NCBI GenBank assembly: GCA_045586565.1
Contig: JAZNAO010000006.1
Coordinates: 1,457-65,456 of the forward strand
From: Candidatus Enterousia sp.
GTDB lineage: Bacteria; Pseudomonadota; Alphaproteobacteria; Rs-D84
Length of the DNA stretch: 64,000 nucleotides
Direction of reading: 5' to 3'
In this document: in pieces, positions 1 to 64,000 of the stretch
Position numbering within the stretch: position 1 is the first letter of the stretch
Layout of the letters: each line of letters opens with the position of its first letter
Translations under genes and position numbers: made by a program
Notes under the pieces: model-generated
Told to the model about the DNA's origin: nothing
What the model saw: the letters and a program-made list of their open reading frames with translations, nothing else
The model's database searches: none

Positions 1-483
1 AATTCTACGGACAGTCGTGTGACAGATTCGCGCCCAGATATCGAAGACGCGATTATTCGCCGTCGTCGTGTTTGTGAACAATGCGGGGCGAAATTTACAA
101 CTGTGGAACGTATTCAAATGCGCGATTTAATGGTTCGGAAAAACAGTGGAAAACTGGAACCCTTTGATCGTGAAAAATTGCGTCGCAGTATTAAATTGGC
201 GTGTCGTAATCGTGATGTTGGTGATGAACAAATTGAACGATTGGTAACATCTATCAATCGTCGCCTGGAAACCGAGGCCGCAGATGATACAGTCACCAGT
301 TCACTGGTTGGTCAAATGGTGTCTGATTCTTTGTTAAATCTGGACCCGATTGCATTTGTGCGTTTTGTGTCCGTGTATCGCAAATTTTCACGCGTATCTG
401 ACTTTAAAAAGATAATTGATAAAATCCCAGAAGATGACGAAGGGGCGGTGGTATGCAGACTGCCGAAAACATCGCTGTTCTGA
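1..483 (+). CDS. nrdR: Transcriptional repressor NrdR (5' end cut by window edge)
   Basis: Frame 1 is open from base 1 (NSTDSRVTDSRP...). The IRRRRVC-x2-CG-x-FTT-ER zinc-ribbon half and ATP-cone-like remainder fit NrdR. The first Cys pair lies upstream of the window. Confidence 0.85.
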   Translation, partial: NSTDSRVTDSRPDIEDAIIRRRRVCEQCGAKFTTVERIQMRDLMVRKNSGKLEPFDREKLRRSIKLACRNRDVGDEQIERLVTSINRRLETEAADDTVTSSLVGQMVSDSLLNLDPIAFVRFVSVYRKFSRVSDFKKIIDKIPEDDEGAVVCRLPKTSLF

Positions 484-485
484 TA

Positions 486-2210
486 ATGAAAAAAATTTTT
501 ACATTTTTAATGGCTTTGATTTTGCCACTGGGTGCTGTGGCGGCAGATTTACCACAGATTTTATCTGATGTCGACGTCAGTTTATACGAACAGATTTTTG
601 TATTACAGGATAAAGAAAAAATTGATACCGCGATAAAGGTGCAAAATCAAATTGCAGACAAATTGCTGATGCACGAAGTTTTATATCAGCGGTATATTTC
701 AGATACATATCGAACACGTGGCAAAGAAATCGCAGATTGGATGGAAAAATATTATTATATGCCAGGTGCATCGCGTATGGAAAAATTGGCAAAAATAAAA
801 AAAGCAAGCGTACGCAAAGCGCGCGTTCCTGCAATGATTTCAGGGTCTGAATCAATAGAGACCGCGCAATCTGAAACGTGGACCGCAAAAAAATATAGTG
901 GCAATGCTGCAAAGAAAATTGATGAATTTAAACGTGCAATTCGCAGTGGTTCAACCAAAGTTGCGCGTCAAATCCTGGAAGACAAATCGTTTAAAAAGAG
1001 TTTGACGGAATCTGACTATGGACGTTTGGCGGGACGTTTATCATATATTTATTATACAAATGGTGAAATGGAGTTGGCAAAAAAGTGGGGATTTGTGGCG
1101 TCTGATGCAGATTCTGAATACGGATTGTGGGCAATGGGATTGCTGTATTTCAAAGAAGAAAATTATATCGAAGCACAAAAATATTTTAGTCGTATCTTAG
1201 ATTTGCCGCAAATCAACAATGCCAGAAAGACCGAGGCCGCATTTTGGGCCGGACGTGCCGCAGATTTCAAAGGTGATATTAAAAATGCACATCGGTATTG
1301 GCAAATTGCTGCCACATACCCGATGGCGTTTTACGGTGCGTTGTCGGCAACAATGTTGGGCCAGCAACCAAAGTATGAATTCTTTGAAAATGATGTAACC
1401 GATGATGATATTACAGAACTGGCAAATACAGAATATGGTAAAATTGCGTTGGCATTATTACAGGTCGGACGCAAAGACAGGGCCGAAGAATATCTGAAAT
1501 ATTTAATTACGTCAAAGGCATCTGACAGAATATTACACGCGGTAAATTCTGTGGCATCGGCATATGGATTGCCCCGTGTATCTGTGCAATCGGCGTCTGT
1601 TATCAAAGACCGTGGCATTTTGGAAATTGATGACGATATTATTTATTCTGCACAATACCCACTGCCTGATTGGGAACCAATGGGTGGATGGTCAATTGAC
1701 CGTGCGCTGTTATTGGCAATCACAAAACAGGAAAGCAATTTTCGTGTGTCTGCAAAATCAGGGGCAGGGGCCAATGGTGTTATGCAATTGATGCCCAGCA
1801 CCGCCAAACGTGTTGCACGCGCAAATAAATTGGATATATCCCAAATGGATATGTCAAACCCAGAACACAATATGTTCTTGGGTCAGCAATATATTGTCGA
1901 TCTGTTGTCGCATCCAAATGTTGAAAACAGCATAATTAAAATGTTGGCGGCATATAATGCAGGTATGGGAACAATGGTAAAGTTTGAAAAATCTTTTTAT
2001 ACATATGACCCATTATTATATATCGAAAGTTTTCCGGCATATGAAACACGCAGTTATATAAAGCGCGTAATGTCAAACCTGTGGCTGTATCGTGCACGAT
2101 TGAATCAGCCGCTATCTTCGATGAAAGAATTAGCAAATGGAAACTGGCCATTATATAACAGCGAAGATGAGTATGTGCAACAGCAAATCGCACAACGTAT
2201 GATGATATAA
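486..2210 (+). CDS. slt: Soluble lytic murein transglycosylase (Slt family)
   Basis: ATG at 486 gives a signal peptide (MKKIFTFLMALILPLGAVAA). C-terminal SLT-domain motifs are present: ITKQESNF, GVMQLMPSTA, AAYNAG. Confidence 0.8.
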   Translation: MKKIFTFLMALILPLGAVAADLPQILSDVDVSLYEQIFVLQDKEKIDTAIKVQNQIADKLLMHEVLYQRYISDTYRTRGKEIADWMEKYYYMPGASRMEKLAKIKKASVRKARVPAMISGSESIETAQSETWTAKKYSGNAAKKIDEFKRAIRSGSTKVARQILEDKSFKKSLTESDYGRLAGRLSYIYYTNGEMELAKKWGFVASDADSEYGLWAMGLLYFKEENYIEAQKYFSRILDLPQINNARKTEAAFWAGRAADFKGDIKNAHRYWQIAATYPMAFYGALSATMLGQQPKYEFFENDVTDDDITELANTEYGKIALALLQVGRKDRAEEYLKYLITSKASDRILHAVNSVASAYGLPRVSVQSASVIKDRGILEIDDDIIYSAQYPLPDWEPMGGWSIDRALLLAITKQESNFRVSAKSGAGANGVMQLMPSTAKRVARANKLDISQMDMSNPEHNMFLGQQYIVDLLSHPNVENSIIKMLAAYNAGMGTMVKFEKSFYTYDPLLYIESFPAYETRSYIKRVMSNLWLYRARLNQPLSSMKELANGNWPLYNSEDEYVQQQIAQRMMI

Positions 2211-2224
2211 AATCATATAATTAT

Positions 2225-3106
2225 TTATTGTTCTTCGCCGAAATCCATATCGCGTAATTTTTCGGCCCTGGGCGCAATCTTCGCAACAGATGTCTGCAAC
2301 AGTTCGATATCATTTTGTGCCTGGGCAAAGTGTCGTGAAACGTTCCCCGCACGGTCAGACAGACGCGACAAATCCGTCAACAACATATCCAATTCATGTT
2401 TAATTTTTGCCGCCACGCGTTTGATTTTTATATCAGATAACACTGCGCGAATTGTATTCAGTGTTGCCCACAGTGTCGATGGCGACACAATAAACACCTT
2501 TTTGCGTGCTGCATATTCAATTGTATTTGGAAATTCACGATGCAACATTTCAAATATCGATTCTGATGCAATAAACATCATTGCGGATTCGGCAGTACGT
2601 CCGGCGATAATGTACTTTTCGCCGATTGCATCAATATGCTTGCGCACGTCCAATTCGAATTGTTTGCGTGCCATGCCGTCATTAGTATCCATCATCATCC
2701 GGTTATAACTTTCCAATGGAAATTTACTGTCGATAATCATATCGCCCGGCGGATAGGGCAGGCGGATAATACAGTCCGGTCGTACACCTGATTCCATCAC
2801 GCTTTGAAATGCATATGTTTCTGGTGGCATAATGTCGCGCACCAAATCTTCCAGTTGGCGTTCGCCAAATGTGCCGCGCGCCTGTTTATTGCCCATTAAA
2901 ATGTTTTTAAAGTTCGCAATATCAGAACTGATATTTTTCAATTCAATTGCGTTCTGGCTTAACGCGCCCAGGCGTTCTGCCAACCGTTCGCGCAGTCGCG
3001 CATTGTCTTCGCGCAGGGCCGATATATCAATCGTTGGCCGGCGCATTAAAATCGCAACCAATAAAACAATAATTATTCCCAATAACACAAAAATATAAGT
3101 TGTCAT
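2225..3106 (-). CDS. rmuC: DNA recombination protein RmuC
   Basis: N-terminal TM helix, then a coiled coil, then a RmuC-type core (PDCIIRLP...IIDSKFPLESY). Confidence 0.75.
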   Translation of the reverse strand: MTTYIFVLLGIIIVLLVAILMRRPTIDISALREDNARLRERLAERLGALSQNAIELKNISSDIANFKNILMGNKQARGTFGERQLEDLVRDIMPPETYAFQSVMESGVRPDCIIRLPYPPGDMIIDSKFPLESYNRMMMDTNDGMARKQFELDVRKHIDAIGEKYIIAGRTAESAMMFIASESIFEMLHREFPNTIEYAARKKVFIVSPSTLWATLNTIRAVLSDIKIKRVAAKIKHELDMLLTDLSRLSDRAGNVSRHFAQAQNDIELLQTSVAKIAPRAEKLRDMDFGEEQ

Positions 3107-3148
3107 TTCCTAATCCTTTGCTATGATTTATTATAAAGGTAAATAAAT

Positions 3149-3652
3149 ATGTTGCAAATGAAACTTTGTGGTGACTTGATTTTACGCACACAATGTGCGC
3201 CGGTGGTCAATATCACCCCTGACTTATTAAAAACCATGGACGAAATGGTTGAAATTATGCGCGAACAAAATGGTGTTGGCCTGGCCGCGCCCCAGATTGG
3301 CGCATTATCTCGTTTTCTGGTGATGATGGACCCTGATACAGAAACCGTATACAAAATGATAAATCCGAAAATTTTGTCTTATGGGGATAAAAACTGCACA
3401 ATGGAAGAAGGCTGTCTGTCTGTATTGGGTAATGACGGTTTGCCGGTATTTTCAAATGTATCCCGCCCAGAATCCGTGGTTGTATCGTGGACAGATGAAA
3501 ATGGTGAAAACAAAACCGCACAAATGTCGGGTCTGCCGGGGCGGATTGTTCAACATGAAACAGATCATCTGGACGGGAAATTATTTATCGATTACCTGTC
3601 GCCGATTAAACGCGAAATGTTGATGAGAAAGGTTAAAAAGTTTAAAAAATGA
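3149..3652 (+). CDS. def: Peptide deformylase
   Basis: All three PDF motifs are present: GLAAPQIG, EGCLS, QHETDHLDG. The stop overlaps the fmt start (ATGA). Confidence 0.92.
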   Translation: MLQMKLCGDLILRTQCAPVVNITPDLLKTMDEMVEIMREQNGVGLAAPQIGALSRFLVMMDPDTETVYKMINPKILSYGDKNCTMEEGCLSVLGNDGLPVFSNVSRPESVVVSWTDENGENKTAQMSGLPGRIVQHETDHLDGKLFIDYLSPIKREMLMRKVKKFKK

Positions 3653-4455
3653 AATTGGTTTTAATGGGCACGAATTCTTTTGTTGTGCCAATCTTTGATG
3701 CGATAAAAAATGCAGGCCATGAAATTGTGGCTGTGTTTACGCGCGCGCCAAAGCCCATGGGGCGCAAGCAAATCTTGACACCGTCGCCTGTGCATGTTTG
3801 GGCAAATGAAAACGGATTGACTGTTCACACAAATATTAATGAATATAATTATGCGCCTGATATGGTCGTTGTGATTTCGTACGGTGTGATTTTGCGTGAT
3901 AATGTCCTAAATTCTGCCCCATGCATAAATATTCACCCCAGCATGTTACCAAAATACCGTGGCCCATCACCAATTCGCACAGCCTTGTATAATGGCGATA
4001 CAACGTCGGCGGTATGTTTAATGCAGGTAACACCCGAACTGGACGCAGGTGATATTTACATGTGTCGTGAATTCGACATTGATATTGACGACACAAACGA
4101 AACGGTGGAAAACAAAGTTTCCGAAATTGGTGCCAAAATGATGGTTGATTATTTGGCTAAATCGGACTATTATCCTGCCACGCCACAGTGTGGCGATGTG
4201 ACATTTACCCGAAAATGGACGGGCGATGATGAAATCATAGACTGGTCGCGTGGCGATATGGCGATACACAATCAGATACGCGCACTGGGGTCTGGTCGCA
4301 CCAAGATTAACGGGATAGATGTAAAGATATTAAGAACAAGAATTTGCAACGGCAAACTGGAAATACTGTCAATTCAGCCGGCAGGTAAAAAGCCAATGGA
4401 TTGGAAAAGCTTTGTTAATGGTTTGCGCGGCGCAGATATAGTATTAGGGAAGTAA
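3649..4455 (+). CDS. fmt: Methionyl-tRNA formyltransferase (short form, 268 aa)
   Basis: Formyltransferase motif HPSMLPKYRGPSPI and def-fmt synteny with a 4-nt overlap. Confidence 0.85.
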   Translation: MKLVLMGTNSFVVPIFDAIKNAGHEIVAVFTRAPKPMGRKQILTPSPVHVWANENGLTVHTNINEYNYAPDMVVVISYGVILRDNVLNSAPCINIHPSMLPKYRGPSPIRTALYNGDTTSAVCLMQVTPELDAGDIYMCREFDIDIDDTNETVENKVSEIGAKMMVDYLAKSDYYPATPQCGDVTFTRKWTGDDEIIDWSRGDMAIHNQIRALGSGRTKINGIDVKILRTRICNGKLEILSIQPAGKKPMDWKSFVNGLRGADIVLGK

Positions 4456-4461
4456 AGGAAA

Positions 4462-4644
4462 ATGAGTACAAATAATACACAAGATGATTGTTGCCAGGTA
4501 TGTGAAAAATGTGCAAAATCCAATCAAACATTTTTCTGTTTAGATAGACATTGGTTTTGGCGTGCACTGATGGGGGAAGAACGCGTTCCACAGAATGGAT
4601 GGTGCAATCACTTTAAAAGGTTGGCAAATCAGCACAGCAGATAA
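4462..4644 (+). CDS. Hypothetical small Cys-rich protein (60 aa)
   Basis: ORF with a plausible RBS (AAAGGAAAATG) directly after fmt. It has six Cys (CC-x2-C-x2-C...C...C). I recognise no family. Confidence 0.25.
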   Translation: MSTNNTQDDCCQVCEKCAKSNQTFFCLDRHWFWRALMGEERVPQNGWCNHFKRLANQHSR

Positions 4645-4871
4645 AGGTATAATATGGCAGAACGGTTTTGTAAATATAAACAAAAAGACGTCACATACAA
4701 CGAATATAACAAGAATTGTCTTTGTGTTCCCACAGATACTGTGTTGGCGCGCTCAGATGCGCGCATGCATATTGTATCGCTTTCGACGCATCTTTTGCAA
4801 AAGATAAGGCCAAACAATGTCGTGCATGCCTGCGTAAAACCCGCGAAGAAACACAAAAACAAAGATAATAT

Positions 4872-5603
4872 ATGACACGATATAAAGTAATCTTGGAATA
4901 TGATGGCACAGGCCTGATTGGGTGGCAAGAAAACCGCCATGGGCCGTCTGTGCAATCAATTATGAAAGATGCCATTGAATGTTTTTGTGGTGCGCGCGTT
5001 GATGTTGTGGCGGCGGGACGCACAGATGCCGGTGTGCATGCGGTTGCGATGACGGCGCACTTTGACATTGATGGTGAACATGATGCCGAAACCGTTATGC
5101 GGGCATTAAATTTTTATTTGGTAAATAAACCTGTGGCGGTGTTGGATTGTGAAATTGTGCCTGATGAATTTCATGCGCGATTTGATTGTGTCGCGCGCCA
5201 TTATAAATATGTTGTTTTAAATCGTGGGCCGTCACCGGTACTGCAACAAAATCGTGTTTATTGGGTGCCAAAGAAATTAGATGTTGATGCAATGCGTGCA
5301 GCCGCAGAAAAATTAATCGGCAATCATGATTTTACCAGTTTTCGTGCATCTGAATGCCAGGCGAAATCCCCAATTAAAACATTGGACAGAATAGAAATAA
5401 CCCAAAACGGCGACGAAATTATTTTTGAATTTTCTGCGCGTTCGTTCTTGCATCATATGGTGCGTAATATTGTTGGTACACTGATTGAAATTGGTCATGG
5501 TAAACCATATGATATTGATGAAGTGTTGGCGGCAAAGAATCGTGCGGCGGCGGGCCCAACGGCGCCGGCGTCTGGATTATATTTTATGCGCGCAGAATAT
5601 TAA
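4872..5603 (+). CDS. truA: tRNA pseudouridine(38-40) synthase TruA
   Basis: Catalytic motif AAGRTDAGVHA, with TruA-typical length and layout. Confidence 0.9.
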   Translation: MTRYKVILEYDGTGLIGWQENRHGPSVQSIMKDAIECFCGARVDVVAAGRTDAGVHAVAMTAHFDIDGEHDAETVMRALNFYLVNKPVAVLDCEIVPDEFHARFDCVARHYKYVVLNRGPSPVLQQNRVYWVPKKLDVDAMRAAAEKLIGNHDFTSFRASECQAKSPIKTLDRIEITQNGDEIIFEFSARSFLHHMVRNIVGTLIEIGHGKPYDIDEVLAAKNRAAAGPTAPASGLYFMRAEY

Positions 5604-7546
5604 TGCCATGGCCGATTGGCGGGTGTGTATTTTATACGACCATTTGGGTACATTATAAATCCACCACGCAATATTTTGTGTGCACATTTTTCTGAATCTA
5701 TATTCCAATAAGACACAATATAATCCACACTTTCATCATTGCATAATTTTTGCAGATTATTCATCAGTGGTACGAACTTTTGGATATAAACAATATTGTT
5801 ATATCTGTATACACCGTTGTCGTGTTTGCGACGTGGGTTTGGTGTGTCGATTGCTTCGTTATTTAATTTCTTCCACGTGTTAAACGCAAAGAAATGATTT
5901 GATGCACGTGATTTATTAAATTCCAGTTTCCCATTGTCATCGATAAATCCAACCAGTTCATTATCATGCGTTGTATAAAATATCGGCTTTGGTGTTGTCG
6001 AAACATAAATTGCCCCAGACATGCAAAACACAATACACAAGATAATATTTAATCTGATTTTGTATGGTGTGATTACAATCAAACTAATCAGTCCCAATAT
6101 AAAACACATTATTGCAGCATTTGAAATATGTGGTACGTCAATTACAGACATTGGCAATTGTGCAATCCAATTTGCAATCTGAAATGCCATGTCATAAATT
6201 TGGTGCGCCCAGTTTAATGGGAATAAAATCCCAAACACAGATAACAATGCGCCGATTATAACCAGTGGCATAATTGTCACTGAAAATATAGGCAATAAAA
6301 TTAAATTACCCAGTATGCTGTATGTCGGAATTGTACCAAAATGCATGGCAACAAATGGGGCGGTAAATATCCCGGCCCACACAGATGTTAAAACAGATGC
6401 ATATGTAATCTTTAATATTTTGTTATGTGGCATTTTCGGTTTAACGACGTCATACATCCATACCAATCCAAATACCGCGGCAAAAGATAATTGAAATCCA
6501 GCCTGCATTACATAGTGCGGATTTATCAAAAACATTAATATAAAGACCATTGCAATATTACGCATTGAAATTGCACTGCGTCCGAAAATAAATGCCATAA
6601 ATACCAGTGTTGTCATACAAAACGCGCGAAATGTCGCCGTGTCTGCCCCAGATAAACACATATAAAATAATAATCCCGCCCACGCGCATATTAACGCCGG
6701 GGATTTTGCCGGTATCCGTCGTGTGATGTATGGAATACTGCGGAATATGAAAAAGAACACAACAAATAACCATCCGCCCAGTAATGTCATATGAAATCCA
6801 CTGATTGACCAAATGTGTCCGACACCGGCAGATGTCCAAATTACATCATCCTTTTCTGGAACCATGTTTTTATATCCCAACACCAAACTGTCGACCAAGA
6901 AAGATTCTGATTTGTGGTGAATAAATTCGCGCAGATTTACACTGTTTGCATGATTGATAATTTTCAAATCTGTGACATAACCCGTCGCAGTCAGGTTATT
7001 AAAATATGCATGTCGTGCCCAATCAAATGTTTCTGGCGCAGGCGCCGGTGACATACCGAACAGTCCAACCGTTGCAGATATATTGTCACCGACATTTGGC
7101 ACAATAATATCATCGCCAATTTTAACACGCACGCGTGCCATCCCATTGCCTGCGCGAATATCTGATGCACGTACCGATAAATACAAACGTTTGCCGTCTG
7201 GGGTATAGTCAATTGATTCAACAATCGCATTTATATTATGGTCGTGTAAATCATATTTTAGTTTTGGTGTGTCGACTAAATGTGTATATATGAACGCATA
7301 ACAAAAACCAAAACAGAGCAGGGCAATCCCGCGAATAATATTTGGAATTTTATTCCAGAATATAATTGTAATTAACCCCAGTGTAATTATCGGCAATCCA
7401 ATGATGTATGGTTCGGCCGGCATAGTAAAATATAACGCGGCGCCAAACGCCATTAAAAATGGCACGAACCAAAACAAGTTTTCAGATTGATATTTCCACC
7501 AATTTTTCATATCCAAATTATAGGAATTTATTCTGTTGCCCTGCAA
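5600..7546 (-). CDS. comEC: ComEC/Rec2-family DNA internalisation channel protein (no metallo-beta-lactamase domain visible)
   Basis: Polytopic membrane protein with a soluble insertion between N-terminal TMs (DUF4131-like), followed by a competence-domain-like TM bundle. I saw no HxHxDH motif anywhere in the protein. Confidence 0.75.
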   Translation of the reverse strand: MQGNRINSYNLDMKNWWKYQSENLFWFVPFLMAFGAALYFTMPAEPYIIGLPIITLGLITIIFWNKIPNIIRGIALLCFGFCYAFIYTHLVDTPKLKYDLHDHNINAIVESIDYTPDGKRLYLSVRASDIRAGNGMARVRVKIGDDIIVPNVGDNISATVGLFGMSPAPAPETFDWARHAYFNNLTATGYVTDLKIINHANSVNLREFIHHKSESFLVDSLVLGYKNMVPEKDDVIWTSAGVGHIWSISGFHMTLLGGWLFVVFFFIFRSIPYITRRIPAKSPALICAWAGLLFYMCLSGADTATFRAFCMTTLVFMAFIFGRSAISMRNIAMVFILMFLINPHYVMQAGFQLSFAAVFGLVWMYDVVKPKMPHNKILKITYASVLTSVWAGIFTAPFVAMHFGTIPTYSILGNLILLPIFSVTIMPLVIIGALLSVFGILFPLNWAHQIYDMAFQIANWIAQLPMSVIDVPHISNAAIMCFILGLISLIVITPYKIRLNIILCIVFCMSGAIYVSTTPKPIFYTTHDNELVGFIDDNGKLEFNKSRASNHFFAFNTWKKLNNEAIDTPNPRRKHDNGVYRYNNIVYIQKFVPLMNNLQKLCNDESVDYIVSYWNIDSEKCAHKILRGGFIMYPNGRIKYTPANRPWH

Positions 7547-7588
7547 TGATATTTTTTGTATGATAGAATTCCATAAGGAGGCTCTCTT

Positions 7589-9160
7589 ATGGCAAGATAT
7601 ATATTTATTACTGGTGGGGTTGTATCAAGTTTAGGCAAGGGCGTCGCAGCGGCAGGTTGCGGCGCCCTTCTTCAATCGCGTGGATATACGGTGCATGCGC
7701 GAAAATTTGACCCGTATTTGAATATTGATCCTGGGACAATGTCACCATTTCAGCACGGTGAAGTTTACGTGACAAATGACGGTTATGAAACAGATTTAGA
7801 TTTAGGATATTATGAACGTTTCTTGGGTGCAAAATTATCCAGAAACGATTCTGTATCTGGGGGGCGAATATATTGGGATGTATTAAATGCCGAACGTCGT
7901 GGGGACTATCTGGGTGGTACAGTGCAAATGATTCCGCACGTTTCAAATAAAATAAAAGAATACATTGCTGCACCAACTGATACAGATTTTGTGGTGTGCG
8001 AAATTGGTGGCACCGTAGGCGATATCGAAGGTAAGATTTTCTTAGAATCAATACGTCAATTCGCAAATGATGTTGGTCGCAAAAATGTTATGTTTGTTCA
8101 TTTAACATTGGCGCCATATTTGGAAAAATCAGGTGAATTAAAAACCAAGCCAACCCAGATGTCTGTTCGACAATTACTGGAAAACGGAATCCAGGCAGAT
8201 ATGCTGATTGTGCGAACGCCACGAATGTTGACGGCCGATGAGCGCGATAAAATCGGAATGTTTTGTAATCTGCCATCCAAAAGTGTCATCAGTGGAATTG
8301 ACGTTGATAATATCTATAAAATACCATTGGCATACGAATCCCAACACGTCTTTGACATTATTGCCAATCATTTTGATTTACCACATGCGCGGGGTGACAT
8401 GACGCGATTTGAACGTATTGAACGATATCTGGATGCAGATTTGCCGACGGTCAACATTGGTATTGTGGGCAAATACTTTAATGTCCCAGACGCGTATAAA
8501 TCATTAAACGAGGCCTTGTTTCATTCTGGTATACAAAATAATGTGCACATAAATTTATGTAAACTGGATGCGGAAAAATTCACCCCAGACGATTGTCGCA
8601 ACATGCATGGAATATTAGTTCCCGGGGGATTTGGTGTTCGTGGCACAGATGGTAAAATTGCCGCTGCAAAATACGCACGTGAAAACAAAATTCCATATAT
8701 GGGGATATGTCTGGGGATGCAGGTTGCAGTTATTGAATTTGCGCGCAATGTATTGGGTATTGATAATGCAAATTCGTCAGAATTTAGTTCTGATTGCACC
8801 CCGGTGATTGGGATTATGTCAGAACACAATGCAGAAAATATGGGTGGCACATTGCGATTGGGCGCATACCCATGCAATATAACACCAAACACATTGGCGC
8901 ACCAGATATATAATACAACACAAATATCCGAACGGCATCGCCACAGATACGAAATGGACATATCTTTAGAGAAACGCTTTGCCGATGCTGGTATGATAAT
9001 ATCTGGGCGCAGTCCCGATGGAACATTGCCGGAAATGATTGAGCTTTGCAATCATCCCTTCTTTATTGCGGGTCAATTTCACCCAGAATTTCAATCGTCG
9101 CCATACACGGGCCATCCGATGTTTAATGCATTTGTATCTGCGGCAAAAAAACAAATATAA
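7589..9160 (+). CDS. pyrG: CTP synthase
   Basis: N-terminus ARYIFITGGVVSSLGKG, glutaminase Cys motif GICLGMQ, and C-terminal HPEF. Confidence 0.95.
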   Translation: MARYIFITGGVVSSLGKGVAAAGCGALLQSRGYTVHARKFDPYLNIDPGTMSPFQHGEVYVTNDGYETDLDLGYYERFLGAKLSRNDSVSGGRIYWDVLNAERRGDYLGGTVQMIPHVSNKIKEYIAAPTDTDFVVCEIGGTVGDIEGKIFLESIRQFANDVGRKNVMFVHLTLAPYLEKSGELKTKPTQMSVRQLLENGIQADMLIVRTPRMLTADERDKIGMFCNLPSKSVISGIDVDNIYKIPLAYESQHVFDIIANHFDLPHARGDMTRFERIERYLDADLPTVNIGIVGKYFNVPDAYKSLNEALFHSGIQNNVHINLCKLDAEKFTPDDCRNMHGILVPGGFGVRGTDGKIAAAKYARENKIPYMGICLGMQVAVIEFARNVLGIDNANSSEFSSDCTPVIGIMSEHNAENMGGTLRLGAYPCNITPNTLAHQIYNTTQISERHRHRYEMDISLEKRFADAGMIISGRSPDGTLPEMIELCNHPFFIAGQFHPEFQSSPYTGHPMFNAFVSAAKKQI

Positions 9161-9183
9161 AATCCCCCGTCTGGGGGATTTTC
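9158..9183. terminator. Bidirectional terminator between pyrG and skp-like gene
   Basis: ATCCCCC-GTCT-GGGGGAT hairpin flanked by an A-run and a T-run. Confidence 0.75.
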
Positions 9184-9849
9184 TTAGAAACCTTGTGGTT
9201 TGTCCATTTTGACCTTGGATACTTTTTTATCCAATGCCTGGATTACTTCGTTTGTAATGTCCAGATTTTCTGTGTTTGCACCTGTGCGCGCCATACGACC
9301 GTCGATTACCAATGACAGTTGTTTTTTATCAATGATACCTTCGATAACCGGGTCCAGATGTTTTACCTGAATATCATTCAATGCCTTTTGGAAAGACATT
9401 TCAACACTCTGTGCACGTTCGGTCAATTCGCGTTGCAGATTTGTCACTTTGTTTTGATAGTCAACAACGCGACGTTGTAATGCTTCACGTGACAGAACGT
9501 CTTGTGATTTTTCGATTTCTTCCTTTTCTTCTTCCAGTTCTTTCTGCTTTTTTGTCAATTCATCACGCAGTTTACTTTCATATGATTCTTTCTGTGCGCG
9601 TAAATCAGCCAACGCCACAGCATCATTTTGAATTGCGTCCATACGTATAACCGCGATACGCAGGTTTGCCGCGCTTGCGGCATCTGTGGTTACGACTTCC
9701 ATTGCATCGGCAACAGATGCGCCCGTATCAGAATTTAATGCCGATACCCCCCATACACCCAATGCCGCGACTGCGATAACAACCGCCGCCACAATGCCAG
9801 TTTTTTTATAGTTTTTTACAACCTGATTTTCATTTGATTTTTTTACCAT
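9184..9849 (-). CDS. OmpH/Skp-like periplasmic chaperone (membrane-anchored)
   Basis: N-terminal hydrophobic anchor, a long charged coiled coil, and a C-terminal ...LDITNEVIQALDKK resembling the OmpH family. Confidence 0.55.
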   Translation of the reverse strand: MVKKSNENQVVKNYKKTGIVAAVVIAVAALGVWGVSALNSDTGASVADAMEVVTTDAASAANLRIAVIRMDAIQNDAVALADLRAQKESYESKLRDELTKKQKELEEEKEEIEKSQDVLSREALQRRVVDYQNKVTNLQRELTERAQSVEMSFQKALNDIQVKHLDPVIEGIIDKKQLSLVIDGRMARTGANTENLDITNEVIQALDKKVSKVKMDKPQGF

Positions 9850-9916
9850 TTTTCCGTCCTTTATGTTTTGTTATACGTATACTATAACAACAAAAAAATA
9901 AAATGAAAAGGGAAAG

Positions 9917-10600
9917 TTATCTGGCGGGACTAAGCCTGATTTCAACCCGTCGATTGGTCAAACGACCGATGTCATCTTGTGCGGCGATGGGGCGTGCCGC
10001 GCCACGACCAACGATAAACATACGTGCCGTACTGATATCGTGTTGTGCCATATATACGCCAACGCGTTTCGCCATATCAATCGATAGCGCATATGCCGCA
10101 TTTGTGTCACGCATTGCATCTGTATATCCTGCGATTTCAATAAAAGTTGCGTCATATTGTTTTAATATTTTTGTAATAATTTTCAATGTATCATCACCTG
10201 TTGATGAAATATCGGCAATATCTAATTCCATAATCGCATCCCGTACCAGTATAACAACCACATCCGTTCCGGCACGTTGCACAGAAATCCCCGGCTTGCG
10301 CAGGGCGTCATACAATGCGTATTCCAGGCTTTTCATATATTGTGTTGCAATGATATTGTCGTTTGTTGTTTTGTCACCATATGATAATGTGTCGTCTGCA
10401 TCAACTGCGTCACCCACCAATTTGCCGCCTGCGCCCAGATATACAGGTCGCTTTGCGACGCGTGACATTTCGGTCATATCCGTCCAACTGGCGCCATTTA
10501 AATATTGTGACCATGTTTGTCTGTCTGGGCTGGTATACGGCATACACCCATTTAGTATGCTAAATAAAGATAATATAAAAATAAATTTTAATTTATTCAT
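9917..10600 (-). CDS. OmpA/Pal-like peptidoglycan-binding lipoprotein
   Basis: Lipobox LSLFSILNGC. C-terminal OmpA-like domain: IEIAGYTD...ALSIDMAKRV...RRVEIRL. The start abuts the stop of the pilin gene. Confidence 0.7.
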   Translation of the reverse strand: MNKLKFIFILSLFSILNGCMPYTSPDRQTWSQYLNGASWTDMTEMSRVAKRPVYLGAGGKLVGDAVDADDTLSYGDKTTNDNIIATQYMKSLEYALYDALRKPGISVQRAGTDVVVILVRDAIMELDIADISSTGDDTLKIITKILKQYDATFIEIAGYTDAMRDTNAAYALSIDMAKRVGVYMAQHDISTARMFIVGRGAARPIAAQDDIGRLTNRRVEIRLSPAR

Positions 10601-11059
10601 TTATTCAACAATAAACGATATTTGGTTTGTATCAGATTCAAAACAGTTTTCTGCATATCCTGTTTCAAAGCCGTTTACCAGCATTTTTGTTGCCCACTGT
10701 GGTTTCATGGTTGAAAAATAATCACATTCACCTGTTGTTAAATCAACCAAGTTGATGGAAAATGTCGCGCCATCTGTACTGGATGTTATGGACCATCCTT
10801 CGCCACCAATTGGGGCGCGATCTGATTGTAATGCGCCCGCCTTGATAAGATAGTCCACAGACACACCTGTATAATCATCGCGCATTTCCAATAACAATTT
10901 TGTGTTTGCTGCGATTTGTTCCAATTCTGCATTTGCGATTGTTCGCTTTTGATTTTCGCGCATTATGCGAAACATTCCAAATGCCGCCACTGTCATCAGA
11001 CCAGTAATCGCCATAACACCGATAACTTCAATCAAAGACCGTCCAGATTGTTGTTTCAT
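10601..11059 (-). CDS. Type IV pilin / pseudopilin-like protein (152 aa)
   Basis: Class-III signal peptide pattern MKQQSG|RSLIEVIGVMAITGL with Glu at +5. C-terminal Cys pair (GEC...ENC). The start overlaps the dnaX stop (TAATG). Confidence 0.65.
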   Translation of the reverse strand: MKQQSGRSLIEVIGVMAITGLMTVAAFGMFRIMRENQKRTIANAELEQIAANTKLLLEMRDDYTGVSVDYLIKAGALQSDRAPIGGEGWSITSSTDGATFSINLVDLTTGECDYFSTMKPQWATKMLVNGFETGYAENCFESDTNQISFIVE

Positions 11060-12627
11060 TATTTTACTCCTACGATTTCTGCGTTTTCAAACAGGCTCAT
11101 TGCGCTGGCGACCAATGGGTCTGCAACCAATTCTTCTTGTTTTTGTTCAGACATTGTATGTGTATGAACATTTTCACTGGCGCGAACCATCTCCCATGCA
11201 TGTCCTGTCTTGTCCATCAGCCATGTGGCCAATTTATGCACAAAATCCCCGTCACCTTTGCGGTCAAAGTATGTGATTTTACCATCGGTAAATTCAGACA
11301 CTTCGATATTACTGCTATAATAAGAATATAATAAAATTTCCTTGGATTTTTGTAATTCTTCCCCCAGTTGTGTTGCAGACGTAATTGTTACAAATGTTGT
11401 TTGTGGTATACACGGTTGTGTTTCTGACGGTTTAGACATACGGTCTGCCAAAATATTTTTTACGTCACGCACACGATTTGCAGATTCTTGCTGTTTAATC
11501 AATTCTGGGATTGATGGCATATCTGCAATATGCATCATACGAATAATCAGCATATCAAAACATTGTTTTTGATTGCCCGCAGCCTGCATTTCTGGGACGG
11601 CGGCAACCATAACCTGCCATATACGCGACAATGTGTTCACAGATACGCGTGAATTTATCATATGAATCTGGTCGCGTTGGTCGGTGGTGTATGGTGAATT
11701 TACAGCATCGCCTGCGTGTAATGCCGGATGCATACGCGTTGCCCAGTGTGTCCATTCCATCATGTCCGTCAACAACATCATTAAATCGGCGCCGTTATTA
11801 TAAATCTCGTCTACCTTGTTTAATGCGGCTGCTGTGTCACCAGATAACAAAGTCTTCATCAAATCAACCACAACACCACGGTCGGCACGTTTAAGCATAT
11901 CTAATACAGCTACTTCATCAACGTGTCCCCCGGTTTGGGCAATTGCCTGGTCCAGCAAAGATAAACCATCGCGCACAGAACCATCTGCCGCGCGTGCCAA
12001 TAATTCGTTTGCGCCATCAGTCAGTTCAACATTTTCCTGGTCTGCAATCCATGCAAAATGTTTTTTTAATGTTTCGACCGGCACACGCACCAAATCAAAA
12101 CGTTGGCAACGAGATAAAATCGTCACGGGAACTTTTCGGATTTCTGTGGTTGCCAAAATGAATATTACATGTGCGGGTGGTTCTTCTAATGTTTTCAACA
12201 GTGCGTTAAACGCAGATGTCGACAGCATATGAACTTCGTCAATAATATAAACTTTATATCGTCCGTTTGTTGGTCTGTATTGTGCCGCATCCAGAATGTC
12301 ACGCATATTATCCACACCTGTATGTGATGCAGCGTCGATTTCCATAACGTCAATATGTTGTCCGGCGGCAATTGCGCGACAGTTTTCGCATGTTCCACAT
12401 GGTGTTGCGGTTGCCCGGTCTGATGATTGGCAATTCAATGCCTTGGCCAAGATACGCGCTGTGCTTGTTTTTCCAGTTCCGCGAATTCCTGTGAAAATAT
12501 ATGCGTGCGCAATACGTGACGTGTTGATTGCAGTGGTCAATGTTTTTACCAAAACATCCTGGCCAATCAGTGTTTTAAAATCTTGACTGCGATATTTACG
12601 TGCCAAAACGGTATAATTGTTTTCCAT
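11059..12627 (-). CDS. dnaX: DNA polymerase III subunit gamma/tau
   Basis: Walker A GTGKTSTARI, zinc module C-x8-CGTCENC, Walker B YIIDEVHMLS, and SRCQRF. Confidence 0.92.
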   Translation of the reverse strand: MENNYTVLARKYRSQDFKTLIGQDVLVKTLTTAINTSRIAHAYIFTGIRGTGKTSTARILAKALNCQSSDRATATPCGTCENCRAIAAGQHIDVMEIDAASHTGVDNMRDILDAAQYRPTNGRYKVYIIDEVHMLSTSAFNALLKTLEEPPAHVIFILATTEIRKVPVTILSRCQRFDLVRVPVETLKKHFAWIADQENVELTDGANELLARAADGSVRDGLSLLDQAIAQTGGHVDEVAVLDMLKRADRGVVVDLMKTLLSGDTAAALNKVDEIYNNGADLMMLLTDMMEWTHWATRMHPALHAGDAVNSPYTTDQRDQIHMINSRVSVNTLSRIWQVMVAAVPEMQAAGNQKQCFDMLIIRMMHIADMPSIPELIKQQESANRVRDVKNILADRMSKPSETQPCIPQTTFVTITSATQLGEELQKSKEILLYSYYSSNIEVSEFTDGKITYFDRKGDGDFVHKLATWLMDKTGHAWEMVRASENVHTHTMSEQKQEELVADPLVASAMSLFENAEIVGVK

Positions 12628-12675
12628 ACTGAAACTTCCTTTGGGTTTAGCATAGCAAACCAGTGTAAAATTTCA

Positions 12676-12702
12676 ACAAATAAAACGCGCCAATGGCGCG
12701 CT
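12676..12702 (-). terminator. Intrinsic terminator after the DUF4167 gene
   Basis: CGCGCC-AAT-GGCGCG hairpin. A T-rich run follows on the minus strand. Confidence 0.6.
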
Positions 12703-12709
12703 TATAATA

Positions 12710-13018
12710 TTATTTTAGGTTTGTAATAAAATCTGGCAATTCGCTGTCTTCATCATCAGGATTTTCTGGTGCGTCTCCGGCGGATTCTGGTGCTGGTTCT
12801 GCAACTGTCTTATCCTTTGGGTCGCGTGTTGAATCTATTTTACCCTGTTCTGCATTGACAATACGACCATAGTGTTCTGCCGCCTGTAATAAACGTTCGC
12901 GTTCAATTTCATCAGATGTTTGACGCGCTTGGTCTATATATTGTTTTCTTTTCTGACGCCATTTATGACAGCGTTGAATCATCTGTCCGACATTGGATTG
13001 ATTTTTTTTATTTTGCAT
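12710..13018 (-). CDS. DUF4167-like protein
   Basis: Basic N-terminus, then YIDQAR...ERLLQAAEHYGRI, which resembles the alphaproteobacterial DUF4167 signature (...QHAEHYFR), then an acidic tail. Confidence 0.55.
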   Translation of the reverse strand: MQNKKNQSNVGQMIQRCHKWRQKRKQYIDQARQTSDEIERERLLQAAEHYGRIVNAEQGKIDSTRDPKDKTVAEPAPESAGDAPENPDDEDSELPDFITNLK

Positions 13019-13121
13019 ATTTTTTTCTTTTTAATCAGGAAATAATCTTTTATAACGAATCCGAATAAACATCGTCTTCGTCACAGTTAACGTTTCAAAT
13101 ATTAAAGTATCTTAAAACCGA

Positions 13122-13150
13122 TTGCAATAATTTTTTTATGTTGCTACACT
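13122..13150 (+). promoter_or_regulatory. Putative promoter of the large pilin-like operon
   Basis: TTGCAA, a 17-nt spacer, then TACACT, about 25 nt upstream of the AGGAGG RBS. Confidence 0.35.
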
Positions 13151-13173
13151 GAACGTGTAGGAGGGGGCACGTC

Positions 13174-14532
13174 TTGCAACAACAACGCGGTAATTTTTTA
13201 ATGCAGGCTCTGTTGGCATTGGGGGTAATTTTTGCATTTATGCCATTTATTACACGCCAATTGGCGGGGCGCGATACCGATGCGCGTATGTATTCTTCAA
13301 CGCGCCAGGTTGATATTGCGCAAAGTGCCGCCCAGATTTTTATTCGTGAAAATGCGAATAATTTACCATATGAAACAACGGTTATATCGGGAAATGATTT
13401 TGCTGATTTATTGGAACCGTATGGCCTGCCATTGGGTTTTGTGCCACGCACGGCCCTGGGCCAGAATATTGCGTTGGTAATCAATAAAACGCCAGTATCT
13501 GTATCTGCGTATCTGGAATTGTCTGGTGGTAATTTATCCGCGTTGGATATTGCAGAGTTGGCGCGTCGTATTGGATTTTATGCGATGGTCACAGATGATG
13601 GTGTAAATGTTGGTATTGAATTGTCGGATGTTTATTCTGATATTGTGCGTCGTAATGAACCGAATTTGGAAAACAGTGGTTTTTTAACCGATTTAGATAT
13701 GGGTGGTTTCGTATTTAATAATGCCGGCAATTTATTCGCTGTGCGTGGCACATTTGATAGTGCTCAATTTAACAGTATGACTGTAAATGGACTGGAATCG
13801 GGGCGCAAGGCAAAAAATACAATTGGCACCATGATTGCAGACAAGGCTGTGTTTCAAAACAAGTCTGGCGAATCAGCGCTAACTTTGACACGTGGGACAT
13901 TGTATGCAAATACTGTAAATGGTCGCACGTTATCTTTGTTTGGTGATACGGGAAATCTGGCTGTGAATGATGCGTCGGCATATGAGTTGGCGATGACTGC
14001 GGGTCGAACGTCTTTTTCGGGGCCTGAAAAATGGAATGTTCGCGGGAATTTGGTATCAGATCACATCAATTTTAGTGTTGAACGATTAGATGTGTCGTCG
14101 TATATCAGTGCAACACGCGGTCAAGATGTATTTATTGATTATGATACATTGGATTACAGCACTAAATCTGGAATCGAAGTCGGAACAATATACACATCAA
14201 ATATCACTGTGCGTGATCAGACGTCCAGTGCATTAAACGATGGTATGTCTGGGGCGGTTATTTTAGATGTGCGCCCAGGCGGCACAACACTGTTGCCGGA
14301 TGCGTTGGTTGGTGATATCAACAACGACGAATTTGCAATTATATCTGATGTGTTATCAGATGACGATGCAACGATTGCGTGTAAAAAAATAATAGATGAT
14401 TTCGAAGGTGTGTATAACAAGCAGTCTTTATCGCAATATTTAATATGTCAATATGTATATTGGCAACGTCTGGAAAAGCGCATCAATATCAAACAATGTT
14501 TAATGGCGGGTGGCAGTGACTGTGTTAAATAA
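13174..14532 (+). CDS. Large pilin-like protein 1 (452 aa; Gln instead of Glu at +5)
   Basis: TTG start behind a strong RBS (AGGAGGGGG). N-terminus MQQQRG|NFLMQALLALGVIFAFMPFITRQ. Paralogous to the next two ORFs (shared ...IG...DDG..YG and LDMGG motifs). Confidence 0.55.
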   Translation: MQQQRGNFLMQALLALGVIFAFMPFITRQLAGRDTDARMYSSTRQVDIAQSAAQIFIRENANNLPYETTVISGNDFADLLEPYGLPLGFVPRTALGQNIALVINKTPVSVSAYLELSGGNLSALDIAELARRIGFYAMVTDDGVNVGIELSDVYSDIVRRNEPNLENSGFLTDLDMGGFVFNNAGNLFAVRGTFDSAQFNSMTVNGLESGRKAKNTIGTMIADKAVFQNKSGESALTLTRGTLYANTVNGRTLSLFGDTGNLAVNDASAYELAMTAGRTSFSGPEKWNVRGNLVSDHINFSVERLDVSSYISATRGQDVFIDYDTLDYSTKSGIEVGTIYTSNITVRDQTSSALNDGMSGAVILDVRPGGTTLLPDALVGDINNDEFAIISDVLSDDDATIACKKIIDDFEGVYNKQSLSQYLICQYVYWQRLEKRINIKQCLMAGGSDCVK

Positions 14533-15751
14533 CAAGATATTTTCAGATAATTGTCATGGTGCCAGTGTTCTGGAAGTGTTGCTGGCAATGGCGATTGTTG
14601 CCATGGCGACACCTTTTGTATATCGGCAAATTGCCCAAACAAATCATACGATTCATGATATTGCAATTGCGCGCAAGATTATGTCGACGCGTGAATCCGC
14701 ACTAAACTTTATCAGAATAAATCAAGATAAATGGCCTGATAATGCCCAGATTAAATTAGATGATTCTGAATTGGATATTATATCAACAGATGCAGCAGCG
14801 GGCTTTATTGATAAATATTCTGTAAACGGCGCAGTTATAACAGATGTATATTTGGCATTTGTTACAGCAGATACAGGATTGCGGACAAATCAAATTGCCC
14901 GTCATATTGGTTCTGATGCGGCGGTGGTCAGCGATGATGGTGTTGCGTATGGTAATACTTGGGCGGTTGCAGCGCCTGATTTTATTCCTGGTGATTTAAT
15001 ATATCGTATATCGCGTGACATTGCGGGCACAGATACATCAATATATCTGCATCGTGGAACATCTGGTGATGATGGTTTAAATATTATGCAACGTGATTTA
15101 GATATGTCGAATCATCACGTTTATAATGTTGCGACTTTGAATGGAAAATCTGTTCGTGCACGAAATGCAAATACTGTGTTTGTCGACACAACAGATGTTG
15201 TTACCAACAGTGTATATTTTTCATCGGGTGCGAATTTAGAGAATGATTCATCTGTATTTGGTAATGTTCGTGTAACTGGTGATATATCTGGGTTTCGTAA
15301 TATTTATGCAGATAATTTAAACGGTCGTGGATATACGACCACAGGGCGCATTGTAACAGACCGCGCCACGATTATAGATACTATAAATGTTGCGAATGAC
15401 TTTGTGTTAAAATCTGATTCTACACGCACGGTCAGCGCATTTACAGGTATTTCGGCCAGTTCTGTTTTGACACCATACATATCTGCCGAAGAGATGATAT
15501 TTTATGATAATTTTGGATTGACTGTATCTGGTGAATTGCTGATGTCAACCTCAACACCATTAAAGTTGGGCAGTTGGTCATTCCCATCAACAAAGCCGCC
15601 TGTGTTTAAGTCTTTTAATGTGTCACGGGCAACACGTCCGTCAATGCCGTCGCGTAATGAATTTGATGCAGTAACCCGTCGTGGGTGGCAGTCAACAGAT
15701 ACACTAACCCCACCGGTCTTTCAACAAACATATATATCAACGATAAATTAA
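14510..15751 (+). CDS. Large pilin-like protein 2 (413 aa)
   Basis: GTG start region overlaps the upstream gene. N-terminus ...CHG|ASVLEVLLAMAIVAMATPFVYRQ with Glu at +5. Contains YLHRG...DLDMSNHHVYN. The exact start is uncertain. Confidence 0.55.
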   Translation: MAVTVLNNKIFSDNCHGASVLEVLLAMAIVAMATPFVYRQIAQTNHTIHDIAIARKIMSTRESALNFIRINQDKWPDNAQIKLDDSELDIISTDAAAGFIDKYSVNGAVITDVYLAFVTADTGLRTNQIARHIGSDAAVVSDDGVAYGNTWAVAAPDFIPGDLIYRISRDIAGTDTSIYLHRGTSGDDGLNIMQRDLDMSNHHVYNVATLNGKSVRARNANTVFVDTTDVVTNSVYFSSGANLENDSSVFGNVRVTGDISGFRNIYADNLNGRGYTTTGRIVTDRATIIDTINVANDFVLKSDSTRTVSAFTGISASSVLTPYISAEEMIFYDNFGLTVSGELLMSTSTPLKLGSWSFPSTKPPVFKSFNVSRATRPSMPSRNEFDAVTRRGWQSTDTLTPPVFQQTYISTIN

Positions 15752-15752
15752 A

Positions 15753-17069
15753 ATGACAAAACGATACGGAATTTTTTCAAAATACAATCAATCGCGTGGC
15801 GGCATGTTGATTGAATTACTGCTTAGTGTGGCATTGGCATCTGTGATAATACCATTCATTTTCCAGTATCAACAGAACGCGGTAACGCGTGCGCAAAATA
15901 TTGCGATTACAGAACAAATGTCGGATATTCAATCTGCATTGGAAAGATATATAATTGCCAATCGCGAAGATTTATTAAAAACTGTGGGTCGCACTATTAC
16001 GCGCATATCTATGTCTGATTTGGTGCCATATGGTGTCCCAGATTCTGTATTGACCGCCGGCGATGAATTGTTTCAACTGCGCATCTTAAAATCGTCAGAT
16101 TATGGTGACCAGTCTACATTACAGGGAATCGTTGTGCGAAACTCAGAAGATATATCCCCATTGCGAACACGTGAAATTGTGAATCTGTCTGGGGGCAGTA
16201 TGGGTTTTATTGATGACACTCATGCGTATGGTACATTTGGTACATGGCATACAGATACAGTTGACATGGGCATTGATATGGATAACGCGATTATTGAAAC
16301 GACACCTGTGAATCGTGACAACGCGTTGTATTTGTGGCGCATACCATCTGATGATGCGTCAGACTCGCGCATGATGACGGCGTTAAACCTGGGTGGGCAT
16401 GATATATTAAATTCATCGTTTGTAAATGCGAATCATATTGAATTTTCAGAAATGTTGTCTGCACCTGCGATTGCGACGGGCGATATTATCTTTCAAAACA
16501 GAACAACGATAGATTGGCCATTGGATGCATCCAACGCCAGTGTCGCGGGTATGTTATCTTCGGATGCCAAGAATATGGAAATAACCAATTCTTTGACGAT
16601 TGGTGACGTTGCAAAATTATCATCGTTGACGGCATCAAATTTATGGGTTGGCAATTTAACGTTGGGTGGTTTATCTTTGCACGGTGATGTAGAAGTCGCG
16701 ACCTTGGCCATAAATCAGACACTGGATATGACTGCCGGTCGTATCGAAGCAATGTTTGTATCTGTTGGTTTTGCAGGTTCTATGACGCCGCGTCTGGTTG
16801 TTTACGACAGAATCGAAGATTCAACGAATTCTGGATACTATTGGGATTTGAAATCAGAAATGGCAAGCTTTGCGGACGCAACGTTGGTTGAATTAAATCG
16901 TATGGCAACCTTGGCGTCATATTACGAAGGTGATGCGTCGACTGAATCTGGCCAGATTTTTGGTGCGGTATCTGCGAATAAAAATGCGACTGTATCTGAT
17001 TACATGAACGCGATAAATGAAATTCAAACGCGTGTTCGTGCCAAATATCGTCAGTTGAATTTGCAATAA
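15753..17069 (+). CDS. Large pilin-like protein 3 (438 aa)
   Basis: N-terminus ...SRG|GMLIELLLSVALASVIIPFIFQYQ with Glu at +5. Contains YLWR...LNLGGHDILN. Starts 1 nt after the upstream stop. Confidence 0.55.
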   Translation: MTKRYGIFSKYNQSRGGMLIELLLSVALASVIIPFIFQYQQNAVTRAQNIAITEQMSDIQSALERYIIANREDLLKTVGRTITRISMSDLVPYGVPDSVLTAGDELFQLRILKSSDYGDQSTLQGIVVRNSEDISPLRTREIVNLSGGSMGFIDDTHAYGTFGTWHTDTVDMGIDMDNAIIETTPVNRDNALYLWRIPSDDASDSRMMTALNLGGHDILNSSFVNANHIEFSEMLSAPAIATGDIIFQNRTTIDWPLDASNASVAGMLSSDAKNMEITNSLTIGDVAKLSSLTASNLWVGNLTLGGLSLHGDVEVATLAINQTLDMTAGRIEAMFVSVGFAGSMTPRLVVYDRIEDSTNSGYYWDLKSEMASFADATLVELNRMATLASYYEGDASTESGQIFGAVSANKNATVSDYMNAINEIQTRVRAKYRQLNLQ

Positions 17070-17089
17070 AATGTGGTATAAGTAATAAC

Positions 17090-17617
17090 ATGAAAATAAA
17101 ATGTGAATTTTGTAAAACAGAATATAATATAGACAGACCGCCATTGACGCCGGTTAAATGTGCGTTGTGTGGGTATACGTGGCGCGTTGCGGCACCGGCG
17201 CGCAAGAACGTATGGTTGATGTTTTTTGCGTCTGTCTGTGCATTATTGTCTGCGATAATTTTTTCTATTGCGGTTATTGCTCATCACCAGGCTATTCATG
17301 CGAACCGTGGTCCATTGATTGCATCTGTGTCTGGGGTTGAAACCGCGACTGATGATACTGGTGTTTCGCATGTAATTGTCAGTGGTTCTGTGACAAATGT
17401 ATCGGATGCGATATATGGTGTGCCTGACTTGATAATTGTTGCGACGGACGATAATGGGAATGTTTTATCGCGCCAGAAATTTATGCCATCGGCCACATTA
17501 CTTGATTCTGGGGCGGTTGTGAATTTTAAACACACACTGGCGCCATTGCCGTCTGGCGTGACTAAGATATCCGCACATTTGGGCGAAATGGAAATACCAT
17601 CGGGGGAAGAACAATGA
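17090..17617 (+). CDS. MJ0042-type zinc-ribbon protein with TM helix and DUF3426-like C-terminal domain
   Basis: CEFC-x15-CALC zinc ribbon at the N-terminus, one TM helix, and a beta-rich C-terminal domain, as in the zinc-ribbon/DUF3426 family. Confidence 0.55.
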   Translation: MKIKCEFCKTEYNIDRPPLTPVKCALCGYTWRVAAPARKNVWLMFFASVCALLSAIIFSIAVIAHHQAIHANRGPLIASVSGVETATDDTGVSHVIVSGSVTNVSDAIYGVPDLIIVATDDNGNVLSRQKFMPSATLLDSGAVVNFKHTLAPLPSGVTKISAHLGEMEIPSGEEQ

Positions 17618-18072
17618 AAAAATTTATATTTGCATTGATTGGTTTGGCTTTATCTGCACCGTCATTTGCGGCAGACACGCCTGCGCCCGCGCGCATCAGT
17701 ATTTTTTCCACCAGCACTGATTGGCAGGCAGTTACTGGTCTGCGTCTGAACGAATATAATGGCACGTTTATTCCAGACAAGAAATTGGTTGGTCGTGGTC
17801 TGGTTTTGTATTACCTGGATGGGTTTCCGTGTTATGGGTTGGGGTATGGTGTTCGCGCGTGGGTTGGCCCAGACTTTAATCATGAACATTTGCATATTGC
17901 GTGTGTTGCGGCACCCACAGAAATTAAGTTTGCATACCGCAACGCCACCCGTGATGCAGACCAGGCGACAACCACAGGAATTTTGACATGTCCGGTTGAA
18001 GGCGACGGTCGTGAATTGACAATCCGTTTGTCTGATTGTACGGTTGGCCCTGATTGGGATGAATACAGATAA
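17614..18072 (+). CDS. Secreted hypothetical protein (152 aa)
   Basis: Signal peptide MKKFIFALIGLALSAPSFA|AD, four Cys, and a 4-nt overlap with the upstream gene. Confidence 0.45.
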   Translation: MKKFIFALIGLALSAPSFAADTPAPARISIFSTSTDWQAVTGLRLNEYNGTFIPDKKLVGRGLVLYYLDGFPCYGLGYGVRAWVGPDFNHEHLHIACVAAPTEIKFAYRNATRDADQATTTGILTCPVEGDGRELTIRLSDCTVGPDWDEYR

Positions 18073-18083
18073 GGGTTTTATGC

Positions 18084-19043
18084 ATGGCGGACACACGTAC
18101 ATTTACTGTCTTAGATACTGATGAACTGACACGCGTTGATAAATATTTATCATCACAAATGCCTGAATTTTCACGCAGCGAGATTCAGCGTTTCACTGTC
18201 ACGCGTGGTGATGGTGCGCCTGTAAAGTTTTCCGAAAAAGTTCGTGTTGGGGATTGTTTTACTGTTGAAATTCCAGCGCCCCAGACAGACGTTGCAACAG
18301 ATAACATATCGTCAGACTTTGATCTGGACATATTGTTCGAAGACGATGATATAATCGTTATAAACAAACCGCGTGGTGTGGTTATGTACCCGTCTGCGGG
18401 CAACAAGACCGGAACATTGGTTCAAAATATCTTGGCGCACACGCATTTATCTGCGCTGGGCGGGGCAACGCGCCCGGGTGTGGTTCATCGTCTGGATAAA
18501 GATACCAGTGGCGTGATGGTCTTTGCGAAATCAGACGCGGCATTTCGTGGCTTGGTAAAAATATTTTCCGCGCATGATTTGACACGTAAATACATTGCCT
18601 TTACATGGAACATCCCAAATTGGGAGGTTGCCGACATCACCGGCAATATCGCGCGTTCATCACGTAATCGCCAAAAGATGACAATGGTAAAATCGGGCGG
18701 AAAATCATCTCATACCGAAGTGGCGGTTGTAAACGCGTGGCCACGTGCGAACGTGTCGCAAATGCGTTGCACACTGTTTACCGGCCGAACACACCAGATA
18801 CGCGTTCACCTGTCATCGCATGGTTTCCCGGTGTTATGTGACCCGTTGTACGGTCGTGGCGCGTCACGTCTGGGGACGGTGCGCGATGCGGATTTGTTGG
18901 ATTTTCTGCGTTCTCATGACGGTCAAATGTTGCACGCCGAAGTGCTGGAATTTACTCATCCCATAACTGGCGCGGCGATGCGTTTTAAATCCCGCCTGCC
19001 TGATGATATGATGGAATTAAAATATATCCTGGAAAATATATAA
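18084..19043 (+). CDS. rluD: 23S rRNA pseudouridine synthase, RluA/RluD family
   Basis: S4-like N-terminus and catalytic motif HRLDKDTSGVMVFAKS. Confidence 0.85.
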   Translation: MADTRTFTVLDTDELTRVDKYLSSQMPEFSRSEIQRFTVTRGDGAPVKFSEKVRVGDCFTVEIPAPQTDVATDNISSDFDLDILFEDDDIIVINKPRGVVMYPSAGNKTGTLVQNILAHTHLSALGGATRPGVVHRLDKDTSGVMVFAKSDAAFRGLVKIFSAHDLTRKYIAFTWNIPNWEVADITGNIARSSRNRQKMTMVKSGGKSSHTEVAVVNAWPRANVSQMRCTLFTGRTHQIRVHLSSHGFPVLCDPLYGRGASRLGTVRDADLLDFLRSHDGQMLHAEVLEFTHPITGAAMRFKSRLPDDMMELKYILENI

Positions 19044-19117
19044 CATTTTCCCCATTTTTCCCTTTTCAAAGTGCTTTGTTTGTGTTAAAATAAAGTAACT
19101 AATAATGGAGTAAGGGG

Positions 19118-22100
19118 ATGTCATTTCTCAAAAATACAGTAAGTTTATTGGCGGTTTTCTGCGTTGTTCCGGCGGCTTTTGGTGCCACGGCGCGCCCCAG
19201 TGTTTTAAACACTGCGACGGCGGTTTCGGCAACTGGTGCGGTTCGTCGTGTGGCGATGCCAACGATGACATCGTATATCACTGGCTCGGCGGGTGGTGTT
19301 ACAAACAACAATAATGGCAACTCTGGTTCCAGCAACTTATTAGACAGCATTGAATGCATCGATGCATACACCGAATGTATCAAATCCGAAGATGTGTGCG
19401 GCGAAGATTTGTCAGAATGCACAACAAACGTATTGTTCCATGGCAAAATGCCCCAGTGTGTAAGCACCCTGGCCCAATGTGAACCGGATGGGGTTGATGC
19501 ATTATTTGGCACAAAGAATGTAACCGATTTGTCGTTCTATGATTCAAATAATTCTGCGGAATATGATGCCGAAGATGGTGAGGTTATTCGTTACACATAC
19601 CCAACAGACGGCAGTGTTCTGGGGCAAATGATTATATCTGCGGCGATTGAAAATCAGTATGATACACAAACATGCGTGAAACGTTATATGTCATGCTTGA
19701 ATAAAGACAGTGTTTGTGGTGCAGACTTTGAATTATGTACCGACGAACGTGAATTTAAAAAGCAGGCATTGTTCTGTGATTCAACCCTGGCCCGTTGCCA
19801 GGCAGACGGTGTTCGCGAATTATTCGGGGTTTCAAAATGGTCGCCACATAAAATGGGTGCGGATGGCAAAATCGAAGGTTCTTCCCGTGTTGGTGTGGCA
19901 ATCAAAGACGGTGCAGATTTGGCGGCGTTGAACGCGGTTTCTACCTGTTACAAGGTTGTTGAACAGTGTTTCTTGGGCGCATGTTCGGCCAATCCGTTGC
20001 GTTGTTTGGCGGGGTCGAATTTATCGACATTGACGGCGGCAAATGATATTGCGGCGGACGGTATCACAATCACATTGTCAAATGACAGTGCGCCATCAAC
20101 CCCAACAGACGTAAATCGTTATCTGCGCACATCGTGCCAGGATACAATTGGTGCAAATAAATTCTGTCACATGACATTCTTGGGCAAAAATCCAAGTAAG
20201 AAAGACTTGGCGGATGTAGATGTCCAATCAGAAGTCTTTGACGATGCAATCAGCGAACGTAAAAAATACGTTGAATCAAAAATCCAAGATTTGATGACAC
20301 AGTTCGATAAACGTGCCAAGGATAAATGTGTTGAAACAATTCGTTCATGCGCAATGCGTTCCTGTGGCGAAGGTGTCGGTTCTGTATGTTATTCATCTGT
20401 ATATGGCGCGAATGGCGGAAATACAATTGCGGGTCCGGCCACACGTCCAGATATCAAAACGGCATGTGAATCTGTTGTAAATACCGATGTGAATTGCCAA
20501 TATGCATATTCAACTGTTATAGATAATGGTGTGTATTCATACAATTACATCCAAAATTCTGTATTTGATACATTATTCCCAGAATATGCTGCCGACAAAA
20601 CAAACAATGATCCAATCGGTGTAATCGGGTCGTTAAATTCGTCCCTGTCGACCAGTTATAATGCCGCTGCTCTGGCGCAAATGAAGAAGCAATGTCAATC
20701 TGTCGCGACCAGCTGTGTTAAATCAATGTGTGGCACGGATTACCAGAATTGCTATCGCAATCGAACAGATATCTTGTCTGATTTGACCAATACGGATAAT
20801 GCAAAGTTTGATACGTCAATGAACAAGGTTGGTGGTGTTCTGGATTATACAATTGTATTGGGATTGTGCATGAACACGGTTAAAAACGCCGATGTATGTG
20901 ATGAACACCTGAAAATCCAAAAGGCCAAATTAGATTTGGAAAAGACAACGGAAAATGTATGGGGAACACAATCGTCTGTCCGTGATGGCTGGATTGATGC
21001 TGGTGGTGCCAAGAAGTTTGAAGAAGGGATGGTTCATTCCAAAGACGAAAATGGTGCCGATTTATGCACAAATGCTGCAGGGGACCAAGGTGTTTGCTAT
21101 GACGTTGATGCCAATGGTGATGTTTTTAATAAACCTGTGATGATATCTGCAGACCTGTATAAAACGAACCAGGCCACAACATCATTATTCCGTGAATTGT
21201 TGGTTGATTTAGAATACGAAGCCCAGGCGAAGTATAACGCCAAATTGACGAAACAACAGAATATGTGTCTGGCGGCAAATTCTGGTGGTGTTGTTGGCGC
21301 TGGCGATATGGGTTCAACATTCATGTGGGCAAAATTGAAAAGGGGCAAGGTTCCGGCCGATTATTCAATGAATGGTTTAACCAGTGACCAAATTGTCCCA
21401 AGTAATGAATTGTATGGTTCATTCTGCCGTGTGCGTGTGACACTGCAATCCACAGACCCAACCGTATCTGAATGGTTAAACAGTACCGAAGGTCAGAAAT
21501 ATGCAACGCGTTATTTTGCGGCGGGTGATGCATTTACATGCGGTTCATGGATACCTGTTGGCGATGAAGGAACATGCCATGACGATACCGCCGCGGGCAT
21601 CAGAAGATGCAAAGGTGGCTCAGGATTACGTGGCCTGGCGCAAAAGGTTGGCGAAGCCACATATACATACGACAAACAGAAATCCGACACAATTCTGCAA
21701 ACAATGTTGCCAGTGGTTGGATTGCTGGGTGGTGGTATTGGTGGTGCATATCTGGGCGCCGGCATCGAAGACGGTTCTGTATTCGGCGGTCTGACGGGTA
21801 AAAAGAGCACAAAATCAGACAGCAAGACAGCAAAGACTGCAAACGATAGATGTTCGAATGCCATCGATATGGCCAAAACAAAATTAGCGGAAGCAAATCC
21901 TAGCCTGGAAAGTGTAAGAAGTTTAGCCAAAACAGCGGCTGATGAATTAGAAGACATGGACAAGGTTGTGTACAAAAACCTGGAGTATTGGCCAGATGGT
22001 ATGACAACTACTGTTACTGAAACTATTTCTAAAGGAGAAGGGGAGCAAACTAAATATTATTGTGGCGGGACAGAAGTCAATACGAAAGTACCAGCACGGT

Positions 22101-22432
22101 GCGTTGGTGATAAGTTATTGGCCGATGCAAGAACAGAAATCACACCCATTTTGAATAGACTAGAAGGTTATTGTGAATCTGCGGTCGAAGACGAAGATGC
22201 CAATGCTAAAAAGAAAAAGGGTGCCGCCGCCGCGGGGGCTGTGACAACCGGTGTGATCAGCAGTGTTCTGACATGGGGCGTCACACGCAGCATCATTGAT
22301 GCACAACGCACCAAAGAACAACAGGCCGCAATTGATGAATTCATGGATTCATTGGGTTCAAAAATCAATTGTGTTGTCGGTGGGGATTCCATTGCGGTAT
22401 ATGGCGACACATTGGTCACCAGTATGGAATAA
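19118..22432 (+). CDS. Large Cys-rich secreted/membrane-anchored protein (1104 aa), unknown family
   Basis: RBS GGAG..AAGGGG and signal peptide ...VVPAAFG|A. Contains duplicated Cys modules, a Gly-rich hydrophobic segment (LPVVGLLGGGIGGAYLGAGI) and a second C-terminal hydrophobic segment. Followed by a strong terminator. Confidence 0.7.
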   Translation: MSFLKNTVSLLAVFCVVPAAFGATARPSVLNTATAVSATGAVRRVAMPTMTSYITGSAGGVTNNNNGNSGSSNLLDSIECIDAYTECIKSEDVCGEDLSECTTNVLFHGKMPQCVSTLAQCEPDGVDALFGTKNVTDLSFYDSNNSAEYDAEDGEVIRYTYPTDGSVLGQMIISAAIENQYDTQTCVKRYMSCLNKDSVCGADFELCTDEREFKKQALFCDSTLARCQADGVRELFGVSKWSPHKMGADGKIEGSSRVGVAIKDGADLAALNAVSTCYKVVEQCFLGACSANPLRCLAGSNLSTLTAANDIAADGITITLSNDSAPSTPTDVNRYLRTSCQDTIGANKFCHMTFLGKNPSKKDLADVDVQSEVFDDAISERKKYVESKIQDLMTQFDKRAKDKCVETIRSCAMRSCGEGVGSVCYSSVYGANGGNTIAGPATRPDIKTACESVVNTDVNCQYAYSTVIDNGVYSYNYIQNSVFDTLFPEYAADKTNNDPIGVIGSLNSSLSTSYNAAALAQMKKQCQSVATSCVKSMCGTDYQNCYRNRTDILSDLTNTDNAKFDTSMNKVGGVLDYTIVLGLCMNTVKNADVCDEHLKIQKAKLDLEKTTENVWGTQSSVRDGWIDAGGAKKFEEGMVHSKDENGADLCTNAAGDQGVCYDVDANGDVFNKPVMISADLYKTNQATTSLFRELLVDLEYEAQAKYNAKLTKQQNMCLAANSGGVVGAGDMGSTFMWAKLKRGKVPADYSMNGLTSDQIVPSNELYGSFCRVRVTLQSTDPTVSEWLNSTEGQKYATRYFAAGDAFTCGSWIPVGDEGTCHDDTAAGIRRCKGGSGLRGLAQKVGEATYTYDKQKSDTILQTMLPVVGLLGGGIGGAYLGAGIEDGSVFGGLTGKKSTKSDSKTAKTANDRCSNAIDMAKTKLAEANPSLESVRSLAKTAADELEDMDKVVYKNLEYWPDGMTTTVTETISKGEGEQTKYYCGGTEVNTKVPARCVGDKLLADARTEITPILNRLEGYCESAVEDEDANAKKKKGAAAAGAVTTGVISSVLTWGVTRSIIDAQRTKEQQAAIDEFMDSLGSKINCVVGGDSIAVYGDTLVTSME

Positions 22433-22459
22433 TTAAAAAAAGTTTTGCATAAACCTCCT

Positions 22460-22486
22460 AAAATCCCCCACCCGGGGGGATTTTTT
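22460..22486 (+). terminator. Intrinsic terminator after the 1104-aa gene
   Basis: TCCCCC-ACCCG-GGGGGA hairpin followed by T6. Confidence 0.75.
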
Positions 22487-22568
22487 ATCGCAGTAGCCGT
22501 CGCGGAATAATCTCCTTTGCTGGCGAAGGGGTGTCAGGCAGTGAAGGGGTAGTGGGAATTTAACAATA

Positions 22569-22652
22569 CCGCGATAAATAAAAGTTTAGTCTTGCATAAC
22601 ATTTTACAAGAATCTGTGATTCTTGTCATTGCGCGCGCAGCGTGGCAATCCA
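22569..22652 (-). repeat. Dispersed palindromic repeat arm (copy R1)
   Basis: Its reverse complement aligns almost base-for-base with 53191-53283 (CTGGATTGCCACG...ATGACAAGAATCACAGATTCTTGTAAAA...AAACTTTTATTTATCGCGG). Confidence 0.8.
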
Positions 22653-22695
22653 GTTATATGCGCGTAAAACGCGCACAATATTATGATACAATTTA

Positions 22696-22787
22696 CTGGA
22701 TCGTCACGGTCGTTTCACATCCGCGCGATGACAATTTTTGTGAACAAAAATTGTAAACAATGCATGCGCCGAACTTCTATTTATCTG
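22696..22787 (+). repeat. Dispersed palindromic repeat arm (copy F2), inverted relative to R1
   Basis: CTGGATCGTCACGGTCGTTTCAC...CGCGATGACAATTTTTGTGAACAAAAATTGTAAA...AACTTCTATTTAT. The architecture matches 53191-53283, with a covarying central hairpin. Confidence 0.65.
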
Positions 22788-22793
22788 TATAAT

Positions 22794-23471
22794 TTACTTT
22801 AAAATTTCAGACATGAATTTTTCGTGGTTTTCTAAATCAGCCGTCGGCACATCAAACTTGCGATATGGAAAGTCCCCACCAACCTTTGGGTGTGCCAACA
22901 TGGCGGCATGCTGCTTTGCGATAATTTCACTGACATCTGGGGCCGGTGCAGTGTTTTCCAGTTCCAAATAAACCTTGGCCAGAATTTCCGAGTCAATCAA
23001 TGCCCCGTGCGCATCTGCACGCGCCGTCAGTGATATCCCATACCATTTTGCCAACGCATCCAATGTATAACTTTTGGGCCCAAACACACGGTTACGCGCA
23101 ATCACCAGTGAATCCAGCATCTGTTCACGTGGAATTGGTGGCATTTTCAGCATTTCTAATTCGTGATTTATAAACGGAAAGTCAAAGTCCATCCCATTGT
23201 GTGCGACAATCGGGCTGTCACCGATAAAGGCCATGAAACGTGGCGCAACCTCTGACATTTTTGGTTTGTCTTCCAGAAATGCGTTTGAAATCTTGTGAAC
23301 CATATATGTATCTGGTGGAATAATTTTGCCTTCGGGATTGATATATTCATGAAAAGAATTATCGGTTATTTTACCGTCAACGATTTCCACTGCACCAATT
23401 TCAATGCATCGGTCGCCGCGCATATAGTCAAACCCAGTTGTTTCAATGTCAAAGCAAATAACGCGTTTCAT
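22794..23471 (-). CDS. dnaQ: DNA polymerase III epsilon subunit (3'-5' exonuclease)
   Basis: Exo motifs FDIETTG, HNGMDFDFPF and HGALIDSEILAKVY. Confidence 0.88.
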   Translation of the reverse strand: MKRVICFDIETTGFDYMRGDRCIEIGAVEIVDGKITDNSFHEYINPEGKIIPPDTYMVHKISNAFLEDKPKMSEVAPRFMAFIGDSPIVAHNGMDFDFPFINHELEMLKMPPIPREQMLDSLVIARNRVFGPKSYTLDALAKWYGISLTARADAHGALIDSEILAKVYLELENTAPAPDVSEIIAKQHAAMLAHPKVGGDFPYRKFDVPTADLENHEKFMSEILK

Positions 23472-23521
23472 ATCTTTTTCAATCCCTTGATAATAATTGT
23501 CGGCCGTATTATAATAGAACC

Positions 23522-25591
23522 GTGAATTTAATGCCAGAAAATCTTAACAACGAACAAAAGAAAGCCGTTGAAACGACGTCTGGCCCATTGTTGGTGCTGT
23601 CAGGTGCAGGAACCGGTAAAACACGCGTGCTGACCACACGTATTGCATACATATTAAATTGTGGTCTGGCCCAACCGTGGCAGGTTTTGGCCCTGACCTT
23701 TACGAACAAGGCTGCAAACGAAATGAAAAATCGTCTGGCCGATTTGTCGGATGGTGCGTGGTATTCTGGTGACATTTGGTGTGGTACGTTTCATTCGATA
23801 TGCCTGAGAATTTTGCGCAGTAATGCCGAACGTGCGGGATTACGCCGTGACTTTATAATCTTTGGCGAAGACGACCAGAAATCAGTTATCAAATCATTGT
23901 TGTCGTCATCAACCAAGACACCTGGCGATTATGTTGAAGAATTTTCTGCGATAAAAGACAAAGGCCTGATTGCGTTAAAAAATACCGATAAATTATTCAA
24001 TGCATATAACGCGGAATTGACACGATTAAACGCGGTGGACTTTGGTGATATTATTTTAAAAGTCTTGGAATTATTTGATAAAAATCCAGACATATTGTCG
24101 CGCTATCAAAATCAGTTTAAATATATCTTGGTTGATGAATTCCAAGATACTAATAATGCCCAGATGGAATTTCTGTGCATGTTGACACGCGGTATTGATG
24201 TGCCAAATATTTGTTGCGTTGGTGATGATGATCAATCAATTTATTCATGGCGCGGTGCAGAAATAAAACACATATTAAATTTTGAAAAAACATTCCCAGA
24301 CGCGCAAATAATCCGCCTGGAAACTAATTATCGCAGTACGGCAAATATTCTGGGCGTGGCAAATTCTTTAATCCGACATAATGCAGGGCGCCTTGGCAAA
24401 GATTTGCGCGCCACAGATACAGGACCGGGCGAACCTGTATATGTTTTAACATTGCCGGGCGATCGGGATGAGGCGCGCATTATCGCCGATGCAATATTGC
24501 GCGATGATACAAACGATTTTACAAAATATGCATTACTTATCCGTGCCGGCAGTCTATCGCGTATATTCGAAGAAGAATTTGCAGCACGTGGTATTCCATA
24601 CAAACTAATCGGTGCGACAAAATTCTATGACCGTATGGAAATACGTGATGCGATTGCATATTTGCGCCTGTTGGTATATCCGTTTGATGATATATCTTTC
24701 CTGCGTGTGATTGCAAAGCCACGTCGTGGATTCGGGGACAAGGCAATTGAAAAATTGCGTGCATCTGGCACGAATTTAATGACGGGATTACGTAATGCTG
24801 CGCTGGCGCCTAAGTTGCGCGCGGCGGCGGATGAATTTTTATCTGCATTTGATTTTGATTGGGCGGCGATGCCACCACGTGATGCGGCGCAAAAATTGTT
24901 AAATGATTCTGGCTATATGAAAATGTGGGCAGATTCCAAAGATGTCGATGCCCCCGACAGAATTGCAAATATTCGCGAACTGTTGACGGCGGTAATTTCC
25001 AAATATGACACCATCCCAGAATTCTTGGAACAGGCCGCATTAATGATGACCGATGATAATGATTCCACCGACAATCCGCAAAATAATAACACGGTCAGTA
25101 TTATGACTATACACGCGGCCAAGGGGCTGGAATTTGATACGGTGTTTTTGCCTGCCTGGGAAGAAGGTATTTTTCCAAATGACAAGGCAATAAACGAAGG
25201 CGCCATCGAAGAAGAACGTCGCCTGGCATACGTGGCAATAACGCGTGCACGCCGTCGTTGTATTATATCAAATGCCATGTCGCGTATGGTGTTTGGTTCG
25301 CGTCAGTATAATTGCCCCAGTCGTTTTATCACGGAAATGGATAATAAGTTTTTAGATTTCCAGGGTGGTGCCCCGCGAACATATTCGCCATACACACATA
25401 TATCACGTTCGTATGACCCCGCGCCAAAACCGCGCCCAACAAAATCCGCCACAATGGTTGGCAAATTGGTCACGCACAATGAAATGGGGTCTGGTGTTGT
25501 CATCGAAGACAGTGGCACAATTTTAACAGTCGCATTTAAATCGCGTGGCATAAAAAAAGTCGCCCGTGATTTTGTGAAAACAATTGGATAA
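23522..25591 (+). CDS. uvrD: UvrD/Rep-family DNA helicase II
   Basis: Motifs GAGTGKT, DEFQDTN, NYRS, TIHAAKGLEFD and VAITRAR. The start could be GTG 23522 or ATG 23531. Confidence 0.9.
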   Translation: MNLMPENLNNEQKKAVETTSGPLLVLSGAGTGKTRVLTTRIAYILNCGLAQPWQVLALTFTNKAANEMKNRLADLSDGAWYSGDIWCGTFHSICLRILRSNAERAGLRRDFIIFGEDDQKSVIKSLLSSSTKTPGDYVEEFSAIKDKGLIALKNTDKLFNAYNAELTRLNAVDFGDIILKVLELFDKNPDILSRYQNQFKYILVDEFQDTNNAQMEFLCMLTRGIDVPNICCVGDDDQSIYSWRGAEIKHILNFEKTFPDAQIIRLETNYRSTANILGVANSLIRHNAGRLGKDLRATDTGPGEPVYVLTLPGDRDEARIIADAILRDDTNDFTKYALLIRAGSLSRIFEEEFAARGIPYKLIGATKFYDRMEIRDAIAYLRLLVYPFDDISFLRVIAKPRRGFGDKAIEKLRASGTNLMTGLRNAALAPKLRAAADEFLSAFDFDWAAMPPRDAAQKLLNDSGYMKMWADSKDVDAPDRIANIRELLTAVISKYDTIPEFLEQAALMMTDDNDSTDNPQNNNTVSIMTIHAAKGLEFDTVFLPAWEEGIFPNDKAINEGAIEEERRLAYVAITRARRRCIISNAMSRMVFGSRQYNCPSRFITEMDNKFLDFQGGAPRTYSPYTHISRSYDPAPKPRPTKSATMVGKLVTHNEMGSGVVIEDSGTILTVAFKSRGIKKVARDFVKTIG

Positions 25592-25617
25592 AAAAACGGC
25601 ATGACGCCGTTTTTTTA
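25590..25617. terminator. Bidirectional terminator between uvrD and the VirB6-like operon
   Basis: A-run, then ACGGC-ATGAC-GCCGT hairpin, then T-run. Confidence 0.65.
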
Positions 25618-26910
25618 TTTGCGTGATTCTTTGATAATTTTATACCATTCTTTGACAGACTTTTTTGCATCGCCCCATAATCTGGTCACGTCTGATTTTA
25701 ATGATGTGCCCATTGAAGAATCTATTGCGCCACCTATGTCTGTTGCAATTTGTGATGCATGACTGGCCAGATACCATGTCAACGCCATCACAAACATAGA
25801 TGTCCATATATTTGGATTATCAAATTCTGGCACCAACCCAGGATTTGTTAAATCCATAACGCCCGATAATAATGCTGTGCAAATTGCAATAACAATTGAC
25901 AATGTGACAAAGTGCAGGGCTGCATTGATAAAACGCATAATTTGTGCCTGTAAAGATTCTGTGGAAAATAACTTTACAAAACCATTATAAATATCACCAA
26001 CAATTCCCTTGTATGATGTTTGGCCCACGCACTCTGCAATTGCAGTAAAAGGCAACATTATAATCCCCAAGAATAAATCTGCAATTACACCAAATGCAAC
26101 AAATGCAAATTTCCATGCCAGATATATAAACCCACCAATCATTGCGCCACCACACAGGAATGAAAACATACTGCGTCCGATACCGTATGCCATCCATTTC
26201 CATCCAACCGCCACCGCCGTATAACAAAATCCGGATAATCGTGTTGGAATACACATAATGTTTGCTGCGGCTTCTGGGGGCAATAAATTAGATTCAGATA
26301 TATGTTCTGTGGCATACATATGAATCGCTGTGCATGTGTCTGGGATTTGTGCGCCTGCAACACTGGCTACTGCATTTAAAATTAAATCAGATATCAGTGA
26401 TGCAACGCTTAAAATTGGACTCATCACCATCATAAATGTTTCTGCCGGTCCGACATTTAACACCACCACCCACATTGCGGTTATTGCGCCTTTTTTCAGC
26501 ATTGATTTTATTGTGTCTTTAGTGTCGGCTTTGCCGGTGATTATATTATATGCCTCTAACCCCATCCAGAATGCATACATCAATATGATAAATATGATTG
26601 TAAACCGAACCAATGACGAATCCAGTATATGCCCGATATGTGAAAACGCATTCATAAATGCCAGACCGATTTTCGCTTCTATTGGGACAAACCCCACATC
26701 AAAATTTTGTATTGTATTTCCGTGAAATTTTTCAAAATCCCCAGACAGTTGCCCTATAAACAATTCTCGGTTTGCTTCCGTGGTCCATACCCCATTATCA
26801 CCGATATCTGGTAACGGTACATTTGTTTCGCCAAATGCCGGCACCGCCATAACCGTTGCGATTGCAACAAGTGCTAAATACCTACAAAGATGTTTAAATA
26901 CCTTTATCAT
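25615..26910 (-). CDS. TrbL/VirB6-like polytopic membrane protein, paralogue 4 (431 aa)
   Basis: Signal peptide and multiple TMs. The layout (hydrophobic helix - charged loop - helix ...) is shared with the four neighbours and resembles VirB6. 4-nt overlap with the upstream gene. Confidence 0.5.
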   Translation of the reverse strand: MIKVFKHLCRYLALVAIATVMAVPAFGETNVPLPDIGDNGVWTTEANRELFIGQLSGDFEKFHGNTIQNFDVGFVPIEAKIGLAFMNAFSHIGHILDSSLVRFTIIFIILMYAFWMGLEAYNIITGKADTKDTIKSMLKKGAITAMWVVVLNVGPAETFMMVMSPILSVASLISDLILNAVASVAGAQIPDTCTAIHMYATEHISESNLLPPEAAANIMCIPTRLSGFCYTAVAVGWKWMAYGIGRSMFSFLCGGAMIGGFIYLAWKFAFVAFGVIADLFLGIIMLPFTAIAECVGQTSYKGIVGDIYNGFVKLFSTESLQAQIMRFINAALHFVTLSIVIAICTALLSGVMDLTNPGLVPEFDNPNIWTSMFVMALTWYLASHASQIATDIGGAIDSSMGTSLKSDVTRLWGDAKKSVKEWYKIIKESRK

Positions 26911-28352
26911 TTATTTGTCACCACATCTGCAATTGTATCTGTAATTTTTAATGGCGCACGCCCAGTTGTTTTTATCAAATCACCTGTCCATTTACCAAAA
27001 TCAAACAATTCTGGACTGTCTTTGCCCAACATCTTGTCAATCTTTGGGCTGATTGCATAAAAGTACAAGAAGAACAAACATGCCATCATCAACAAGAAAT
27101 CCCATCCATCATCCATAAAATTAAATGCGTTTGGATACTTTCTTTCAACTTCTGCCTTGCGTGCGGTAAAGCAATTTTTAAATTTATCTTTGTCCATTTC
27201 GCCATCTACCAAAGCAACCTGTTCACATGTTGTAAACACATTCATTACAGATAATGTTTGTGCGTCTGGATTTTCGGCATGCATACCCATCATTGGTGGT
27301 AATATTGCCGTATATCCATCATTTGGTCCTGGGAAAAACGCATCTGCGGTGTATGATACCGTCGCGTATATCACCAATGTTTTCAATGTAATGGCGATAA
27401 TTCTTACTGCTGATGTAACCAGCATATTTATTGCATTCCCCAATAACCCATTTGCCTTGGCCCAGACGCCTTCGAACGCATATGATGCCAATAACAGTGG
27501 CAAAAATATAACCAAGAATACCAGTTTAAATACCACAGATAATATTTGAAAAAACAAATCAAAACCAATCAGCAAGAACATCAATACCAATGCCAATCCT
27601 GCGACCCACGTAAACGCACCGCCACCCATACCCATCCAAGAATAATTCATCAGTGAAAATCCGCCTGCGGCACCTGCCAGCATTACACTGTTTATATTTC
27701 CAACAACGCACATAAATGGTTGCAGTATTGGATTTAAAATATCATTTTCGTTTTCAGAATATTTATCATTTCTCAAATTGCATTGTGCAGAATCACTGAT
27801 ACCTGTGGCGGCCATTGATAATTCTGCCCCAAGATACATAACTGGTGTAATTGTTAGTTGTGATACTGTCTTTAAAGCGCCTGTGCCGCCCATCCCCAGC
27901 ATTCCCATTACTGCACCAACAATCAGCACACGTGCACCCTGTTTCCAGATTTTGTCGACCAGCGCATTTATTTCCAATTTCTTTTCTGTGTCGTCTAACT
28001 TCATGGCTTCTTTTGCAGAATTTAACATATGCTGAACAATACTGATGACAATAAACAACCCAAATCCCAACACCATCAATATCCAAATATTGTTTACCAT
28101 TAAATTCCAGAATTTGTCGGCTGCATTCCCGATGACTGTGAACAAATCAGAAATATATCTGCACATAAAACATCCGTTGACGTTTGAAATATTCCCGTCA
28201 GTTGCCCCCACGGCCGTTAAAAAGTTATCCAAACTGGTATACGTAATGGATGTACCGCCCAAAGATGACGACAAATACCATATCCCCAGCCCTAATGCGG
28301 CGATGATAAAGAATGCTTTGATGGCCATAACAATCAATTTTGCCTTTAACAT
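26907..28352 (-). CDS. TrbL/VirB6-like polytopic membrane protein, paralogue 3 (481 aa)
   Basis: Polytopic, with the N-proximal motif CFMCRYISDLF shared with two paralogues. Translationally coupled to its neighbours. Confidence 0.5.
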   Translation of the reverse strand: MLKAKLIVMAIKAFFIIAALGLGIWYLSSSLGGTSITYTSLDNFLTAVGATDGNISNVNGCFMCRYISDLFTVIGNAADKFWNLMVNNIWILMVLGFGLFIVISIVQHMLNSAKEAMKLDDTEKKLEINALVDKIWKQGARVLIVGAVMGMLGMGGTGALKTVSQLTITPVMYLGAELSMAATGISDSAQCNLRNDKYSENENDILNPILQPFMCVVGNINSVMLAGAAGGFSLMNYSWMGMGGGAFTWVAGLALVLMFLLIGFDLFFQILSVVFKLVFLVIFLPLLLASYAFEGVWAKANGLLGNAINMLVTSAVRIIAITLKTLVIYATVSYTADAFFPGPNDGYTAILPPMMGMHAENPDAQTLSVMNVFTTCEQVALVDGEMDKDKFKNCFTARKAEVERKYPNAFNFMDDGWDFLLMMACLFFLYFYAISPKIDKMLGKDSPELFDFGKWTGDLIKTTGRAPLKITDTIADVVTNK

Positions 28353-29542
28353 TACTTACCTTCCTTGTCGTCGTCTTTTTTTAGCACTATTTTTGCGGTA
28401 TTTGTAACCGCGCCCACCGCATTCTTGGTCAGCCCCATAATTGCATCTGCGACCTGTTCGCCATATTCTGTTTTTTCTGCGACACCAAATGCGTCCAGTA
28501 TCATTTTTGTAATCGCTTTGGATTGGTCGTAAATATAATTTAAAACGTAAATTAAAATACTGCAACTCATCAACGTCATGGATTCCAAATTTTCTGTATT
28601 CAAATCTGCGTTGTATAATTCACCTGTTGTAATTGCATTCATCAAATCGTTTACAGATACATCCGATGCACTAAAGAACTTGGCGATTACAACCATAATA
28701 ATCGTATACGTTATAACGATTGATCCCAAAGACACAATCGAATTTACCAAATTCTTTATTTGATTTATCCCGACCCCAGATCCCAATTTTTTTATCCATT
28801 CTGGTACATGTTCTGCGCCAGTGAACGCCATTGTCATCAATGATAGTGGGAAAAAGAATGCAAAGAACGCCATTGCAACAATTGCGTCTGCAAATCTGCA
28901 ACAATATCGGAAAAATAATTTTATAAATCCCCATGACAGATAAAATCCAATAAAGAACAACATGATATGCTTTAACAAACTGCCAATTCCGGTCAAAGCC
29001 TTCCATGAAAAAGCGTTATCTACGACCGCAATCCCCAGTTTTATATATGATTGGAATTGTGTGATTGTCGTCTGCATCAACAATAATATTTTATTACGCA
29101 GTTCTGGCCTAAAAAAACTATCATCTGTCATTTCTTTTGGGGTATATGGAACTTTTTCTTCGACCTGAACTGTATCCAGTTGGATTATGTTTTGTGTATA
29201 AACCGTTGTAACAGATGCAATGGGTTCGAATATTAGTGTAGATACCATTCGTGGTAATGTGACACCCGCCCCCAGCAGTCCGACAACAACAATCGAATTT
29301 AAAAATACTTTTTGTATGGATTTCTTAAAGAATAGGTCGTCCATCCCTTTTTGCATATTTTTCATCCATGCATTTGACACATACAATGCAAATAATGCAA
29401 TCAACAACATCAGACATAATTTTGCAAAATTATCATATATATACGCGGCTGCCAAAGACACAATCTGAAACAGACGGTCAAATATTGGACAACTCCAACA
29501 TTGGATTGAATTGTCTATCAAAGATGATGTCCATTCGTTCAT
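28352..29542 (-). CDS. TrbL/VirB6-like polytopic membrane protein, paralogue 2 (396 aa)
   Basis: N-terminus ...CWSCPIFDRLFQIV, followed by a TM bundle. Overlaps both neighbours. Confidence 0.5.
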   Translation of the reverse strand: MNEWTSSLIDNSIQCWSCPIFDRLFQIVSLAAAYIYDNFAKLCLMLLIALFALYVSNAWMKNMQKGMDDLFFKKSIQKVFLNSIVVVGLLGAGVTLPRMVSTLIFEPIASVTTVYTQNIIQLDTVQVEEKVPYTPKEMTDDSFFRPELRNKILLLMQTTITQFQSYIKLGIAVVDNAFSWKALTGIGSLLKHIMLFFIGFYLSWGFIKLFFRYCCRFADAIVAMAFFAFFFPLSLMTMAFTGAEHVPEWIKKLGSGVGINQIKNLVNSIVSLGSIVITYTIIMVVIAKFFSASDVSVNDLMNAITTGELYNADLNTENLESMTLMSCSILIYVLNYIYDQSKAITKMILDAFGVAEKTEYGEQVADAIMGLTKNAVGAVTNTAKIVLKKDDDKEGK

Positions 29543-30801
29543 TTCTTTTTAAACCATCCCAATGCGCTATTAAATGCGCTGGTTGTTTGTTTGATACCTT
29601 TCCACATTGTTGTGGCGTCACCATTGACCTGTCTATACAGTTTATCCATACCGCCACCGATATAATTTTCCAGTTGCTTTTGTGTCATCTGATAGATTTT
29701 ATACATCAAAAAGAATGTCAATATTGCCGACATCCATGTGACAGAATGTGTTCCAAATCCAATTGCATTTACAACTTCTGGTGTGGGCAGATTGCTGTAT
29801 GCGCTGCCCCCGGCGGCAGAAACAAATACCGAAGAATTCCATCGGAACAGTGCTTTGATTACCGCCAAATTGATGCACAGTATAAACGCACATGCAATCA
29901 TAGTGATAATCAATTGTTGTAACGCCTTGGTAATACCGCTGAATGCGGGCCAAACATCGAACCATTTATCACTGGACTTGGTCACGTATGTCAGCACATA
30001 GAACGGATATAAAATCAGTTGTACACCGAAATTAAATATTCCCTGTATAATCAGCATTGCCATAAACAGGTTACTGCCGATAAATGTGATTATTAGAATA
30101 ATCCCGGTCAATACATTCATTAAATCTTCGCCACCATGTGGAATCAATGTCAACAGCCCGCGCAATCCACGTGTCAAGAAATCAAATCCGCGTTTTATAA
30201 TCTGGTTGTTTGCGTGTGATAAATCAGATATTGGTTGCACTAAAAATTCGCATGATTCCGGATTCAACCACGCTTTTTCTGTAATGCTGGTTGGGCAATC
30301 TATTTTTTGTGCGTTGGTTCCTGTTTCGTTGATTGTCTGTGTTATTTCATGAGTATATACCGACCCCAGTTTTAAAAAAGGATTTACCAACCACTGCGTC
30401 AAGAACATCGGTGACAGTTGTAATAAAAATACAATTGCGATAAATGCGCGAAATCCAGGTTTTAGAACTTTTGTTGCGATGTCCATTGGACCGGCTTTGC
30501 CATCAGCGATTTCACCGCCCCCCGATATGTTAAAGAACGCCAGCACTTCTTTCGGGGCAAACATTTTTAACAGTCCGATTACAATAGTTATAACGAAAAA
30601 TAATATAACCAATCCTTGAATAATTCCGTTGCCCACAAAAAATTCATATCCGCCCGTGGCAACCATCATCAGCGCATCCAATATCATCGGCACAAAAGGT
30701 GCCAAATTTAATGCGTCAACAATATCTGCATGTGCGGCCCCTGGTGCGCAGAAAACCGCGACAAAACATAAGGCTGATAATATTTTTTTTAGTATATTCA
30801 T
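29539..30801 (-). CDS. TrbL/VirB6-like polytopic membrane protein, paralogue 1 (420 aa)
   Basis: Signal peptide ...CAPGAAHA|D and a polytopic body. First gene of the minus-strand four-gene operon. Confidence 0.5.
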   Translation of the reverse strand: MNILKKILSALCFVAVFCAPGAAHADIVDALNLAPFVPMILDALMMVATGGYEFFVGNGIIQGLVILFFVITIVIGLLKMFAPKEVLAFFNISGGGEIADGKAGPMDIATKVLKPGFRAFIAIVFLLQLSPMFLTQWLVNPFLKLGSVYTHEITQTINETGTNAQKIDCPTSITEKAWLNPESCEFLVQPISDLSHANNQIIKRGFDFLTRGLRGLLTLIPHGGEDLMNVLTGIILIITFIGSNLFMAMLIIQGIFNFGVQLILYPFYVLTYVTKSSDKWFDVWPAFSGITKALQQLIITMIACAFILCINLAVIKALFRWNSSVFVSAAGGSAYSNLPTPEVVNAIGFGTHSVTWMSAILTFFLMYKIYQMTQKQLENYIGGGMDKLYRQVNGDATTMWKGIKQTTSAFNSALGWFKKK

Positions 30802-30869
30802 TCTCTCTTTTTATTTTTATCTTTTCAATTATATCACATTTAATGCAAAATATGGTATACTTAAAAACA

Positions 30870-32159
30870 ATGAATTGGTTAAAAAAATTTTGGATAATGT
30901 TTTTGTCCTTTCTGCCGATTGGGGCAGGGGCGGTTGCGCCATTTGTGATAAAGGGGTTGATTGGTGCGACGGCGGTTGCTGGATTTTCCATATATCGCAA
31001 TATGTCGCCTGTAAATATGGCAGACGCATTGGAATTTTTTTCATCGTGTTGGACGTGTCAGATGTTTTCAGACATTATGGCAACAATGTCGAATATATTG
31101 CCCCCTATATATGACGGTTTGGGTGGCGCGATAATTCCGTTTGCGATAATTCTGACGGCGGTATGGTTTGCGTGGCAGATTGTCAGTGATCATATGAATG
31201 CCAAAACGCCAGAAGCATGGTCTTTTACAACAAAATTTAGCACGCATTTAATAAAATTGACAGCGGTGTGTGCACTGCTGGCGGCGCCAATTCCGCGCAT
31301 GGTGACCCAAATTGCGATTGAACCGATATTTAATGTTGGTTTATCACTAAATCGATTGGTGGCGCATGACGATAGTTTTGATTCGTGTGTTGTGTCGACT
31401 GCCTTGGTTGATCCAACATCAGACAGTGCAGATGCGGCCAATTCTGGGGTGTTTTCGCCAAAGTTACGTCATAATTTAACATGTGAATTGGCGGGTGTGC
31501 ATCAAATGACAGGTCTGGGGATGACCGTTGGGTGGACAATGTTAAATATGTCATTCGATTCGGAATATATGCATAAAATTATGTGGGCTATCCCGATTTT
31601 TCCGAACGTGATACTGTTTGTTGCGGGCGCATTGATTGTGGGGTTATTTTTCTTGGCTTTGCTGCCGATACCATTGTATTTCTTAGAAATATTCATAAAG
31701 CTATCATTGGATATGGTGATGTTACCACTGATGTTGTTGGGTTGGTTGTTTGATGGATGGGCAATATCCCTCAAAGGGGCAGGTAAAACGATTCGTTCTA
31801 TTATTGATGACGTGATAAATGGGACGCTGGGGTTGGCGGTGACGGGTGTATTTGTATCATTTGCGATAATGTTTTTGAATGCGATATTCGGTGATTGGAA
31901 TGGTGCATCTGTTTTATCGACTGCATTGACCCAAAATGATTCGAAAATTTTGATAGACGCCTTGATGATGCGCAATGACAGTTTGGTTACTATAATTCTG
32001 ATGGGATTGTTTATGGCTGCGTTTATGACAATGATTCCTGCCCTGGCGAAGTCTTTGTTTAGCATAACTATATCCACAGAATTCTATGATTCGGCAAAAA
32101 AGAACCTTGATACACTGTGGAAAGGCTTGAAAAACGTATACGCACAAATAAAAAAATAA
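30870..32159 (+). CDS. TrbL/VirB6-like polytopic membrane protein, paralogue 5 (divergent)
   Basis: The ORF is open from 30699. ATG 30870 (MNWLKKFW...) was chosen to avoid overlapping the divergent gene; ATG 30843 or 30852 are possible. Contains the motif CWTCQMFSDIM and a polytopic body. Confidence 0.5.
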   Translation: MNWLKKFWIMFLSFLPIGAGAVAPFVIKGLIGATAVAGFSIYRNMSPVNMADALEFFSSCWTCQMFSDIMATMSNILPPIYDGLGGAIIPFAIILTAVWFAWQIVSDHMNAKTPEAWSFTTKFSTHLIKLTAVCALLAAPIPRMVTQIAIEPIFNVGLSLNRLVAHDDSFDSCVVSTALVDPTSDSADAANSGVFSPKLRHNLTCELAGVHQMTGLGMTVGWTMLNMSFDSEYMHKIMWAIPIFPNVILFVAGALIVGLFFLALLPIPLYFLEIFIKLSLDMVMLPLMLLGWLFDGWAISLKGAGKTIRSIIDDVINGTLGLAVTGVFVSFAIMFLNAIFGDWNGASVLSTALTQNDSKILIDALMMRNDSLVTIILMGLFMAAFMTMIPALAKSLFSITISTEFYDSAKKNLDTLWKGLKNVYAQIKK

Positions 32160-32226
32160 AAATCAAGTGCTTTATTTAACATAGCCCCCTTTTTTGTGTG
32201 TTCCGAATCTGATATAATTCATAGCA

Positions 32227-32736
32227 ATGACAAAGTTTCCGATTCTTTATTGGTCACGCAGAACCGCTGGGGACAGCGAATATCAGTTGGCGCGCAAGGT
32301 TATAAATAATGCCACGGGTGTTATGCCGGACGTGTTGACTGATGATATTGATATTGCGGCGATATTGGCGCAAAATCCAAATGCGACGATTTACTATCCT
32401 GTGTTTTGCGGTTCAACAGGTTGGTGGGGTGAATTATTGGGGTGTGATGCGGTTGTCGTTGATAAAATGATAATATCCCCCGAATGTCAATTGATGGTTA
32501 TCGAATCGCAAAAAAATGCCAAACCGCGTGGCACGAATCAGTTATTGGCGGCTGAAATTTACCCGACCAGTGGTTTTTTCAAGAAAATGAATTCTGGGAT
32601 TGCGACGGTTGCAGATATGTTGGCGACGGACGCCGGGACAATATTGGCATTATTCTCTGGCAAGAATCAGAATCAGTTTATAAATGTATTGGAATCGACG
32701 GGCAATTCATATCTGGGATGCATTGGTCGATATTAA
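32227..32736 (+). CDS. Hypothetical protein (169 aa)
   Basis: An ORF of good length in an otherwise empty interval. I recognise no motif. Confidence 0.4.
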   Translation: MTKFPILYWSRRTAGDSEYQLARKVINNATGVMPDVLTDDIDIAAILAQNPNATIYYPVFCGSTGWWGELLGCDAVVVDKMIISPECQLMVIESQKNAKPRGTNQLLAAEIYPTSGFFKKMNSGIATVADMLATDAGTILALFSGKNQNQFINVLESTGNSYLGCIGRY

Positions 32737-32811
32737 AATGCTATTATTGCTTGATTTCTGTAAAAATACTTGTATAATTTGCGGGCTAAAATTTAAACAA
32801 AGGTAAACATC

Positions 32812-33024
32812 ATGAAACAAGGAATTCATCCTGAATATCACGAAATCAACGTCACCAGAACAGATGGCAAGACGGTAAAAATGTATTCTTCTGTTAAAAA
32901 AGACTTGGTTTTGTCTACTGATAATTTGAACCATTCTGCCTGGACAGGTCAGCGTTCTAATGCCGGTGACAAGGGTCAACGCGCTGCTGATTTCAAGGCG
33001 AAATTTGCAGGATTCAAATTTTAA
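32812..33024 (+). CDS. rpmE: 50S ribosomal protein L31 (Cys-less type)
   Basis: MKQGIHPEYHEI...HSAWTG...FKAKFAGF matches the L31 pattern. RBS AAAGG lies upstream. Confidence 0.9.
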   Translation: MKQGIHPEYHEINVTRTDGKTVKMYSSVKKDLVLSTDNLNHSAWTGQRSNAGDKGQRAADFKAKFAGFKF

Positions 33025-33054
33025 TCTGAACTACGTCTGGATGGGGGCGACGAT

Positions 33055-33759
33055 ATGGAATTGCTGATTAAAGGTTCGACCGAATTAAACAAAATGTTTA
33101 TGGCGTTGCAACGTACTGCGTCTGGTCTGCGCCGTGATTTTGGAGAGGTGGAAAACCTGCAACAATCGTTGCGTGGCGCACGTGATTTTGTGCAAAAGGC
33201 ATCTGCCCGTATCGAAGAAAGTATTTTAAACGACCTGTTGTTGGTTCGTCCATCGGCGGGTTTGTTGACACCAAACGTATCGCGTGCGGGTGATGGACGT
33301 GACGAATTTGTTTTGTCATTGTCTGGTGCGTCTAATTTTGTTCGTGGCAATCCGCATTTTGCAATATCATTGGCATTGCGTTCAAATGACGAAACAAAGA
33401 TTGCGTTGGTATATTCCCCAATTGACGAAAGATTGTACTATGCAGAATCCGAACGTGGTGCATATATATTCTCGGCGTATCATTCTGCCCGAATTAAGGT
33501 GTCTAATTTGTCAGACCCGGCGGATGTAACGGTTGGTTACAATACATCTGATAATCGTGAAACGATTGGTGATGTTCGTCGTACGGGATGTCCGGCATTG
33601 GATTTGGCATGGGTTGCGGCGGGTAAATTAGATGCATATGTATCAGACCCACTGGATTTTGCAGAAATTGCGGCGGGCGACCTGATTGTCCGCGAAGCAG
33701 GCGGCCGAATTGAAATGATGACTGACCTGGTTGCAACGAACGGTCATATTGAAATTTAA
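33055..33759 (+). CDS. suhB: Inositol monophosphatase/SuhB-family protein with degenerate active-site motifs
   Basis: The family backbone is present (RRDFGEVENLQ, NF..G.PHFAISLAL, ALDLAWVAAGKLDAYV, VREAGG). The DPxDGT motif is replaced by LSLSGAS. Confidence 0.7.
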   Translation: MELLIKGSTELNKMFMALQRTASGLRRDFGEVENLQQSLRGARDFVQKASARIEESILNDLLLVRPSAGLLTPNVSRAGDGRDEFVLSLSGASNFVRGNPHFAISLALRSNDETKIALVYSPIDERLYYAESERGAYIFSAYHSARIKVSNLSDPADVTVGYNTSDNRETIGDVRRTGCPALDLAWVAAGKLDAYVSDPLDFAEIAAGDLIVREAGGRIEMMTDLVATNGHIEI

Positions 33760-33785
33760 AATCCCCCATTTGGGGGATTTTTTTG
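33757..33785 (+). terminator. Intrinsic terminator after suhB-like gene
   Basis: ATCCCCC-ATTT-GGGGGAT hairpin followed by T7. Confidence 0.8.
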
Positions 33786-33799
33786 AGTTCAAGTTTCTT

Positions 33800-33862
33800 A
33801 GATAAATAAAAGTTTATCGAAGTATTTTTTACAATTTTCTGACAAGAAAATTGTCATTCCTG
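33800..33862 (-). repeat. Dispersed palindromic repeat arm (copy R2)
   Basis: GATAAATAAAAGTTTA...TTTTACAATTTTCTGACAAGAAAATTGTCATT has the same architecture as 22569-22652. Confidence 0.6.
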
Positions 33863-33993
33863 CTCCGGGCCCCGCAAAAATTGTAAATTTTTGTGGGTGG
33901 GCATAGGCAGGAACAGGGTTTATAAAATTTACATACTCTCTGGAATACGTAATTGGTGCGCGTTGCGCACGGTTAAGAGACCCTATTACCGCC

Positions 33994-34059
33994 TGCGCGG
34001 TAATGACAAGAATTAAAAATTCTTGTAAAATGTTATGCAGATTTAAACTTTTATTTAAG
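33994..34059 (+). repeat. Dispersed palindromic repeat arm (copy F3), inverted relative to R2
   Basis: ...GGTAATGACAAGAATTAAAAATTCTTGTAAAATGTTATGCAGATTTAAACTTTTATTTAAG. It runs directly into the -35 box of the downstream promoter. Confidence 0.7.
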
Positions 34060-34061
34060 TA

Positions 34062-34090
34062 TTGATTCAACTTTTCAAAAATGATAAAAT
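34062..34090 (+). promoter_or_regulatory. Sigma70-type promoter of Cys-rich gene A
   Basis: TTGATT, a 17-nt spacer, then TAAAAT. The same geometry and -10 box recur at 53299 and 55128. Confidence 0.6.
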
Positions 34091-34358
34091 ACATTTGTCG
34101 GTGGGATTTTTCACCGATGGGGTGTGGAAACCCGTTATCTAAGCGTCTATGCACGATTGCATAACGCGCCAATGGCGTGTTTTTTGTGCAGTGTATGGAT
34201 GAAAATTTTTTTCTCCTGATCTTATGTGGTCAGGAGGGCTGCGAATATATTGAATAAGCACACAATTCTTAGATATTGTTTCCAACCTCCTGGCCACCTA
34301 TCTTTTATGGTGGTTTTTGTTTAATTTGCGTATGCAGAACGAAAGGGAGGAAAGTAAT
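34091..34358 (+). promoter_or_regulatory. Conserved structured leader (attenuator-like), copy A
   Basis: Hairpins at 34098-34117 and 34120-34133, and hairpin plus T-run at 34164-34185. Alternative segments: S1 34213-34221, S2 34226-34238, S3 34286-34298, S4 plus T5 34309-34318. Conserved in copies B and C. Confidence 0.6.
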
Positions 34359-35102
34359 ATGCAAAAATTTTTAAAACTAACCGGCGTATCAGTTTTGGCA
34401 ATCGTTGCCGCAACGGGCGCCAATGCCGCGGGATACACCTGTGAAGAATTGATTGAATACACAGCATGTAATGATGGGTGGTATTTAAACGATGGTGATT
34501 GTATAGAAAGCACAACATGTCCATCGGGCAGTTATTTACGTCCGTTTTGTTCAGTGAGCGATTGTGGTGTGAGTTATGATTCTGAGACCGAAGAATATAC
34601 TTGTTGTGATGGTGATTATGTTGCAAACCTGGAATGCATACAATGCCCATCTGTTGGTCTGACTGACAAAGACGGCAAAGTGGTGTCGGTTAAATCACAG
34701 CCTGGCTCAATGGGTGTTGGTTCGTGCTATATTGACCCGAATGCATATTTCAAGGATAGCACGGGGACATATCATTATAAGTCCAATTGTTCTGTGCGTT
34801 TCTGGGAAACATCCCCAGACACAGAAGAAGAATGTACCAGTCTTGGTTTTGAATGGGTATATACAAGTGGTGAATCAGATTCTTATTATGTTTGTGCGTT
34901 GAACATGCGGATTAGTGAACAGTTGGGTTTAATAAAGACAGAAGAAGAATGTAACGCGGCAGCTGAAAAAATATATGGCTTGGTATGGAAAGATGAAGGA
35001 GATTATTATTATTCCAGATGCGAAACCATAAACTACGAAGAGAGTTACTTTATTTTTAGGGATGAATGGTATGTTTTTGGTGATCCTATTTCTCACTCCT
35101 AA
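34359..35102 (+). CDS. Secreted Cys-rich protein, family member A (247 aa)
   Basis: RBS GGGAGGAAAG and signal peptide ...ATGANA|AGYTCEELIEYTAC. Shares the N-terminal module and the CP..GLTDKDG...SC.ID...F.D..G.Y.YK..C module with the protein at 55429. Confidence 0.75.
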   Translation: MQKFLKLTGVSVLAIVAATGANAAGYTCEELIEYTACNDGWYLNDGDCIESTTCPSGSYLRPFCSVSDCGVSYDSETEEYTCCDGDYVANLECIQCPSVGLTDKDGKVVSVKSQPGSMGVGSCYIDPNAYFKDSTGTYHYKSNCSVRFWETSPDTEEECTSLGFEWVYTSGESDSYYVCALNMRISEQLGLIKTEEECNAAAEKIYGLVWKDEGDYYYSRCETINYEESYFIFRDEWYVFGDPISHS

Positions 35103-35105
35103 AAT

Positions 35106-35134
35106 AAAAAATCCCGCAATCGCGGGATTTTTTA
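35106..35134. terminator. Bidirectional terminator between Cys-rich gene A and fabZ
   Basis: A-run, then ATCCCGC-AATC-GCGGGAT hairpin, then T6. Confidence 0.75.
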
Positions 35135-35569
35135 AACTGCCTTTTGTAATACTGCGGTAAAGGTTGATTCTGCGACCTTTTTACCACCCACAAATGCAAT
35201 TCCGTGGAATTTATACAATTTCATCTTGGTCATCAATAATTCAACATGCAATTCCAACTTATCGCCCGGGTGCACCATATGTGAAAACTTAATCTTTTCC
35301 ATTGTGGTAAAATACCCCAATGTATCTTTGCGTTCCGCCTCTGACAGACGCGCAAACGCAACATAGCATGCGGTCTGGGCCAACGCTTCGATTTGCAATA
35401 CGCCCGGCATAATCGGATTGCCAGGAAAATGGCCCGTGCACCAGAATTCGTCATCGCGGACATATTTTACACCAACCGCACTGGTGTCATTATATTCACG
35501 AATTTCGTCCACCAACCGCATGTCCCCGCGATGTGGTATAACTTTTTCGATTTCTTTTGCATCAATCAT
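35132..35569 (-). CDS. fabZ: 3-hydroxyacyl-ACP dehydratase FabZ
   Basis: PHRGDMRLVD and GHFPGNPIMPGVLQIEALAQ. Confidence 0.92.
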   Translation of the reverse strand: MIDAKEIEKVIPHRGDMRLVDEIREYNDTSAVGVKYVRDDEFWCTGHFPGNPIMPGVLQIEALAQTACYVAFARLSEAERKDTLGYFTTMEKIKFSHMVHPGDKLELHVELLMTKMKLYKFHGIAFVGGKKVAESTFTAVLQKAV

Positions 35570-35742
35570 TCGATATTCCTTTCCTATTATTTTTGTTTAG
35601 ACAACATCCAACTTTCAATTATAATTTTTGTCTGTGGTTTTAACAATTGATTATCAGTTTGCATTTTTTGCAAAATGCGTTTTGGTGGATAAATATAAAT
35701 AATATTTTTATTTCTATTGTCTATCATTTTTGTGTGAATTGC

Positions 35743-36786
35743 TTATTTCTTGGCGTTTTTACGCAACCATGCATAGTGACGCATAAATTCGGTTCCCGGA
35801 CCCGCCGGATATCCCATATGTGATTCGCCGTCTGGGATATTGCGGAAAACACCACTGTTCGCACCAACAGATGCGTCGTTTCCAATCTTAACACCGTTTG
35901 CGACACCAACATGCCCACCCAATAACGCGCGGTCACCAACAACCACACCACCCGCCAGGCCAACGCCACTGGCCAAGAAACATTCTTTACCAATAACAAC
36001 CCCGTGTGCAATCTGGCACAGGTTATCAATTTTTGTTCCGTCGCCAATTGTTGTGTCTGTCATTGCGCCACGATCAATACATGTGTTTGCGCCGACCGAT
36101 ACGCGTTCGCCAATAACAACGCGCCCAACATGTGGGATAAATATATTTTTACCATTTTGGCGTGTGTATCCAAAACCGTCTTTGCCAATAACTGCATTTG
36201 CATTTATCACAGAATCTGCGCCAATTGTGGCGTTTTCAATATGCGCGCCACTGTGCACGATTGTATTGCGCCCCAAAACAACATTGCGTCCGATAAATGC
36301 GCCTGGATAAATCTTGACCCCGGGTTCAATCGCCGCGCCACGTTCAATTGTTGCAAATTGCCCGACATAATTTGTGCGTTTTTTGCGGAAAAATACACCA
36401 CGGTCCAGGTGTGCGTTCTTGCTGATACCAAAGCGTGGTTTTTCGCGATAAATTTCACCCAAAATTTTAACGATATTTCCGCGTGGGCTGTCTGTAATCA
36501 ACAGTGTGGCACCCTTTGGCGCATGTTTTGCCATTTCTGGCTGTACCAAAATCACGGTTGCGCGTGTTTTCTGTAAAACTTCAATTGGTAATATTTTGAA
36601 CGCATTGCTGTTTTGTTCTGTGGAATAGAACGCCAATTGCCCCGCACGCGCATCGGCAATCGGCGCCACCCCGCGCACAGGTTCGCTTGCATTACCGCGT
36701 AATTCCAGACCAAATTTGGTCGCCAAAGCCCCGGCTGTGGTTTTGTTTGCCGCCGGTGAAAACAAAGATCTTAATATTTTCATCAT
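35743..36786 (-). CDS. lpxD: UDP-3-O-acylglucosamine N-acyltransferase LpxD
   Basis: Left-handed beta-helix hexapeptide repeats, LpxD-type N-terminal domain, and lpxD-fabZ synteny. ATG 36786 is preferred over the GTG at 36825. Confidence 0.88.
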
Positions 36787-36849
36787 AGTGAACCGATTAT
36801 AGATAAAAAAAATTCTATATTCCACAATTTTATGACATGTATTTTTTTC

Positions 36850-36877
36850 TTGTAATTTTGCGATTCGTATATATAAT
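36850..36877 (+). promoter_or_regulatory. Putative nusA promoter
   Basis: TTGTAA (36850-36855), a 16-nt spacer, then TATAAT (36872-36877). Confidence 0.4.
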
Positions 36878-36906
36878 AAAAGACGTTCTTAAATAAAATT
36901 TTAAGG

Positions 36907-36932
36907 GCGGGGTTGAAAAACCCCGCTCTTTC
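36907..36932 (+). promoter_or_regulatory. Terminator-like hairpin in the nusA 5' leader
   Basis: GCGGGGTT-GAAA-AACCCCGC (8-bp stem, GNRA loop) followed by TCTTTC. It lies between the putative promoter and the nusA RBS. Confidence 0.45.
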
Positions 36933-36967
36933 AGTAAGACATACAATAAATGCAAAGGAGTATATAA

Positions 36968-38506
36968 ATGTCTTTCGTATCGATGCCTCGTCAAGACTTG
37001 TTGTTGGCTATTGATTCTTTGGCCACAGAAAAGATGATTGATCGTGAAATTGTTATTGAATCATTAGAGGCGGCAATCGCTAAAATTGCAAAGCACAAAT
37101 ATGGCGAAGAGTTTAATATCACTGCTGAAATTGATCGCAAAAATGGTGCAATTTATGTAAAACGTTTGTTTGATGTAATTGAATCGCCTGAATCTGTTGG
37201 TGAAGAATATGATGCAAACACAATGTTGACTGTGGCCCAGGCAAAAAAATACTCACAAAATCCATCTGTGGGCGATGTTGTCGAAGATTCTTTGCCAGAA
37301 CCAGAATTTGGTCGTATGGCATTCCAAACGGCAAAGCAAATTATGACTGCGCGCGTTCGTGATGCAGAAAAAGGTCGTCAATATGAAGAATTCAAAGATA
37401 ATATCGGTGATATCATCAGCGGTGTTGTTAAACGCATCGAATTTGGTAATGTTTTTGTTGATATCAATGGCAAGGCCGAAGGTTATATCAAAAGCACAGA
37501 ATTGATTCCTGGTGAACGCTTGGCGGTTGGCGATCGTGTTCGTGCATTGATTATGGATGTTGCACGTTCTAATACAGGTCCCCAGATTTTCTTGACGCGC
37601 ACACATCCAATGTTTATGGAAAAATTGTTTGTCCAAGAAGTGCCTGAAATTTACGAAGGTATCATTAAAATTAAATCTGTATCACGTGCGCCGGGGTCCC
37701 ACGCAAAGATTGCGGTTGAAACCAGCGACCCATCAATTGATGCGGTTGGTATGACTGTTGGTATAAAGGGAACACGTATTCAACCTGTTATCAACGAATG
37801 CCACGGTGAAAAGATTGACGTTATATTGTATTCCGAAGACCCTGCTGTATTTATCGTAAATGCGATGCAGCCTGCCAAGGTCGCTAAAATCATCGTTGAC
37901 GAAGATACACGCAGTGCGGCTGTTGTTGTAAATGAAGATCAACAGTCTTTGGCAATTGGTCGTCGTGGTCAGAATGTTCGTCTGGCGTCTCAATTGACGG
38001 GATGGAATATTGATGTTATGAACGAAACCGAAGAACAAGAACGTCGTGCCAAAGAATTCAAAGAAAAGACAGAACTGTTTATCGGTGGTCTGGACGTTGA
38101 TGAAATGATTGCGCAATTATTGATTACCGAAGGTTTCCGCACAATCGAAGAAATCGCATTTGTTGATATTTCTGAATTGGAAGAAATCGAAGGCTTTAAC
38201 CCAGAATTGGCGGCAGAATTACAGAAACGCGCCAAAGATTATCTGAACAAAATCGAACAAGATTATATTGATAATGGTCATGCGCTGGGTATGTCTGATG
38301 ATTTGTTGAAATTTGACTTTATCAAGCGTCCAACAATCATGAAACTGGGCCAGGCCGGCATCAAATCATTGGAAGATTTGGCAGATTTGGCCACAGATGA
38401 ATTGATTGAAATCTTGGGCGAAGATACAATGTCTAATCGTTTGGCAGGGCGTGTTATTATGAAGGCACGTGAAATCGCATACGATATTAAACAGGACGAC
38501 GAATAA
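36968..38506 (+). CDS. nusA: Transcription termination/antitermination factor NusA
   Basis: S1 and KH regions (IGRRGQNVRLASQLTGWNIDV) and C-terminal acidic repeats. RBS AAAGGAG. Confidence 0.95.
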   Translation: MSFVSMPRQDLLLAIDSLATEKMIDREIVIESLEAAIAKIAKHKYGEEFNITAEIDRKNGAIYVKRLFDVIESPESVGEEYDANTMLTVAQAKKYSQNPSVGDVVEDSLPEPEFGRMAFQTAKQIMTARVRDAEKGRQYEEFKDNIGDIISGVVKRIEFGNVFVDINGKAEGYIKSTELIPGERLAVGDRVRALIMDVARSNTGPQIFLTRTHPMFMEKLFVQEVPEIYEGIIKIKSVSRAPGSHAKIAVETSDPSIDAVGMTVGIKGTRIQPVINECHGEKIDVILYSEDPAVFIVNAMQPAKVAKIIVDEDTRSAAVVVNEDQQSLAIGRRGQNVRLASQLTGWNIDVMNETEEQERRAKEFKEKTELFIGGLDVDEMIAQLLITEGFRTIEEIAFVDISELEEIEGFNPELAAELQKRAKDYLNKIEQDYIDNGHALGMSDDLLKFDFIKRPTIMKLGQAGIKSLEDLADLATDELIEILGEDTMSNRLAGRVIMKAREIAYDIKQDDE

Positions 38507-38581
38507 AATGTTATCAGTGCAAGGTTCATAATTTGAACTTTGCACTTTGAACTTTTAACATTATGAACGGAGTGAATTTAT

Positions 38582-40990
38582 ATGGCAACATTAACACTTG
38601 GAAAATCTGTAACAACTGACGCGGTCCGCAGCAAGAAAGGCGACGCGGTGTTCGTTGAACGCCGTCGTCGTGTTGTTGCACCAAACAGCAAGGAATTACG
38701 CGATGAACCTGTTGTGCCATCTGCACCCAAAAATGCTGCAGATGAAAAATTGCGTGCTGTTTTGGCGGCGGCCAAGGCGCGTGAAGAAGAACGCAAAGCA
38801 CGCGAAGCCGAAGAGGCAGCTGCGGCTGCTGCGCGTGCCGCAGAAATTGAACGTGAAAACCGCGAATATGAACAGGTTAAATCACAATTGGCGGCCCGCG
38901 AAAACGCAGGTGCTAATGTGAACGATGTTGCCGAAGAACCTGTGGCGCAACGCAACACAAAACATTCTGCCACGCCAAAGGTGTTTGTGAACAATGCTGT
39001 CGCAGGACAGGGGCGTAAAAATCGCAATAATGACGATGAAGATACGCACCATAATAAATTCAACAATTCAAAAAAAGATTTTAAAAAGTCTGGTAAAATT
39101 CATTTGCATGATATTGTTATGGGCGATGGTGATGATGACGATGAAATTGGGATTCGTGGTGCAAATCGTCGCCGTTCCGAAGCGTCTTTAAAACGTTTTC
39201 GTGAAAAAGCACGTGCAATATTTTCTGCCCCACAAAAGGTTGAACATGTTGTCACATTGGGTGATACGATTACGGTCAAAGACCTGGCGGCGGCAATGGC
39301 AGAAAAGGTTGGTAATGTTATCAAGAAACTGATGGAAATGGGAATGATGGTGTCTGTGAATCAGTCTATTGATGCGGATACTGCTGAACTTATCGCGGGT
39401 GAATTTGGTGCGACCGTTAAACGTGTTGATGTCAAACCATATGCAGACCAACTTGAACGCGAACCGAATCCAGAAAATCTGACACCACGTGCGCCAGTTG
39501 TGACGGTTGTGGGACACGTTGATCACGGCAAGACATCATTGCTGGACGCGTTCCGTAATGCTAATGTTGCGGCCGGCGAAGCAGGGGGTATTACCCAACA
39601 CGTATCATCGTATGAGGTTAAAACAAAATCTGGCGCAATGATTACGTTCTTGGATACACCGGGTCACGAAACATTTACAGCAATGCGCGCACGTGGTGCC
39701 CAGATGGCAGATATTGTTGTTTTGGTTGTTGCGGCAAACGATTCCATTATGCCACAAACAATCGAAGCAATAAATCACATCCGTGCGGCGAACGTTCCGT
39801 TTATAGTTGCAATCAACAAAATCGATTTACCCGAAGCAAATGCGTTGCGCGTAAAAACAGACCTGTTGCAACAAGAAGTTCAGGTTGAAGAAATGGGTGG
39901 TGATGTTCAATGTGTTGAAATTTCTGCAACCAAAAAAATCGGTTTGGATAAACTGGAAGAAGCGATTTTATTGCAGGCCGAAATGATGGAATTAAAAGCA
40001 GATGCACAAATGCCTGCGGTTGCATATGTGGTCGAAGCCAAACAAGAAAAAGGTTTGGGGGCGGTTGCAACTGTTTTAATGCGCCAAGGTACATTGAAAA
40101 TTGGTGATGTGTTTGTGGTTGGTGAAACATTTGGTCGTGTTCGCGGATTGATAAATTCGTCTGGTGAACGCGTGAAATCTGTGCGCCCTGGTCAGCCTGC
40201 GGTTGTTTTGGGATTGAATACCGTGCCAGGGGCTGGGGATGAATTGCGTGTCATGGAAACCGAAGCGCAAACACGTGAAGTGGCGGCATATCGTGCCCAG
40301 AAAACTAAAGACAAGGCAAACGCTGTTAAACGTTCGTCTTTGGAAGAATTATTCGCCAAACGTGACGAAACGAAAAAATTGATTTTGCCAATAATCTTGC
40401 GTGCAGATGTTCAAGGTTCTGTCGAAGCAATTACAGATATGGTCAAAGAAATAAATACTGATAAGGTCGGTGTAGAAGTTCTGTCGTCTGGTGTTGGTCA
40501 AATTACCGAAGGTGATATACGTTTGGCAACGGCATCTGGGGCTGTAATTATTGCGTTTAACGTCCGTGCAGATTCTGTTGTGCGTGATATGGCACGCAGT
40601 AATGGTGTTGATATTCGCTATCACAGTGTTGTATATCGTATCACAGATGAAATCAAAGAAATACTGTCTGGCAAATTGGCGCCTGAAAAACATGAAACGT
40701 TTATTGGGTATGCCGATGTTATCGCGTTGTTTACTGTGGGCAAGGGTATACGTGTTGCCGGATGTCGCATGACCGAAGGTGTAATCAAGAAAGATGCGTT
40801 CGTACGTTTGTTGCGTAATAATGTCGTTATATATGACGGCAAAATCGGACAACTGCGTCGTGAAAAGAACGAAGTCAAAGAAGTGTCTGGTGGCGTTGAA
40901 TTCGGTATGTCTTTTGACAAGTATAATGACTTGAAAGAAGGCGACCGCGTTGAATGTTACGAGGTTGAAGAAGTTCGTGCACAAATATAG
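38582..40990 (+). CDS. infB: Translation initiation factor IF-2
   Basis: G-domain motifs [20 protein letters not shown] and NKID. nusA-infB synteny. Confidence 0.95.
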
Positions 40991-41005
40991 CCCAAGGATA
41001 AATAA

Positions 41006-41602
41006 ATGTTAAAAAAAACCACAGTCGTTTTGTTCGATTTTGATGGCACATTATCATGTCGCGATTCAAATGTTGCATTTGCAAAATATTGTTTCCGCCA
41101 CAGTATTCGTCCATGGTTTTTTCTGCCGCTGATGGGTGTATGCGCGATATCGCGTTTGTTTGTGCCTGATGGTATTTGGTGGCGTGAAAACATTCGTCGT
41201 TTTTTGACACCGCAAATGGTTAAAAAATTTGCGCCTGGATTTATCAAACAGCATAAATTGGAACGATTTGGGTGGGCCAAAGAACGTGTGCAATCTGAAC
41301 GTGATGCTGGTCACAAGGTTTTAATGGTTTCGGCCAGTCCTGATTACCTGTTGCGTCCATTGGTTCGCGATATGAAATTCGATGCGGTATTTTGTTCTGA
41401 AATGGACAAGCAGAAACCATGGAAATACGAATTTTTATGCTGGGGTAAAAACAAGGTTTTGATTATGGACGAATGGGCCAAAGAAAATAAAATTATTCCA
41501 CATGTAATTCGTGCATATTCGGACAGCAAATCAGATTTACCAATGATGGAAATCGCCGAAGAACAGGTCTGGATTGATCCGAAAACAGGTATGCGAAAAT
41601 AA
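41006..41602 (+). CDS. HAD-superfamily (subfamily IB-like) phosphatase
   Basis: Motif I LFDFDGTLS, a Ser/Thr motif (VSASP), and a C-terminal YSDSKSD. Confidence 0.6.
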   Translation: MLKKTTVVLFDFDGTLSCRDSNVAFAKYCFRHSIRPWFFLPLMGVCAISRLFVPDGIWWRENIRRFLTPQMVKKFAPGFIKQHKLERFGWAKERVQSERDAGHKVLMVSASPDYLLRPLVRDMKFDAVFCSEMDKQKPWKYEFLCWGKNKVLIMDEWAKENKIIPHVIRAYSDSKSDLPMMEIAEEQVWIDPKTGMRK

Positions 41603-41642
41603 ACCCAGTGTTTTAATTATTTGTTCGTGTTAAAGTGTTTCT

Positions 41643-41900
41643 ATGGCATTGATAGAAACACTTTTTGATTTATTGGTGGCATCTGCGGGTGCGATTGTCG
41701 GTGTGTTGTTTGGATTGTTCCTGGAACGTAAACGGCGTCGCCAAATGGCAAATCAATTGATTGTCAGTCGTCAAACATTGGATAAAGTAAAATTGGAAAA
41801 CGAACGATTATTGGAAACAATACGCGAAAAAGAAAATCTGATTTTACAAATGGAAATGCAAATTCTGGGACGGCGTTCGCGCGCACGAAAAAAGAAATAA
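41643..41900 (+). CDS. Small membrane-anchored coiled-coil protein (85 aa)
   Basis: One N-terminal TM helix, a basic patch, then heptad-like helical sequence. Function unknown. Confidence 0.35.
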   Translation: MALIETLFDLLVASAGAIVGVLFGLFLERKRRRQMANQLIVSRQTLDKVKLENERLLETIREKENLILQMEMQILGRRSRARKKK

Positions 41901-41938
41901 TTGCAAATATATATTTTTTGTCTTAAAATTTGCGTATT

Positions 41939-43984
41939 ATGAAATTAAAGAAATTTTTTCGATTTTTATTGAATTTTTTCTTTTGGGCGTTTGTTGTTGG
42001 AATCGCGTCTTTGGCGGTATTGATTTTAATATATGGAAATGATTTGCCTGATTATAAAAAATTGGCAACGTATGCGCCACCGGTTGCGACACGTCTGTAT
42101 GCGTCTGATGGCTCATTGTTGATTGAATATGCCGAAGAACGTCGTGTGTTTATTGATTATGCAGATATGCCGTCTCAGTTGGTCAATGCGTTTATTGCGG
42201 CCGAAGATCAAAATTTCTGGACACATCCTGGCATTGATATCCAGGGTATTTCACGTGCGTTGGTAAACAATGCGATGCGTATGGTGGGGTATGATACGAC
42301 TTTATCTGGTGCATCCACAATAACACAACAGGTGGCAAAAAATTTCTTTTTAACATCAGAACGCACGATATCGCGCAAAATTAAAGAAGCGATTTTGGCA
42401 TTGCGTCTGGAACGCACATTTTCCAAAGAACATATTTTAACATTGTATATGAATCAGATATTCTTGGGTGCACGTGCATATGGTGTTGGTTCTGCGGCAT
42501 TGATGTATTTTAATAAACCTGTATCTGAATTGACGTTGGCAGAATGTGCGTTTTTGGCATCTTTGCCCAAGGCACCAAATAATCGCACCCGTGCGGTTGA
42601 ACGTCGTAATTATGTTCTGCGACGTATGGTCGAAGAAGGTTTTATTACACAATCTGATGCAGATGTGGCCGCGTCCGAAGAATTAAATATCAACAGTGGT
42701 TTTACCGCCCAGATGGCCGAAGAATTCCAATACTTTGCCGAAGATGTTCGCCGTCAATTGTTGGGGACATTGGGACGTGAAACACTGTATAATCAGGGTT
42801 TGTATATAAAAACAACAATTGTTCCTGAATTGCAAATTGCGGCCTCTAATGCGCTGAACAAAGAATTGGATGCGTATAACACCGGTCGTAATGAAGATGA
42901 TAAATTACAAGGTGCGATAATTGCCATGAATCCACATACGGGTCGTATTGTGGCAATGGCGGGCGGTCGTTCTTTTAACGACAGTTCGTTTAACCGCGCC
43001 ACCCAGGCATATCGTCAAATTGGTTCAACAATAAAACCGTTTGTATACTTGGCGGCGTTGGAACGTGGATATACGCCACAAACAATGATTTTGGATGCAC
43101 CAATTGTTGGCTGGCGCGAAGATGACACGTTGTGGAAGCCTGAAAATTATGACAAGAAATTCTTGGGCGATGTGCCGTTGCGTTTGTCGTTGGAAACATC
43201 ACGTAATGTTCCGACGGTTCGTCTGGTGGAACAGATTGGTACCCAAAACGCGATTGAGGTGGCCCAGCGTTTCGGTGTATATCCCGCCGATATGAAGAAT
43301 ATGAATTTATCAATGGCATTGGGTTCTGGTGAAACAACATTGGAAAAATTAGTTTTGGGGTATTCGGCATTTATCAATGGCGGTCGTGCGATAAAATCCA
43401 AATTGGTTGACTATATCGAAGACAGATATGGACGTGTTATTGATGGCGCGTCACTGGATTTGGTTGAATGGACTGACGATTTAACGCCACCTGAAATGGT
43501 TGTTGAATCTGAACCATTATCTGATGCGCACAGTTTGTATCAAATGGTGTCTATTTTACAGGGTGCAGTTGAACGTGGCACCGGGAAACAAGCGCGTGTA
43601 TCTGGACATACAATTGCGGGCAAGACAGGTACCACAAATGATGTCAAAGATGTTTGGTTTATCGGTTTTTCCAAAGATTTAATTGCGGGTGTATACCTGG
43701 GGTTTGACACACCAAAGCCTTTGGGGCGTGGTGCGGGTTCGCATATGGCTGCGCGCGTTTTTGCAGATTTTATGCGTGTTGCGTTGGCTGATGCCAAGAA
43801 TCAGCCTTTTTCGGTTCCAGATGGCCTGACATTTATGCGTGTCAATCGGCGCAGTGGGGCATCTGCCACCGCGGACCCGGATGGGACAATTATCTTAGAG
43901 GCATTCAAGCCTGGTCAATCACCAAATCCTGCACCAAAACAAAAAACGGCTGTCAAAGGACCTGTGGTTGGCGGTGTGTTTTAA
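41939..43984 (+). CDS. mrcA: Penicillin-binding protein 1A (bifunctional transglycosylase/transpeptidase)
   Basis: GT51 motifs EDQNFWTHPGID and RKIKE. Transpeptidase motifs STIKP, SRN and KTGTTN. ATG 41939 is preferred over TTG 41930. Confidence 0.88.
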   Translation: MKLKKFFRFLLNFFFWAFVVGIASLAVLILIYGNDLPDYKKLATYAPPVATRLYASDGSLLIEYAEERRVFIDYADMPSQLVNAFIAAEDQNFWTHPGIDIQGISRALVNNAMRMVGYDTTLSGASTITQQVAKNFFLTSERTISRKIKEAILALRLERTFSKEHILTLYMNQIFLGARAYGVGSAALMYFNKPVSELTLAECAFLASLPKAPNNRTRAVERRNYVLRRMVEEGFITQSDADVAASEELNINSGFTAQMAEEFQYFAEDVRRQLLGTLGRETLYNQGLYIKTTIVPELQIAASNALNKELDAYNTGRNEDDKLQGAIIAMNPHTGRIVAMAGGRSFNDSSFNRATQAYRQIGSTIKPFVYLAALERGYTPQTMILDAPIVGWREDDTLWKPENYDKKFLGDVPLRLSLETSRNVPTVRLVEQIGTQNAIEVAQRFGVYPADMKNMNLSMALGSGETTLEKLVLGYSAFINGGRAIKSKLVDYIEDRYGRVIDGASLDLVEWTDDLTPPEMVVESEPLSDAHSLYQMVSILQGAVERGTGKQARVSGHTIAGKTGTTNDVKDVWFIGFSKDLIAGVYLGFDTPKPLGRGAGSHMAARVFADFMRVALADAKNQPFSVPDGLTFMRVNRRSGASATADPDGTIILEAFKPGQSPNPAPKQKTAVKGPVVGGVF

Positions 43985-44052
43985 TTCGTATAATACCATT
44001 TGTTTATTCAAAGTTTTGTGATAGAATGTTTGCATAAGGAAAGGATTTTATT

Positions 44053-45141
44053 ATGCTGACGGATTATTTTTTTAATTATGGATTGTCATTTTTTGCCAGT
44101 GGTTGGACTCAGTTTGCTGGTGGTTTCTTTGTTGCATTTTTAACACTTTTGTTGCTGGGCAAACCGTTTATCGGTGCGATGCATGTGTTACAGAAAAAAG
44201 GACAACCAATCAGTGAAAATGTTCCAAATGCCCATCGTAAAAAGGCGGGGACCCCAACAATGGGGGGGCTGTTGATTATTTTTGCAATTGTTTTGGGCAG
44301 TATTTTATTTATGCCATTGTCAAATCCAACAGGTTGGATTGCGTTGGCGGCACTGATAATGTTCGGCGCATTGGGTTTTGTTGATGATTATAAAAAGGTT
44401 GTATCTCAATCCAAAAAGGCAGCAAACGGTCTGTCGCCATTTACGCGTTTGTTTGTCGAAGGTATATTTGTCGTTATCTTGGCGTATTTGATAAATCAAA
44501 CAATGCCACCATATATTCCGGAATATTCGTTGGCAATTGGCGCAGGTATAATTTTGCCGTTGGGGTTATTATATTATATTTTTGCATATTTTGTAATTTG
44601 TGGCAGTGCCAATGCCACCAACATCACAGATGGTTTGGATGGTATGTTGGCAAAGTTATATATGCCTGTATTGGTTGTTTTGGTTGTGGCGCTATATGGT
44701 GCAACGCGTATTGGATTTATGGATACGGTAATGTTCTTGCCGATGGCCAGTGGTCTGTATGCAGTTCTGGGGGCGGCATTTGGCGCAGTGTTGGGTTTTC
44801 TGTGGTATAATGCTAAGCCTGCATCGATATTTATGGGGGACGTTGGTTCATTGGCGTTGGGCGGATTTATGGGAACGGTTGCAATGTTGTTAAAGTCTGA
44901 AATTATTATGGGGATTGCTGCCGGTATGATGGTTTTGATTTTACTGTCATCATTTATCCAGACAATGTATTTCAAGATCACGCGCAAATTGACTGGTACC
45001 GGTCGCCGTGTGTTCTTGCGCGCACCATTGCATCATCATTTTGAAGAATTAGGGTGGGCCGAAACAAAAATCGTAGAGCGCTTTTTCGTATTGTCTATTC
45101 TGTTTTCTGGATTGGCACTGGTATTATTAAAATTTGCATAA
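44053..45141 (+). CDS. mraY: Phospho-N-acetylmuramoyl-pentapeptide transferase
   Basis: NATNITDGLDG and HHHFE motifs in a ten-TM layout. Confidence 0.92.
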   Translation: MLTDYFFNYGLSFFASGWTQFAGGFFVAFLTLLLLGKPFIGAMHVLQKKGQPISENVPNAHRKKAGTPTMGGLLIIFAIVLGSILFMPLSNPTGWIALAALIMFGALGFVDDYKKVVSQSKKAANGLSPFTRLFVEGIFVVILAYLINQTMPPYIPEYSLAIGAGIILPLGLLYYIFAYFVICGSANATNITDGLDGMLAKLYMPVLVVLVVALYGATRIGFMDTVMFLPMASGLYAVLGAAFGAVLGFLWYNAKPASIFMGDVGSLALGGFMGTVAMLLKSEIIMGIAAGMMVLILLSSFIQTMYFKITRKLTGTGRRVFLRAPLHHHFEELGWAETKIVERFFVLSILFSGLALVLLKFA

Positions 45142-45157
45142 ATATAGTTGTATCGCA

Positions 45158-46315
45158 ATGAAGTTTGTAGACCGCACAGAAGAAAGTACTTTGACCAGTT
45201 GGTATTTTGAAACAGATCGTCGTCTGTTGTGGTGTGTGCTGACAATGATTTTGTTGTCGGTCGTGTTTGTTATATCGGCCGGTTCAATCAAGGCCGAACA
45301 TATGGGCGAAGCATGGTATTATTTTCTGGTCAAGGCGATACCATTTTACACACTGGGTATAATAACATTATTGATAACCAGTTTTTTAAATAAAAAGCAG
45401 GTGTTATGGTTGGCGGGTGCAAATTTGGCGTTTGGGTTGGGGTTATTGCCACTAACGGTTGTTGCGCCACATGTTATAAATAACTCTGCGCGATTTGTGT
45501 CGCTGGGCGGATTTAATATTATGCCGTCGGACATTATGAAGCCTGGCTTTATTATTATGACCGCGTATTTTTTATCGCGTATGAAAGATCGATATGGCGC
45601 GAATATATTCTTTAACAAAGACGCGTGGCGATTTGACACGTGGCTAAGTTGGGTGTATTACCTGGCATTATTTTTATTGGTCTTGTTCGTGATATTTAAT
45701 CATCCAGACTTTGGAACATCTATTTTATATTTGGCGGTATTTTCTGCGATGATATTTATTGCAGGACTACCACTGGTTTTAATCCCAGTATTGGGCGGAT
45801 TGGGACTGTTTATGTTGGTTGTTGCGTTCTTTACGCTGGGGCACGTCCATCGTCGTATAATTGCGTTCTTTACAGGTTCTGGTGACACGTACCAGGTTGA
45901 TAATTCTGTTGATTCAATTCGTCATGGTGGGCTGTTGGGGTCTGGTGATGACGCGTTTGTAAAACAATACCTGCCTGACGTTCATACAGACTTTATCTTT
46001 GCGGCCATCGCCGAAGATTTAGGTGCGATAATGGCGTGTGGTTTATTGGTATTACTGTTTTATGTTTTTCGTCGTTTAATAAAGAATGCAACCAATGCGC
46101 GTGATTTGTTTGTATTATATGCCACAGGTGGCACGGCGGCATTATTCGGCACCCAGATATGTTTTAACATGTTGACAACATTAAATCTGTTTGCGCCCAA
46201 AGGTATGACATTGCCATTTATATCATACGGTGGCAGTTCGCTGTTGGCATATTGTCTGCTGTTTGGGATGATATTGGCTCTAATTCGTGAAGATAAATGG
46301 AAATCAAAGGAATGA
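45158..46315 (+). CDS. ftsW: Cell division/peptidoglycan polymerase FtsW (SEDS family)
   Basis: PDVHTDFIFAAIAEDLG and ...PFISYGGSS motifs. ATG 45158 is preferred over TTG 45134. Confidence 0.85.
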   Translation: MKFVDRTEESTLTSWYFETDRRLLWCVLTMILLSVVFVISAGSIKAEHMGEAWYYFLVKAIPFYTLGIITLLITSFLNKKQVLWLAGANLAFGLGLLPLTVVAPHVINNSARFVSLGGFNIMPSDIMKPGFIIMTAYFLSRMKDRYGANIFFNKDAWRFDTWLSWVYYLALFLLVLFVIFNHPDFGTSILYLAVFSAMIFIAGLPLVLIPVLGGLGLFMLVVAFFTLGHVHRRIIAFFTGSGDTYQVDNSVDSIRHGGLLGSGDDAFVKQYLPDVHTDFIFAAIAEDLGAIMACGLLVLLFYVFRRLIKNATNARDLFVLYATGGTAALFGTQICFNMLTTLNLFAPKGMTLPFISYGGSSLLAYCLLFGMILALIREDKWKSKE

Positions 46316-46319
46316 TGCT

Positions 46320-47363
46320 ATGAAAATATGGATTGCAACGGGTGGTACAGGCGGACATGTATTTCCGGCCCTTAGTGTCGCTGAGTGCTTGGTTGCGCGT
46401 GGGCATCGTGTGACAATTTCGTGTGATGGTCGTGTGCATGAAATGGTGCGTCATGATATGCCACGTGGGGCGCATATATCGCATGTATGGGCGTCAGGTG
46501 TTGGTGCAAAAAGTCGTTTAAAACAAATGTGGGCATTGTTTAAAATTGGCGTTTCTGCAGTTACTTTAACCTTGCGTTTTATGGTGTTCCGTCCAGATCG
46601 TGTTGTGGCATTTGGCGGATATGCATCTGTTGCGCCAGTGTTTGCAGCGCATGTTTGGCGTGTTCCAACATTTCTGCATGAACAGAACGCGGCAATTGGT
46701 CGTGCGAATAAGTTTACAATGCGTTGGGTAAAAACATTGATGACCAGTTTTCCGTCTGTATCTGGCATTCCGCAAAATGGTGTTCGTGTTGTTTATACAG
46801 GATTACCGGTGCGTCATGATTTTTTAAGTGCGACCGGTGCGCCGCTGCCAAACGCATCACGTCTGTTGGTGACGGGTGGTTCTTTGGGGGCGCAAATACT
46901 GGACGATATTGTTCCGGGTGCTGTCGCTGCAATGAAAAATAAAAAGATTTTTGTGACGCATCAAACGCGTCCAGAAAATGTTGCGCGATTGCAAAAATTC
47001 TATGCGGACAATAAAATCCGTGCAAATGTATTGTCGTTTATTCATGATATGGCGGGCGCGATTGTTGGTGCTGATTTGGTAATTGGGCGCAGTGGCGCCA
47101 GCACAGTTGTTGAATTGCAAACAATTGGTCGTCCGGCAATATTGGTTCCGTTGGGAATCAATCCTGACCAGGCGGCAAACGCGGCATCTTTTGCAAAGTC
47201 TGGGGGTGGTTTTGCGATAGAGCAATCTAAATTTACATTGCGTTGGTTGACATCAACGTTGTGTGATTTGTTTGATAATCCATCGCGTTTGAACAAGATG
47301 GCGCAAAAAGCATTGGTGCCAAATAATGCGGTTGATTTAATTTGTGACGAAGTAACAAAATAA
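46320..47363 (+). CDS. murG: UDP-N-acetylglucosamine--LPS/lipid I N-acetylglucosamine transferase MurG
   Basis: MKIWIATGGTGGHVFPALSVA N-terminus. ATG 46320 lies just after the ftsW stop. Confidence 0.9.
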   Translation: MKIWIATGGTGGHVFPALSVAECLVARGHRVTISCDGRVHEMVRHDMPRGAHISHVWASGVGAKSRLKQMWALFKIGVSAVTLTLRFMVFRPDRVVAFGGYASVAPVFAAHVWRVPTFLHEQNAAIGRANKFTMRWVKTLMTSFPSVSGIPQNGVRVVYTGLPVRHDFLSATGAPLPNASRLLVTGGSLGAQILDDIVPGAVAAMKNKKIFVTHQTRPENVARLQKFYADNKIRANVLSFIHDMAGAIVGADLVIGRSGASTVVELQTIGRPAILVPLGINPDQAANAASFAKSGGGFAIEQSKFTLRWLTSTLCDLFDNPSRLNKMAQKALVPNNAVDLICDEVTK

Positions 47364-47395
47364 AAAAAAATTCCGGTGTTGCCGGAATTTTTTAT
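47362..47395 (+). terminator. Intrinsic terminator after murG
   Basis: AATTCCGG-TGTTG-CCGGAATT hairpin followed by a T-run. Confidence 0.75.
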
Positions 47396-47452
47396 TTTCT
47401 GCTTGCGTGCGATTCGTCATTTGTTCTATGATGCAAATGGAAGGAAAGGAAA

Positions 47453-48733
47453 ATGCGTCATATTACAATCAGTATATTGTCTGCACTGGTTACTGTGCCT
47501 GCGTTTGCAGCGGCGGGGTTGCCAGTGGTAAACATTGCGTCTGGCGGTGTTTCTGCGCGCAGTGCGTTTGGCGAATCGGTTCCTGTGGAACGCGGTGTTT
47601 CTGTTGCGCCTGTGGTGCAAAATATTGCAACGCGTCCTGTTGTTGCGCGTGTTTCGACAATAAAACCTGTGGCGCCATCTGTTGATACTGGTGATACAAT
47701 TATTTCGTCAAACGATGTCTTGATGCCTCGTCGCCCCAGTGCTGATTTGTGGGCCAAGAATGATGTGGCGTTACGTATGCCAACACCTGATGAATTTTCC
47801 GTTATTCGGACTGATACAGTTTTACCAGAGGAGAGACTGGACCAACAATCATCACAACAATTTGCAATCAGTTCGCCGTCACCTGATGTTGTATCACGTG
47901 AATCGGTCGCGATGTCTGAAATTGATAATCAGATTGTGCGCTTGGCGCAATTGCAGCAACGTGCCGATGACAGTGTCCGTAATGTTTCGCCGCGTGTAAT
48001 TGCGGCACCGATTGCGGAAATGAAAACCGTCGCACCAACCGCAATCGCATCAAATGAATCTGCAAATGTATCGTCACCTGTATCGTTACGTCGTATGGTT
48101 GTTCCGATGGAAACGCCAGATGTTGTGGTGCGCAGTGTTGAAAAAAATATTTCGCCACGTATTGCATCTGTCCGTGACGATATGACAAAAATGACCCCGG
48201 CCCAGTTGCGCCAGGCGTTCAGAAAAACTTTTTTGTCAGAAAACAAGCATTTGTCCACATATTCTGTTGACGATCGATTTGATGTGGCCAGTGATATGTC
48301 GTCGTCTATCGAAGGCTTTACTGCGCGTCGTAATTTGTCTGAAACCGGTGGCATTCGCGCATTAGAAATCAAAATAAATTTCCGCAACGATGATTCTTCA
48401 TTGTCGCGTGATAATTATAATCTGTTATCAGAATACGCGGGTATTGTCATAAATGATCCAAAGCGTGCGATTCAGATTGCAATACCACAAGGTATGACTG
48501 TGGGAACGGATACGCGTAAATTGGCAGCGCGTCGTTTGGCAATTGTTGAACAAGTCTTGACAGATAACGGTGTATCAAAACAGCGTATTGTTCCTGTATT
48601 GTCATCGCGTAATGAACAGGGTTTTGTTCTGCGTATTATATCCAGTGATGAATACGAAACATTGACCCAGCAAAAACACGATATTTTCGGTGACACGGTT
48701 GGGAAAAAGACTTATAAAAGTATGTCGTGGTAG
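47453..48733 (+). CDS. Secreted protein with weak C-terminal OmpA-like domain (426 aa)
   Basis: Signal peptide ...VPAFA|AAG. The C-terminal ...RKLAARRLAIVEQVLTDNGVSKQRI resembles the OmpA/MotB peptidoglycan-binding core but lacks GHTD. Confidence 0.45.
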   Translation: MRHITISILSALVTVPAFAAAGLPVVNIASGGVSARSAFGESVPVERGVSVAPVVQNIATRPVVARVSTIKPVAPSVDTGDTIISSNDVLMPRRPSADLWAKNDVALRMPTPDEFSVIRTDTVLPEERLDQQSSQQFAISSPSPDVVSRESVAMSEIDNQIVRLAQLQQRADDSVRNVSPRVIAAPIAEMKTVAPTAIASNESANVSSPVSLRRMVVPMETPDVVVRSVEKNISPRIASVRDDMTKMTPAQLRQAFRKTFLSENKHLSTYSVDDRFDVASDMSSSIEGFTARRNLSETGGIRALEIKINFRNDDSSLSRDNYNLLSEYAGIVINDPKRAIQIAIPQGMTVGTDTRKLAARRLAIVEQVLTDNGVSKQRIVPVLSSRNEQGFVLRIISSDEYETLTQQKHDIFGDTVGKKTYKSMSW

Positions 48734-49449
48734 AATTAGTTCGTGTATTTATTGAATTTTTGTTTCCGCCGGCGTGTCCACTGTGTGATACGCCGGTATC
48801 AATTCATGGTGAATTATGCGGCGATTGTTGGTCTGCGATGAGTTGGATATCTGGTGCGCATTGTGCGTGTTGTGGTTATCCATTTCCATTGGAATTAGAT
48901 TTGCCGGATGGTGCCATGTGTCCGGTATGCGCATCTGGGAAAAATGAGTTGGATTGGATTCGTTCTGCGTGCGTATATGATGACGTTTCACGTTCGGCAA
49001 TGTTGCCGTTTAAACATGGTGGTCGTGTCGGTTATGCGCGATTTATGTCGCGTGCAATGATTTGGGCATTGCGCGATGTAAATGTTGATGCAGATATTGT
49101 TATGCCGGTGCCATTGGCGCGTGGTCGATTGTTTAAACGCGGTTATAACCAGGCAACATTATTGGCGCGCCCAATTGCGCGTGCGTTGGGTGTAAAAATG
49201 GATGTTGATTCTGTGCGTCGTAAATATCGCCCAGATATGGGGCATAAAAACGCACGTCAACGTGCAGAAAATATCCATGGTGTGTTTACTGTGGTAAATC
49301 CAGATGTGATACGTGGTCGGAAAATTTTGTTGGTTGATGATGTTATGACAACAGGTGCAACATTTGCAGAATTGCGTCGCGTTTTAATGCGTGCAGGTGC
49401 GACAGCGGTATACGGCGTGACATTTTGTCGCGTTGCACACGCGGTTTAG
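48727..49449 (+). CDS. comF: ComF-family (phosphoribosyltransferase-like) competence protein
   Basis: N-terminal double CxxC zinc finger (CPLCD...CGDCW...CACCG...CPVC) and PRTase motif ILLVDDVMTTGAT. Confidence 0.78.
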   Translation: MVELVRVFIEFLFPPACPLCDTPVSIHGELCGDCWSAMSWISGAHCACCGYPFPLELDLPDGAMCPVCASGKNELDWIRSACVYDDVSRSAMLPFKHGGRVGYARFMSRAMIWALRDVNVDADIVMPVPLARGRLFKRGYNQATLLARPIARALGVKMDVDSVRRKYRPDMGHKNARQRAENIHGVFTVVNPDVIRGRKILLVDDVMTTGATFAELRRVLMRAGATAVYGVTFCRVAHAV

Positions 49450-49850
49450 TTATATGTGTATTCTGATGTAAGTCTTACGATTCTGTTTTTTAACAATTGC
49501 ATTTCTTGTTGTATAACGCGTTTGGAACACGCATCAAAGATATTGATAATTTCCTGTTCGCGTGGCGTAAATATTCTGCGGTTTGCAGATACCGTCATAT
49601 GTGCAATATCTTCTTCATATGCGGTGTCTTCTTCATATATCATAATCGTATATAATACATCGGTGGATCCGTTTGGGGTTTCAAAGAAATCGCGCGCCAT
49701 TTCTATATATTTGTCGCCCACGATGCATATTTTGTATATAATTGCACCTTGTTCATGCAGTGTACTGATAACACTGCTGTCGATCAGCGAATGAATCATC
49801 GGTATTGCATCTTCGGATAATGGTAAAAAATCTTTGTCTATTGTCGCCAT
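49446..49850 (-). CDS. Hypothetical protein (134 aa from ATG 49850)
   Basis: ORF convergent with comF. ATG 49850 is preferred over TTG 49889. No motif recognised. Confidence 0.35.
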   Translation of the reverse strand: MATIDKDFLPLSEDAIPMIHSLIDSSVISTLHEQGAIIYKICIVGDKYIEMARDFFETPNGSTDVLYTIMIYEEDTAYEEDIAHMTVSANRRIFTPREQEIINIFDACSKRVIQQEMQLLKNRIVRLTSEYTYN

Positions 49851-50001
49851 GTTGGTTTTAATGATAGATACAAAAAAAACAGTTGTCAAGTTTTTGTTTT
49901 GTGACCAATATACATCGTGTTTTTGTCTGATTTTCTTGAATTCTGAATTTAATCTGATACGATAAATGTCAGGTTATTTTTTACAAAACAGGACAACAGA
50001 T

Positions 50002-52404
50002 ATGAATATAGAATTGGGTAAAAATATTGCACCGCGTGAAATAGAAACCAGAATCCAAGAATTTTGGGATAAAAATGATTTCTGGGCAAATGATGTCCAT
50101 TCGGATAAGACACCATTTTGCATTATGATGCCACCGCCAAATGTTACGGGTAATTTGCATATGGGGCATGCGTTGGATAATGTTTTAACAGATATTATGT
50201 GCCGTTACAAACGTATGTCTGGCTTTGACGTTTTATGGCAGCCTGGAACCGACCACGCATCAATTGCCACCCAATTGTTGGTTGAACGCGACTTGTCAAA
50301 GCGTGGTATAAATCCGCATGCATTATCATTACAGGAAAAACTGGATTATGCCTGGGCGTGGAAGGCGGACAAAGGTGGCCAGATTTTAAATCAGTTACAC
50401 ATTTTGGGTGTAACACCGGTATGGAAACGCGAAAGATTTACGATGGACGATGGCTTGTCCAATGCGGTGACAAAACTGTTTGTAAAAATGTATAACGAAG
50501 GTTTGATTTATCGTGAAAAGCGTCTTGTAAACTGGTGCCCAAAACAGCAAACATCTGTTTCTGACCTGGAAGTTGAAACCCGTGATGAGCACGGCAAGTT
50601 TTATTACTTTAATTACCAATTGGTTGATGGCGGTGTGGTTGAAATTGCGACAACCCGTCCGGAAACACTGTTTGGCGACCAGGCGATTGCGGTTCATCCA
50701 GAAAACGAGAAGTTAAATCATCTTATTGGGCGCAAGGCGATTATTCCATTGACTGATATTGAAATTCCAATTATCGGTGATGAACACGCGGACCCAGACA
50801 AGGGGACAGGTGCGGTTAAAATTACACCGGCGCATGACTTTGACGACTGGGAAGTTGGCGTTCGTCATAATTTGACACCGGTTTGTATTTTGACCCCAGA
50901 TGCGAAATTAAATGACAACCCGGTGGTTCCAGAAAAATACCGTGGCATGGACCGATATGCAGCACGTGCCGCAATTGTGGCTGATATTGATGCGGCGGGC
51001 CTGTTGGTAAAAATCGAAGACAAGGTTATCCCAACACCGTATTCTGAACGTGCCCAGGTTCCTGTAGAGCCATATTTAACAGACCAGTGGTTTGTTGATG
51101 CGGAAAAGTTGGCAATACCTGCGATAAAGGCAGTCGAAGATGGTAAAATCAAATTCTTGCCAGAACACAGATATAACCTGTTTATGGCGTGGATGAAAAA
51201 CATTCGTCCATGGACTATTTCGCGTCAGTTATGGTGGGGACATCATATCCCGGCGTGGTATGATGCGGATGGTAATGTTTATGTTGCCGAAACCGAAGAA
51301 GCGGCGATTGCGCAATCTGGTGGCAAAACATTGACCCGTGACCCAGATGTATTGGATACGTGGTTTTCGTCTGGTCTGTGGCCATTTTCAACATTGGGTT
51401 GGCCTGAACAGACATTGGAATTAGCAAAATATTATCCCACAGACTTACTATACACCGGCGCAGATATTATCTTTTTCTGGGTTGCGCGTATGATAATGAT
51501 GGGATTGTATGTGATGGGCGACGTTCCGTTCCGGACGGTAAATTTCCACGGTCTGGTTCGTGATTCAAAGGGGCAAAAGATGTCCAAGACCAAGGGAAAT
51601 GGCACAGACCCATTGACTGCGGTTGATAAATTTAGTTCGGACGCCTTGCGTTACTGGATTGCGACCGCGCCAATTGGTACCGATATTCGTTATTCTGATG
51701 ACGAAGTTAAACGTGGTTCAAAACTGCTGACTAAATTATGGAATGCGTCGAAATATGTGTTGATGAATTTATCAGATTTTGAACCAGAAACTGCGAAACA
51801 AATTCCTGTATCAGAACGCTTTATCGAAGACAGATGGGTATTATCTGAATTGAACAAAGCGATTGCAGAAACCAGAAAGCATTTGGATAAATACGATAAC
51901 TATAATTCACGTGCTGCAATTGATACGTTCTTTTGGGATATATTCTGCGACCAGTATCTGGAATTTATCAAAGACCGTTTTTGGGCGCCTGAAAAATACA
52001 GTGCGGAATCTAAATTATCTGCCCAGTGGACATTATATACGGTATTGCGTGCGATAATTGGTCTGTATGCGCCGTTTATCCCATTCCTGACCGAAGAATT
52101 ATGGCAGAAAATTTATAAACCATTCGAAGGTGGCGAAACATTGCATCTGACGTTATATCCGTCTGTTCAATCAGAATATGATACAGATGTTTCAACGATG
52201 GATGTTGCGCTGGAAATTTTGAAAAATATCCGTGGCCTGCGCACAGAACGTAAGGTTGGCAACGGTGCAAAACTGGAAACGTTGACGATTCCATCGGATA
52301 CGCCGGATGTTTTGCATGGCTTGATAAAATCTGCGGCACGTGCAAATGAAATCCTTTTGGGTGACGCATTGGATTTTGTTGTCGCCCAGAATGTTCAAGG
52401 ATAA
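50002..52404 (+). CDS. valS: Valyl-tRNA synthetase (short form without C-terminal coiled coil)
   Basis: HIGH motif (PPPNVTGNLHMGHA) and KMSKS motif (KMSKTKGN). The ORF is open from 49966; ATG 50002 fits the usual N-terminus. Confidence 0.9.
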   Translation: MNIELGKNIAPREIETRIQEFWDKNDFWANDVHSDKTPFCIMMPPPNVTGNLHMGHALDNVLTDIMCRYKRMSGFDVLWQPGTDHASIATQLLVERDLSKRGINPHALSLQEKLDYAWAWKADKGGQILNQLHILGVTPVWKRERFTMDDGLSNAVTKLFVKMYNEGLIYREKRLVNWCPKQQTSVSDLEVETRDEHGKFYYFNYQLVDGGVVEIATTRPETLFGDQAIAVHPENEKLNHLIGRKAIIPLTDIEIPIIGDEHADPDKGTGAVKITPAHDFDDWEVGVRHNLTPVCILTPDAKLNDNPVVPEKYRGMDRYAARAAIVADIDAAGLLVKIEDKVIPTPYSERAQVPVEPYLTDQWFVDAEKLAIPAIKAVEDGKIKFLPEHRYNLFMAWMKNIRPWTISRQLWWGHHIPAWYDADGNVYVAETEEAAIAQSGGKTLTRDPDVLDTWFSSGLWPFSTLGWPEQTLELAKYYPTDLLYTGADIIFFWVARMIMMGLYVMGDVPFRTVNFHGLVRDSKGQKMSKTKGNGTDPLTAVDKFSSDALRYWIATAPIGTDIRYSDDEVKRGSKLLTKLWNASKYVLMNLSDFEPETAKQIPVSERFIEDRWVLSELNKAIAETRKHLDKYDNYNSRAAIDTFFWDIFCDQYLEFIKDRFWAPEKYSAESKLSAQWTLYTVLRAIIGLYAPFIPFLTEELWQKIYKPFEGGETLHLTLYPSVQSEYDTDVSTMDVALEILKNIRGLRTERKVGNGAKLETLTIPSDTPDVLHGLIKSAARANEILLGDALDFVVAQNVQG

Positions 52405-52408
52405 AATC

Positions 52409-53137
52409 ATGGCTGATAAACTGATTGAAAAACGTGTCCTGCAGGCATATCAGTGTGACCGATTTGGTAACGTTCGTCCACTGATTTTGATGAATGAATT
52501 GCAATCTATTGCCGACCGTCATGCAGAAATTTTGGGGTGTGGTCGCACATATTGCCTGGCCAATAATGTTGGTTGGGTTGTGATGTATTACCTGGTCGAT
52601 ATTGTTGAATTACCACGCGAAGGCGAAGAACTGACATTTGCCACGTGGCCATCGTGCCAAGATGCCCTGCGTGCGACACGTGACTTTGAAATTCATGGGT
52701 CTGACGGTCGTTTAATGGTTCGTGCCACGTCCCAGTGGATATTGATTGATATGTCGCGTCGTCGGCCTGTGCCATTGGCAAACCATCTGTCGCCAGACGT
52801 TGTTGTGCCACACCGTGCATATGGTTGTGCATTTGAAAAGTTTCCGGACTTTGAAACGACCAAGACACATGTTATGAAATGTCGCTTTGATGACATTGAT
52901 GTGAATCAGCATATAAATAATGCGGTTTATGCGGTCTGGGCGACCGAAAGTGTCGGATATAAATATCGCACAGAACACAAATTGAAAAAGATAGATATTT
53001 GTTTTAAAAAGGAAGTGAGTCTGGACATCCCAGAAATTTGCATTGATGTTGCGATTGATGGTCTGGTGTCACGTCACAAGATTCGCAGTGGCGACACCGA
53101 ACACGCGGTTGTCATTTGTCATTGGGAACAAATATAA
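52409..53137 (+). CDS. Acyl-ACP thioesterase-like protein (double hotdog)
   Basis: The sequence resembles FatA/FatB-type acyl-ACP thioesterases (..R.YQCD..G...P..LMN.LQ..A..H; DID.N.H.NN..Y). ATG 52409 lies 2 nt after the valS stop. Confidence 0.6.
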   Translation: MADKLIEKRVLQAYQCDRFGNVRPLILMNELQSIADRHAEILGCGRTYCLANNVGWVVMYYLVDIVELPREGEELTFATWPSCQDALRATRDFEIHGSDGRLMVRATSQWILIDMSRRRPVPLANHLSPDVVVPHRAYGCAFEKFPDFETTKTHVMKCRFDDIDVNQHINNAVYAVWATESVGYKYRTEHKLKKIDICFKKEVSLDIPEICIDVAIDGLVSRHKIRSGDTEHAVVICHWEQI

Positions 53138-53162
53138 AATCCCCGCCACCCGGCGGTTTTTT
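53137..53162 (+). terminator. Intrinsic terminator after thioesterase gene
   Basis: CCGCC-ACCC-GGCGG hairpin followed by T6. Confidence 0.7.
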
Positions 53163-53190
53163 CAGCGACAAATAATAATGATACTATGGA

Positions 53191-53283
53191 CTGGATTGCC
53201 ACGTTCGTTTCACTCCCTCGCGATGACAAGAATCACAGATTCTTGTAAAAATAGTTGTATAACTAAACTTTTATTTATCGCGG
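53191..53283 (+). repeat. Dispersed palindromic repeat arm (copy F1, solo)
   Basis: CTGGATTGCCACGTTCGTTTCACTCCCTCGCGATGACAAGAATCACAGATTCTTGTAAAA...AAACTTTTATTTATCGCGG. Near-identical in reverse complement at 22569-22652. Confidence 0.8.
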
Positions 53284-53298
53284 TATTCTATTTACCTG

Positions 53299-53327
53299 TT
53301 GACCTAAAATTTTAATATTGATAAAAT
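53299..53327 (+). promoter_or_regulatory. Sigma70-type promoter of Cys-rich gene B
   Basis: TTGACC, a 17-nt spacer, then TAAAAT. Confidence 0.6.
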
Positions 53328-53567
53328 CCTTTTGTCGGTGAGATTTTTCACCGATGGGGTGTAACGACCCGTGCGATAGCGTCTGTGCGATATTTGCGCC
53401 CAGATGAAATTACTCCTGATCTATTCGTGGTCAGGAGGGCTTGTGAATAATGCGTCCGCGCAAAATCAACAGCACAATTCTATCGATTGTCGTTAACCTC
53501 CTGACCACCTGACTTATAAAACGGTGGTTTTTATTTGATAAAACGCAAAGGAAAGGGAGAGTTTTAT
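53328..53567 (+). promoter_or_regulatory. Conserved structured leader, copy B (lacks the internal terminator-like hairpin)
   Basis: H1 and H2 are conserved. Segments: S1 53413-53421, S2 53427-53439, S3 53497-53509, S4 plus T5 53523-53532. Confidence 0.55.
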
Positions 53568-55040
53568 ATGAAAAAGTTTTTTGGTTACACTGTATCAATA
53601 ATGGCAATTTTTGTGGCAAATAATGCATCCGCGGCAGACGGATATACATGTGAAACCAGTCGTGTGTTTACATCGTGTGGTGCAGGTTGGTATTTACAGG
53701 AATCTGTTGCGGGCTCTGGCGAAGGTACGTGTTATGAATGTCCAACCAACTTTAAGAGTGGGGCTGCTGGGATTGTTGGCAAAGATAACTGTGTGGGAAA
53801 TATTGCCGCGGGATATTATTATGACAAGGAAAATGAGACGCGAAAAACATGTCCACAAGGTGCGTCGTATTTTTGCCCAGGGGTATCGAATATTACATAT
53901 GGTAATGCCAGTCGTTCGACAACAACAACCCCGTGTTATGACCCGTCTAATCCAAATGCGATGACGGCAGGATTAAAGAATGTAATTGGTTATAGTAATA
54001 TAACGCGCCTAGAATTGGGTTCATATGGTATTCCAGAAGGTGTTCAGGTAATTACATGGAAACCTGTTGTGGTAAATAGTGGCGGGGCCAGTTCGTATGA
54101 ACATTGTGCCTTTGATTGGACTCAATCAACAAATAATTATAAAATACAGATAATCCCACAAAACAGCCTTACAGGGTCTGGGGTGGCCACTTTAAACATA
54201 ACATCATGCAGCAGTGGACAATTATCGTCGGTTCGAAATGTTAAATTTAATGAGATTGATATTACAACTGGTGGCAGTCCCTTGTTCTCAACAGGATGTG
54301 CCGGCTGTGGCGAAGGTAAGTATTTAAAGTCTGGTGCAACGGAGTGCAGTGCTTGTAACATTCATGATGCGTTGGGCTTGGATACCAGTGTGACAGCAAT
54401 ATGGCAATCTGGTCTGGCTGAAAGCACTGTGGGCTCTTGGGTTTGTCCGTATCGCTTTGAAACGCTTCCTGTTGAAAATGGTGTTGCCACGGGTATATCG
54501 TGCTCGATGACCGATGTCGCCAATGGTACATACAGTTGTCGCTTGTCCCTGGATATAGGACAACTAGGGTGCGATGCGGGTTATATATTGCAAAATGCGG
54601 ACATGACATCCGAAACATTGATTAACTGTGGTGGCCAGGATAATTCGTATGGACAGTCTGTAAATGCTGATACTGATCTTGCAATTGGGCTAGAAATTTT
54701 GACACCGTCAAACTTAAAATGCGTGCCGACACGTATGGGGTGCTATCAGCCAAACGGTCAGGATGAATTTGCAGAAATTACAAACGCTGCGGACTTGATT
54801 ACAGCATTGACTGGCAAGCCTTGTGGCGATGGTAATTATTGTGACAAATCTGCATCTGCGGAACAGACTGCGTGTCCTGCGGTTAAATTGTTCATGCGCG
54901 AAGATGGCAGTGCGGTCAACATGATGTCGGCCGATTATGCAGACGATGCGGCAGACTGTTATGTTCCAGCCAACCCAGATATCTTGTACAAGGACGGAAA
55001 TGGAAACCTGTTCTATCTGGAAAGCAAGTGTGGCTACTAA
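53568..55040 (+). CDS. Secreted Cys-rich protein, family member B (490 aa)
   Basis: RBS AAAGGGAGAG and signal peptide ...NNASA|ADGYTCE. Repeated C-x2-C-P / G-x-Y patterns, and a C-terminal module shared with A and C. Confidence 0.75.
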   Translation: MKKFFGYTVSIMAIFVANNASAADGYTCETSRVFTSCGAGWYLQESVAGSGEGTCYECPTNFKSGAAGIVGKDNCVGNIAAGYYYDKENETRKTCPQGASYFCPGVSNITYGNASRSTTTTPCYDPSNPNAMTAGLKNVIGYSNITRLELGSYGIPEGVQVITWKPVVVNSGGASSYEHCAFDWTQSTNNYKIQIIPQNSLTGSGVATLNITSCSSGQLSSVRNVKFNEIDITTGGSPLFSTGCAGCGEGKYLKSGATECSACNIHDALGLDTSVTAIWQSGLAESTVGSWVCPYRFETLPVENGVATGISCSMTDVANGTYSCRLSLDIGQLGCDAGYILQNADMTSETLINCGGQDNSYGQSVNADTDLAIGLEILTPSNLKCVPTRMGCYQPNGQDEFAEITNAADLITALTGKPCGDGNYCDKSASAEQTACPAVKLFMREDGSAVNMMSADYADDAADCYVPANPDILYKDGNGNLFYLESKCGY

Positions 55041-55067
55041 AAAATCCCCCTTTTGGGGGATTTTTTT
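55040..55067 (+). terminator. Intrinsic terminator after Cys-rich gene B
   Basis: ATCCCCC-TTTT-GGGGGAT hairpin followed by T7. Confidence 0.8.
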
Positions 55068-55127
55068 GAGATACGAGATATGAGACATGTGACAGGAATA
55101 TTTATCAATGTGTCCTTATTTTATTTA

Positions 55128-55156
55128 TTGACGTAAATTCTTAAAACTGATAAAAT
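55128..55156 (+). promoter_or_regulatory. Sigma70-type promoter of Cys-rich gene C
   Basis: TTGACG, a 17-nt spacer, then TAAAAT. Confidence 0.6.
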
Positions 55157-55428
55157 TCTTTTGTCGATGGGATTTTTCATCGATGGGGTGTCAAGACCCG
55201 TTTCATTGGCGTTCATGCACGATTGCATAACACGCCATGTGGCGTATTTTTTATGCGATATGTGTATGGGTGATAAATTACTCCTGACCCGTGGTCAGGA
55301 GGGCTGTGAATATATTGAATAAGCACACAATTCCAATGATTGTCTTGAACCTCCTGGCCACCTTTTGTGAAAAACGGTGGTTTTTTGTTTATTTTGGCAA
55401 ACAAAACAAAGGAAAAGGAGAGTTTGTT
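55157..55428 (+). promoter_or_regulatory. Conserved structured leader, copy C
   Basis: H1 carries a compensatory change (TCGATG/CATCGA). Hairpin plus T-run at 55232-55252. Segments: S1 55281-55289, S2 55291-55303, S3 55350-55362, S4 plus T6 55376-55386. Confidence 0.6.
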
Positions 55429-56376
55429 ATGAAAAAAATTTTATTGAGCGGTGCGTCAATCCTGGCAATTATCGCCACCACAAACGCAAATGCCGCCGGA
55501 TATACCTGTGAAGAATTGATTGAATATACATCGTGTAATACGGGATATTATCTAAATGATGGTGATTGTATCCCGGGCAATACATGCCCTGCCGGGAATT
55601 ATTTACAAGGTGTATGTCCAGATGGGTATGAGTATTCTGACACTTGGAGCGTTGAGAATGGTGCAATTGTTTGGGTTAACAATATTACACAAGCAGAGTG
55701 TGAAAATGAAGGAGACTACTGCACTTGGTACGGCGCAGGGTGCCTTATTACAGATGCGGATCCATTTATGGTGGACGATGGATTTATTTCGGCGACAGGA
55801 TATGAATGCACTGCGTGCGCGGCTGGTTCATATCAACCATCTGCGGGTCAATATGAATGTATAACATGTCCGGCGGGGGCATATTGCGGAACGACCGGAT
55901 TGTCCGCTGTATCTGGCCAGTGTGCCAAGGGGACTTATTCGCATGGTGGTGCTGTATCATGTGCCGCATGTCCGGCGACGGGACTGACCGATAAAGATGG
56001 TGCGGTTGTTGTTGCAACAACGCCGACGGCTGGTGCAACGACGATCTCGTCGTGTGTAATTGATGATACGGTTTATTTCAGGGATACCAAAGGTGTATAT
56101 CGTTACAAACAGGATTGTGTATTGCTTGGTGATATAACAGGCACTAACGCTGCAGAGTGTGAATGGGTGGCAGAAATAACCGGTGAAGATTGGAATATGT
56201 TTAATGATGCTTGTAGTTTTAATACCGAAGGAACAACGATTTTGGCACCAGCGACAGAATCTGAATGCCTTGATTTAGGTGGTGATTGGGACACTTATTT
56301 TGAAGAAGGAAAATGCCATTGTGATGGTTGGGTGTGGTATATTAAAGAAGGAAAATTGATGTGTGGGACAGTATAA
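55429..56376 (+). CDS. Secreted Cys-rich protein, family member C (315 aa)
   Basis: RBS AAAGGAGAG and signal peptide ...TTNANA|AGYTCEELIEYTSC. Contains the ephrin-receptor-like/GCC2-GCC3-like stretch CTACAAGSYQPSAGQYECITCPAGAYC...CAKGTY...CAACP. Confidence 0.78.
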   Translation: MKKILLSGASILAIIATTNANAAGYTCEELIEYTSCNTGYYLNDGDCIPGNTCPAGNYLQGVCPDGYEYSDTWSVENGAIVWVNNITQAECENEGDYCTWYGAGCLITDADPFMVDDGFISATGYECTACAAGSYQPSAGQYECITCPAGAYCGTTGLSAVSGQCAKGTYSHGGAVSCAACPATGLTDKDGAVVVATTPTAGATTISSCVIDDTVYFRDTKGVYRYKQDCVLLGDITGTNAAECEWVAEITGEDWNMFNDACSFNTEGTTILAPATESECLDLGGDWDTYFEEGKCHCDGWVWYIKEGKLMCGTV

Positions 56377-56402
56377 AAAAACCGCCGATTGGCGGTTTTT
56401 TA
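56375..56402. terminator. Bidirectional terminator shared by Cys-rich gene C and rpmH
   Basis: A7, then ACCGCC-GATT-GGCGGT hairpin, then T5. It overlaps the rpmH stop codon. Confidence 0.75.
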
Positions 56403-56552
56403 ATTTACTGCGCTGACTGCGATGCGTTTGCGTCCCGCGGCGCGACGACGATTCAAAACATCGCGACCACCCGCAGTTGCCATGCGCGCACGGAAACCAT
56501 GTGTGCGAACACGACGTGTTTTCGATGGTTGATATGTACGTTTTGTTGCCAT
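56400..56552 (-). CDS. rpmH: 50S ribosomal protein L34 (50 aa; below the ORF-track length cut-off)
   Basis: Manual translation of the minus strand gives [50 protein letters not shown]. This is a canonical L34 pattern (KRT.QPS...R...HGFR.RM.T..GR.VL..RR..GRK.L). Confidence 0.92.
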
Positions 56553-56792
56553 GACTTTTATCCCTTGTTTTTTCTTTTTCTTGTTTTTCGCTTCCAGTTT
56601 GCCCGAGCAGCATCATACGCACCCTGGAAAAAATCCGTTTGTGCCCCTATTTAATCATACGTTTTATAAAAACGCAACCTTTTTATTTAGATTTTATTAA
56701 ACCTAACTTTTTCATACCTTCCTGCATCAGGTAAAATATGAATATCAACTGTAATAATTTATAAAATGGTAAAAACATTTTATTTGCCCTTG

Positions 56793-56978
56793 TTATTTTG
56801 TCTTTTGTTGTGCGTTACGTACGGCGCGTTCAATAACGGCGGTCATGTCAATCATGCGTGCCAGTGCCCATGTTTGGGTTTTTCTGATGGCGTGTTCGAT
56901 TGGTTTATCCTTGGATTCGTGTTCCATTTCACATGCCATATGTAATGCGTCAATCAATCCGTCTTTAAAAGTGCTCAT
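56793..56978 (-). CDS. Hypothetical small protein (61 aa)
   Basis: The only sizeable ORF in the 560-bp rpmH-gyrA spacer. Weak RBS. Confidence 0.25.
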   Translation of the reverse strand: MSTFKDGLIDALHMACEMEHESKDKPIEHAIRKTQTWALARMIDMTAVIERAVRNAQQKTK

Positions 56979-57114
56979 TTTTTTTGCCTTGTTTTAGTGT
57001 CCTATATCCTATCACTGGGGTGGGGTTTGTCAATCAATTTTTTTGCTTTATTTCTTGACCGAAAGCCTAAAAATCTGCTATGTTTGATATGTTATAAACA
57101 TAGGGAAAGGTTAT

Positions 57115-59847
57115 ATGTCAGAAAATATCAATGAAGTAAATGAAATTCGCGTTCCACAGTCATCGTTGGAACACGAAATGCGTACCAGTTTCTTGGACTA
57201 TGCGATGTCGGTTATTGTTGATCGTGCGTTGCCCGATGTTCGCGACGGGTGCAAACCTGTACACCGCAGAATTCTGTACGTTATGAACGATGTTGCGCCT
57301 GCGACCAAACCAACGGTTAAATCGGCGCGTATTGTCGGTGATGTTATGGGTAAATACCACCCACACGGGGACAGCTCTATTTACGAAGCCATGGTTCGTA
57401 TGGGCCAAGATTTTTCTATGGGTGAAATGTTGGTCCAGGGCCAGGGTAACTTTGGTTCGCGCGACGGGGACAAGGCGGCCGCCATGCGTTATACAGAAGC
57501 ACGCCTGTCGAAACTGGGTGCGTCTTTGATGGACGATATGGACAAAGATACGGTTGATTGGCAACCGAACTTTGACGGTTCGCTACAAGAACCTGTTGTA
57601 TTGCCAACTAAATTCCCAAATTTCTTGGTAAACGGTGGTTCTGGGATTGCGGTTGGTATGGCAACAAATGTTCCAACATATAACCTGGGCGAAGTTTGCA
57701 ATGGTATCTTGGCGGTGTTGGATAATCGTGATTTGTCGGATGATGAATTGTTTACAATCATCCCCGGGCCTGATTTCCCAACTGGCGCGATGATTATGGG
57801 ACATGCCGGTGCGTACAAGGCACACACAACCGGCCGTGGTTCAATTATCGTTCGTGCAAAGACGCATATCGAAGATTTTCGTGATCACCAGGCAATTATT
57901 GTTGATGAAATTCCATATCAGGTCAACAAGGCCCAGATGATTATTAAAATCGCCGAATTGATTAAAGATAAACGTATCGAAGGTATTTCTGAAATCCGCG
58001 ACGAATCATCCAAAGAAGGCCTGCGTATCGTTATTGAATTAAAGCGCGACGCAATTGCGGATGTTGTCTTGAATCATCTGTTCCAGTATACAGAAATGCA
58101 GACAAATTTCCCTGTAAACATGATGGCGTTGAACCGTGGTCGTCCAATGCTGTTTAATGTTCGTGGGGTGCTGGACGCGTTTATTGAATTCCGTGCCGAA
58201 GTTATTCGTCGTCGCACAATATTTGATTTGAACAAGGCGCGCAATCGTGCACATACATTGTTGGGATTGTCTGTGGCGGTTGGAAATCTGGACGAAGTTA
58301 TTGAATTGATTAAATCCAGTCCAAATCCAGAAGCCGCCCGCGAAGCCTTGATTTCACGTGGTTGGCGCGCATCTGATATTGAATCCTATATTCAATTGAT
58401 TGACGATCCAAATACAGAATACAAAGATGGCATGTTCTATATGTCCGAAGACCAGGCCCGTGCAATCTTGGAATTGCAATTGCATCGTTTGACCGGTCTG
58501 GAACGCGATAAAATCCATGACGATTTGACGGCGTTGGGTGCGACAATCAAAGACCTGCTGGAAATCTTGGGCAGTCACGAACGCATTATCCAAATTATTC
58601 GTGAAGAAACAATTTCTGTTCGCGACAATTGGGCATCCCCACGTCGTACAGAAATTTCTGATGCAGAAATCGATATCGATATCGAAGATTTGATTGCACG
58701 TGAAGATATGGTGGTGACTGTCACTAATACAGGATATATCAAACGTGTTGCATTGGATACATACCGTGCCCAAAAACGCGGTGGCAAAGGCCGCAATGCC
58801 ATGGCAACCAAAGAAGACGACTATGTGGTTCAGGTGTTTGTTGCAAATACCCATACACCGTTGTTGTTCTTTAGTTCCAAGGGCCTGTGCTATAAATTAA
58901 AAACATACAAATTACCCGAAGCGGCCGCCGCGGCCAAGGGACGTCCATTGGTAAATCTGTTGCCATTGGCCCAGGGCGAAACAATAACCGCAATCTTGCC
59001 GGTACCCGAAGAAGACGTTGCACGTGTTGCAGAATCTGGGGTTGAACATTTCTTGATGTTTGCAACGGCATCTGGAACGGTACGTCGCAATCGTATGTCT
59101 GATTTTGATTCTATCCGTGCAAACGGGAAAATCGCAATGAAATTGGATGACGGCGACAGTTTGATTTCTGTTTTGCCATGTAATGAAAACCAAGACGTGT
59201 TCTTGGCGACATATCGTGGTCGCGCAATTCGATTCCCTGTGCCAGAAATCCGTGTGTTTGCCGGCCGTAATTCAACTGGCGTGCGTGGTATCACATTGGG
59301 CAAGGATGACAGAATCATCGGTATGGCAATGTTAAACCGTGGTGAATCTGATTCTGCGGTGCGTGCGGCTTATATCAAGCAGTCACGCGCGGCACGTCGC
59401 GCCGAAACAGGCATCGAAGAAGAAGCAGATGCGGATGAAGAAGTAACAACACTGGTTCTGGACGATGCAAAAATGGCCCAAATGGCGGCCCGCGAAGAAT
59501 TCATTTTAACAATTTCTGAAAATGGATTTGGTAAACGCACCAGTTCGTATGAATATCGTCTGACCCATCGTGGTGGTGGTGGATTTACAAACATTAAACT
59601 GGGTGGTAAAAATACAGCGGTTGCGGGTTCTTTCCCTGTGACAAACGACCAAGATATTATCATGGTGACAGACGGTGGAAAAATTATTCGTACACCGGTC
59701 GCAGATGTTCGTATCGCAGGACGTTCAACCGCAGGTGTTACATTGTTCCGCACTGCAGAAAATGAAAAGGTTGTGTCTGCAATTTCTATCGAAGGCGCGT
59801 CTGACGAAGAAGAAATTGTCGCAGAATCAGAAAACGTCGCAGAATAA
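57115..59847 (+). CDS. gyrA: DNA gyrase subunit A
   Basis: [22 protein letters not shown], active-site [10 protein letters not shown], and C-terminal beta-pinwheel repeats. Confidence 0.96.
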
Positions 59848-59862
59848 TAACGGGGTGCCGGC

Positions 59863-60240
59863 ATGGAAAACAATGAATACTTTGCATCGATAAATGAAGT
59901 ATCCAAGCGGTTAAACGTGCCGGCGCATACCTTGCGATATTGGGAAAAACAATTCCCGGTTGCGATTCGACCAACAACAGGTTCGGGTGGGCGTCGATAC
60001 TATCGCACAGATACGGTTGAAAAACTAATCGTTATCAAAGACTTATTATACACGCATGGTTTGACGATTGCGGGGGTAAAGAAATTGTTGCGTGATGGTA
60101 ATTTGCCAACAAATGCAGATGAATTGTTGGCATCTAATTCATCGGTTACGGTTGTGCCATCGCCACGTCCATCGGCTGATGTGTCTGAGATTGACAATGC
60201 AATAAGGTTATTGGAAAACGCGCGTGATTTATTGAAATAA
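59863..60240 (+). CDS. MerR-family transcriptional regulator
   Basis: HTH INEVSKRLNVPAHTLRYWEKQF...GGRRYY matches the MerR N-terminal domain. Confidence 0.75.
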   Translation: MENNEYFASINEVSKRLNVPAHTLRYWEKQFPVAIRPTTGSGGRRYYRTDTVEKLIVIKDLLYTHGLTIAGVKKLLRDGNLPTNADELLASNSSVTVVPSPRPSADVSEIDNAIRLLENARDLLK

Positions 60241-60266
60241 AACGCCACCAATTGGCGGCATTTTAC
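60241..60266. terminator. Putative bidirectional terminator
   Basis: Imperfect hairpin GCCACCAATTGGCGGC flanked by an A-run and a T-run, between convergent genes. Confidence 0.45.
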
Positions 60267-60868
60267 TTTTGTTTTATGTTACGAAGCATGCGCCAATCCA
60301 TACATAATTTATTCCAATTAGATTTGATTCGTTGAATTTTTGGAACACGGATTATAGAATCTAATTTGTTGCAATCGTGTTTCACGTTGTCAAAATGTAT
60401 TTGTGCATGTTGTGCGCATCTGTCAGCTCTTATCATATCTGGGTGATTGTTTACATATTGACGGCGTAATGAATCTTCGCGCAGTGCCATTGCATCATGC
60501 AATTTATCACGTTGGTTGCATATTTCATAGTATTGTTCTGGGGAATATTTATCGCCATTTTTTATCTTTGAATCCAGCGTTATCGCCTGATTCAACATTT
60601 CTAAATATTCTTTATCTGTATACAGGTTTGTTGCGCCATAACTAAAATCATTTAGTTCTGTATACACAACTGATTGATGTTCTTGGGCGTCTTGCAATGC
60701 ATGTTTTGCGGATTCTAAATCTTTGTGATTATATAATCCCATGGTATCGTATCGTGCAATCATGCTGGCCAACAATGCCAGTGTTGCAATTGCATAAACT
60801 GCCACCGTTCCGCCTGTGATATACAATAAATCTTTCTTTGTAATCAGCGGGTTATCAGTTTTGTTCAT
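60263..60868 (-). CDS. Hypothetical membrane-anchored helical protein (201 aa)
   Basis: One TM helix (ITGGTVAVYAIATLALLASMI) followed by a polar helical domain. Confidence 0.4.
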   Translation of the reverse strand: MNKTDNPLITKKDLLYITGGTVAVYAIATLALLASMIARYDTMGLYNHKDLESAKHALQDAQEHQSVVYTELNDFSYGATNLYTDKEYLEMLNQAITLDSKIKNGDKYSPEQYYEICNQRDKLHDAMALREDSLRRQYVNNHPDMIRADRCAQHAQIHFDNVKHDCNKLDSIIRVPKIQRIKSNWNKLCMDWRMLRNIKQK

Positions 60869-60883
60869 TTTCTTCTCTCCTTA

Positions 60884-61501
60884 TTATCTAATGTGCTGCA
60901 TAATGTGAATATGTTTCATATTCAACAACGAATCAATCTGTCTCTGGTATTGTTGAATTGTGTCGATTATATCGCCACGCACATCGGAAACAGTTTTGTT
61001 TTTGTTATTATTTATGTTTTGTATTTGTTGTTGTAAATTTTTGATTCGTTTTGTGTTTAGTTTAAATTGTTTATGTGCGCGTCGTACTGCGGGCACGTTT
61101 GCATATTCGTTGAACACGGTTTCATTTTTGCGTGCAACACAAAATGTTGAACTTTTTGTTGCGGCATCATATGCCTGTGATATCAATTTTTCATTTAAGT
61201 TTTCTAAACTGTCTATCTTTGTGTGTGTTACAGATTTGTGCGTATACAGCGGATTTAGTTCCCAGATTTTTTCATCGCTTTGATTTAAAATATGGCGCAA
61301 ACTGTCCACAGATTTGTGTGCATTTTGAATTTGAGAATCAATATTTGTTGTATTGATTGCCTGTATTGATTTCTTTAATGGTACAGGTTGCTTGTTTTGC
61401 TCCCCTGAAATTTTTGCCAGAAATATACATGCAGTTATCACCACAGCACATATTGTCCCAGGAAGCATGTTTTTTAAAATTTGTTTTGCATTGTCGTCCA
61501 T
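60884..61501 (-). CDS. Hypothetical membrane-anchored helical protein (205 aa)
   Basis: One TM helix (GTICAVVITACIFLA) followed by an Asn/Gln/Lys-rich helical domain. Confidence 0.4.
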   Translation of the reverse strand: MDDNAKQILKNMLPGTICAVVITACIFLAKISGEQNKQPVPLKKSIQAINTTNIDSQIQNAHKSVDSLRHILNQSDEKIWELNPLYTHKSVTHTKIDSLENLNEKLISQAYDAATKSSTFCVARKNETVFNEYANVPAVRRAHKQFKLNTKRIKNLQQQIQNINNNKNKTVSDVRGDIIDTIQQYQRQIDSLLNMKHIHIMQHIR

Positions 61502-61554
61502 AATATTACTCTTTTGTTATATGTACATTCTCTACTCGCTGCAAAACACAGAAC

Positions 61555-61629
61555 TGGCACTCCCAACGGGAATCGAACCCGTGTTACCAGAATGAGAATC
61601 TGATGTCCTAACCGCTAGACGATGGGAGC
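61555..61629 (-). tRNA. tRNA-Glu (anticodon CUC)
   Basis: Manual fold of the reverse complement GCTCCCATCGTCTAGCGGTTAGGACATCAGATTCTCATTCTGGTAACACGGGTTCGATTCCCGTTGGGAGTGCCA. It gives a 7-bp acceptor stem (G1-U72 wobble), a Glu-type D arm, anticodon loop TTCTCAT, T-loop TTCGATT, and an encoded CCA. Confidence 0.85.
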
Positions 61630-61718
61630 GTTCCAACATTTATACCATAATTACCAATTATTGCAAATGAAAGTTTTCCTTGCGCCTGGCTTTTTAATTT
61701 TTTAGCATAACAATTGTC

Positions 61719-62465
61719 ATGGCAGGTTCACTACGTCGATTTTTTACAAATGTTATTTGCGGGTGTATAACAAACAAAGACGCGCGCAAGCGTGTGCGTG
61801 TTGTATTGAATTCTGATATGATATCCAATATTCGGTTTATGCGTAAAAATACCGGATTACCTATAAAAAAGATAAAAACATTTATCGGATACCAGGCGCG
61901 CAATTTACTGGTCAGCATAAACGATAAATATATTTTCAAATTTCCGTTGCGACGCAGTGATTCTGATGAACTGGCGTTGCGTGAATCTCGAATTGTATCT
62001 GCATTGGCGCCATTGTCACCGACATATGTTCCGCCGGTTGATATATTTACCCATCGTGGACGTATTGTTCGGCGTTATGAGTTTATTCAAGGAACACAAT
62101 TGCGTAAAATGCCACTGGATATGGCATTGGCAAATATTGATAAATTGGCGCCCCAGGTCGCGCGCTTTATGTTTGAAATTGGTCGTGCTGATCCGGCCGA
62201 AATTCGTGATTTAAAGCCATGTCCGCGTGCGCGTCCGAAATATATGCACGGTTGGTCCCAGGGCGATATCTGTGATAATTTTATTATTGATATGGATACG
62301 ATGAAAATAGTTGCCTTTATTGATTGGGAAGACTGTGCGTTTGGTGATTTTTCACGATTATTTAAGGCCGATAAACGTTCGCCGAACATAGAACTGATGA
62401 ACGCGGTCAAGGTTGAATATGATAAACTGTATAATGCTGCATATCCAAAACGTGGGGGAAAATAA
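61719..62465 (+). CDS. Protein-kinase-like/aminoglycoside-phosphotransferase-family protein, paralogue 1
   Basis: C-terminal HGWSQGDICDNFII...VAFIDWEDCAFGDF resembles the APH/choline-kinase catalytic and metal-binding loops. The N-terminal basic motif is shared with the next gene. Confidence 0.5.
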   Translation: MAGSLRRFFTNVICGCITNKDARKRVRVVLNSDMISNIRFMRKNTGLPIKKIKTFIGYQARNLLVSINDKYIFKFPLRRSDSDELALRESRIVSALAPLSPTYVPPVDIFTHRGRIVRRYEFIQGTQLRKMPLDMALANIDKLAPQVARFMFEIGRADPAEIRDLKPCPRARPKYMHGWSQGDICDNFIIDMDTMKIVAFIDWEDCAFGDFSRLFKADKRSPNIELMNAVKVEYDKLYNAAYPKRGGK

Positions 62466-62468
62466 AAA

Positions 62469-63212
62469 ATGAGTCTGCGACATACACTGGTAAATATCGT
62501 TTGTGGTTTTGTGCCAGGCAAAAAAGCGCGCACGCGTGTTCGTGTGTTTTTAATGTATCCTGTGGCATTTTCATATGTAAAATATGTAAAACAATGGGCG
62601 CGTGAAAATTGTGGTGGGGTGCAAAGTTTATCAATGGCGTTTGGTGTTGGATGTCGCAATCTGGTTGTTGTGTTAAATAAAGAACATGTATTTAAATTTT
62701 TATTGGTTAAACGTGAAAATCCGGCCCTGCGGGAAGAACGTGTTGTAAACGCGTTGCGCCGTGTGTCGCCATTGATATCGCCCAAAATGGAAGTTATAAA
62801 TTGGAACGGGGTTTTGGTGCGTCATTATGATTTTGTGCATGGAAAATTGTTGTGCGATTTTGCGCCGTCTGAAATTTATGCCCACCAAGAAAAAATCGCA
62901 AAACAATTGGCAGAATTTATGTATAAAATTGGTTGTGCCGATCCAGCCGAAATTCGTGATTTGAAACCAGACCCCAATGTGGCTCCAGGATATATGTACG
63001 GTTGGTTTCATAATGATATTGGTAATAACTGTATGTTGGACGATGATATGAATATTGTTGGATTTATCGATTGTGACAAGACGGCATTTTGTGATTTTCG
63101 TACCAGTTTAACATACGCCAATCATCATTGGGATAAACACGGATTTAAGGGGCTGATGGTTCACACATTGTATGAATATTCAAAATTGTACTTTGCACAT
63201 AATAAAAAATAA
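62469..63212 (+). CDS. Protein-kinase-like/aminoglycoside-phosphotransferase-family protein, paralogue 2
   Basis: Collinear with the previous gene (ADPAEIRDLKP identical; FHNDIGNNCML...GFIDCDKTAFCDF). Starts 3 nt after the upstream stop. Confidence 0.5.
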   Translation: MSLRHTLVNIVCGFVPGKKARTRVRVFLMYPVAFSYVKYVKQWARENCGGVQSLSMAFGVGCRNLVVVLNKEHVFKFLLVKRENPALREERVVNALRRVSPLISPKMEVINWNGVLVRHYDFVHGKLLCDFAPSEIYAHQEKIAKQLAEFMYKIGCADPAEIRDLKPDPNVAPGYMYGWFHNDIGNNCMLDDDMNIVGFIDCDKTAFCDFRTSLTYANHHWDKHGFKGLMVHTLYEYSKLYFAHNKK

Positions 63213-63236
63213 ACCGGTATTATACCGGTTTTTTAC
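63208..63236. terminator. Bidirectional terminator
   Basis: A-run, then ACCGGT-ATTAT-ACCGGT hairpin, then T6, between convergent genes. Confidence 0.7.
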
Positions 63237-63976
63237 TTAACTTTTTGTGCCTGCCCCATCCATATTATTTTCTGTTTTGGGTTTTCAAAAATTGCAATTG
63301 GCATGTGGTACAGGTTATATCCAGTACCATTACAAAATTCTTTGGTTAATATGGCGTGTTTCGATGCTGCACGATGTAATTGGTTAATTTTACTTAGTAT
63401 TGCATTATTGCCCTGATGTCGCATTTGCCCATCTTGAAAGTCTTGCCCAGTGACGATTTGGTATATATTGGATATATCACAGTAATCAATTTCACCATTG
63501 TCATATTGTTTGAACCATTGGTATTCGGTGTGGTCCAAAACAGGAACTGCTTTTAAATTCATATCTGCCAATTGAAGCAAGAATTTTTGTGGGTTAATGT
63601 ATTCCAGATTGGCCCGCCGGCCATTAATAGAAATAACTTTTGTTTGCAGGTCATCTGTTTTGATATATTTTGGACGATTTGGGTTATAAAAAGTATTTAA
63701 TGTTTCCAGCGTGCAATCCGGAACTTCCAGAATTGCACTTTTGTCCGCGGGTTTATATGGTACGGATCGCAGATTAATCGTTAATGGGTGTGGTAACTCA
63801 AAATCCACCATGTCATAACTTTGAATTACATGTTGTGGTGTACACGTTGTGTATGTCAACTTATTACCACACTGTGTCAGGAATACACATTCCGCCCATC
63901 GATATTTGTTGCGTTCATATTGTCTTCTGTATGTAATATTCACAGGGACTGCCAACAACTTGTGATTTTGCAACAC
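63233..63976 (-). CDS. Hypothetical protein (247 aa)
   Basis: Long ORF at the window edge. No motif recognised. Confidence 0.4.
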   Translation of the reverse strand: MLQNHKLLAVPVNITYRRQYERNKYRWAECVFLTQCGNKLTYTTCTPQHVIQSYDMVDFELPHPLTINLRSVPYKPADKSAILEVPDCTLETLNTFYNPNRPKYIKTDDLQTKVISINGRRANLEYINPQKFLLQLADMNLKAVPVLDHTEYQWFKQYDNGEIDYCDISNIYQIVTGQDFQDGQMRHQGNNAILSKINQLHRAASKHAILTKEFCNGTGYNLYHMPIAIFENPKQKIIWMGQAQKVK

Positions 63977-64000
63977 GGTATTATTTAAAGGAATTTTTAA

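Follow-up and report, generated by a model that had tools for sequence, protein, structure and literature searches.

Leader B, at positions 53334-53567 of the 64-kb stretch of DNA analysed in this study (the window), belongs to a large and strongly covarying family of leader RNAs that resembles a riboswitch-type attenuator, and B is a conserved variant of it with a single terminator. We consider it reasonably probable that B is a functional member of this multi-copy family of riboswitch-like transcription-attenuation leaders. Termination at the two terminator-like elements of the family, T1 and T2, and switching between an ON and an OFF state are what we infer from the folding models. The observation on B in the original prediction was partly confirmed, and its interpretation is partly supported.

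Leader B and its relatives

Three homologous leaders, A, B and C, are found in the window, and an HMM built from relatives matches only these three there (nhmmer): A at 34080-34324 (E 1e-47), B at 53318-53550 (E 2.5e-35) and C at 55146-55392 (E 1.6e-44). Upstream of each lies a TTGAC-17-TAAAAT promoter with an extended -10, the leader starting about 7 nt downstream; the -10 region is alignable across the family, and the transcript of leader B probably starts near 53334. All three downstream genes encode Cys-rich proteins with signal peptides. The parts of B are listed below.

53299-53327 (+): promoter of leader B; TTGACC and TAAAAT 17 nt apart, the -10 being preceded by TG
53334-53355 (+): H1, 5'-terminal hairpin, GTCGGTGAG / TTCACCGAT; covariation at 7 of 8 pairs over 125 leaders, 96.9% of cells paired
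53356-53370 (+): H2 region; GGGGT (53356-53360) has as partner the local CCC (53368-53370) or the long-range ACCTC of S3 (P1c)
53362-53368 (+): Y, TAACGAC, in the H2 loop; pairs with Y'
53374-53379 (+): X, CGATAG, 5' strand of X:X'; partner CTATCG at 53480-53485
53380-53406 (+): stem P2 of B; base CGTCTG (53380-53385) with CAGATG (53401-53406), base pairs covarying
53386-53400 (+): P2 apex of B, 15 nt, TGCGATATTTGCGCC; stands for the ~45-nt T1-bearing apex of A and C
53407-53412 (+): A-rich segment joining P2 to S1; alignment consensus GAAAAAcAAA
53413-53421 (+): S1, CTCCTGATC, putative anti-antiterminator pairing with S2; S1:S2 paired in 99-100% and in the minimum free energy fold (MFE) of 98% of leaders
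53427-53438 (+): S2, GTGGTCAGGAGG; alternative partners S1 or S3
53440-53473 (+): P4 hairpin, CTTGTG ... CAGC; stem covaries, conserved loop motif split by the B-lineage insertion
53451-53462 (+): mini-hairpin TGCG-TCCG-CGCA in the P4 loop of B; columns 228-236 of alignment A2 are filled only by B
53474-53490 (+): P5, local hairpin ACAAT/ATTGT, with X' (CTATCG, 53480-53485) in its loop; 99.7% paired
53489-53495 (+): Y', GTCGTTA; pairs with Y in a 7-bp helix
53496-53509 (+): S3, ACCTCCTGACCACC; 53496-53500 pairs with GGGGT (P1c), 53497-53508 with S2 (putative antiterminator), and 53503-53509 is the 5' arm of T2
53523-53533 (+): S4 (GGTGGT) and T-run, 3' arm and tail of T2; MFE folds include T2 in 97% of 125 leaders
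53553-55040 (+): Shine-Dalgarno (53553-61) and controlled gene, ATG at 53568; 490-aa protein with signal peptide, 5.3% Cys

Leaders A and C have the full architecture.

34062-34090 (+): promoter of leader A, layout as in B
34097-34319 (+): leader A; terminator-like T1 at 34163-34185 (34163-34181 as flagged by a simple scan), gene ATG at 34359
55128-55156 (+): promoter of leader C, layout as in B
55163-55386 (+): leader C; terminator-like T1 at 55232-55252 (55232-55245 as flagged by a simple scan), gene ATG at 55429

Comparison of the three copies bears directly on the original prediction, which described B as a natural deletion variant retaining H1, H2 and S1-S4. All of these elements were located in B, between 53334 and 53533. 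The ATGCA-CGAT-TGCAT element and the GC hairpin with T6 were said to be lacking from B, and indeed the terminator-like flag is raised in A and C with nothing equivalent in B, from which about 40 nt of A and C are missing in the three-way alignment. The segment 53371-53405 had been called unrelated sequence; in fact it holds strand X (53374-53379) and the base of P2, and only the 15-nt apex at 53386-53400 differs. Likewise, the insertion between S2 and S3, put at about 20 nt, amounts to 10-11 nt within the P4 loop, the spacer being 57 nt in B, 47 in A and 46 in C. Full complementarity of S3 to S2 in B was found as claimed: S2 GTGGTCAGGAGG and S3 CCTCCTGACCAC form 12 perfect bp, and the seventh of these pairs is a G.U in A and C. 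Among the 125 full-length relatives this pair is U-A in 100, U-G in 22 and G-C in 3, so the A-U state is that of the family majority, and it is A and C that carry the variant, not B.

Repeated elements were also observed around the leaders. A repeat of about 65 nt lies at 34003-34070 (+), 53223-53290 (+) and 22570-22633 (-); it contains the inverted repeat CAAGAAT-N5-ATTCTTG, which sits within a promoter-like ATGACA-17/18-TAAAAT. The first two copies are about 60 nt upstream of the A and B promoters, and the third, reversed copy has no adjoining leader. This repeat is missing from all 111 related loci examined, and could be a genome-specific operator or second promoter. Palindromic REP/MITE-like elements, GTCATTGCGAG...GCGTGGCAATCCAG, recur beside leader promoters in several genomes; they take the form CTGGATTGCCACG...CGCGATGACAAG in the window (53190-53232 and 22625-22655) and are also found upstream of CCAACC-type leaders in L111, L057, L100 and L041.

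The family was surveyed in two steps. A pattern scan for S1-S2-S3, over one genome per species, returned at least 111 stretches, and nhmmer over 902 kb of loci plus the window gave at least 144 copies, 125 of them full length. The sample is biased by the fixed S1-S3 scan pattern, which allowed no more than 55 nt between S2 and S3 and missed B itself; leaders with B-like insertions are under-sampled. At least 38 assemblies are represented among the 80 loci listed, and nearly all listed stretches are from MAGs of gut origin that bear the label Candidatus Enterousia, uncultured Rickettsiales or Alphaproteobacteria. Candidatus Enterousia and related members of the order Rs-D84, to which these organisms belong, are uncultured gut bacteria with genomes below 1 Mb (PMC12306168), and one locus carries an alpha-type tmRNA, which fits Rs-D84 placement. 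Extrapolating from three leaders of about 200 nt per 64 kb, we estimate dozens of copies in a genome of less than 1 Mb.

At the gathering threshold, Rfam 15 gave only tRNA and tmRNA matches in the window and 15 loci (about 25 leader copies), and at E <= 10 no family overlapped a leader over 53150-55500. Furthermore, no description of the leader RNA was found in the literature on Enterousia, on Rs-D84/RF32 riboswitches or on the S2/S3 sequences. The family is apparently undescribed.

Several atypical copies deserve mention. L051 3489-3701 and L031 426-640 have X and X' strands that are not complementary, each half matching another paralogue; these leaders appear to have arisen by recombination between copies or through chimeric assembly of a multi-copy repeat. 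In the degenerate copy L028 475-528, which precedes a signal-peptide gene, the S3:S4 terminator comes immediately after H1 and H2, and S1, S2, P4 and P5 are missing. Leader-bearing contigs L029, L031, L045 and L046 (CAVGNU01) and L054 (CAZJGX01) are labelled Bacteroides fragilis and Muribaculaceae; both CAVGNU01 and CAZJGX01 contigs are probably mis-binned or mislabelled Rs-D84.

Architecture and covariation of the family

The leaders share a common architecture, composed of H1, a long-range closing helix P1, a junction of the P2 base, S1:S2 and P4, and the terminator formed by S3:S4 and its T-run. P1 is made of three parts: GGGGU:ACCUC (P1c), Y:Y' (7 bp) and X:X' (6 bp). RNAalifold on 125 leaders recovers the same helices as the pair counts, and single-sequence MFE folding places P1, S1:S2 and T2 in 97-98% of these leaders, including A, B and C.

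Covariation strongly supports these helices. Over the 125 leaders, 95.8% of the cells are paired, versus 83.4% in shuffles and 39-50% with slid partners; 814 cells are changed on both sides versus 220 in shuffled alignments (0/500), and such double-sided changes occur in 31 of the 49 pairs. At each X:X' pair both sides are changed in 44-72 of the 125 sequences, and at four variable pairs of Y:Y' in 24-70. P1c is 98.9% paired and present in the MFE of A, B and C, and the TCCCGACC subfamily re-makes it as CGGGA:UCCCG. The local helices covary as well. H2 (GGG:CCC) has a covarying G/A:C/U pair, the local pair 30:43 being GC in 78 leaders, GU in 28 and AU in 18, and P5 covaries to ACTAT/ATAGT and CTAC/GTAG in divergent CCAACC-type copies. 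Both H2 and P5 overlap P1, with Y displayed in the H2 loop and X' in the P5 loop.

The original prediction took S1-S4 as the conserved core. These strands are indeed present in every family member and change in concert over three subfamilies, but the core is much larger, since it also includes P1 (X:X', Y:Y' and GGGGU:ACCUC), P4, P5 and H1.

The proposed S1-S4 switch, the predicted first terminator and the B lineage

S2 is complementary to both S1 and the core of S3, which are near-identical. All 125 leaders pair the 10-bp S2:S3 core, and pairing reaches at least 98% in each of S1:S2, S2:S3 and S3:S4. Because the main subfamily is almost invariant in S1-S4, the evidence for these pairings comes from few divergent subfamilies, whose S1/S2/S3/S4 strands are given here.

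Subfamily 1: CTCCTGA / GGTCAGGAGG / CCTCCTGACCACC / GGTGG
Subfamily 2 (CCAACC type): TCCAACC / GGTTGGAG or GGTTGGGGGG / CTCCAACCACC, C(T/C)CCAACCACC or ..CCGCC / GGTGG or GGCGG
Subfamily 3: TCCCGACC / GGTCGGGAAG / CTTCCCGACCGTC / GACGG

The 5' GGGG also has two partners, the local CCC of H2 or CCUC at the 5' end of S3, and in the TCCCGACC subfamily GGGG and both partners become CGGGA/UCCCG/UCCCG. Concerted change of S1-S4 and of the GGGG partners supports the existence of two concerted states, OFF and ON.

Three mutually exclusive pairings of this kind are reminiscent of the trp-type layout, with its 1:2, 2:3 and 3:4 logic, and A, B and C each have a short ATG ORF running through S1. That translation of a leader peptide across S1 drives a ribosome-mediated attenuator is nevertheless very improbable. 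Such ORFs fall about equally into the three frames relative to S1 (56/53/47), only 8 of 125 leaders combine an ATG with an SD-like sequence, and the peptides are not conserved, the frame in B differing from that in A and C. As there is no conserved leader peptide, the trigger would not be a stalling ribosome. The idea that S2 itself is a true ribosome-binding site was also rejected: no start codon lies at a usable distance, and the GGTTGGGGGG and GGTCGGGAAG subfamilies no longer have the SD-like sequence.

The energies of the alternative states were then compared. In nested folding, a calculation that must break P1, forcing the antiterminator costs 11.1 kcal/mol in A, 8.9 in B and 11.1 in C, with a family mean of 11.8. 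When P1 is kept as a pseudoknot, the antiterminator minus terminator difference before S4 is +0.3 +/- 2.6 kcal/mol over 125 leaders (A -0.3, C -1.4, B -4.6), a crude estimate in which duplex initiation is the sole penalty charged for loops and steric effects. On this estimate, on which the near-balance depends, the two states would be nearly isoenergetic before S4, which is the balance that a switch needs.

Copy B stands at one end of the family in these calculations. Its S2:S3 duplex is the strongest of 125 (-24.5 kcal/mol), its T2 hairpin, at -7.6 kcal/mol, is among the weakest 3% (family mean -10.2), and its antiterminator-minus-terminator gap lies at the 1.6th percentile. The competition between S2:S3 and S3:S4 on which the original prediction relied holds in folding, the S3:S4 hairpin of B being weak yet inside the family range. 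With no T1, a perfect 12-bp S2:S3 and a weak T2, B is expected to have the highest basal read-through of the three copies. The proposal that B is set to a different default state stands in part: B is shifted toward read-through, but A, B and C share the terminator fold as default in nested folding, and the difference is one of degree. On these figures, read-through would be easiest in B, whose default fold is the same as that of A and C.

The upstream hairpin with its T-run had been proposed to be optional, and this was borne out. By a strict rule (GC-rich, at least 5 T in 8 nt), a T1-type hairpin is found in P2 of 102 of the 125 leaders; its median energy, -8.7 kcal/mol, is comparable to that of T2 (-10.3), and the 8 nt after it contain 6 T. 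About 12 leaders (~10%) are truly without T1, among them B, all three full-length CCAACC-type copies, L062, both L026 copies and L089. The P2 stem of B, without a terminator-like hairpin, is 27 nt long versus a family median of 54. T1 is thus widespread but dispensable, and its terminator activity is predicted. The GCGUC of the P2 base was considered as an antiterminator for the T1 5' arm; pairing is possible, without covariation with T1 arm sequences, and the candidate was rejected.

A different reading of the P2 apex is that its hairpin and T-run form a structural cap or a pause site rather than a terminator, so that the loss in B is neutral and B behaves like A and C. Some copies (L066, L111_2337 and L032_1310) do keep the GC hairpin with a G-rich tract in place of the T-run, P2 is a plain hairpin or absent altogether in CCAACC-type copies, the exact T1 hairpin is in the MFE of only 46% of nascent transcripts, and pairing of its 3' arm contributes just 3.9 kcal/mol at the median. 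However, 82% of the 125 leaders keep a GC-rich stem with at least 5 T in 8 nt immediately after it, as in T2 and in gene-end terminators, and a structural cap needs no U-run; B moreover differs also in S2:S3 and in T2 strength. We regard this reading as rather unlikely and retain T1 as a predicted terminator.

The history of B can be followed in its orthologues. An exact look-up of the B protein of the window found it not on record, and it has only two non-identical homologue clusters, P0002 (60% identity) and P0003 (57%). The contigs of these homologues (L112, L113 and L114) carry a leader of B type. In L113 (57% protein identity) P2 is short and AU-rich, without the GC hairpin, and its apex GTGCGAT.TTTG is homologous to that of B. 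The insertion ATGCGTCCGCGCA is kept in L112, L113 and L114, and in the L113 fold it forms a UGCG-UCCG-CGCA tetraloop hairpin. Between B and L113 there are eight compensated pairs, four in H1, three in Y:Y' and one in X:X', and the L113 leader folds into the full architecture with z = -4.8. A short P2 and a P4 insertion common to orthologues at 57-60% identity indicate that B is an old, maintained variant under selection. On this evidence, T1 disappeared early from the B lineage, which acquired a small P4-loop hairpin.

A decaying, non-functional copy, the remnant of a deletion, is consequently the least we would expect B to be, on a par with the leader-peptide attenuator, and is already largely refuted. 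Its nhmmer score is the lowest of the window copies (120 versus 150 and 161 bits) and its P4 loop motif is disrupted, but all helices are intact, and both lineage-specific changes are kept in the orthologues at 57-60% identity with 8 compensatory pair changes.

S3 carries the G variant in L112, L113 and L114; perfect S2:S3 pairing therefore does not characterise the B lineage and, judging from these relatives, may be incidental in B. In B, GCGCAAA (53458-53464), on the 3' side of the insertion, is complementary to TTTGCGC of the P2 apex (53393-53399), and L113 has an analogous GUGCG/CGCAC match. The two B-lineage changes may be coupled, for example through a loop-loop contact.

Proposed mechanism, controlled genes and known systems

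In the mechanism that we propose, S1 would hold S2 in the OFF state and the 5' GGGG would hold the 5' half of S3, while the 3' half of S3 and S4 would form the terminator. In the ON state, GGGG would close as H2 and S2:S3 would form over 10-13 bp, which would remove the base of the terminator and let polymerase read into the gene. Given near-isoenergetic states before S4, an effector stabilising the junction or capturing S1 would decide the outcome. T1, in the P2 of most members, could act as an extra brake or pause, and its loss would leave the B lineage with a single checkpoint.

The genes behind these leaders have a distinct character. Of 135 downstream ORFs, with a median of 190 aa and falling into 27 similarity clusters, at least 118 have signal peptides. 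Their Cys content is 7.1%, versus 0-0.6% in the housekeeping proteins of the window, and they have few Pfam matches, Ephrin_rec_like among them. CCAACC-type leaders precede small cytoplasmic XRE-family HTH (HTH_3) proteins, not secreted ones. Members of this subfamily, often without P2 or T1, include L057 5159-5290, L100 2080-2212, L041 2213-2334, L052 1698-1830 and L111 1880-1984. Elsewhere in the window, a 1104-aa ORF at 19118-22432 (+) has 3.9% Cys, well above the housekeeping proteins, without a leader copy upstream. With secreted Cys-rich proteins and XRE-type regulators as controlled genes, there is no pathway that points to a ligand.

That the controlled genes are not a metabolic pathway would also suit a switch driven by a trans-acting macromolecule, with no small ligand at the junction: an RNA-binding protein or small RNA capturing S1 and the A-rich linker, or a processive antitermination complex on H1/H2 that overrides both terminators. 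Nested folding gives OFF as the default for 97% of leaders, two serial terminators lie downstream of conserved 5' hairpins, and the degenerate L028 475-528 keeps only H1, H2 and the S3:S4 terminator before its gene. A processive mechanism, however, has no need for a three-way covarying competition among S1, S2 and S3 or for a P1-closed junction, no candidate factor was found, and there is no match to an Rfam antitermination RNA such as EAR. Compared with put and EAR, the leader has two terminators after conserved 5' hairpins, but it also conserves a terminator-specific antiterminator, S2:S3. Protein-binding antiterminators such as RAT (about 30 nt) and the two hexaloop hairpins recognised by ANTAR proteins overlap the terminator; inspection of the alignment revealed no RAT/BglG- or ANTAR-type motif overlapping T1 or T2. 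We hold a trans-acting driver to have about the same low likelihood as the cap or pause reading of T1.

The leader shares two structural properties with riboswitches, a covariation-backed multi-helix domain and an expression platform sharing strands with it: S2 lies inside the P1-closed junction, and the 5' half of S3 doubles as the 3' strand of P1c. It also has the overlapping 1:2, 2:3 and 3:4 pairings of an attenuator, 3:4 being an intrinsic terminator. Transcriptional OFF riboswitches such as SAM-I (S-box) couple a multi-helix junction aptamer to a terminator platform. Like these, the leader has a P1 and a junction of three further stems supported by covariation, with conserved loop and junction nucleotides; its antiterminator combines S2, a strand internal to the aptamer, with S3, which directly follows P1 on the 3' side, and an intrinsic terminator comes next. 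Unlike SAM-I, it matches no Rfam class, precedes secreted Cys-rich or XRE genes and not a pathway, occurs in an estimated dozens of copies per genome, has a second terminator inside an aptamer stem, and uses a 5' GGGG that competes for S3.

With the trp, his and phe attenuators the leader shares three mutually exclusive pairings and a hairpin plus U-run end, S1 and S3 being near-identical competitors for S2; unlike them, it has no conserved peptide or regulatory codons, and a large, covarying, tertiary-like domain surrounds the switch. It is T-box-like in being a long multi-stem leader with an antiterminator/terminator end, and GGUGG/CCACC in S3/S4 superficially recalls acceptor-end pairing, but it has no RF00230-type match, specifier loop or T-box sequence, its genes are not aminoacyl-tRNA related, and its antiterminator is a perfect 10-13-bp duplex without the T-box antiterminator bulge.

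The c-di-GMP-I riboswitch Bc1 of Bacillus thuringiensis has two rho-independent terminators in its expression platform (PMC11218506). The leader resembles Bc1 in having two serial intrinsic terminators as dual checkpoints, and differs in that both Bc1 terminators are downstream of the aptamer, whereas the first one of the leader lies in the sensor-domain stem P2 and is dispensable in about 10% of members. No GEMM-I match to the leader was found in Rfam.

Going beyond this, we tentatively suggest, as a possibility we would not yet call probable, that the family represents a new class of orphan riboswitch responding to a small molecule or an ion and serving as a master switch for the Cys-rich secreted or surface repertoire of reduced-genome gut Alphaproteobacteria (Rs-D84). 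In its two-terminator design, T1 in the sensor stem would release a 5' RNA of about 95 nt with gene-specific X and Y, possibly acting in trans, and B and its orthologues would be natural single-checkpoint variants.

The covariation is of a quality like that of a validated riboswitch, with no known class and no obvious ligand, which makes the family a strong orphan candidate. Natural variants such as B without T1 and the CCAACC copies without P2 are ready-made deletion mutants showing which modules are dispensable. Moreover, the leader almost always stands before secreted proteins with about 7% Cys, which implies that one shared signal acts over much of the exported proteome.

Follow-up and report, generated by a model that had tools for sequence, protein, structure and literature searches.

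Variant surface protein families are exemplified by the VSPs of Giardia and the Vlp/Vsp lipoproteins of Mycoplasma. Paralogues and regulators are scarce in bacteria whose genomes are smaller than 1 Mb. Cys-rich repeats of the Ephrin_rec_like class (PF07699) occur in the Eph receptor, ELAPOR1, Chlamydomonas Mst1 and giant protist surface proteins; our literature search for bacterial Ephrin_rec_like proteins found nothing relevant. Among regulatory RNAs, sRNA-Xcc1 (RF02221) is found in integrons, phages and genomic islands. Published sRNA-Xcc1 loci lie upstream of symE (10.1101/2025.06.18.660453) and of an ORF6N gene (10.1101/2020.03.17.996009), and the title of Chen et al. 2011 (cited in PMC12189769) describes the RNA as a trans-acting sRNA.

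The window analysed here is a 64-kb stretch (64,000 nucleotides) of a Candidatus Enterousia contig. It carries three genes for exported Cys-rich proteins, all of them intact and on the + strand, as the first-pass annotation had listed them:

34359..35102, + strand: gene A, 247-aa exported Cys-rich protein with signal peptide, AGYTCEELIEYTAC motif and shared module (CPSVGLTDKDG..CYID..FKDSTGTYHYKSNC)
53568..55040, + strand: gene B, 490-aa exported Cys-rich protein, a divergent member with N-terminal motif DGYTCETSRVFTSC; module at residues 419-488, the extreme C-terminus
55429..56376, + strand: gene C, 315-aa exported Cys-rich protein; module at residues 178-231
55783..55983, + strand: Ephrin_rec_like repeats of gene C, about residues 119-185

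The Cys-rich strings quoted in the annotation are present, and its segment 55798-55974 corresponds to residues 124-182 of C. Its description of a three-member family containing a tandem pair holds within the 64-kb window only; beyond it, 156 homologues are detectable at 90% clustering, at least 15 of them with locus tags of one MAG. Gut Alphaproteobacteria MAGs and metagenome contigs are the source of all homologues; over a hundred are intact, and the genes are scattered among housekeeping genes. Gene B has two homologues only (57-60% identity). The three genes belong to a large multigene family that is specific to a lineage of genome-reduced gut Alphaproteobacteria. Contigs bearing the leader described below carry the title Ca. 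Enterousia, a genus of order Rs-D84 with genomes below 1 Mb (0.75-1.0 Mb); it is reported to live by fermentation without respiratory chains, a partner-dependent lifestyle has been proposed for it, and pseudogenes do not accumulate in its genomes (PMC12306168). The best explanation of the data below, to which we assign a probability of roughly 65%, is a variable exported Cys-rich family in which each gene stands behind a two-fold leader switch.

The annotation had also proposed a shared leader, and ∼300 nt upstream of A, B and C indeed align, with 75% mean column identity. The elements upstream of the three genes are:

34062..34090, + strand: promoter of A (TTGATT, 17-nt spacer, TG-extended TAAAAT)
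34097..34324, + strand: leader of A (nhmmer E 9e-47; MFE -89.3 kcal/mol, z -7.7)
34097..34118, + strand: A leader, 5' hairpin P0
34119..34131, + strand: A leader, P1 5' strand GGGGUGU plus V1 GGAAAC
34137..34144, + strand: A leader, V2 UAUCUAAG
34163..34187, + strand: A leader, internal terminator T1 (terminator scan)
∼34213..34221, + strand: A leader, X'a CUCCUGAUC
34228..34236, + strand: A leader, X GGUCAGGAG
34268..34275, + strand: A leader, V2'
34278..34290, + strand: A leader, V1' plus AACCUCC
34287..34295, + strand: A leader, X'b
∼34292..34318, + strand: A leader, terminator T2
53299..53327, + strand: promoter of B (TTGACC, 17-nt spacer, TG-extended TAAAAT)
53334..53542, + strand: leader of B (nhmmer E 5e-39), without T1 and with P4 loop enlarged; V1 AACGAC pairs with GUCGUU, V2 CGAUAG with CUAUCG
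55045..55066, both strands: bidirectional intrinsic terminator 3' of B (hairpin TCCCCCTTTTGGGGG, then T-run)
55128..55156, + strand: promoter of C (TTGACG, 17-nt spacer, TG-extended TAAAAT)
55163..55391, + strand: leader of C (nhmmer E 1.5e-47; MFE -88 kcal/mol, z -7.0)
55232..55252, + strand: C leader, T1
55294..55366, + strand: C leader, sRNA-Xcc1-like antiterminator domain
55339..55359, + strand: C leader, V1' plus AACCUCCUGGCC, followed by T2

The terminator at 55045..55066 makes B and C two transcription units, and the gene A-type promoter is kept upstream of B, C and the L002 locus. Each gene forms a separate transcription unit that starts at a sigma-70-type extended -10 promoter and includes a leader of 210-230 nt. 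The leader was present on 11 of 11 family genes examined and also ahead of unrelated secreted-protein genes, the other leader-linked proteins having almost no Pfam matches. It always lies on the same strand as a signal-peptide ORF, 15-170 nt upstream of it, and that ORF has no promoter of its own. Apart from two variable helices, the leaders of A and C agree at 85% of positions, and pS of the adjoining codons is 0.64. Within the 64-kb window there are neither half-leaders standing alone nor extra leader copies. In the leader pattern search, chance matches inside unrelated genes made up 20 of 40 metagenome and 3 of 12 genome matches. Two further metagenome pattern matches, L029 and L046, are true distant relatives.

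Across 29 leader copies, RNAalifold gives 39 pairs, 17 of them compensatory. The structure named here is paired in 95.5% of cells compared to 83.6% in shuffles, a level reached by 0 of 500 shuffles, and 22 of its pairs have changed on both sides; slid controls gave 34-55%. V1 has six of six positions paired in all 29 copies despite 11 distinct sequences, and V2, of which 21 distinct sequences occur, forms an unbroken run of six or more pairs in 27 of the 29 by the parse. Identity between paralogues is 29% in V1/V2 and 85% in the rest of the leader, and the junction nucleotides are conserved. Diversifying selection on V1 and V2 need not be invoked, as neutral saturation with compensation explains the 29% identity. 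Of the 29 aligned leaders, 25 have a canonical terminator at T1 (B, L001, L057 and L060 have none there), and the T2 helix has three compensatory pairs and is 98.5% paired. At gathering score, Rfam found a tRNA only in the whole window and no family on the leader, an E-value search with 351 nt from the C leader returned noise only, no riboswitch family in Rfam matches the leader, and a literature search with its sequence found nothing relevant. That the leader is a previously undescribed structured RNA of ∼220 nt (210-230 nt) is well supported.

Two other readings of the upstream DNA were rejected. An ORF beginning GUG AAU AUA UUG, which shares the frame of C and is predicted by some gene finders, does not encode a leader peptide, because indels and compensatory stem changes (UGUG/CACA, UCGCG/CGCGA, CGUA/UACG) mark the region as a hairpin and not as coding. 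A DNA inverted repeat or invertible promoter is at odds with the conserved G-U pairs and the strand-specific structure.

The 3' domain of the leader aligns end to end with RF02221 (model positions 1-87) and has its architecture, a 9-10-bp closing helix with two internal hairpins followed by ACC and a U-run. This likeness emerged only when the 3' domain was searched alone, and not in an 8.6-kb batch. Scores were 27.6 bits for the C leader, 32.2 for the A leader (34228-34303) and 35.9 for L029, so that neither the A nor the C leader reaches the gathering score of 53, whereas a bona fide sRNA-Xcc1 in phage Stx2a_F451, used as a control, scored 64.3 bits. The two-part architecture of the leader recurs around sRNA-Xcc1 in this phage and in two mobile elements. 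As in the leader, upstream segments of the phage element show complementarity with the loop of hairpin 2 and with the strand that precedes the closing helix, a T1-like terminator is present, and the RNA sits just upstream of a gene; sRNA-Xcc1 is directly upstream of a gene in Xanthomonas and APSE as well. Unlike sRNA-Xcc1, the leader is AT-rich, has an extra hairpin strand X'a, is chromosomal with many copies per small genome, and precedes genes for secreted proteins instead of toxins or antirepressors; the literature treats sRNA-Xcc1 as an sRNA acting in trans and not as one half of a switch in cis.

Two conserved folds of the leader exclude one another. In the first, long-range helix P1 pairs GGGGUGU, V1 and V2 with V2', V1' and AACCUCC, and hairpin P3 pairs CUCCUGAYC with GGUCAGGAG; GRCCACC then stays free to build T2, the intrinsic terminator immediately ahead of the ribosome-binding site, and the gene would be off. 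In the second, GGUCAGGAGG pairs instead with CCUCCUGRCC, closing the sRNA-Xcc1-like domain (a closing helix and two hairpins) and sequestering the 5' half of T2, and read-through would turn the gene on. The terminator state is thermodynamically favoured, but in the nascent RNA the antiterminator lies only 2.5-5.3 kcal/mol above it (2.5 kcal/mol for the gene B leader). The leader has a terminator hairpin with a U-run between promoter and start codon and an exclusive antiterminator, as intrinsic-terminator attenuators and riboswitch expression platforms do. In the variant leaders L057 and L060, X'a, X and X'b have all changed together (CUCCAACC / GGUUGGAG / CUCCAACC), a coordinated change that also backs the RF02221-like closing helix. 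Support for the antiterminator helix comes from these two copies and the Rfam consensus, the three strands being invariant in the other leaders. The structure of the leader is thus documented by covariation, and from it we infer a function as a switch: the leader appears to turn transcription off or on. A ligand, a protein, a trans RNA or transcription kinetics could set the choice of fold. Exclusive folds and a multi-helix junction closed by a covarying P1 liken the leader to terminator/antiterminator riboswitches and attenuators, and its short copy-specific complementary segments liken it to the c4 RNA of phage P1 and the CI RNA of P4; no riboswitch or C4/isrK family matches it at threshold.

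The likeness to c4 and CI raises the possibility that the leader is a self-specific RNA-RNA regulator of the immunity type, and not a ligand-sensing riboswitch. The P0-V1-V2-T1 portion would be released as an sRNA and pair, via the copy-specific V1 and V2, with the nascent leader of its own gene, causing termination and gene-by-gene autoregulation. The randomisation of V1/V2 between paralogues would suit this, T1 would free exactly the fragment that bears them, and relatives of the leader occur in phage and P4-like immunity regions, beside C4 and isrK and upstream of antirepressors; L029 has true C4 and isrK elsewhere. The order X'a-X-X'b also resembles seqA-seqB-seqC of P4. However, chance-level V1/V2 identity is equally expected from saturated neutral drift with compensation (dS ∼1.4), four leaders (B, L001, L057 and L060) have no T1, and the 5' strand is in cis on every transcript, so a trans copy adds little. 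We consider such a regulator unlikely.

A somewhat less probable reading, to which we give only limited weight, is that the upstream element consists of one or two independent trans-acting sRNA genes, a T1-terminated 5' sRNA and/or an sRNA-Xcc1-like RNA. The canonical T1 in most leaders and the trans-acting role in the title of Chen et al. would agree with this, as would isrK-like matches on the 5' domain, which at 10.3 and 16 bits are below gathering score (c4/isrK, CL00128, RF01394). Free-standing genes would not account for the constant strand and the 15-170-nt distance to an ORF without a separate promoter, for the leader on 11 of 11 family genes, for the overlap of T2 with the switch strand, or for the pairing of V1 and V2 within the same transcript when they differ in almost every copy; in Xanthomonas, APSE and the Stx phage, sRNA-Xcc1 itself lies upstream of a gene.

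The proteins behind the leader combine conserved and divergent parts. As first proposed, A, B and C share a signal peptide ending in A-x-A and a Cys-containing N-terminus. By inspection, each has the basic N-region, hydrophobic core and A-x-A site of a Sec/SPase I substrate, with cleavage between MKK..ILAIIATTNANA and AGY in C, ..VAATGANA and AGY in A, and ..FVANNASA and ADGY in B, and the pattern is kept across ∼130 homologues. Right after the cleavage site comes a strongly conserved motif of ∼20 residues, AGYTCEELIEYTSCNxGYYL. The N-terminus of A is 69% identical to that of C over 64 aa (E 2e-26), and that of B 49% over 45 aa (E 9e-8); B matches A at E 9e-9, and an N-terminal profile of 67 homologues matches A at 2.6e-31 and B at 3.5e-14. 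The motif is under purifying selection (dN 0.097, dS 0.88, pS 0.64), and at a dN/dS of ∼0.11-0.14 this selection is strong. Low dN with high dS and pS means that the motif is conserved as protein; recent gene conversion is ruled out, since synonymous sites there are near saturation.

The second shared part is the module, CP...C(Y/V)(I/V)...D..G.Y...C, which A and C share at E 4e-15 and whose profile matches A at 2.8e-21 and B residues 419-488 at 2.3e-5. The annotation had placed it at the C-terminus of all three proteins; all do share it, but only in B is it C-terminal, and roughly 85-100 residues lie beyond it in A and C. Outside these parts the three proteins are divergent, as claimed, and the idea of a variable family is borne out by 88% identity in the N-terminus versus 23-30% in two other regions.

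The repeats had been likened to the Ephrin_rec_like, Furin-like, TNFR_c6 and VSP classes, and this proved right for one class in one protein. In a Pfam scan, C matches PF07699 in two repeats with 45.8 bits (E 5.3e-12; gathering score 23.1 bits), whereas A and B have no PF07699 match even at E up to 10, and none of the three matches Furin-like, TNFR_c6 or VSP at E up to 10. Gene A has no Pfam match; A and B are tied to C via the family's own N-terminal and module profiles. PF07699 is precomputed on many homologues, and below cut-off C also matches NCD3G and TNFR_ELAPOR1_6th (23.1 bits, cut-off 33.2). The AlphaFold2 model of C (pLDDT 83.7) superposes on ELAPOR1, mastigoneme Mst1, the Cys-rich domains of EphB2/EphA2 and of CaSR, and TNFRs, and the predicted fold is the disulfide-ladder β-hairpin of Eph receptor and TNFR Cys-rich domains; prediction of B from three sequences gave pLDDT 35.5. 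The family profile finds Mst1 at 4.9e-20, together with giant eukaryotic repeat arrays. Compared to Ephrin_rec_like proteins, whose repeats C shares, the family consists of short bacterial proteins (250-490 aa) with about two clear repeats only, A and B falling below threshold; it adds a bacterial Sec signal peptide and two unique parts, the conserved N-terminal motif and the module, and lacks a transmembrane anchor and a kinase.

Family proteins are 5-8% Cys with CxxC motifs (24 cysteines in mature C, 26 in B, 16 in A), and the count is even in 127 of 135; we assume that these cysteines form disulfides. The protein body would consist of ephrin-receptor/TNFR-like β-hairpin repeats of the disulfide type, the module and fast-diverging segments. 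The conserved motif and module may be common parts for export, assembly or attachment, and the divergent segments may be binding or antigenic surfaces that meet a partner cell or the host. A surface role in host interaction, as first suggested, is likewise what we infer from the sequences. No hydrophobic C-terminus was seen in A, B or C, and no membrane anchor or outer-membrane export signal is recognisable in the family proteins, so they could stay periplasmic.

Giardia VSPs have been reported to buffer zinc, iron or copper, and the Cys content, the CxxC motifs and the lack of an anchor would fit periplasmic or secreted thiol-rich proteins that handle metal or redox and do not mediate adhesion. 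The leader would then be a metal or redox riboswitch, in keeping with its conserved, aptamer-like junction nucleotides, and a bacterium reported to be fermentative and without respiratory chains (PMC12306168) makes quinone-dependent disulfide formation questionable. We find this doubtful: Cys spacing and fold match disulfide-stabilised TNFR/Eph modules, cysteine counts are mostly even, buffering leaves dozens of divergent paralogues with hypervariable non-Cys segments unexplained, and some leaders stand ahead of genes whose products have few cysteines or none (L019, L020 and L050). That the genes are functionless, decaying remnants or silent cassettes of eukaryotic origin, as a repeat class typical of eukaryotes might suggest, is already contradicted by intact ORFs with promoters, ribosome-binding sites and terminators, by strong purifying selection and over a hundred intact homologues, and by their retention in genomes under 1 Mb without pseudogene accumulation (PMC12306168), and we give it almost no credence.

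The family invites comparison with Giardia VSPs and Mycoplasma Vlp/Vsp proteins: it is a multigene family in the reduced genome of a gut-dwelling organism, it is Cys/CxxC-rich, and its leader, signal peptide and N-terminus are highly conserved while the body diverges. Unlike VSP-type families, A, B and C have no VSP Pfam match, C-terminal membrane anchor or lipobox, and no simple-sequence phase-variation tracts or silent cassettes were seen. More speculatively, and in our view improbably, a genome-reduced gut symbiont would have domesticated a phage- or integron-type RNA immunity switch of the sRNA-Xcc1 class as a per-gene lock, with V1/V2 as barcodes, so that one or a few genes of an eukaryote-like, Cys-rich surface-protein repertoire are transcribed at a time. 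If true, bacteria would have an RNA-based equivalent to the VSP switching of Giardia, and sRNA-Xcc1 elements generally would be halves of cis-acting switches and not free-standing sRNAs.

On the comparisons made here, the leader is more novel than the proteins, a covarying two-state RNA with terminators and not just shared sequence. With three copies in the 64-kb window and at least 15 genes in one MAG, a sizeable share of a small genome is spent on a divergent, exported, eukaryote-like Cys-rich family, each gene guarded by a 220-nt structured RNA. The link to sRNA-Xcc1 hints that this RNA family, widespread in integrons, phages and pathogenicity islands, could likewise be read as cis-regulatory. 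The family itself points to the molecules by which the uncultured, probably partner-dependent Rs-D84 / Ca. Enterousia lineage may touch its environment, and offers concrete targets for metatranscriptomics, antibodies and binding screens.

The three exported Cys-rich proteins of the window, A, B and C, are encoded by intact ORFs at the coordinates that the first-pass annotation had assigned to them:

Gene A: 34359-35102, + strand, intact ORF, 247 aa
Gene B: 53568-55040, + strand, intact ORF, 490 aa
Gene C: 55429-56376, + strand, intact ORF, 315 aa

Genes B and C lie between genes for an aminoacyl-tRNA synthetase and an acyl-ACP thioesterase on one side and gyrA on the other; A is flanked by an inositol-monophosphatase-family gene and by fabZ/lpxD. 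The N- and C-terminal parts that the proteins had been claimed to share are indeed found, both by pairwise comparison and with profiles. A and C match at 69% identity (E 2e-26) in their first 64 residues and at 33% (E 4e-15) in the later module, the CP...CYI...D..G.Y...C stretch; B resembles the other two only in its first ~45 residues, with E about 1e-8, and weakly in the module, with E 1e-4. Profiles built on 67 homologues match A and B at the N-terminus (2.6e-31 and 3.5e-14) and at the module (2.8e-21 for A, 2.3e-5 for residues 419-488 of B). A scan of the window for further signal-peptide, Cys-rich ORFs of this kind yielded no fourth member.

The shared leader proposed for these genes is borne out: the ~300 nt upstream of all three are alignable at 75% mean column identity, above that of the coding regions, and consist of a promoter (TTGAC-N17-TG-TAAAAT) followed by a structured RNA. 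Pattern scans found 9 further copies in genome collections and about 20 in metagenome collections, and an nhmmer profile of the leader gave 42 matches in the collected DNA. The elements of the RNA, in which V1/V2 and V1'/V2' are copy-specific pairing segments, are the following:

P0: hairpin at the 5' end of the leader
P1: long-range helix of GGGGUGU, V1 and V2 with V2', V1' and AACCUCC about 150-180 nt downstream
P2: helix whose tip usually bears T1, a canonical terminator
P3: CUCCUGAYC paired with GGUCAGGAG
P4: hairpin with an AU-rich loop
T2: terminator, 30-60 nt upstream of the start codon

Covariation among 29 distinct leader copies supports this structure. RNAalifold predicted 39 pairs, 17 of them with compensatory change. 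In the structure as we specified it, 95.5% of cells are paired, compared to 83.6% in shuffles (none of 500 shuffles was as high); both sides have changed in 22 pairs, and slid controls pair at 34-55%. V1, of which there are 11 different sequences, is perfectly paired in all 29 copies. For V2, with its 21 different sequences, 27 of the 29 copies show 6 or more contiguous pairs; of the other two copies, that of contig L019 is by inspection apparently a parsing error. The leaders of A and C are 85% identical outside V1/V2, but only 29% identical inside these segments. All of this architecture was recovered by folding single sequences (z-scores -7.0 and -7.7).

The leader can also adopt a second fold, exclusive of the first. 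The segment GGUCAGGAGG pairs with either the upstream CUCCUGAYC or the downstream CCUCCUGRCC, which overlaps P1 in the 3' strand and T2 in the 5' strand. The second pairing also creates an ACAAU/AUUGU hairpin with V2' in its loop, and forcing it in the nascent transcript costs 2.5-5.3 kcal/mol. The three switch strands are invariant in most leader copies; in the variant leaders of contigs L057 and L060, they have changed jointly to CUCCAACC / GGUUGGAG / CUCCAACC with the overall fold retained, which supports P3 and the antiterminator helix alike. We regard the structure of the RNA, its alternative fold and the promoter consensus as established. From the terminator geometry and the covariation, the leader would control termination ahead of the gene, and the energetics suggest that its default state would be ‘off’.

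The 3' domain of the leader, searched alone against Rfam, spans the entire sRNA-Xcc1 model (RF02221), with 27.6 bits for C and 32.2 bits for A, both below the gathering score of 53. The 5' domain, from the 5' strand of P1 to T1, twice gave a sub-threshold match to isrK (RF01394), at window positions 55185-55252 (10.3 bits) and at 1034-1119 of contig L032 (16 bits). Leader-like elements of sRNA-Xcc1 type are present in three other contigs:

L029: 4133-4325, - strand, in a prophage or P4-like context
L046: 4747-4935, - strand, in a prophage or P4-like context
L061: 1486-1712, + strand, in a prophage or P4-like context

The metagenome contigs L029 and L046, which carry C4, isrK and int-alpA RNAs, have elements with the complete two-part architecture that score 35.9 and 35.5 bits against RF02221, and between them V2 covaries (AAAGG/CCUUU versus ACCAG/CUGGU). 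A true isrK and C4 adjoin the element in L029. A BLAST search starting from L029 reached a bona fide sRNA-Xcc1 (64.3 bits) in phage Stx2a_F451, flanked by antirepressor genes. Ahead of it are a promoter, a T1-like terminator and stretches with complementarity to its hairpin-2 loop and its pre-closing strand. The elements of L029, L046 and L061 all have a previously unrecognised 5' partner region, of two complementary segments and a terminator, which suggests that RF02221 covers just half of a larger cis-acting switch.

It has been reported that sRNA-Xcc1 lies immediately upstream of symE in Xanthomonas integron cassettes (10.1101/2025.06.18.660453) and of an ORF6N gene in APSE (10.1101/2020.03.17.996009), and that Xylella has seven copies, five of them spaced about 385 nt, with one copy adjoining C4 and isrK in another strain (PMC12189769). 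Like these published loci, the leader lies directly upstream of genes. Based on this position, the alignment to the full model and the two-part relatives, we take the Enterousia leader to be divergent, AT-rich and related to the sRNA-Xcc1 class, without being a member by the Rfam threshold.

The association of the leader with the family is established: it precedes 11 of 11 family genes examined (the three window genes, three in L056, and one each in L002, L057, L058, L059 and L060), and the other secreted-protein genes of the window are without it. On other Rs-D84-type contigs, the leader precedes unrelated signal-peptide proteins, most of them Cys-rich, and some of these have the CP...CYI...D..G.Y...C module (1.4e-7 in L051). 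In L013, two leaders stand in tandem (5123-5340 and 6142-6352, + strand), and behind each is a Cys-rich paralogue of ~230 aa with a possible lipobox (..YAYAGC, ..VYARC) at the end of the signal peptide; this contig, binned as Muribaculaceae, is probably a mis-binned Rs-D84 contig. A few non-Cys proteins are also found behind the leader, including a small membrane protein that we judge by its sequence to be VirB2/TrbC-like. In the small leader-linked proteins of L009, L019 and L020, the signal peptide is immediately followed by an A-S-x-x-Y-V motif, and all have a ..GTYNVSG..VPTPP.. segment; with few cysteines or none, they would be a further family under leader control. In L057 (11232-11343, - strand), a weak partial match to the 3' domain only (E about 1e-5), which may be a degenerate leader copy or a chance match, lies 5' of a 60-aa ORF whose sequence, by inspection, resembles that of a helix-turn-helix regulator.

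The family extends far beyond the three members first ascribed to it. A search with C found 156 homologues, all MAG- or metagenome-derived and every one unnamed or ‘hypothetical’; at least 15 of these bear locus tags of one MAG. Only two close relatives of B were found. Family genes are single or paired and dispersed among housekeeping genes, in the window and on other contigs alike. Nearly all members start with M.K.LKLTGVS.LAI.AA.NANA↓AGYTCEELIEYTSCN.GYYL, from which we infer Sec export and SPase I cleavage (arrow), and conservation differs substantially along the protein:

Mean identity of homologues to C, by region
Signal peptide, residues 1-23: 65%
N-terminal motif, residues 24-44: 88%
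Variable segment, residues 45-110: 30%
Repeat region, residues 111-162: 43%
Module, residues 163-231: 51%
C-terminal segment, residues 232-315: 23%

In the comparison of A with C, dN is 0.097 and dS 0.88 for the N-terminal motif, and pS is 0.64 for the entire N-terminus. Thus, purifying selection acts on the peptide; recent recombination as the cause of its conservation is ruled out by the same dS and pS values. The motif might serve as a signal for handling or targeting.

The assignment of the proteins to a eukaryote-like repeat class is correct for C, but A and B have no Pfam match. C matches Ephrin_rec_like (PF07699) at 45.8 bits, compared to a cut-off of 23.1, and TNFR_ELAPOR1_6th and NCD3G below threshold; an NCBIfam search gave no match for A, B or C. 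The structure of C predicted on 67 homologues (pLDDT 83.7) is confident except for the first ~45 residues, and Foldseek matched it to the Chlamydomonas mastigoneme protein Mst1, ELAPOR1, the Cys-rich domain of the calcium-sensing receptor, Eph receptors, TNFR1 and DR6. Mst1 was also found by sequence with the family profile (4.9e-20), which had 10,269 matches among 1.84 billion representative proteins. The best of these are proteins of 2,000-8,000 residues in which only positions ~110-180 of the profile are matched, dozens of times per protein, and the named proteins among the top matches are all eukaryotic (Chromosphaera, Intoshia, Cantina). The mature part has an even number of cysteines in 127 of 135 family proteins, which together with the fold class points to disulfide bonding.

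The window encodes other exported proteins. The 1104-aa product of 19118-22432 (+ strand) has a signal peptide and contains 43 cysteines, but it has no leader and no match to Pfam, NCBIfam or the family N-terminal and module profiles; it is to all appearances another Cys-rich exported orphan, unrelated to the family. Four consecutive membrane or secreted proteins of 396-481 aa (25615-30801, - strand) likewise have no Pfam or NCBIfam match. Three adjacent paralogues of about 410-450 aa (13174-17069, + strand) have N-termini resembling class III prepilins (G↓ASVLEVLL.., G↓MLIELLL..), and the sole match is a weak one of 14510-15751 to the GspI N-terminus (E 0.0075). They are possibly giant pseudopilins that belong to a type II secretion or type IV pilus system, and such a system could export folded proteins.

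The gyrA of the window falls into a 90%-identity cluster with ‘Alphaproteobacteria bacterium’ MAGs, and the genome contigs on which the leader occurs bear the titles Candidatus Enterousia sp. or Alphaproteobacteria bacterium; both lines place the window in the Ca. Enterousia lineage indirectly. Members of Ca. Enterousia (order Rs-D84) have genomes of 0.75-1.0 Mb, are without the TCA cycle, respiration and amino-acid synthesis, and have been proposed to be obligate symbionts or parasites that take metabolites from other cells (PMC12306168). An outer membrane is indicated by lpxD in the window and by lptD/lptF in one related locus. Of our findings, the two-state leader RNA, related to sRNA-Xcc1, that would regulate the family is both the most novel and the best supported. 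For the function of the proteins themselves we offer a hypothesis: the lifestyle of the lineage, the expansion of the family and its variable segments suggest a role in contact with partner or host cells.

Follow-up and report, generated by a model that had tools for sequence, protein, structure and literature searches.

Leader copies at the locus

The region 55157-55428 of the window, by which we mean the whole 64-kb stretch of DNA that was analysed, lies between the terminator of an upstream gene (55045-55066) and the ATG at 55429 of a gene for a secreted, cysteine-rich protein. It holds one of three copies of a leader (A, B and C, the last being the copy at this locus) that were recovered from the window by repeat finding and alignment. 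A covariance model of the family, R1, matched the window at these three places only, scoring 146 bits for C, 140.5 bits for A and 121.8 bits for B. A promoter of the form TTGAC(N)-17-TGATAAAAT is common to all three, and the genes that follow A and B also encode secreted, Cys-rich proteins. The elements of copy C are the following.

55128-55156, + strand: promoter; TTGACG, 17 nt, TG-n-TAAAAT (extended -10), from a consensus scan
55163-55184, + strand: H1, 5'-terminal 9-bp hairpin GTCGATGGG/TTCATCGAT, with the copy-C-specific A-U pair 55167-55180
55185-55199, + strand: switch segment 'a'; P2a strand GGGGU (55185-55189), bulged G55190, P2b strand UCAAGAC (55191-55197)
55203-55209, + strand: 5' strand of P3, UCAUUGG; partner CCAAUGA at 55333-55339
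55232-55252, + strand: T1, internal terminator-like hairpin ACGCC-AUGU-GGCGU with U-run, within a variable insert (~55210-55275)
55281-55302, + strand: P4 hairpin; seg1 CUCCUGACC (55281-55289), seg2 GGUCAGGAGG (55293-55302)
55304-55326, + strand: P5, a 3-bp stem closing the conserved 15-nt loop GAAUAUAUUGAAUAA (55308-55322)
55327-55331 / 55339-55343, + strand: P6, alternative hairpin ACAAU/AUUGU, whose loop is the P3 3' strand CCAAUGA (55333-55339)
55342-55359, + strand: switch segment 'h/seg3'; GUCUUGA (55342-55348) is the P2b 3' strand, ACCUC (55349-55353) the P2a 3' strand
55357-55386, + strand: T, final intrinsic terminator, GCCACC...GGUGGU then UUUUU
55415-55431, + strand: Shine-Dalgarno sequence AAGGAGA and ATG (55429)
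55429-56376, + strand: gene for a 315-aa secreted Cys-rich protein with signal peptide and Ephrin_rec_like domain

The two further copies are arranged as follows.

34062-34358, + strand: leader copy A (homology from 34054); promoter 34062-34090, RNA 34096-34335, H1 34097-34118, T1 34164-34185, P5 loop 34243-34257, seg3 34286-34295, gene ATG 34359
53299-53567, + strand: leader copy B (homology from 53291); promoter 53299-53327, RNA 53333-53549, H1 53334-53355, no T1, P5 loop with an inserted hairpin (53445-53468), seg3 53497-53506, gene ATG 53568

In the alignment, about 33 nt of A and C are absent from copy B, and the T1 hairpin is gone. The P5-loop insertion of copy B recurs in a homologue from another genome (L014:7093-7293), which makes B a functional-looking variant rather than a decayed one. 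Upstream of copies A and B there is also a palindrome, ACAAGAAT-N5-ATTCTTGT; it was not found in other genomes and is placed outside the leader family for that reason.

A sequence-only reading of the locus had described two local hairpins, H1 and H2, and a first terminator-like hairpin, and had ascribed their changes among the three copies to selection on RNA structure. H1 of copy C reads as described there (GTCGATGGG/TTCATCGAT, 55163-55171 / 55176-55184), as does GTCGGTG(G/A)G/TTCACCGAT in copies A (34097-34118) and B (53334-53355), and the G>A at 55167 and C>T at 55180 that set copy C apart fall on pairing partners. A single double change among three paralogues is weak evidence taken alone; the wider sample of homologues removes the doubt.

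Distribution of the leader family

The protein encoded downstream of copy C belongs to a large paralogous family of uncultured gut Alphaproteobacteria, and the locus of a homologue with 48% identity (L002) carries a homologous leader in which all helices are kept while most helix sequences differ. Further leaders were collected by scanning one genome per species with the anchor GGAGG-N4-7-GAATATATTGAATAA, a pattern that constrains nothing beyond the end of P4 and the P5 loop, so that H1, P2, P3 and the terminator could vary at will. More than 116 loci were recovered in this way. The matches listed come from gut, rumen or termite Alphaproteobacteria metagenome-assembled genomes (MAGs), except for one chance match in Kangiellaceae (L011), and many of the source MAGs carry the name Candidatus Enterousia. 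On the fetched loci (~0.95 Mb from ~70 MAGs), R1 gave at least 142 matches, some without the anchor motif, and several MAGs hold at least 4-5 copies per genome. The P5 loop served as collection anchor and its apparent invariance is partly due to that choice; in the 15 matches found by R1 alone, the loop does vary. Candidatus Enterousia belongs to the order Rs-D84, uncultured gut bacteria with genomes of <1 Mb that are without a TCA cycle and without a respiratory chain (PMC12306168).

Leaders of the family are 190-260 nt long and fall into two subtypes.

Subtype 'CCUCCUG' (all three window copies): n=49; median 230 nt; T1 in 32/49; downstream genes for 38 signal-peptide proteins, 4 small proteins without a signal peptide and 1 other
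Subtype 'CCUCCAA': n=63; median 189 nt; T1 in 0/63; downstream genes for 29 signal-peptide proteins and 21 small regulators

The first terminator-like hairpin had been read correctly in copy C (ACGCC-ATGT-GGCGT with U-run, 55232-55252) and in copy A (ACGCGCC-AAT-GGCGTGT with U-run, 34164-34185), and the observation that its shape is kept while its sequence changes extends to the homologues, where 34 insert hairpins comprise 25 distinct stems. It is, however, a subtype-restricted insert that is missing in copy B.

A long-range closed fold with covarying helices

The segment directly after H1 contributes one strand to a long-range helix. As the sequence-only reading had it, GGGGT...ACCC does not change among A, B and C, and the six bases within are GTGGAA in A, GTAACG in B and GTCAAG in C. 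These six nucleotides had been taken for the loop of H2; in fact they covary perfectly with 7 nt located 150 nt downstream. The helix so formed, P2, has 12 bp, and its 3' strand, ~150 nt downstream, stands directly before the final terminator. P2a pairs GGGGU with ACCUC. P2b joins UGGAAAC to GUUUCCA in A, UAACGAC to GUCGUUA in B and UCAAGAC to GUCUUGA in C, the 3' strand lying just 5' of AACCUCC in each case. Among the three copies, four positions of P2b are variable and all of them are compensated, which is far stronger evidence for structure than the lone change in H1; across 121 sequences up to four Watson-Crick pair types are found per position. All three copies adopt this closed architecture in their minimum free energy (MFE) folds (z-scores of -5.5 for A, -4.0 for B and -5.3 for C), with T formed and H2 never.

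Covariation was evaluated in two alignments, one of 87 leaders made with MAFFT without a structure being fitted (A2), the other of 121 homologues made with the covariance model R1 (A3). In A2 the closed structure is 87.9% paired compared to 71.5% in shuffles, and its covariation score is 0.462 compared to 0.175, a value reached by 0/500 shuffles, slid partners giving at most 0.109. In A3, 90.8% of cells are paired compared to 67.8% in shuffles, and the score is 0.587 compared to 0.180 (again reached by 0/500 shuffles), with slid partners at or below 0.098. Selection on RNA structure, encoded on the + strand, is thus borne out: 8% of cells are G-U, and pairing on the + strand is 90.8% compared to 84.4% for the opposite strand. 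Supplied with A2 and no structure, RNAalifold predicted H1, P2, P4, P5 and T, not H2, and 26 of the 33 pairs in its consensus are compensatory. The individual helices behave in A3 as follows.

H1: 93.4% of cells paired; changes on both sides in 8/8 pairs
P2a: 86.7% paired; changes on both sides in 4/5 pairs
P2b: 98.8% paired; changes on both sides in 7/7 pairs
P3: 83% paired; changes on both sides in 6/6 pairs
P4: 95% paired; changes on both sides in 6/8 pairs
P5 (three good pairs): 98–99% paired each; changes on both sides in all three
T: 94% paired (94-95% over both alignments); changes on both sides in 5/6 pairs (4-5 over both)

H1 is accordingly a true helix, all 8 of its modelled pairs changing on both sides among the 121 aligned homologues. 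P4 occurs in covarying variants such as UGAC/GUCA, AACC/GGUU and AGCC/GGCU, and the second pair of the P5 stem is UA, GC or CG across homologues. Variants of the P5 loop keep GAAUA-N3-4-(G)AAUAA, some with an inserted hairpin, as in copy B. The value for P3 depends on the alignment, since MAFFT misaligned this helix (53% paired) and the covariance-model alignment gave 83%. A 'best complement' test that allowed G-U pairs over 110 nt could not tell own partners from foreign ones; it was replaced by anchored parsing and column-based counts.

Alternative pairings that compete with the closed fold

The long-range helices are opposed by a second set of pairings that uses the same strands. At the 5' side, the GGGU of segment 'a' can pair locally with ACCC (55196-55199), which is the H2 stem of the sequence-only reading. 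Its second pair is GC in 74, GU in 17 and AU in 15 sequences. Where the second G is replaced by A, the local partner is U in 15/18 cases, compared to 17/93 where it is G (Fisher p = 2e-7, phylogeny ignored). The change is informative, since in the long-range helix this base always has U as its partner. The stem thus stands with one informative covarying pair, and it is present neither in the MFE folds nor in the RNAalifold consensus. The support for H2 comes mainly from this one pair, by a statistic that ignores phylogeny, and the stem is best read as part of an alternative conformer.

P6, the alternative hairpin on the 3' side, is 88-91% paired, and AU and UA each occupy its middle pair in 52 sequences. 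In the window the hairpin reads ACAAU/AUUGU; other leaders have CUAUA/UAUAG or CUGU/ACAG. The 3' strand of P3 forms the loop of P6, and the 3' arm of the hairpin runs into the first pairs of P2b, so that P6 is exclusive of P3 and P2b, or competes with them for end pairs.

The third element is an antiterminator in which seg3, CCUCCUGGCC (55350-55359), is complementary to seg2, GGUCAGGAGG, the 3' arm of P4. Contiguous complementarity of seg2 with seg3 (CCUCCUGRCC) extends over 9-11 bp in 108/113 leaders, a figure from anchored contiguous-pair counts, which were used in place of column counts as the latter are confounded by a 1-nt difference in length between the subtypes. At least five covarying classes occur, including UGACC/GGUCA, AACC/GGUU, AGCC/GGCU, UGCC/GGCA and CGAC/GUCG, and the pairing is often more complete than that of P4 itself. 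The antiterminator and the closed fold are mutually exclusive: the CCUC of seg3 is common to P2a, and the last 3 nt of seg3 are common to the 5' arm of terminator T. The similarity of seg1 and seg3 could alternatively reflect a shared binding partner, instead of alternative pairing to seg2.

For a transcript ending after seg3, the computed gap between the closed and the antiterminator fold is 4.9 kcal/mol in C, 5.3 in A and 2.5 in B; a complete terminator widens the gap to 9-11.5 kcal/mol, with the closed fold as the thermodynamic ground state. On account of this advantage, read-through would need a kinetic or factor-dependent route. When the antiterminator was forced, P6 appeared in A and C, and H2-type local pairing appeared in all three copies, as the unmodified 4-bp H2 in A and B and shifted in C. 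Taken together, the architecture of two local hairpins originally put forward overlooks the long-range helices P2 and P3, the helices P4, P5 and P6, and the antiterminator.

Position of the leader relative to promoter and genes

Across homologues the leader stands in a constant transcriptional setting. A -10 box with at least 5/6 matches to TATAAT is present in 122/138 units, and in 103/138 it ends 5-6 nt before H1, which places the start of the RNA at H1. In 105/141 units a Shine-Dalgarno sequence and ORF begin on the same strand -4 to +28 nt from the end of the model, the distance from terminator to ORF being 25-50 nt. There is no space for a second promoter, hence these 105/141 ORFs are reachable by read-through alone. 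Three features that distinguish an attenuating leader were found, namely a place in the 5' UTR between promoter and start codon, an intrinsic terminator at the 3' end of the leader, and a conserved alternative helix that overlaps the 5' arm of the terminator by 3 nt. Tandem units without an ORF in between occur at four loci (L088, with three units, L111, L043 and L062).

The downstream products form two groups. The first comprises ~70 signal-peptide proteins, with Pfam matches to Flg_new, OMP_b-brl, Ephrin_rec_like, Opacity, DUF285 and CBM_14, the second ~30 small proteins, many of them with an XRE-type helix-turn-helix (HTH). These genes for secreted or surface proteins and XRE regulators offer no metabolic clue to an effector.

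Discussion

Based on the evidence brought together here, the leader is probably (at roughly three chances in four) the 5' mRNA leader of an undescribed family of cis-regulatory RNA, a riboswitch-like attenuator of gut Alphaproteobacteria of the order Rs-D84. We infer from the folding and the comparative data that its two folds switch transcription on and off, and which fold does which is proposed on the same grounds. Transcription would start from the unit's own sigma-70-type promoter and pass through H1 and the leader to the intrinsic terminator, placed 25-50 nt before the Shine-Dalgarno sequence and start codon. In the closed fold, P2a and P2b, extended by P3, would enclose P4, P5 with its GAAUAUAUUGAAUAA loop and, in one subtype, T1; the CCUCC of seg3 would be sequestered, T would form and transcription would stop. 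In the open fold, the 5' segment would fold locally as H2, P6 would form, and seg3 would pair with the 3' arm of P4, GGUCAGGAGG, thus removing 3 nt from the 5' arm of T and allowing the polymerase to read through. The formation of P2 would then be what decides the availability of seg3 to the antiterminator. The invariant P5 loop together with the junction nucleotides is the likely place at which a small ligand or an RNA-binding protein would be recognised, and candidate recognition elements are the GAAUA-N4-GAAUA-A of the P5 loop, the GG after P4, the C-C-AU before P3' and the ACC(C/U) after P2b.

Several other explanations deserve to be weighed against regulation in cis. The one to be taken most seriously, albeit unlikely, is that each unit of ~190-250 nt from promoter to terminator is a stand-alone sRNA gene, acting in trans or by sequestering a protein, and that downstream expression is incidental. 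Each unit does carry a promoter and a strong terminator of its own, the MFE structure is the terminated one, tandem units without an ORF exist, and the GAAUA repeated in the P5 loop, with GGAAUA in many inserts, could represent protein-binding repeats. It is difficult to reconcile with this proposal that 105/141 units are coupled to a close Shine-Dalgarno sequence and ORF on the same strand without a promoter-sized gap, that an antiterminator over the terminator is conserved and covaries, and that the P5 loop has no complementary target in the window, the only near matches to a trans partner being its own opposite strand and chance hits. The two roles, in trans and in cis, could also coexist. 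That the leader is static, consisting of the local hairpins H1 and H2 (the latter with a drifting loop) and two static terminators, with no long-range structure and no switch, is highly improbable. H1 and both terminator-like hairpins are real, and the H2 stem, with its one covarying pair, is identical in the three window copies; yet the supposed loop covaries at 7/7 positions with a distal segment to which it is 98.8% paired, H2 is missing from the MFE folds and the RNAalifold consensus, covariation extends to P3, P4, P5, P6 and the antiterminator, and T1 is absent from copy B and from 63/63 'CCUCCAA' leaders.

We give equally little credence to ribosome-mediated attenuation, in which termination would be controlled by a leader peptide that starts at a UUG or AUU of the P5 loop, behind the SD-like GGAGG of seg2, and is translated across seg3 and T. 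To its credit, seg2 contains a perfect SD-like AGGAGG, 5-13 nt before AUA, AUU or UUG of the loop, and in copy C the UUG frame continues into the main ORF. However, distances from the loop to the main ATG show no preferred phase (33/32/30), every sequence has stops within the P5 loop in two frames and at variable positions in the third (median 14 codons), indels between copies are not multiples of 3, and the substitutions are base-pair compensatory; a leader-peptide attenuator was rejected because neither a frame, nor a phase, nor a stop position is conserved. The chance is just as slim that the family is a repeat at the level of DNA (for example a mobile promoter cassette, REP-like element or recombination site) with palindromes that mimic RNA helices. 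Small genomes do hold many copies, some in tandem or as divergent pairs, and a separate perfect palindrome lies beside copies A and B; against this, G-U pairs are frequent at fixed positions, the structure of the + strand is the better one, the helices reach across 150 nt and contain bulges, the units always face the same way relative to promoter, terminator and ORF, and neither terminal repeats nor transposase genes were seen.

The attenuating, riboswitch-like kind of leader is well known; this family appears to be new. Comparison with the 4227 covariance models of Rfam 15 gave a single tRNA for the whole window at gathering thresholds, chance-level matches for 55050-55480 at E <= 10 (the best at 23.6 bits compared to a cut-off of 54, on the wrong strand), and tRNAs only for 15 homologous loci with at least 20 leaders. 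Literature searches by loop sequence, by taxon names and in microbiome structured-RNA catalogues returned no description, within the part of the PMC8040213 supplements that was covered, and the thousands of candidates in that work may include this family as an unnamed entry.

Riboswitches with terminator/antiterminator platforms, as exemplified by c-di-GMP-I (GEMM-I), resemble the leader in their multi-helix junction: a long-range helix closes it, and an antiterminator, in competition with an intrinsic terminator, draws on the 3' strand of that helix. Covariation behind both conformers, many copies per genome with tandem units, and a regulon of surface/secreted proteins and regulators rather than a single metabolic pathway are further points of likeness, and by analogy the regulon resembles the gene sets under second-messenger riboswitches. 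The leader nevertheless has no similarity in sequence or structure to any Rfam 15 family; its closing helix holds 7 bp of free sequence, its 5' strand has a local alternative hairpin, and in one subtype a terminator-like hairpin lies inside the putative 'aptamer'. Protein-mediated attenuators (TRAP-trp, PyrR-pyr, BglG/LicT RAT, ANTAR) likewise combine exclusive terminator and antiterminator helices with a multi-gene regulon, and short repeats that are possible protein sites (GAAUA twice in the P5 loop, sometimes a third in the insert) are found in the leader as well. It is without their defining motifs, however, be it the 11 (G/U)AG triplets, the PyrR binding loop, the RAT hairpin or the pair of ANTAR hexaloops, and at 190-260 nt it is much larger and more structured than the targets of TRAP, PyrR, RAT or ANTAR.

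With T-box leaders there is agreement in the long (200-300 nt) multi-helix architecture, the covarying terminator and antiterminator, and a hypervariable 'address' segment. In distinction from them, the leader lacks a Stem I specifier loop and a T-box bulge, inspection showed no T-box sequence, the 7 variable nt have their partner inside the RNA itself and not in a tRNA anticodon, and neither aminoacyl-tRNA synthetase nor amino-acid genes follow downstream; the T-box model RF00230 had no match in the window or in 55050-55480. Processive antitermination RNAs (HK022 put, Bacillus EAR) are also structured 5' RNAs with more than one terminator, here T1 and T, to which the leader has no similarity in sequence. 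Its T1 lies inside the structure and its T overlaps a specific antiterminator strand, which suggests terminator-specific rather than processive control.

Lastly, our study may have importance for the regulatory biology of these reduced genomes. To our knowledge, essentially nothing is known about gene regulation in Rs-D84 and Candidatus Enterousia. It is rare that both exclusive conformers of a switch show covariation, as they do in the leader, which is also unusual in its long closing helix of free sequence and its nested terminator. Tentatively, and with the odds rather against it, one may go further and suggest a new class of riboswitch, or of protein- or second-messenger-responsive leader, in which a single putative aptamer (the P2-P3-P4-P5 junction with the GAAUAUAUUGAAUAA loop) would co-ordinate the whole surface/secreted proteome and XRE regulators of host-associated Alphaproteobacteria with genomes of <1 Mb, as a master RNA regulon replacing lost protein regulators; if this were true, both conformers of such a class would be readable from covariation alone. 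The place of the leader in front of signal-peptide, Cys-rich, surface and XRE genes suggests one RNA-based regulon for the cell surface and host interface, and its effector, if found, would reveal a signal important to these symbionts.

Palindrome and GAAUA-type motifs

The perfect palindrome ACAAGAAT-N5-ATTCTTGT is represented by three copies in the window, compared to 0.68 expected, even with 3 mismatches allowed:

22606-22626, palindrome
34006-34026, palindrome, upstream of leader copy A
53226-53246, palindrome, upstream of leader copy B

In two of the three copies, ~35 nt separate the palindrome from the -35 box of the leader that follows it (A or B); the palindrome is absent upstream of leader copy C, and the 119 fetched loci contain none. 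It may serve as an operator, or else be a REP-like element specific to this genome.

Within the leaders, a GGAAUA motif recurs on the 5' side of the insert, the variable segment between the P3 5' strand and P4 (columns ~68-80 of alignment A2, comprising 87 leaders), in L010, L016, L019, L026, L033, L042, L049 and L051. It embodies a third GAAUA copy beyond the two of the conserved P5 loop, and GAAUA may therefore be a candidate repeated protein-binding element.

A coding sequence for EELIEY, GAATTGATTGAATA(C/T), is located ~90 nt inside genes A and C, which directly follow the respective leader copies:

34446-34460, same strand as the P5 loop, EELIEY coding sequence
55513-55527, same strand as the P5 loop, EELIEY coding sequence

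It agrees with the same-strand sequence of the P5 loop, GAATATATTGAATAA, at 12/15 bases, a likeness probably due to chance.

Genomic neighbourhood of the leaders

Three paralogous genes of the window code for secreted Cys-rich proteins whose signal peptide is followed by an N-terminal (D)GYTCE motif:

34359-35102, secreted Cys-rich protein gene
53568-55040, secreted Cys-rich protein gene
55429-56376, secreted Cys-rich protein gene

In MAGs of gut Alphaproteobacteria, the family is represented by numerous paralogues within a genome, one single MAG carrying >15 (IKB10_ genes). Two other, tandem paralogous genes share repeat D3 (71% identity across 136 nt) and adjoin a tRNA gene:

61558-61629, minus strand, tRNA gene
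61719-62465, tandem paralogue
62469-63212, tandem paralogue

Directly after the latter ORF, 63210-63302 matches the leader covariance model R1 weakly (14.5 bits, E = 0.018), and is probably a terminator hairpin only. Several genomes have a tRNA gene within 100-250 nt upstream of a leader, on the opposite strand:

L007:595-668, tRNA gene
L066:1424-1494, tRNA gene
L083:3175-3364, tRNA gene
L098 and L104, tRNA gene, by inspection

At four homologous loci, two or three complete leader units, each with its own promoter and terminator, are arranged in tandem:

L088:2323-3023, minus strand, tandem leader units
L111:3592-3991, tandem leader units
L043:388-817, tandem leader units
L062:2767-3139, tandem leader units

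An ORF follows the last unit only, and the tandem arrangement suggests serial checkpoints or stand-alone RNA products.
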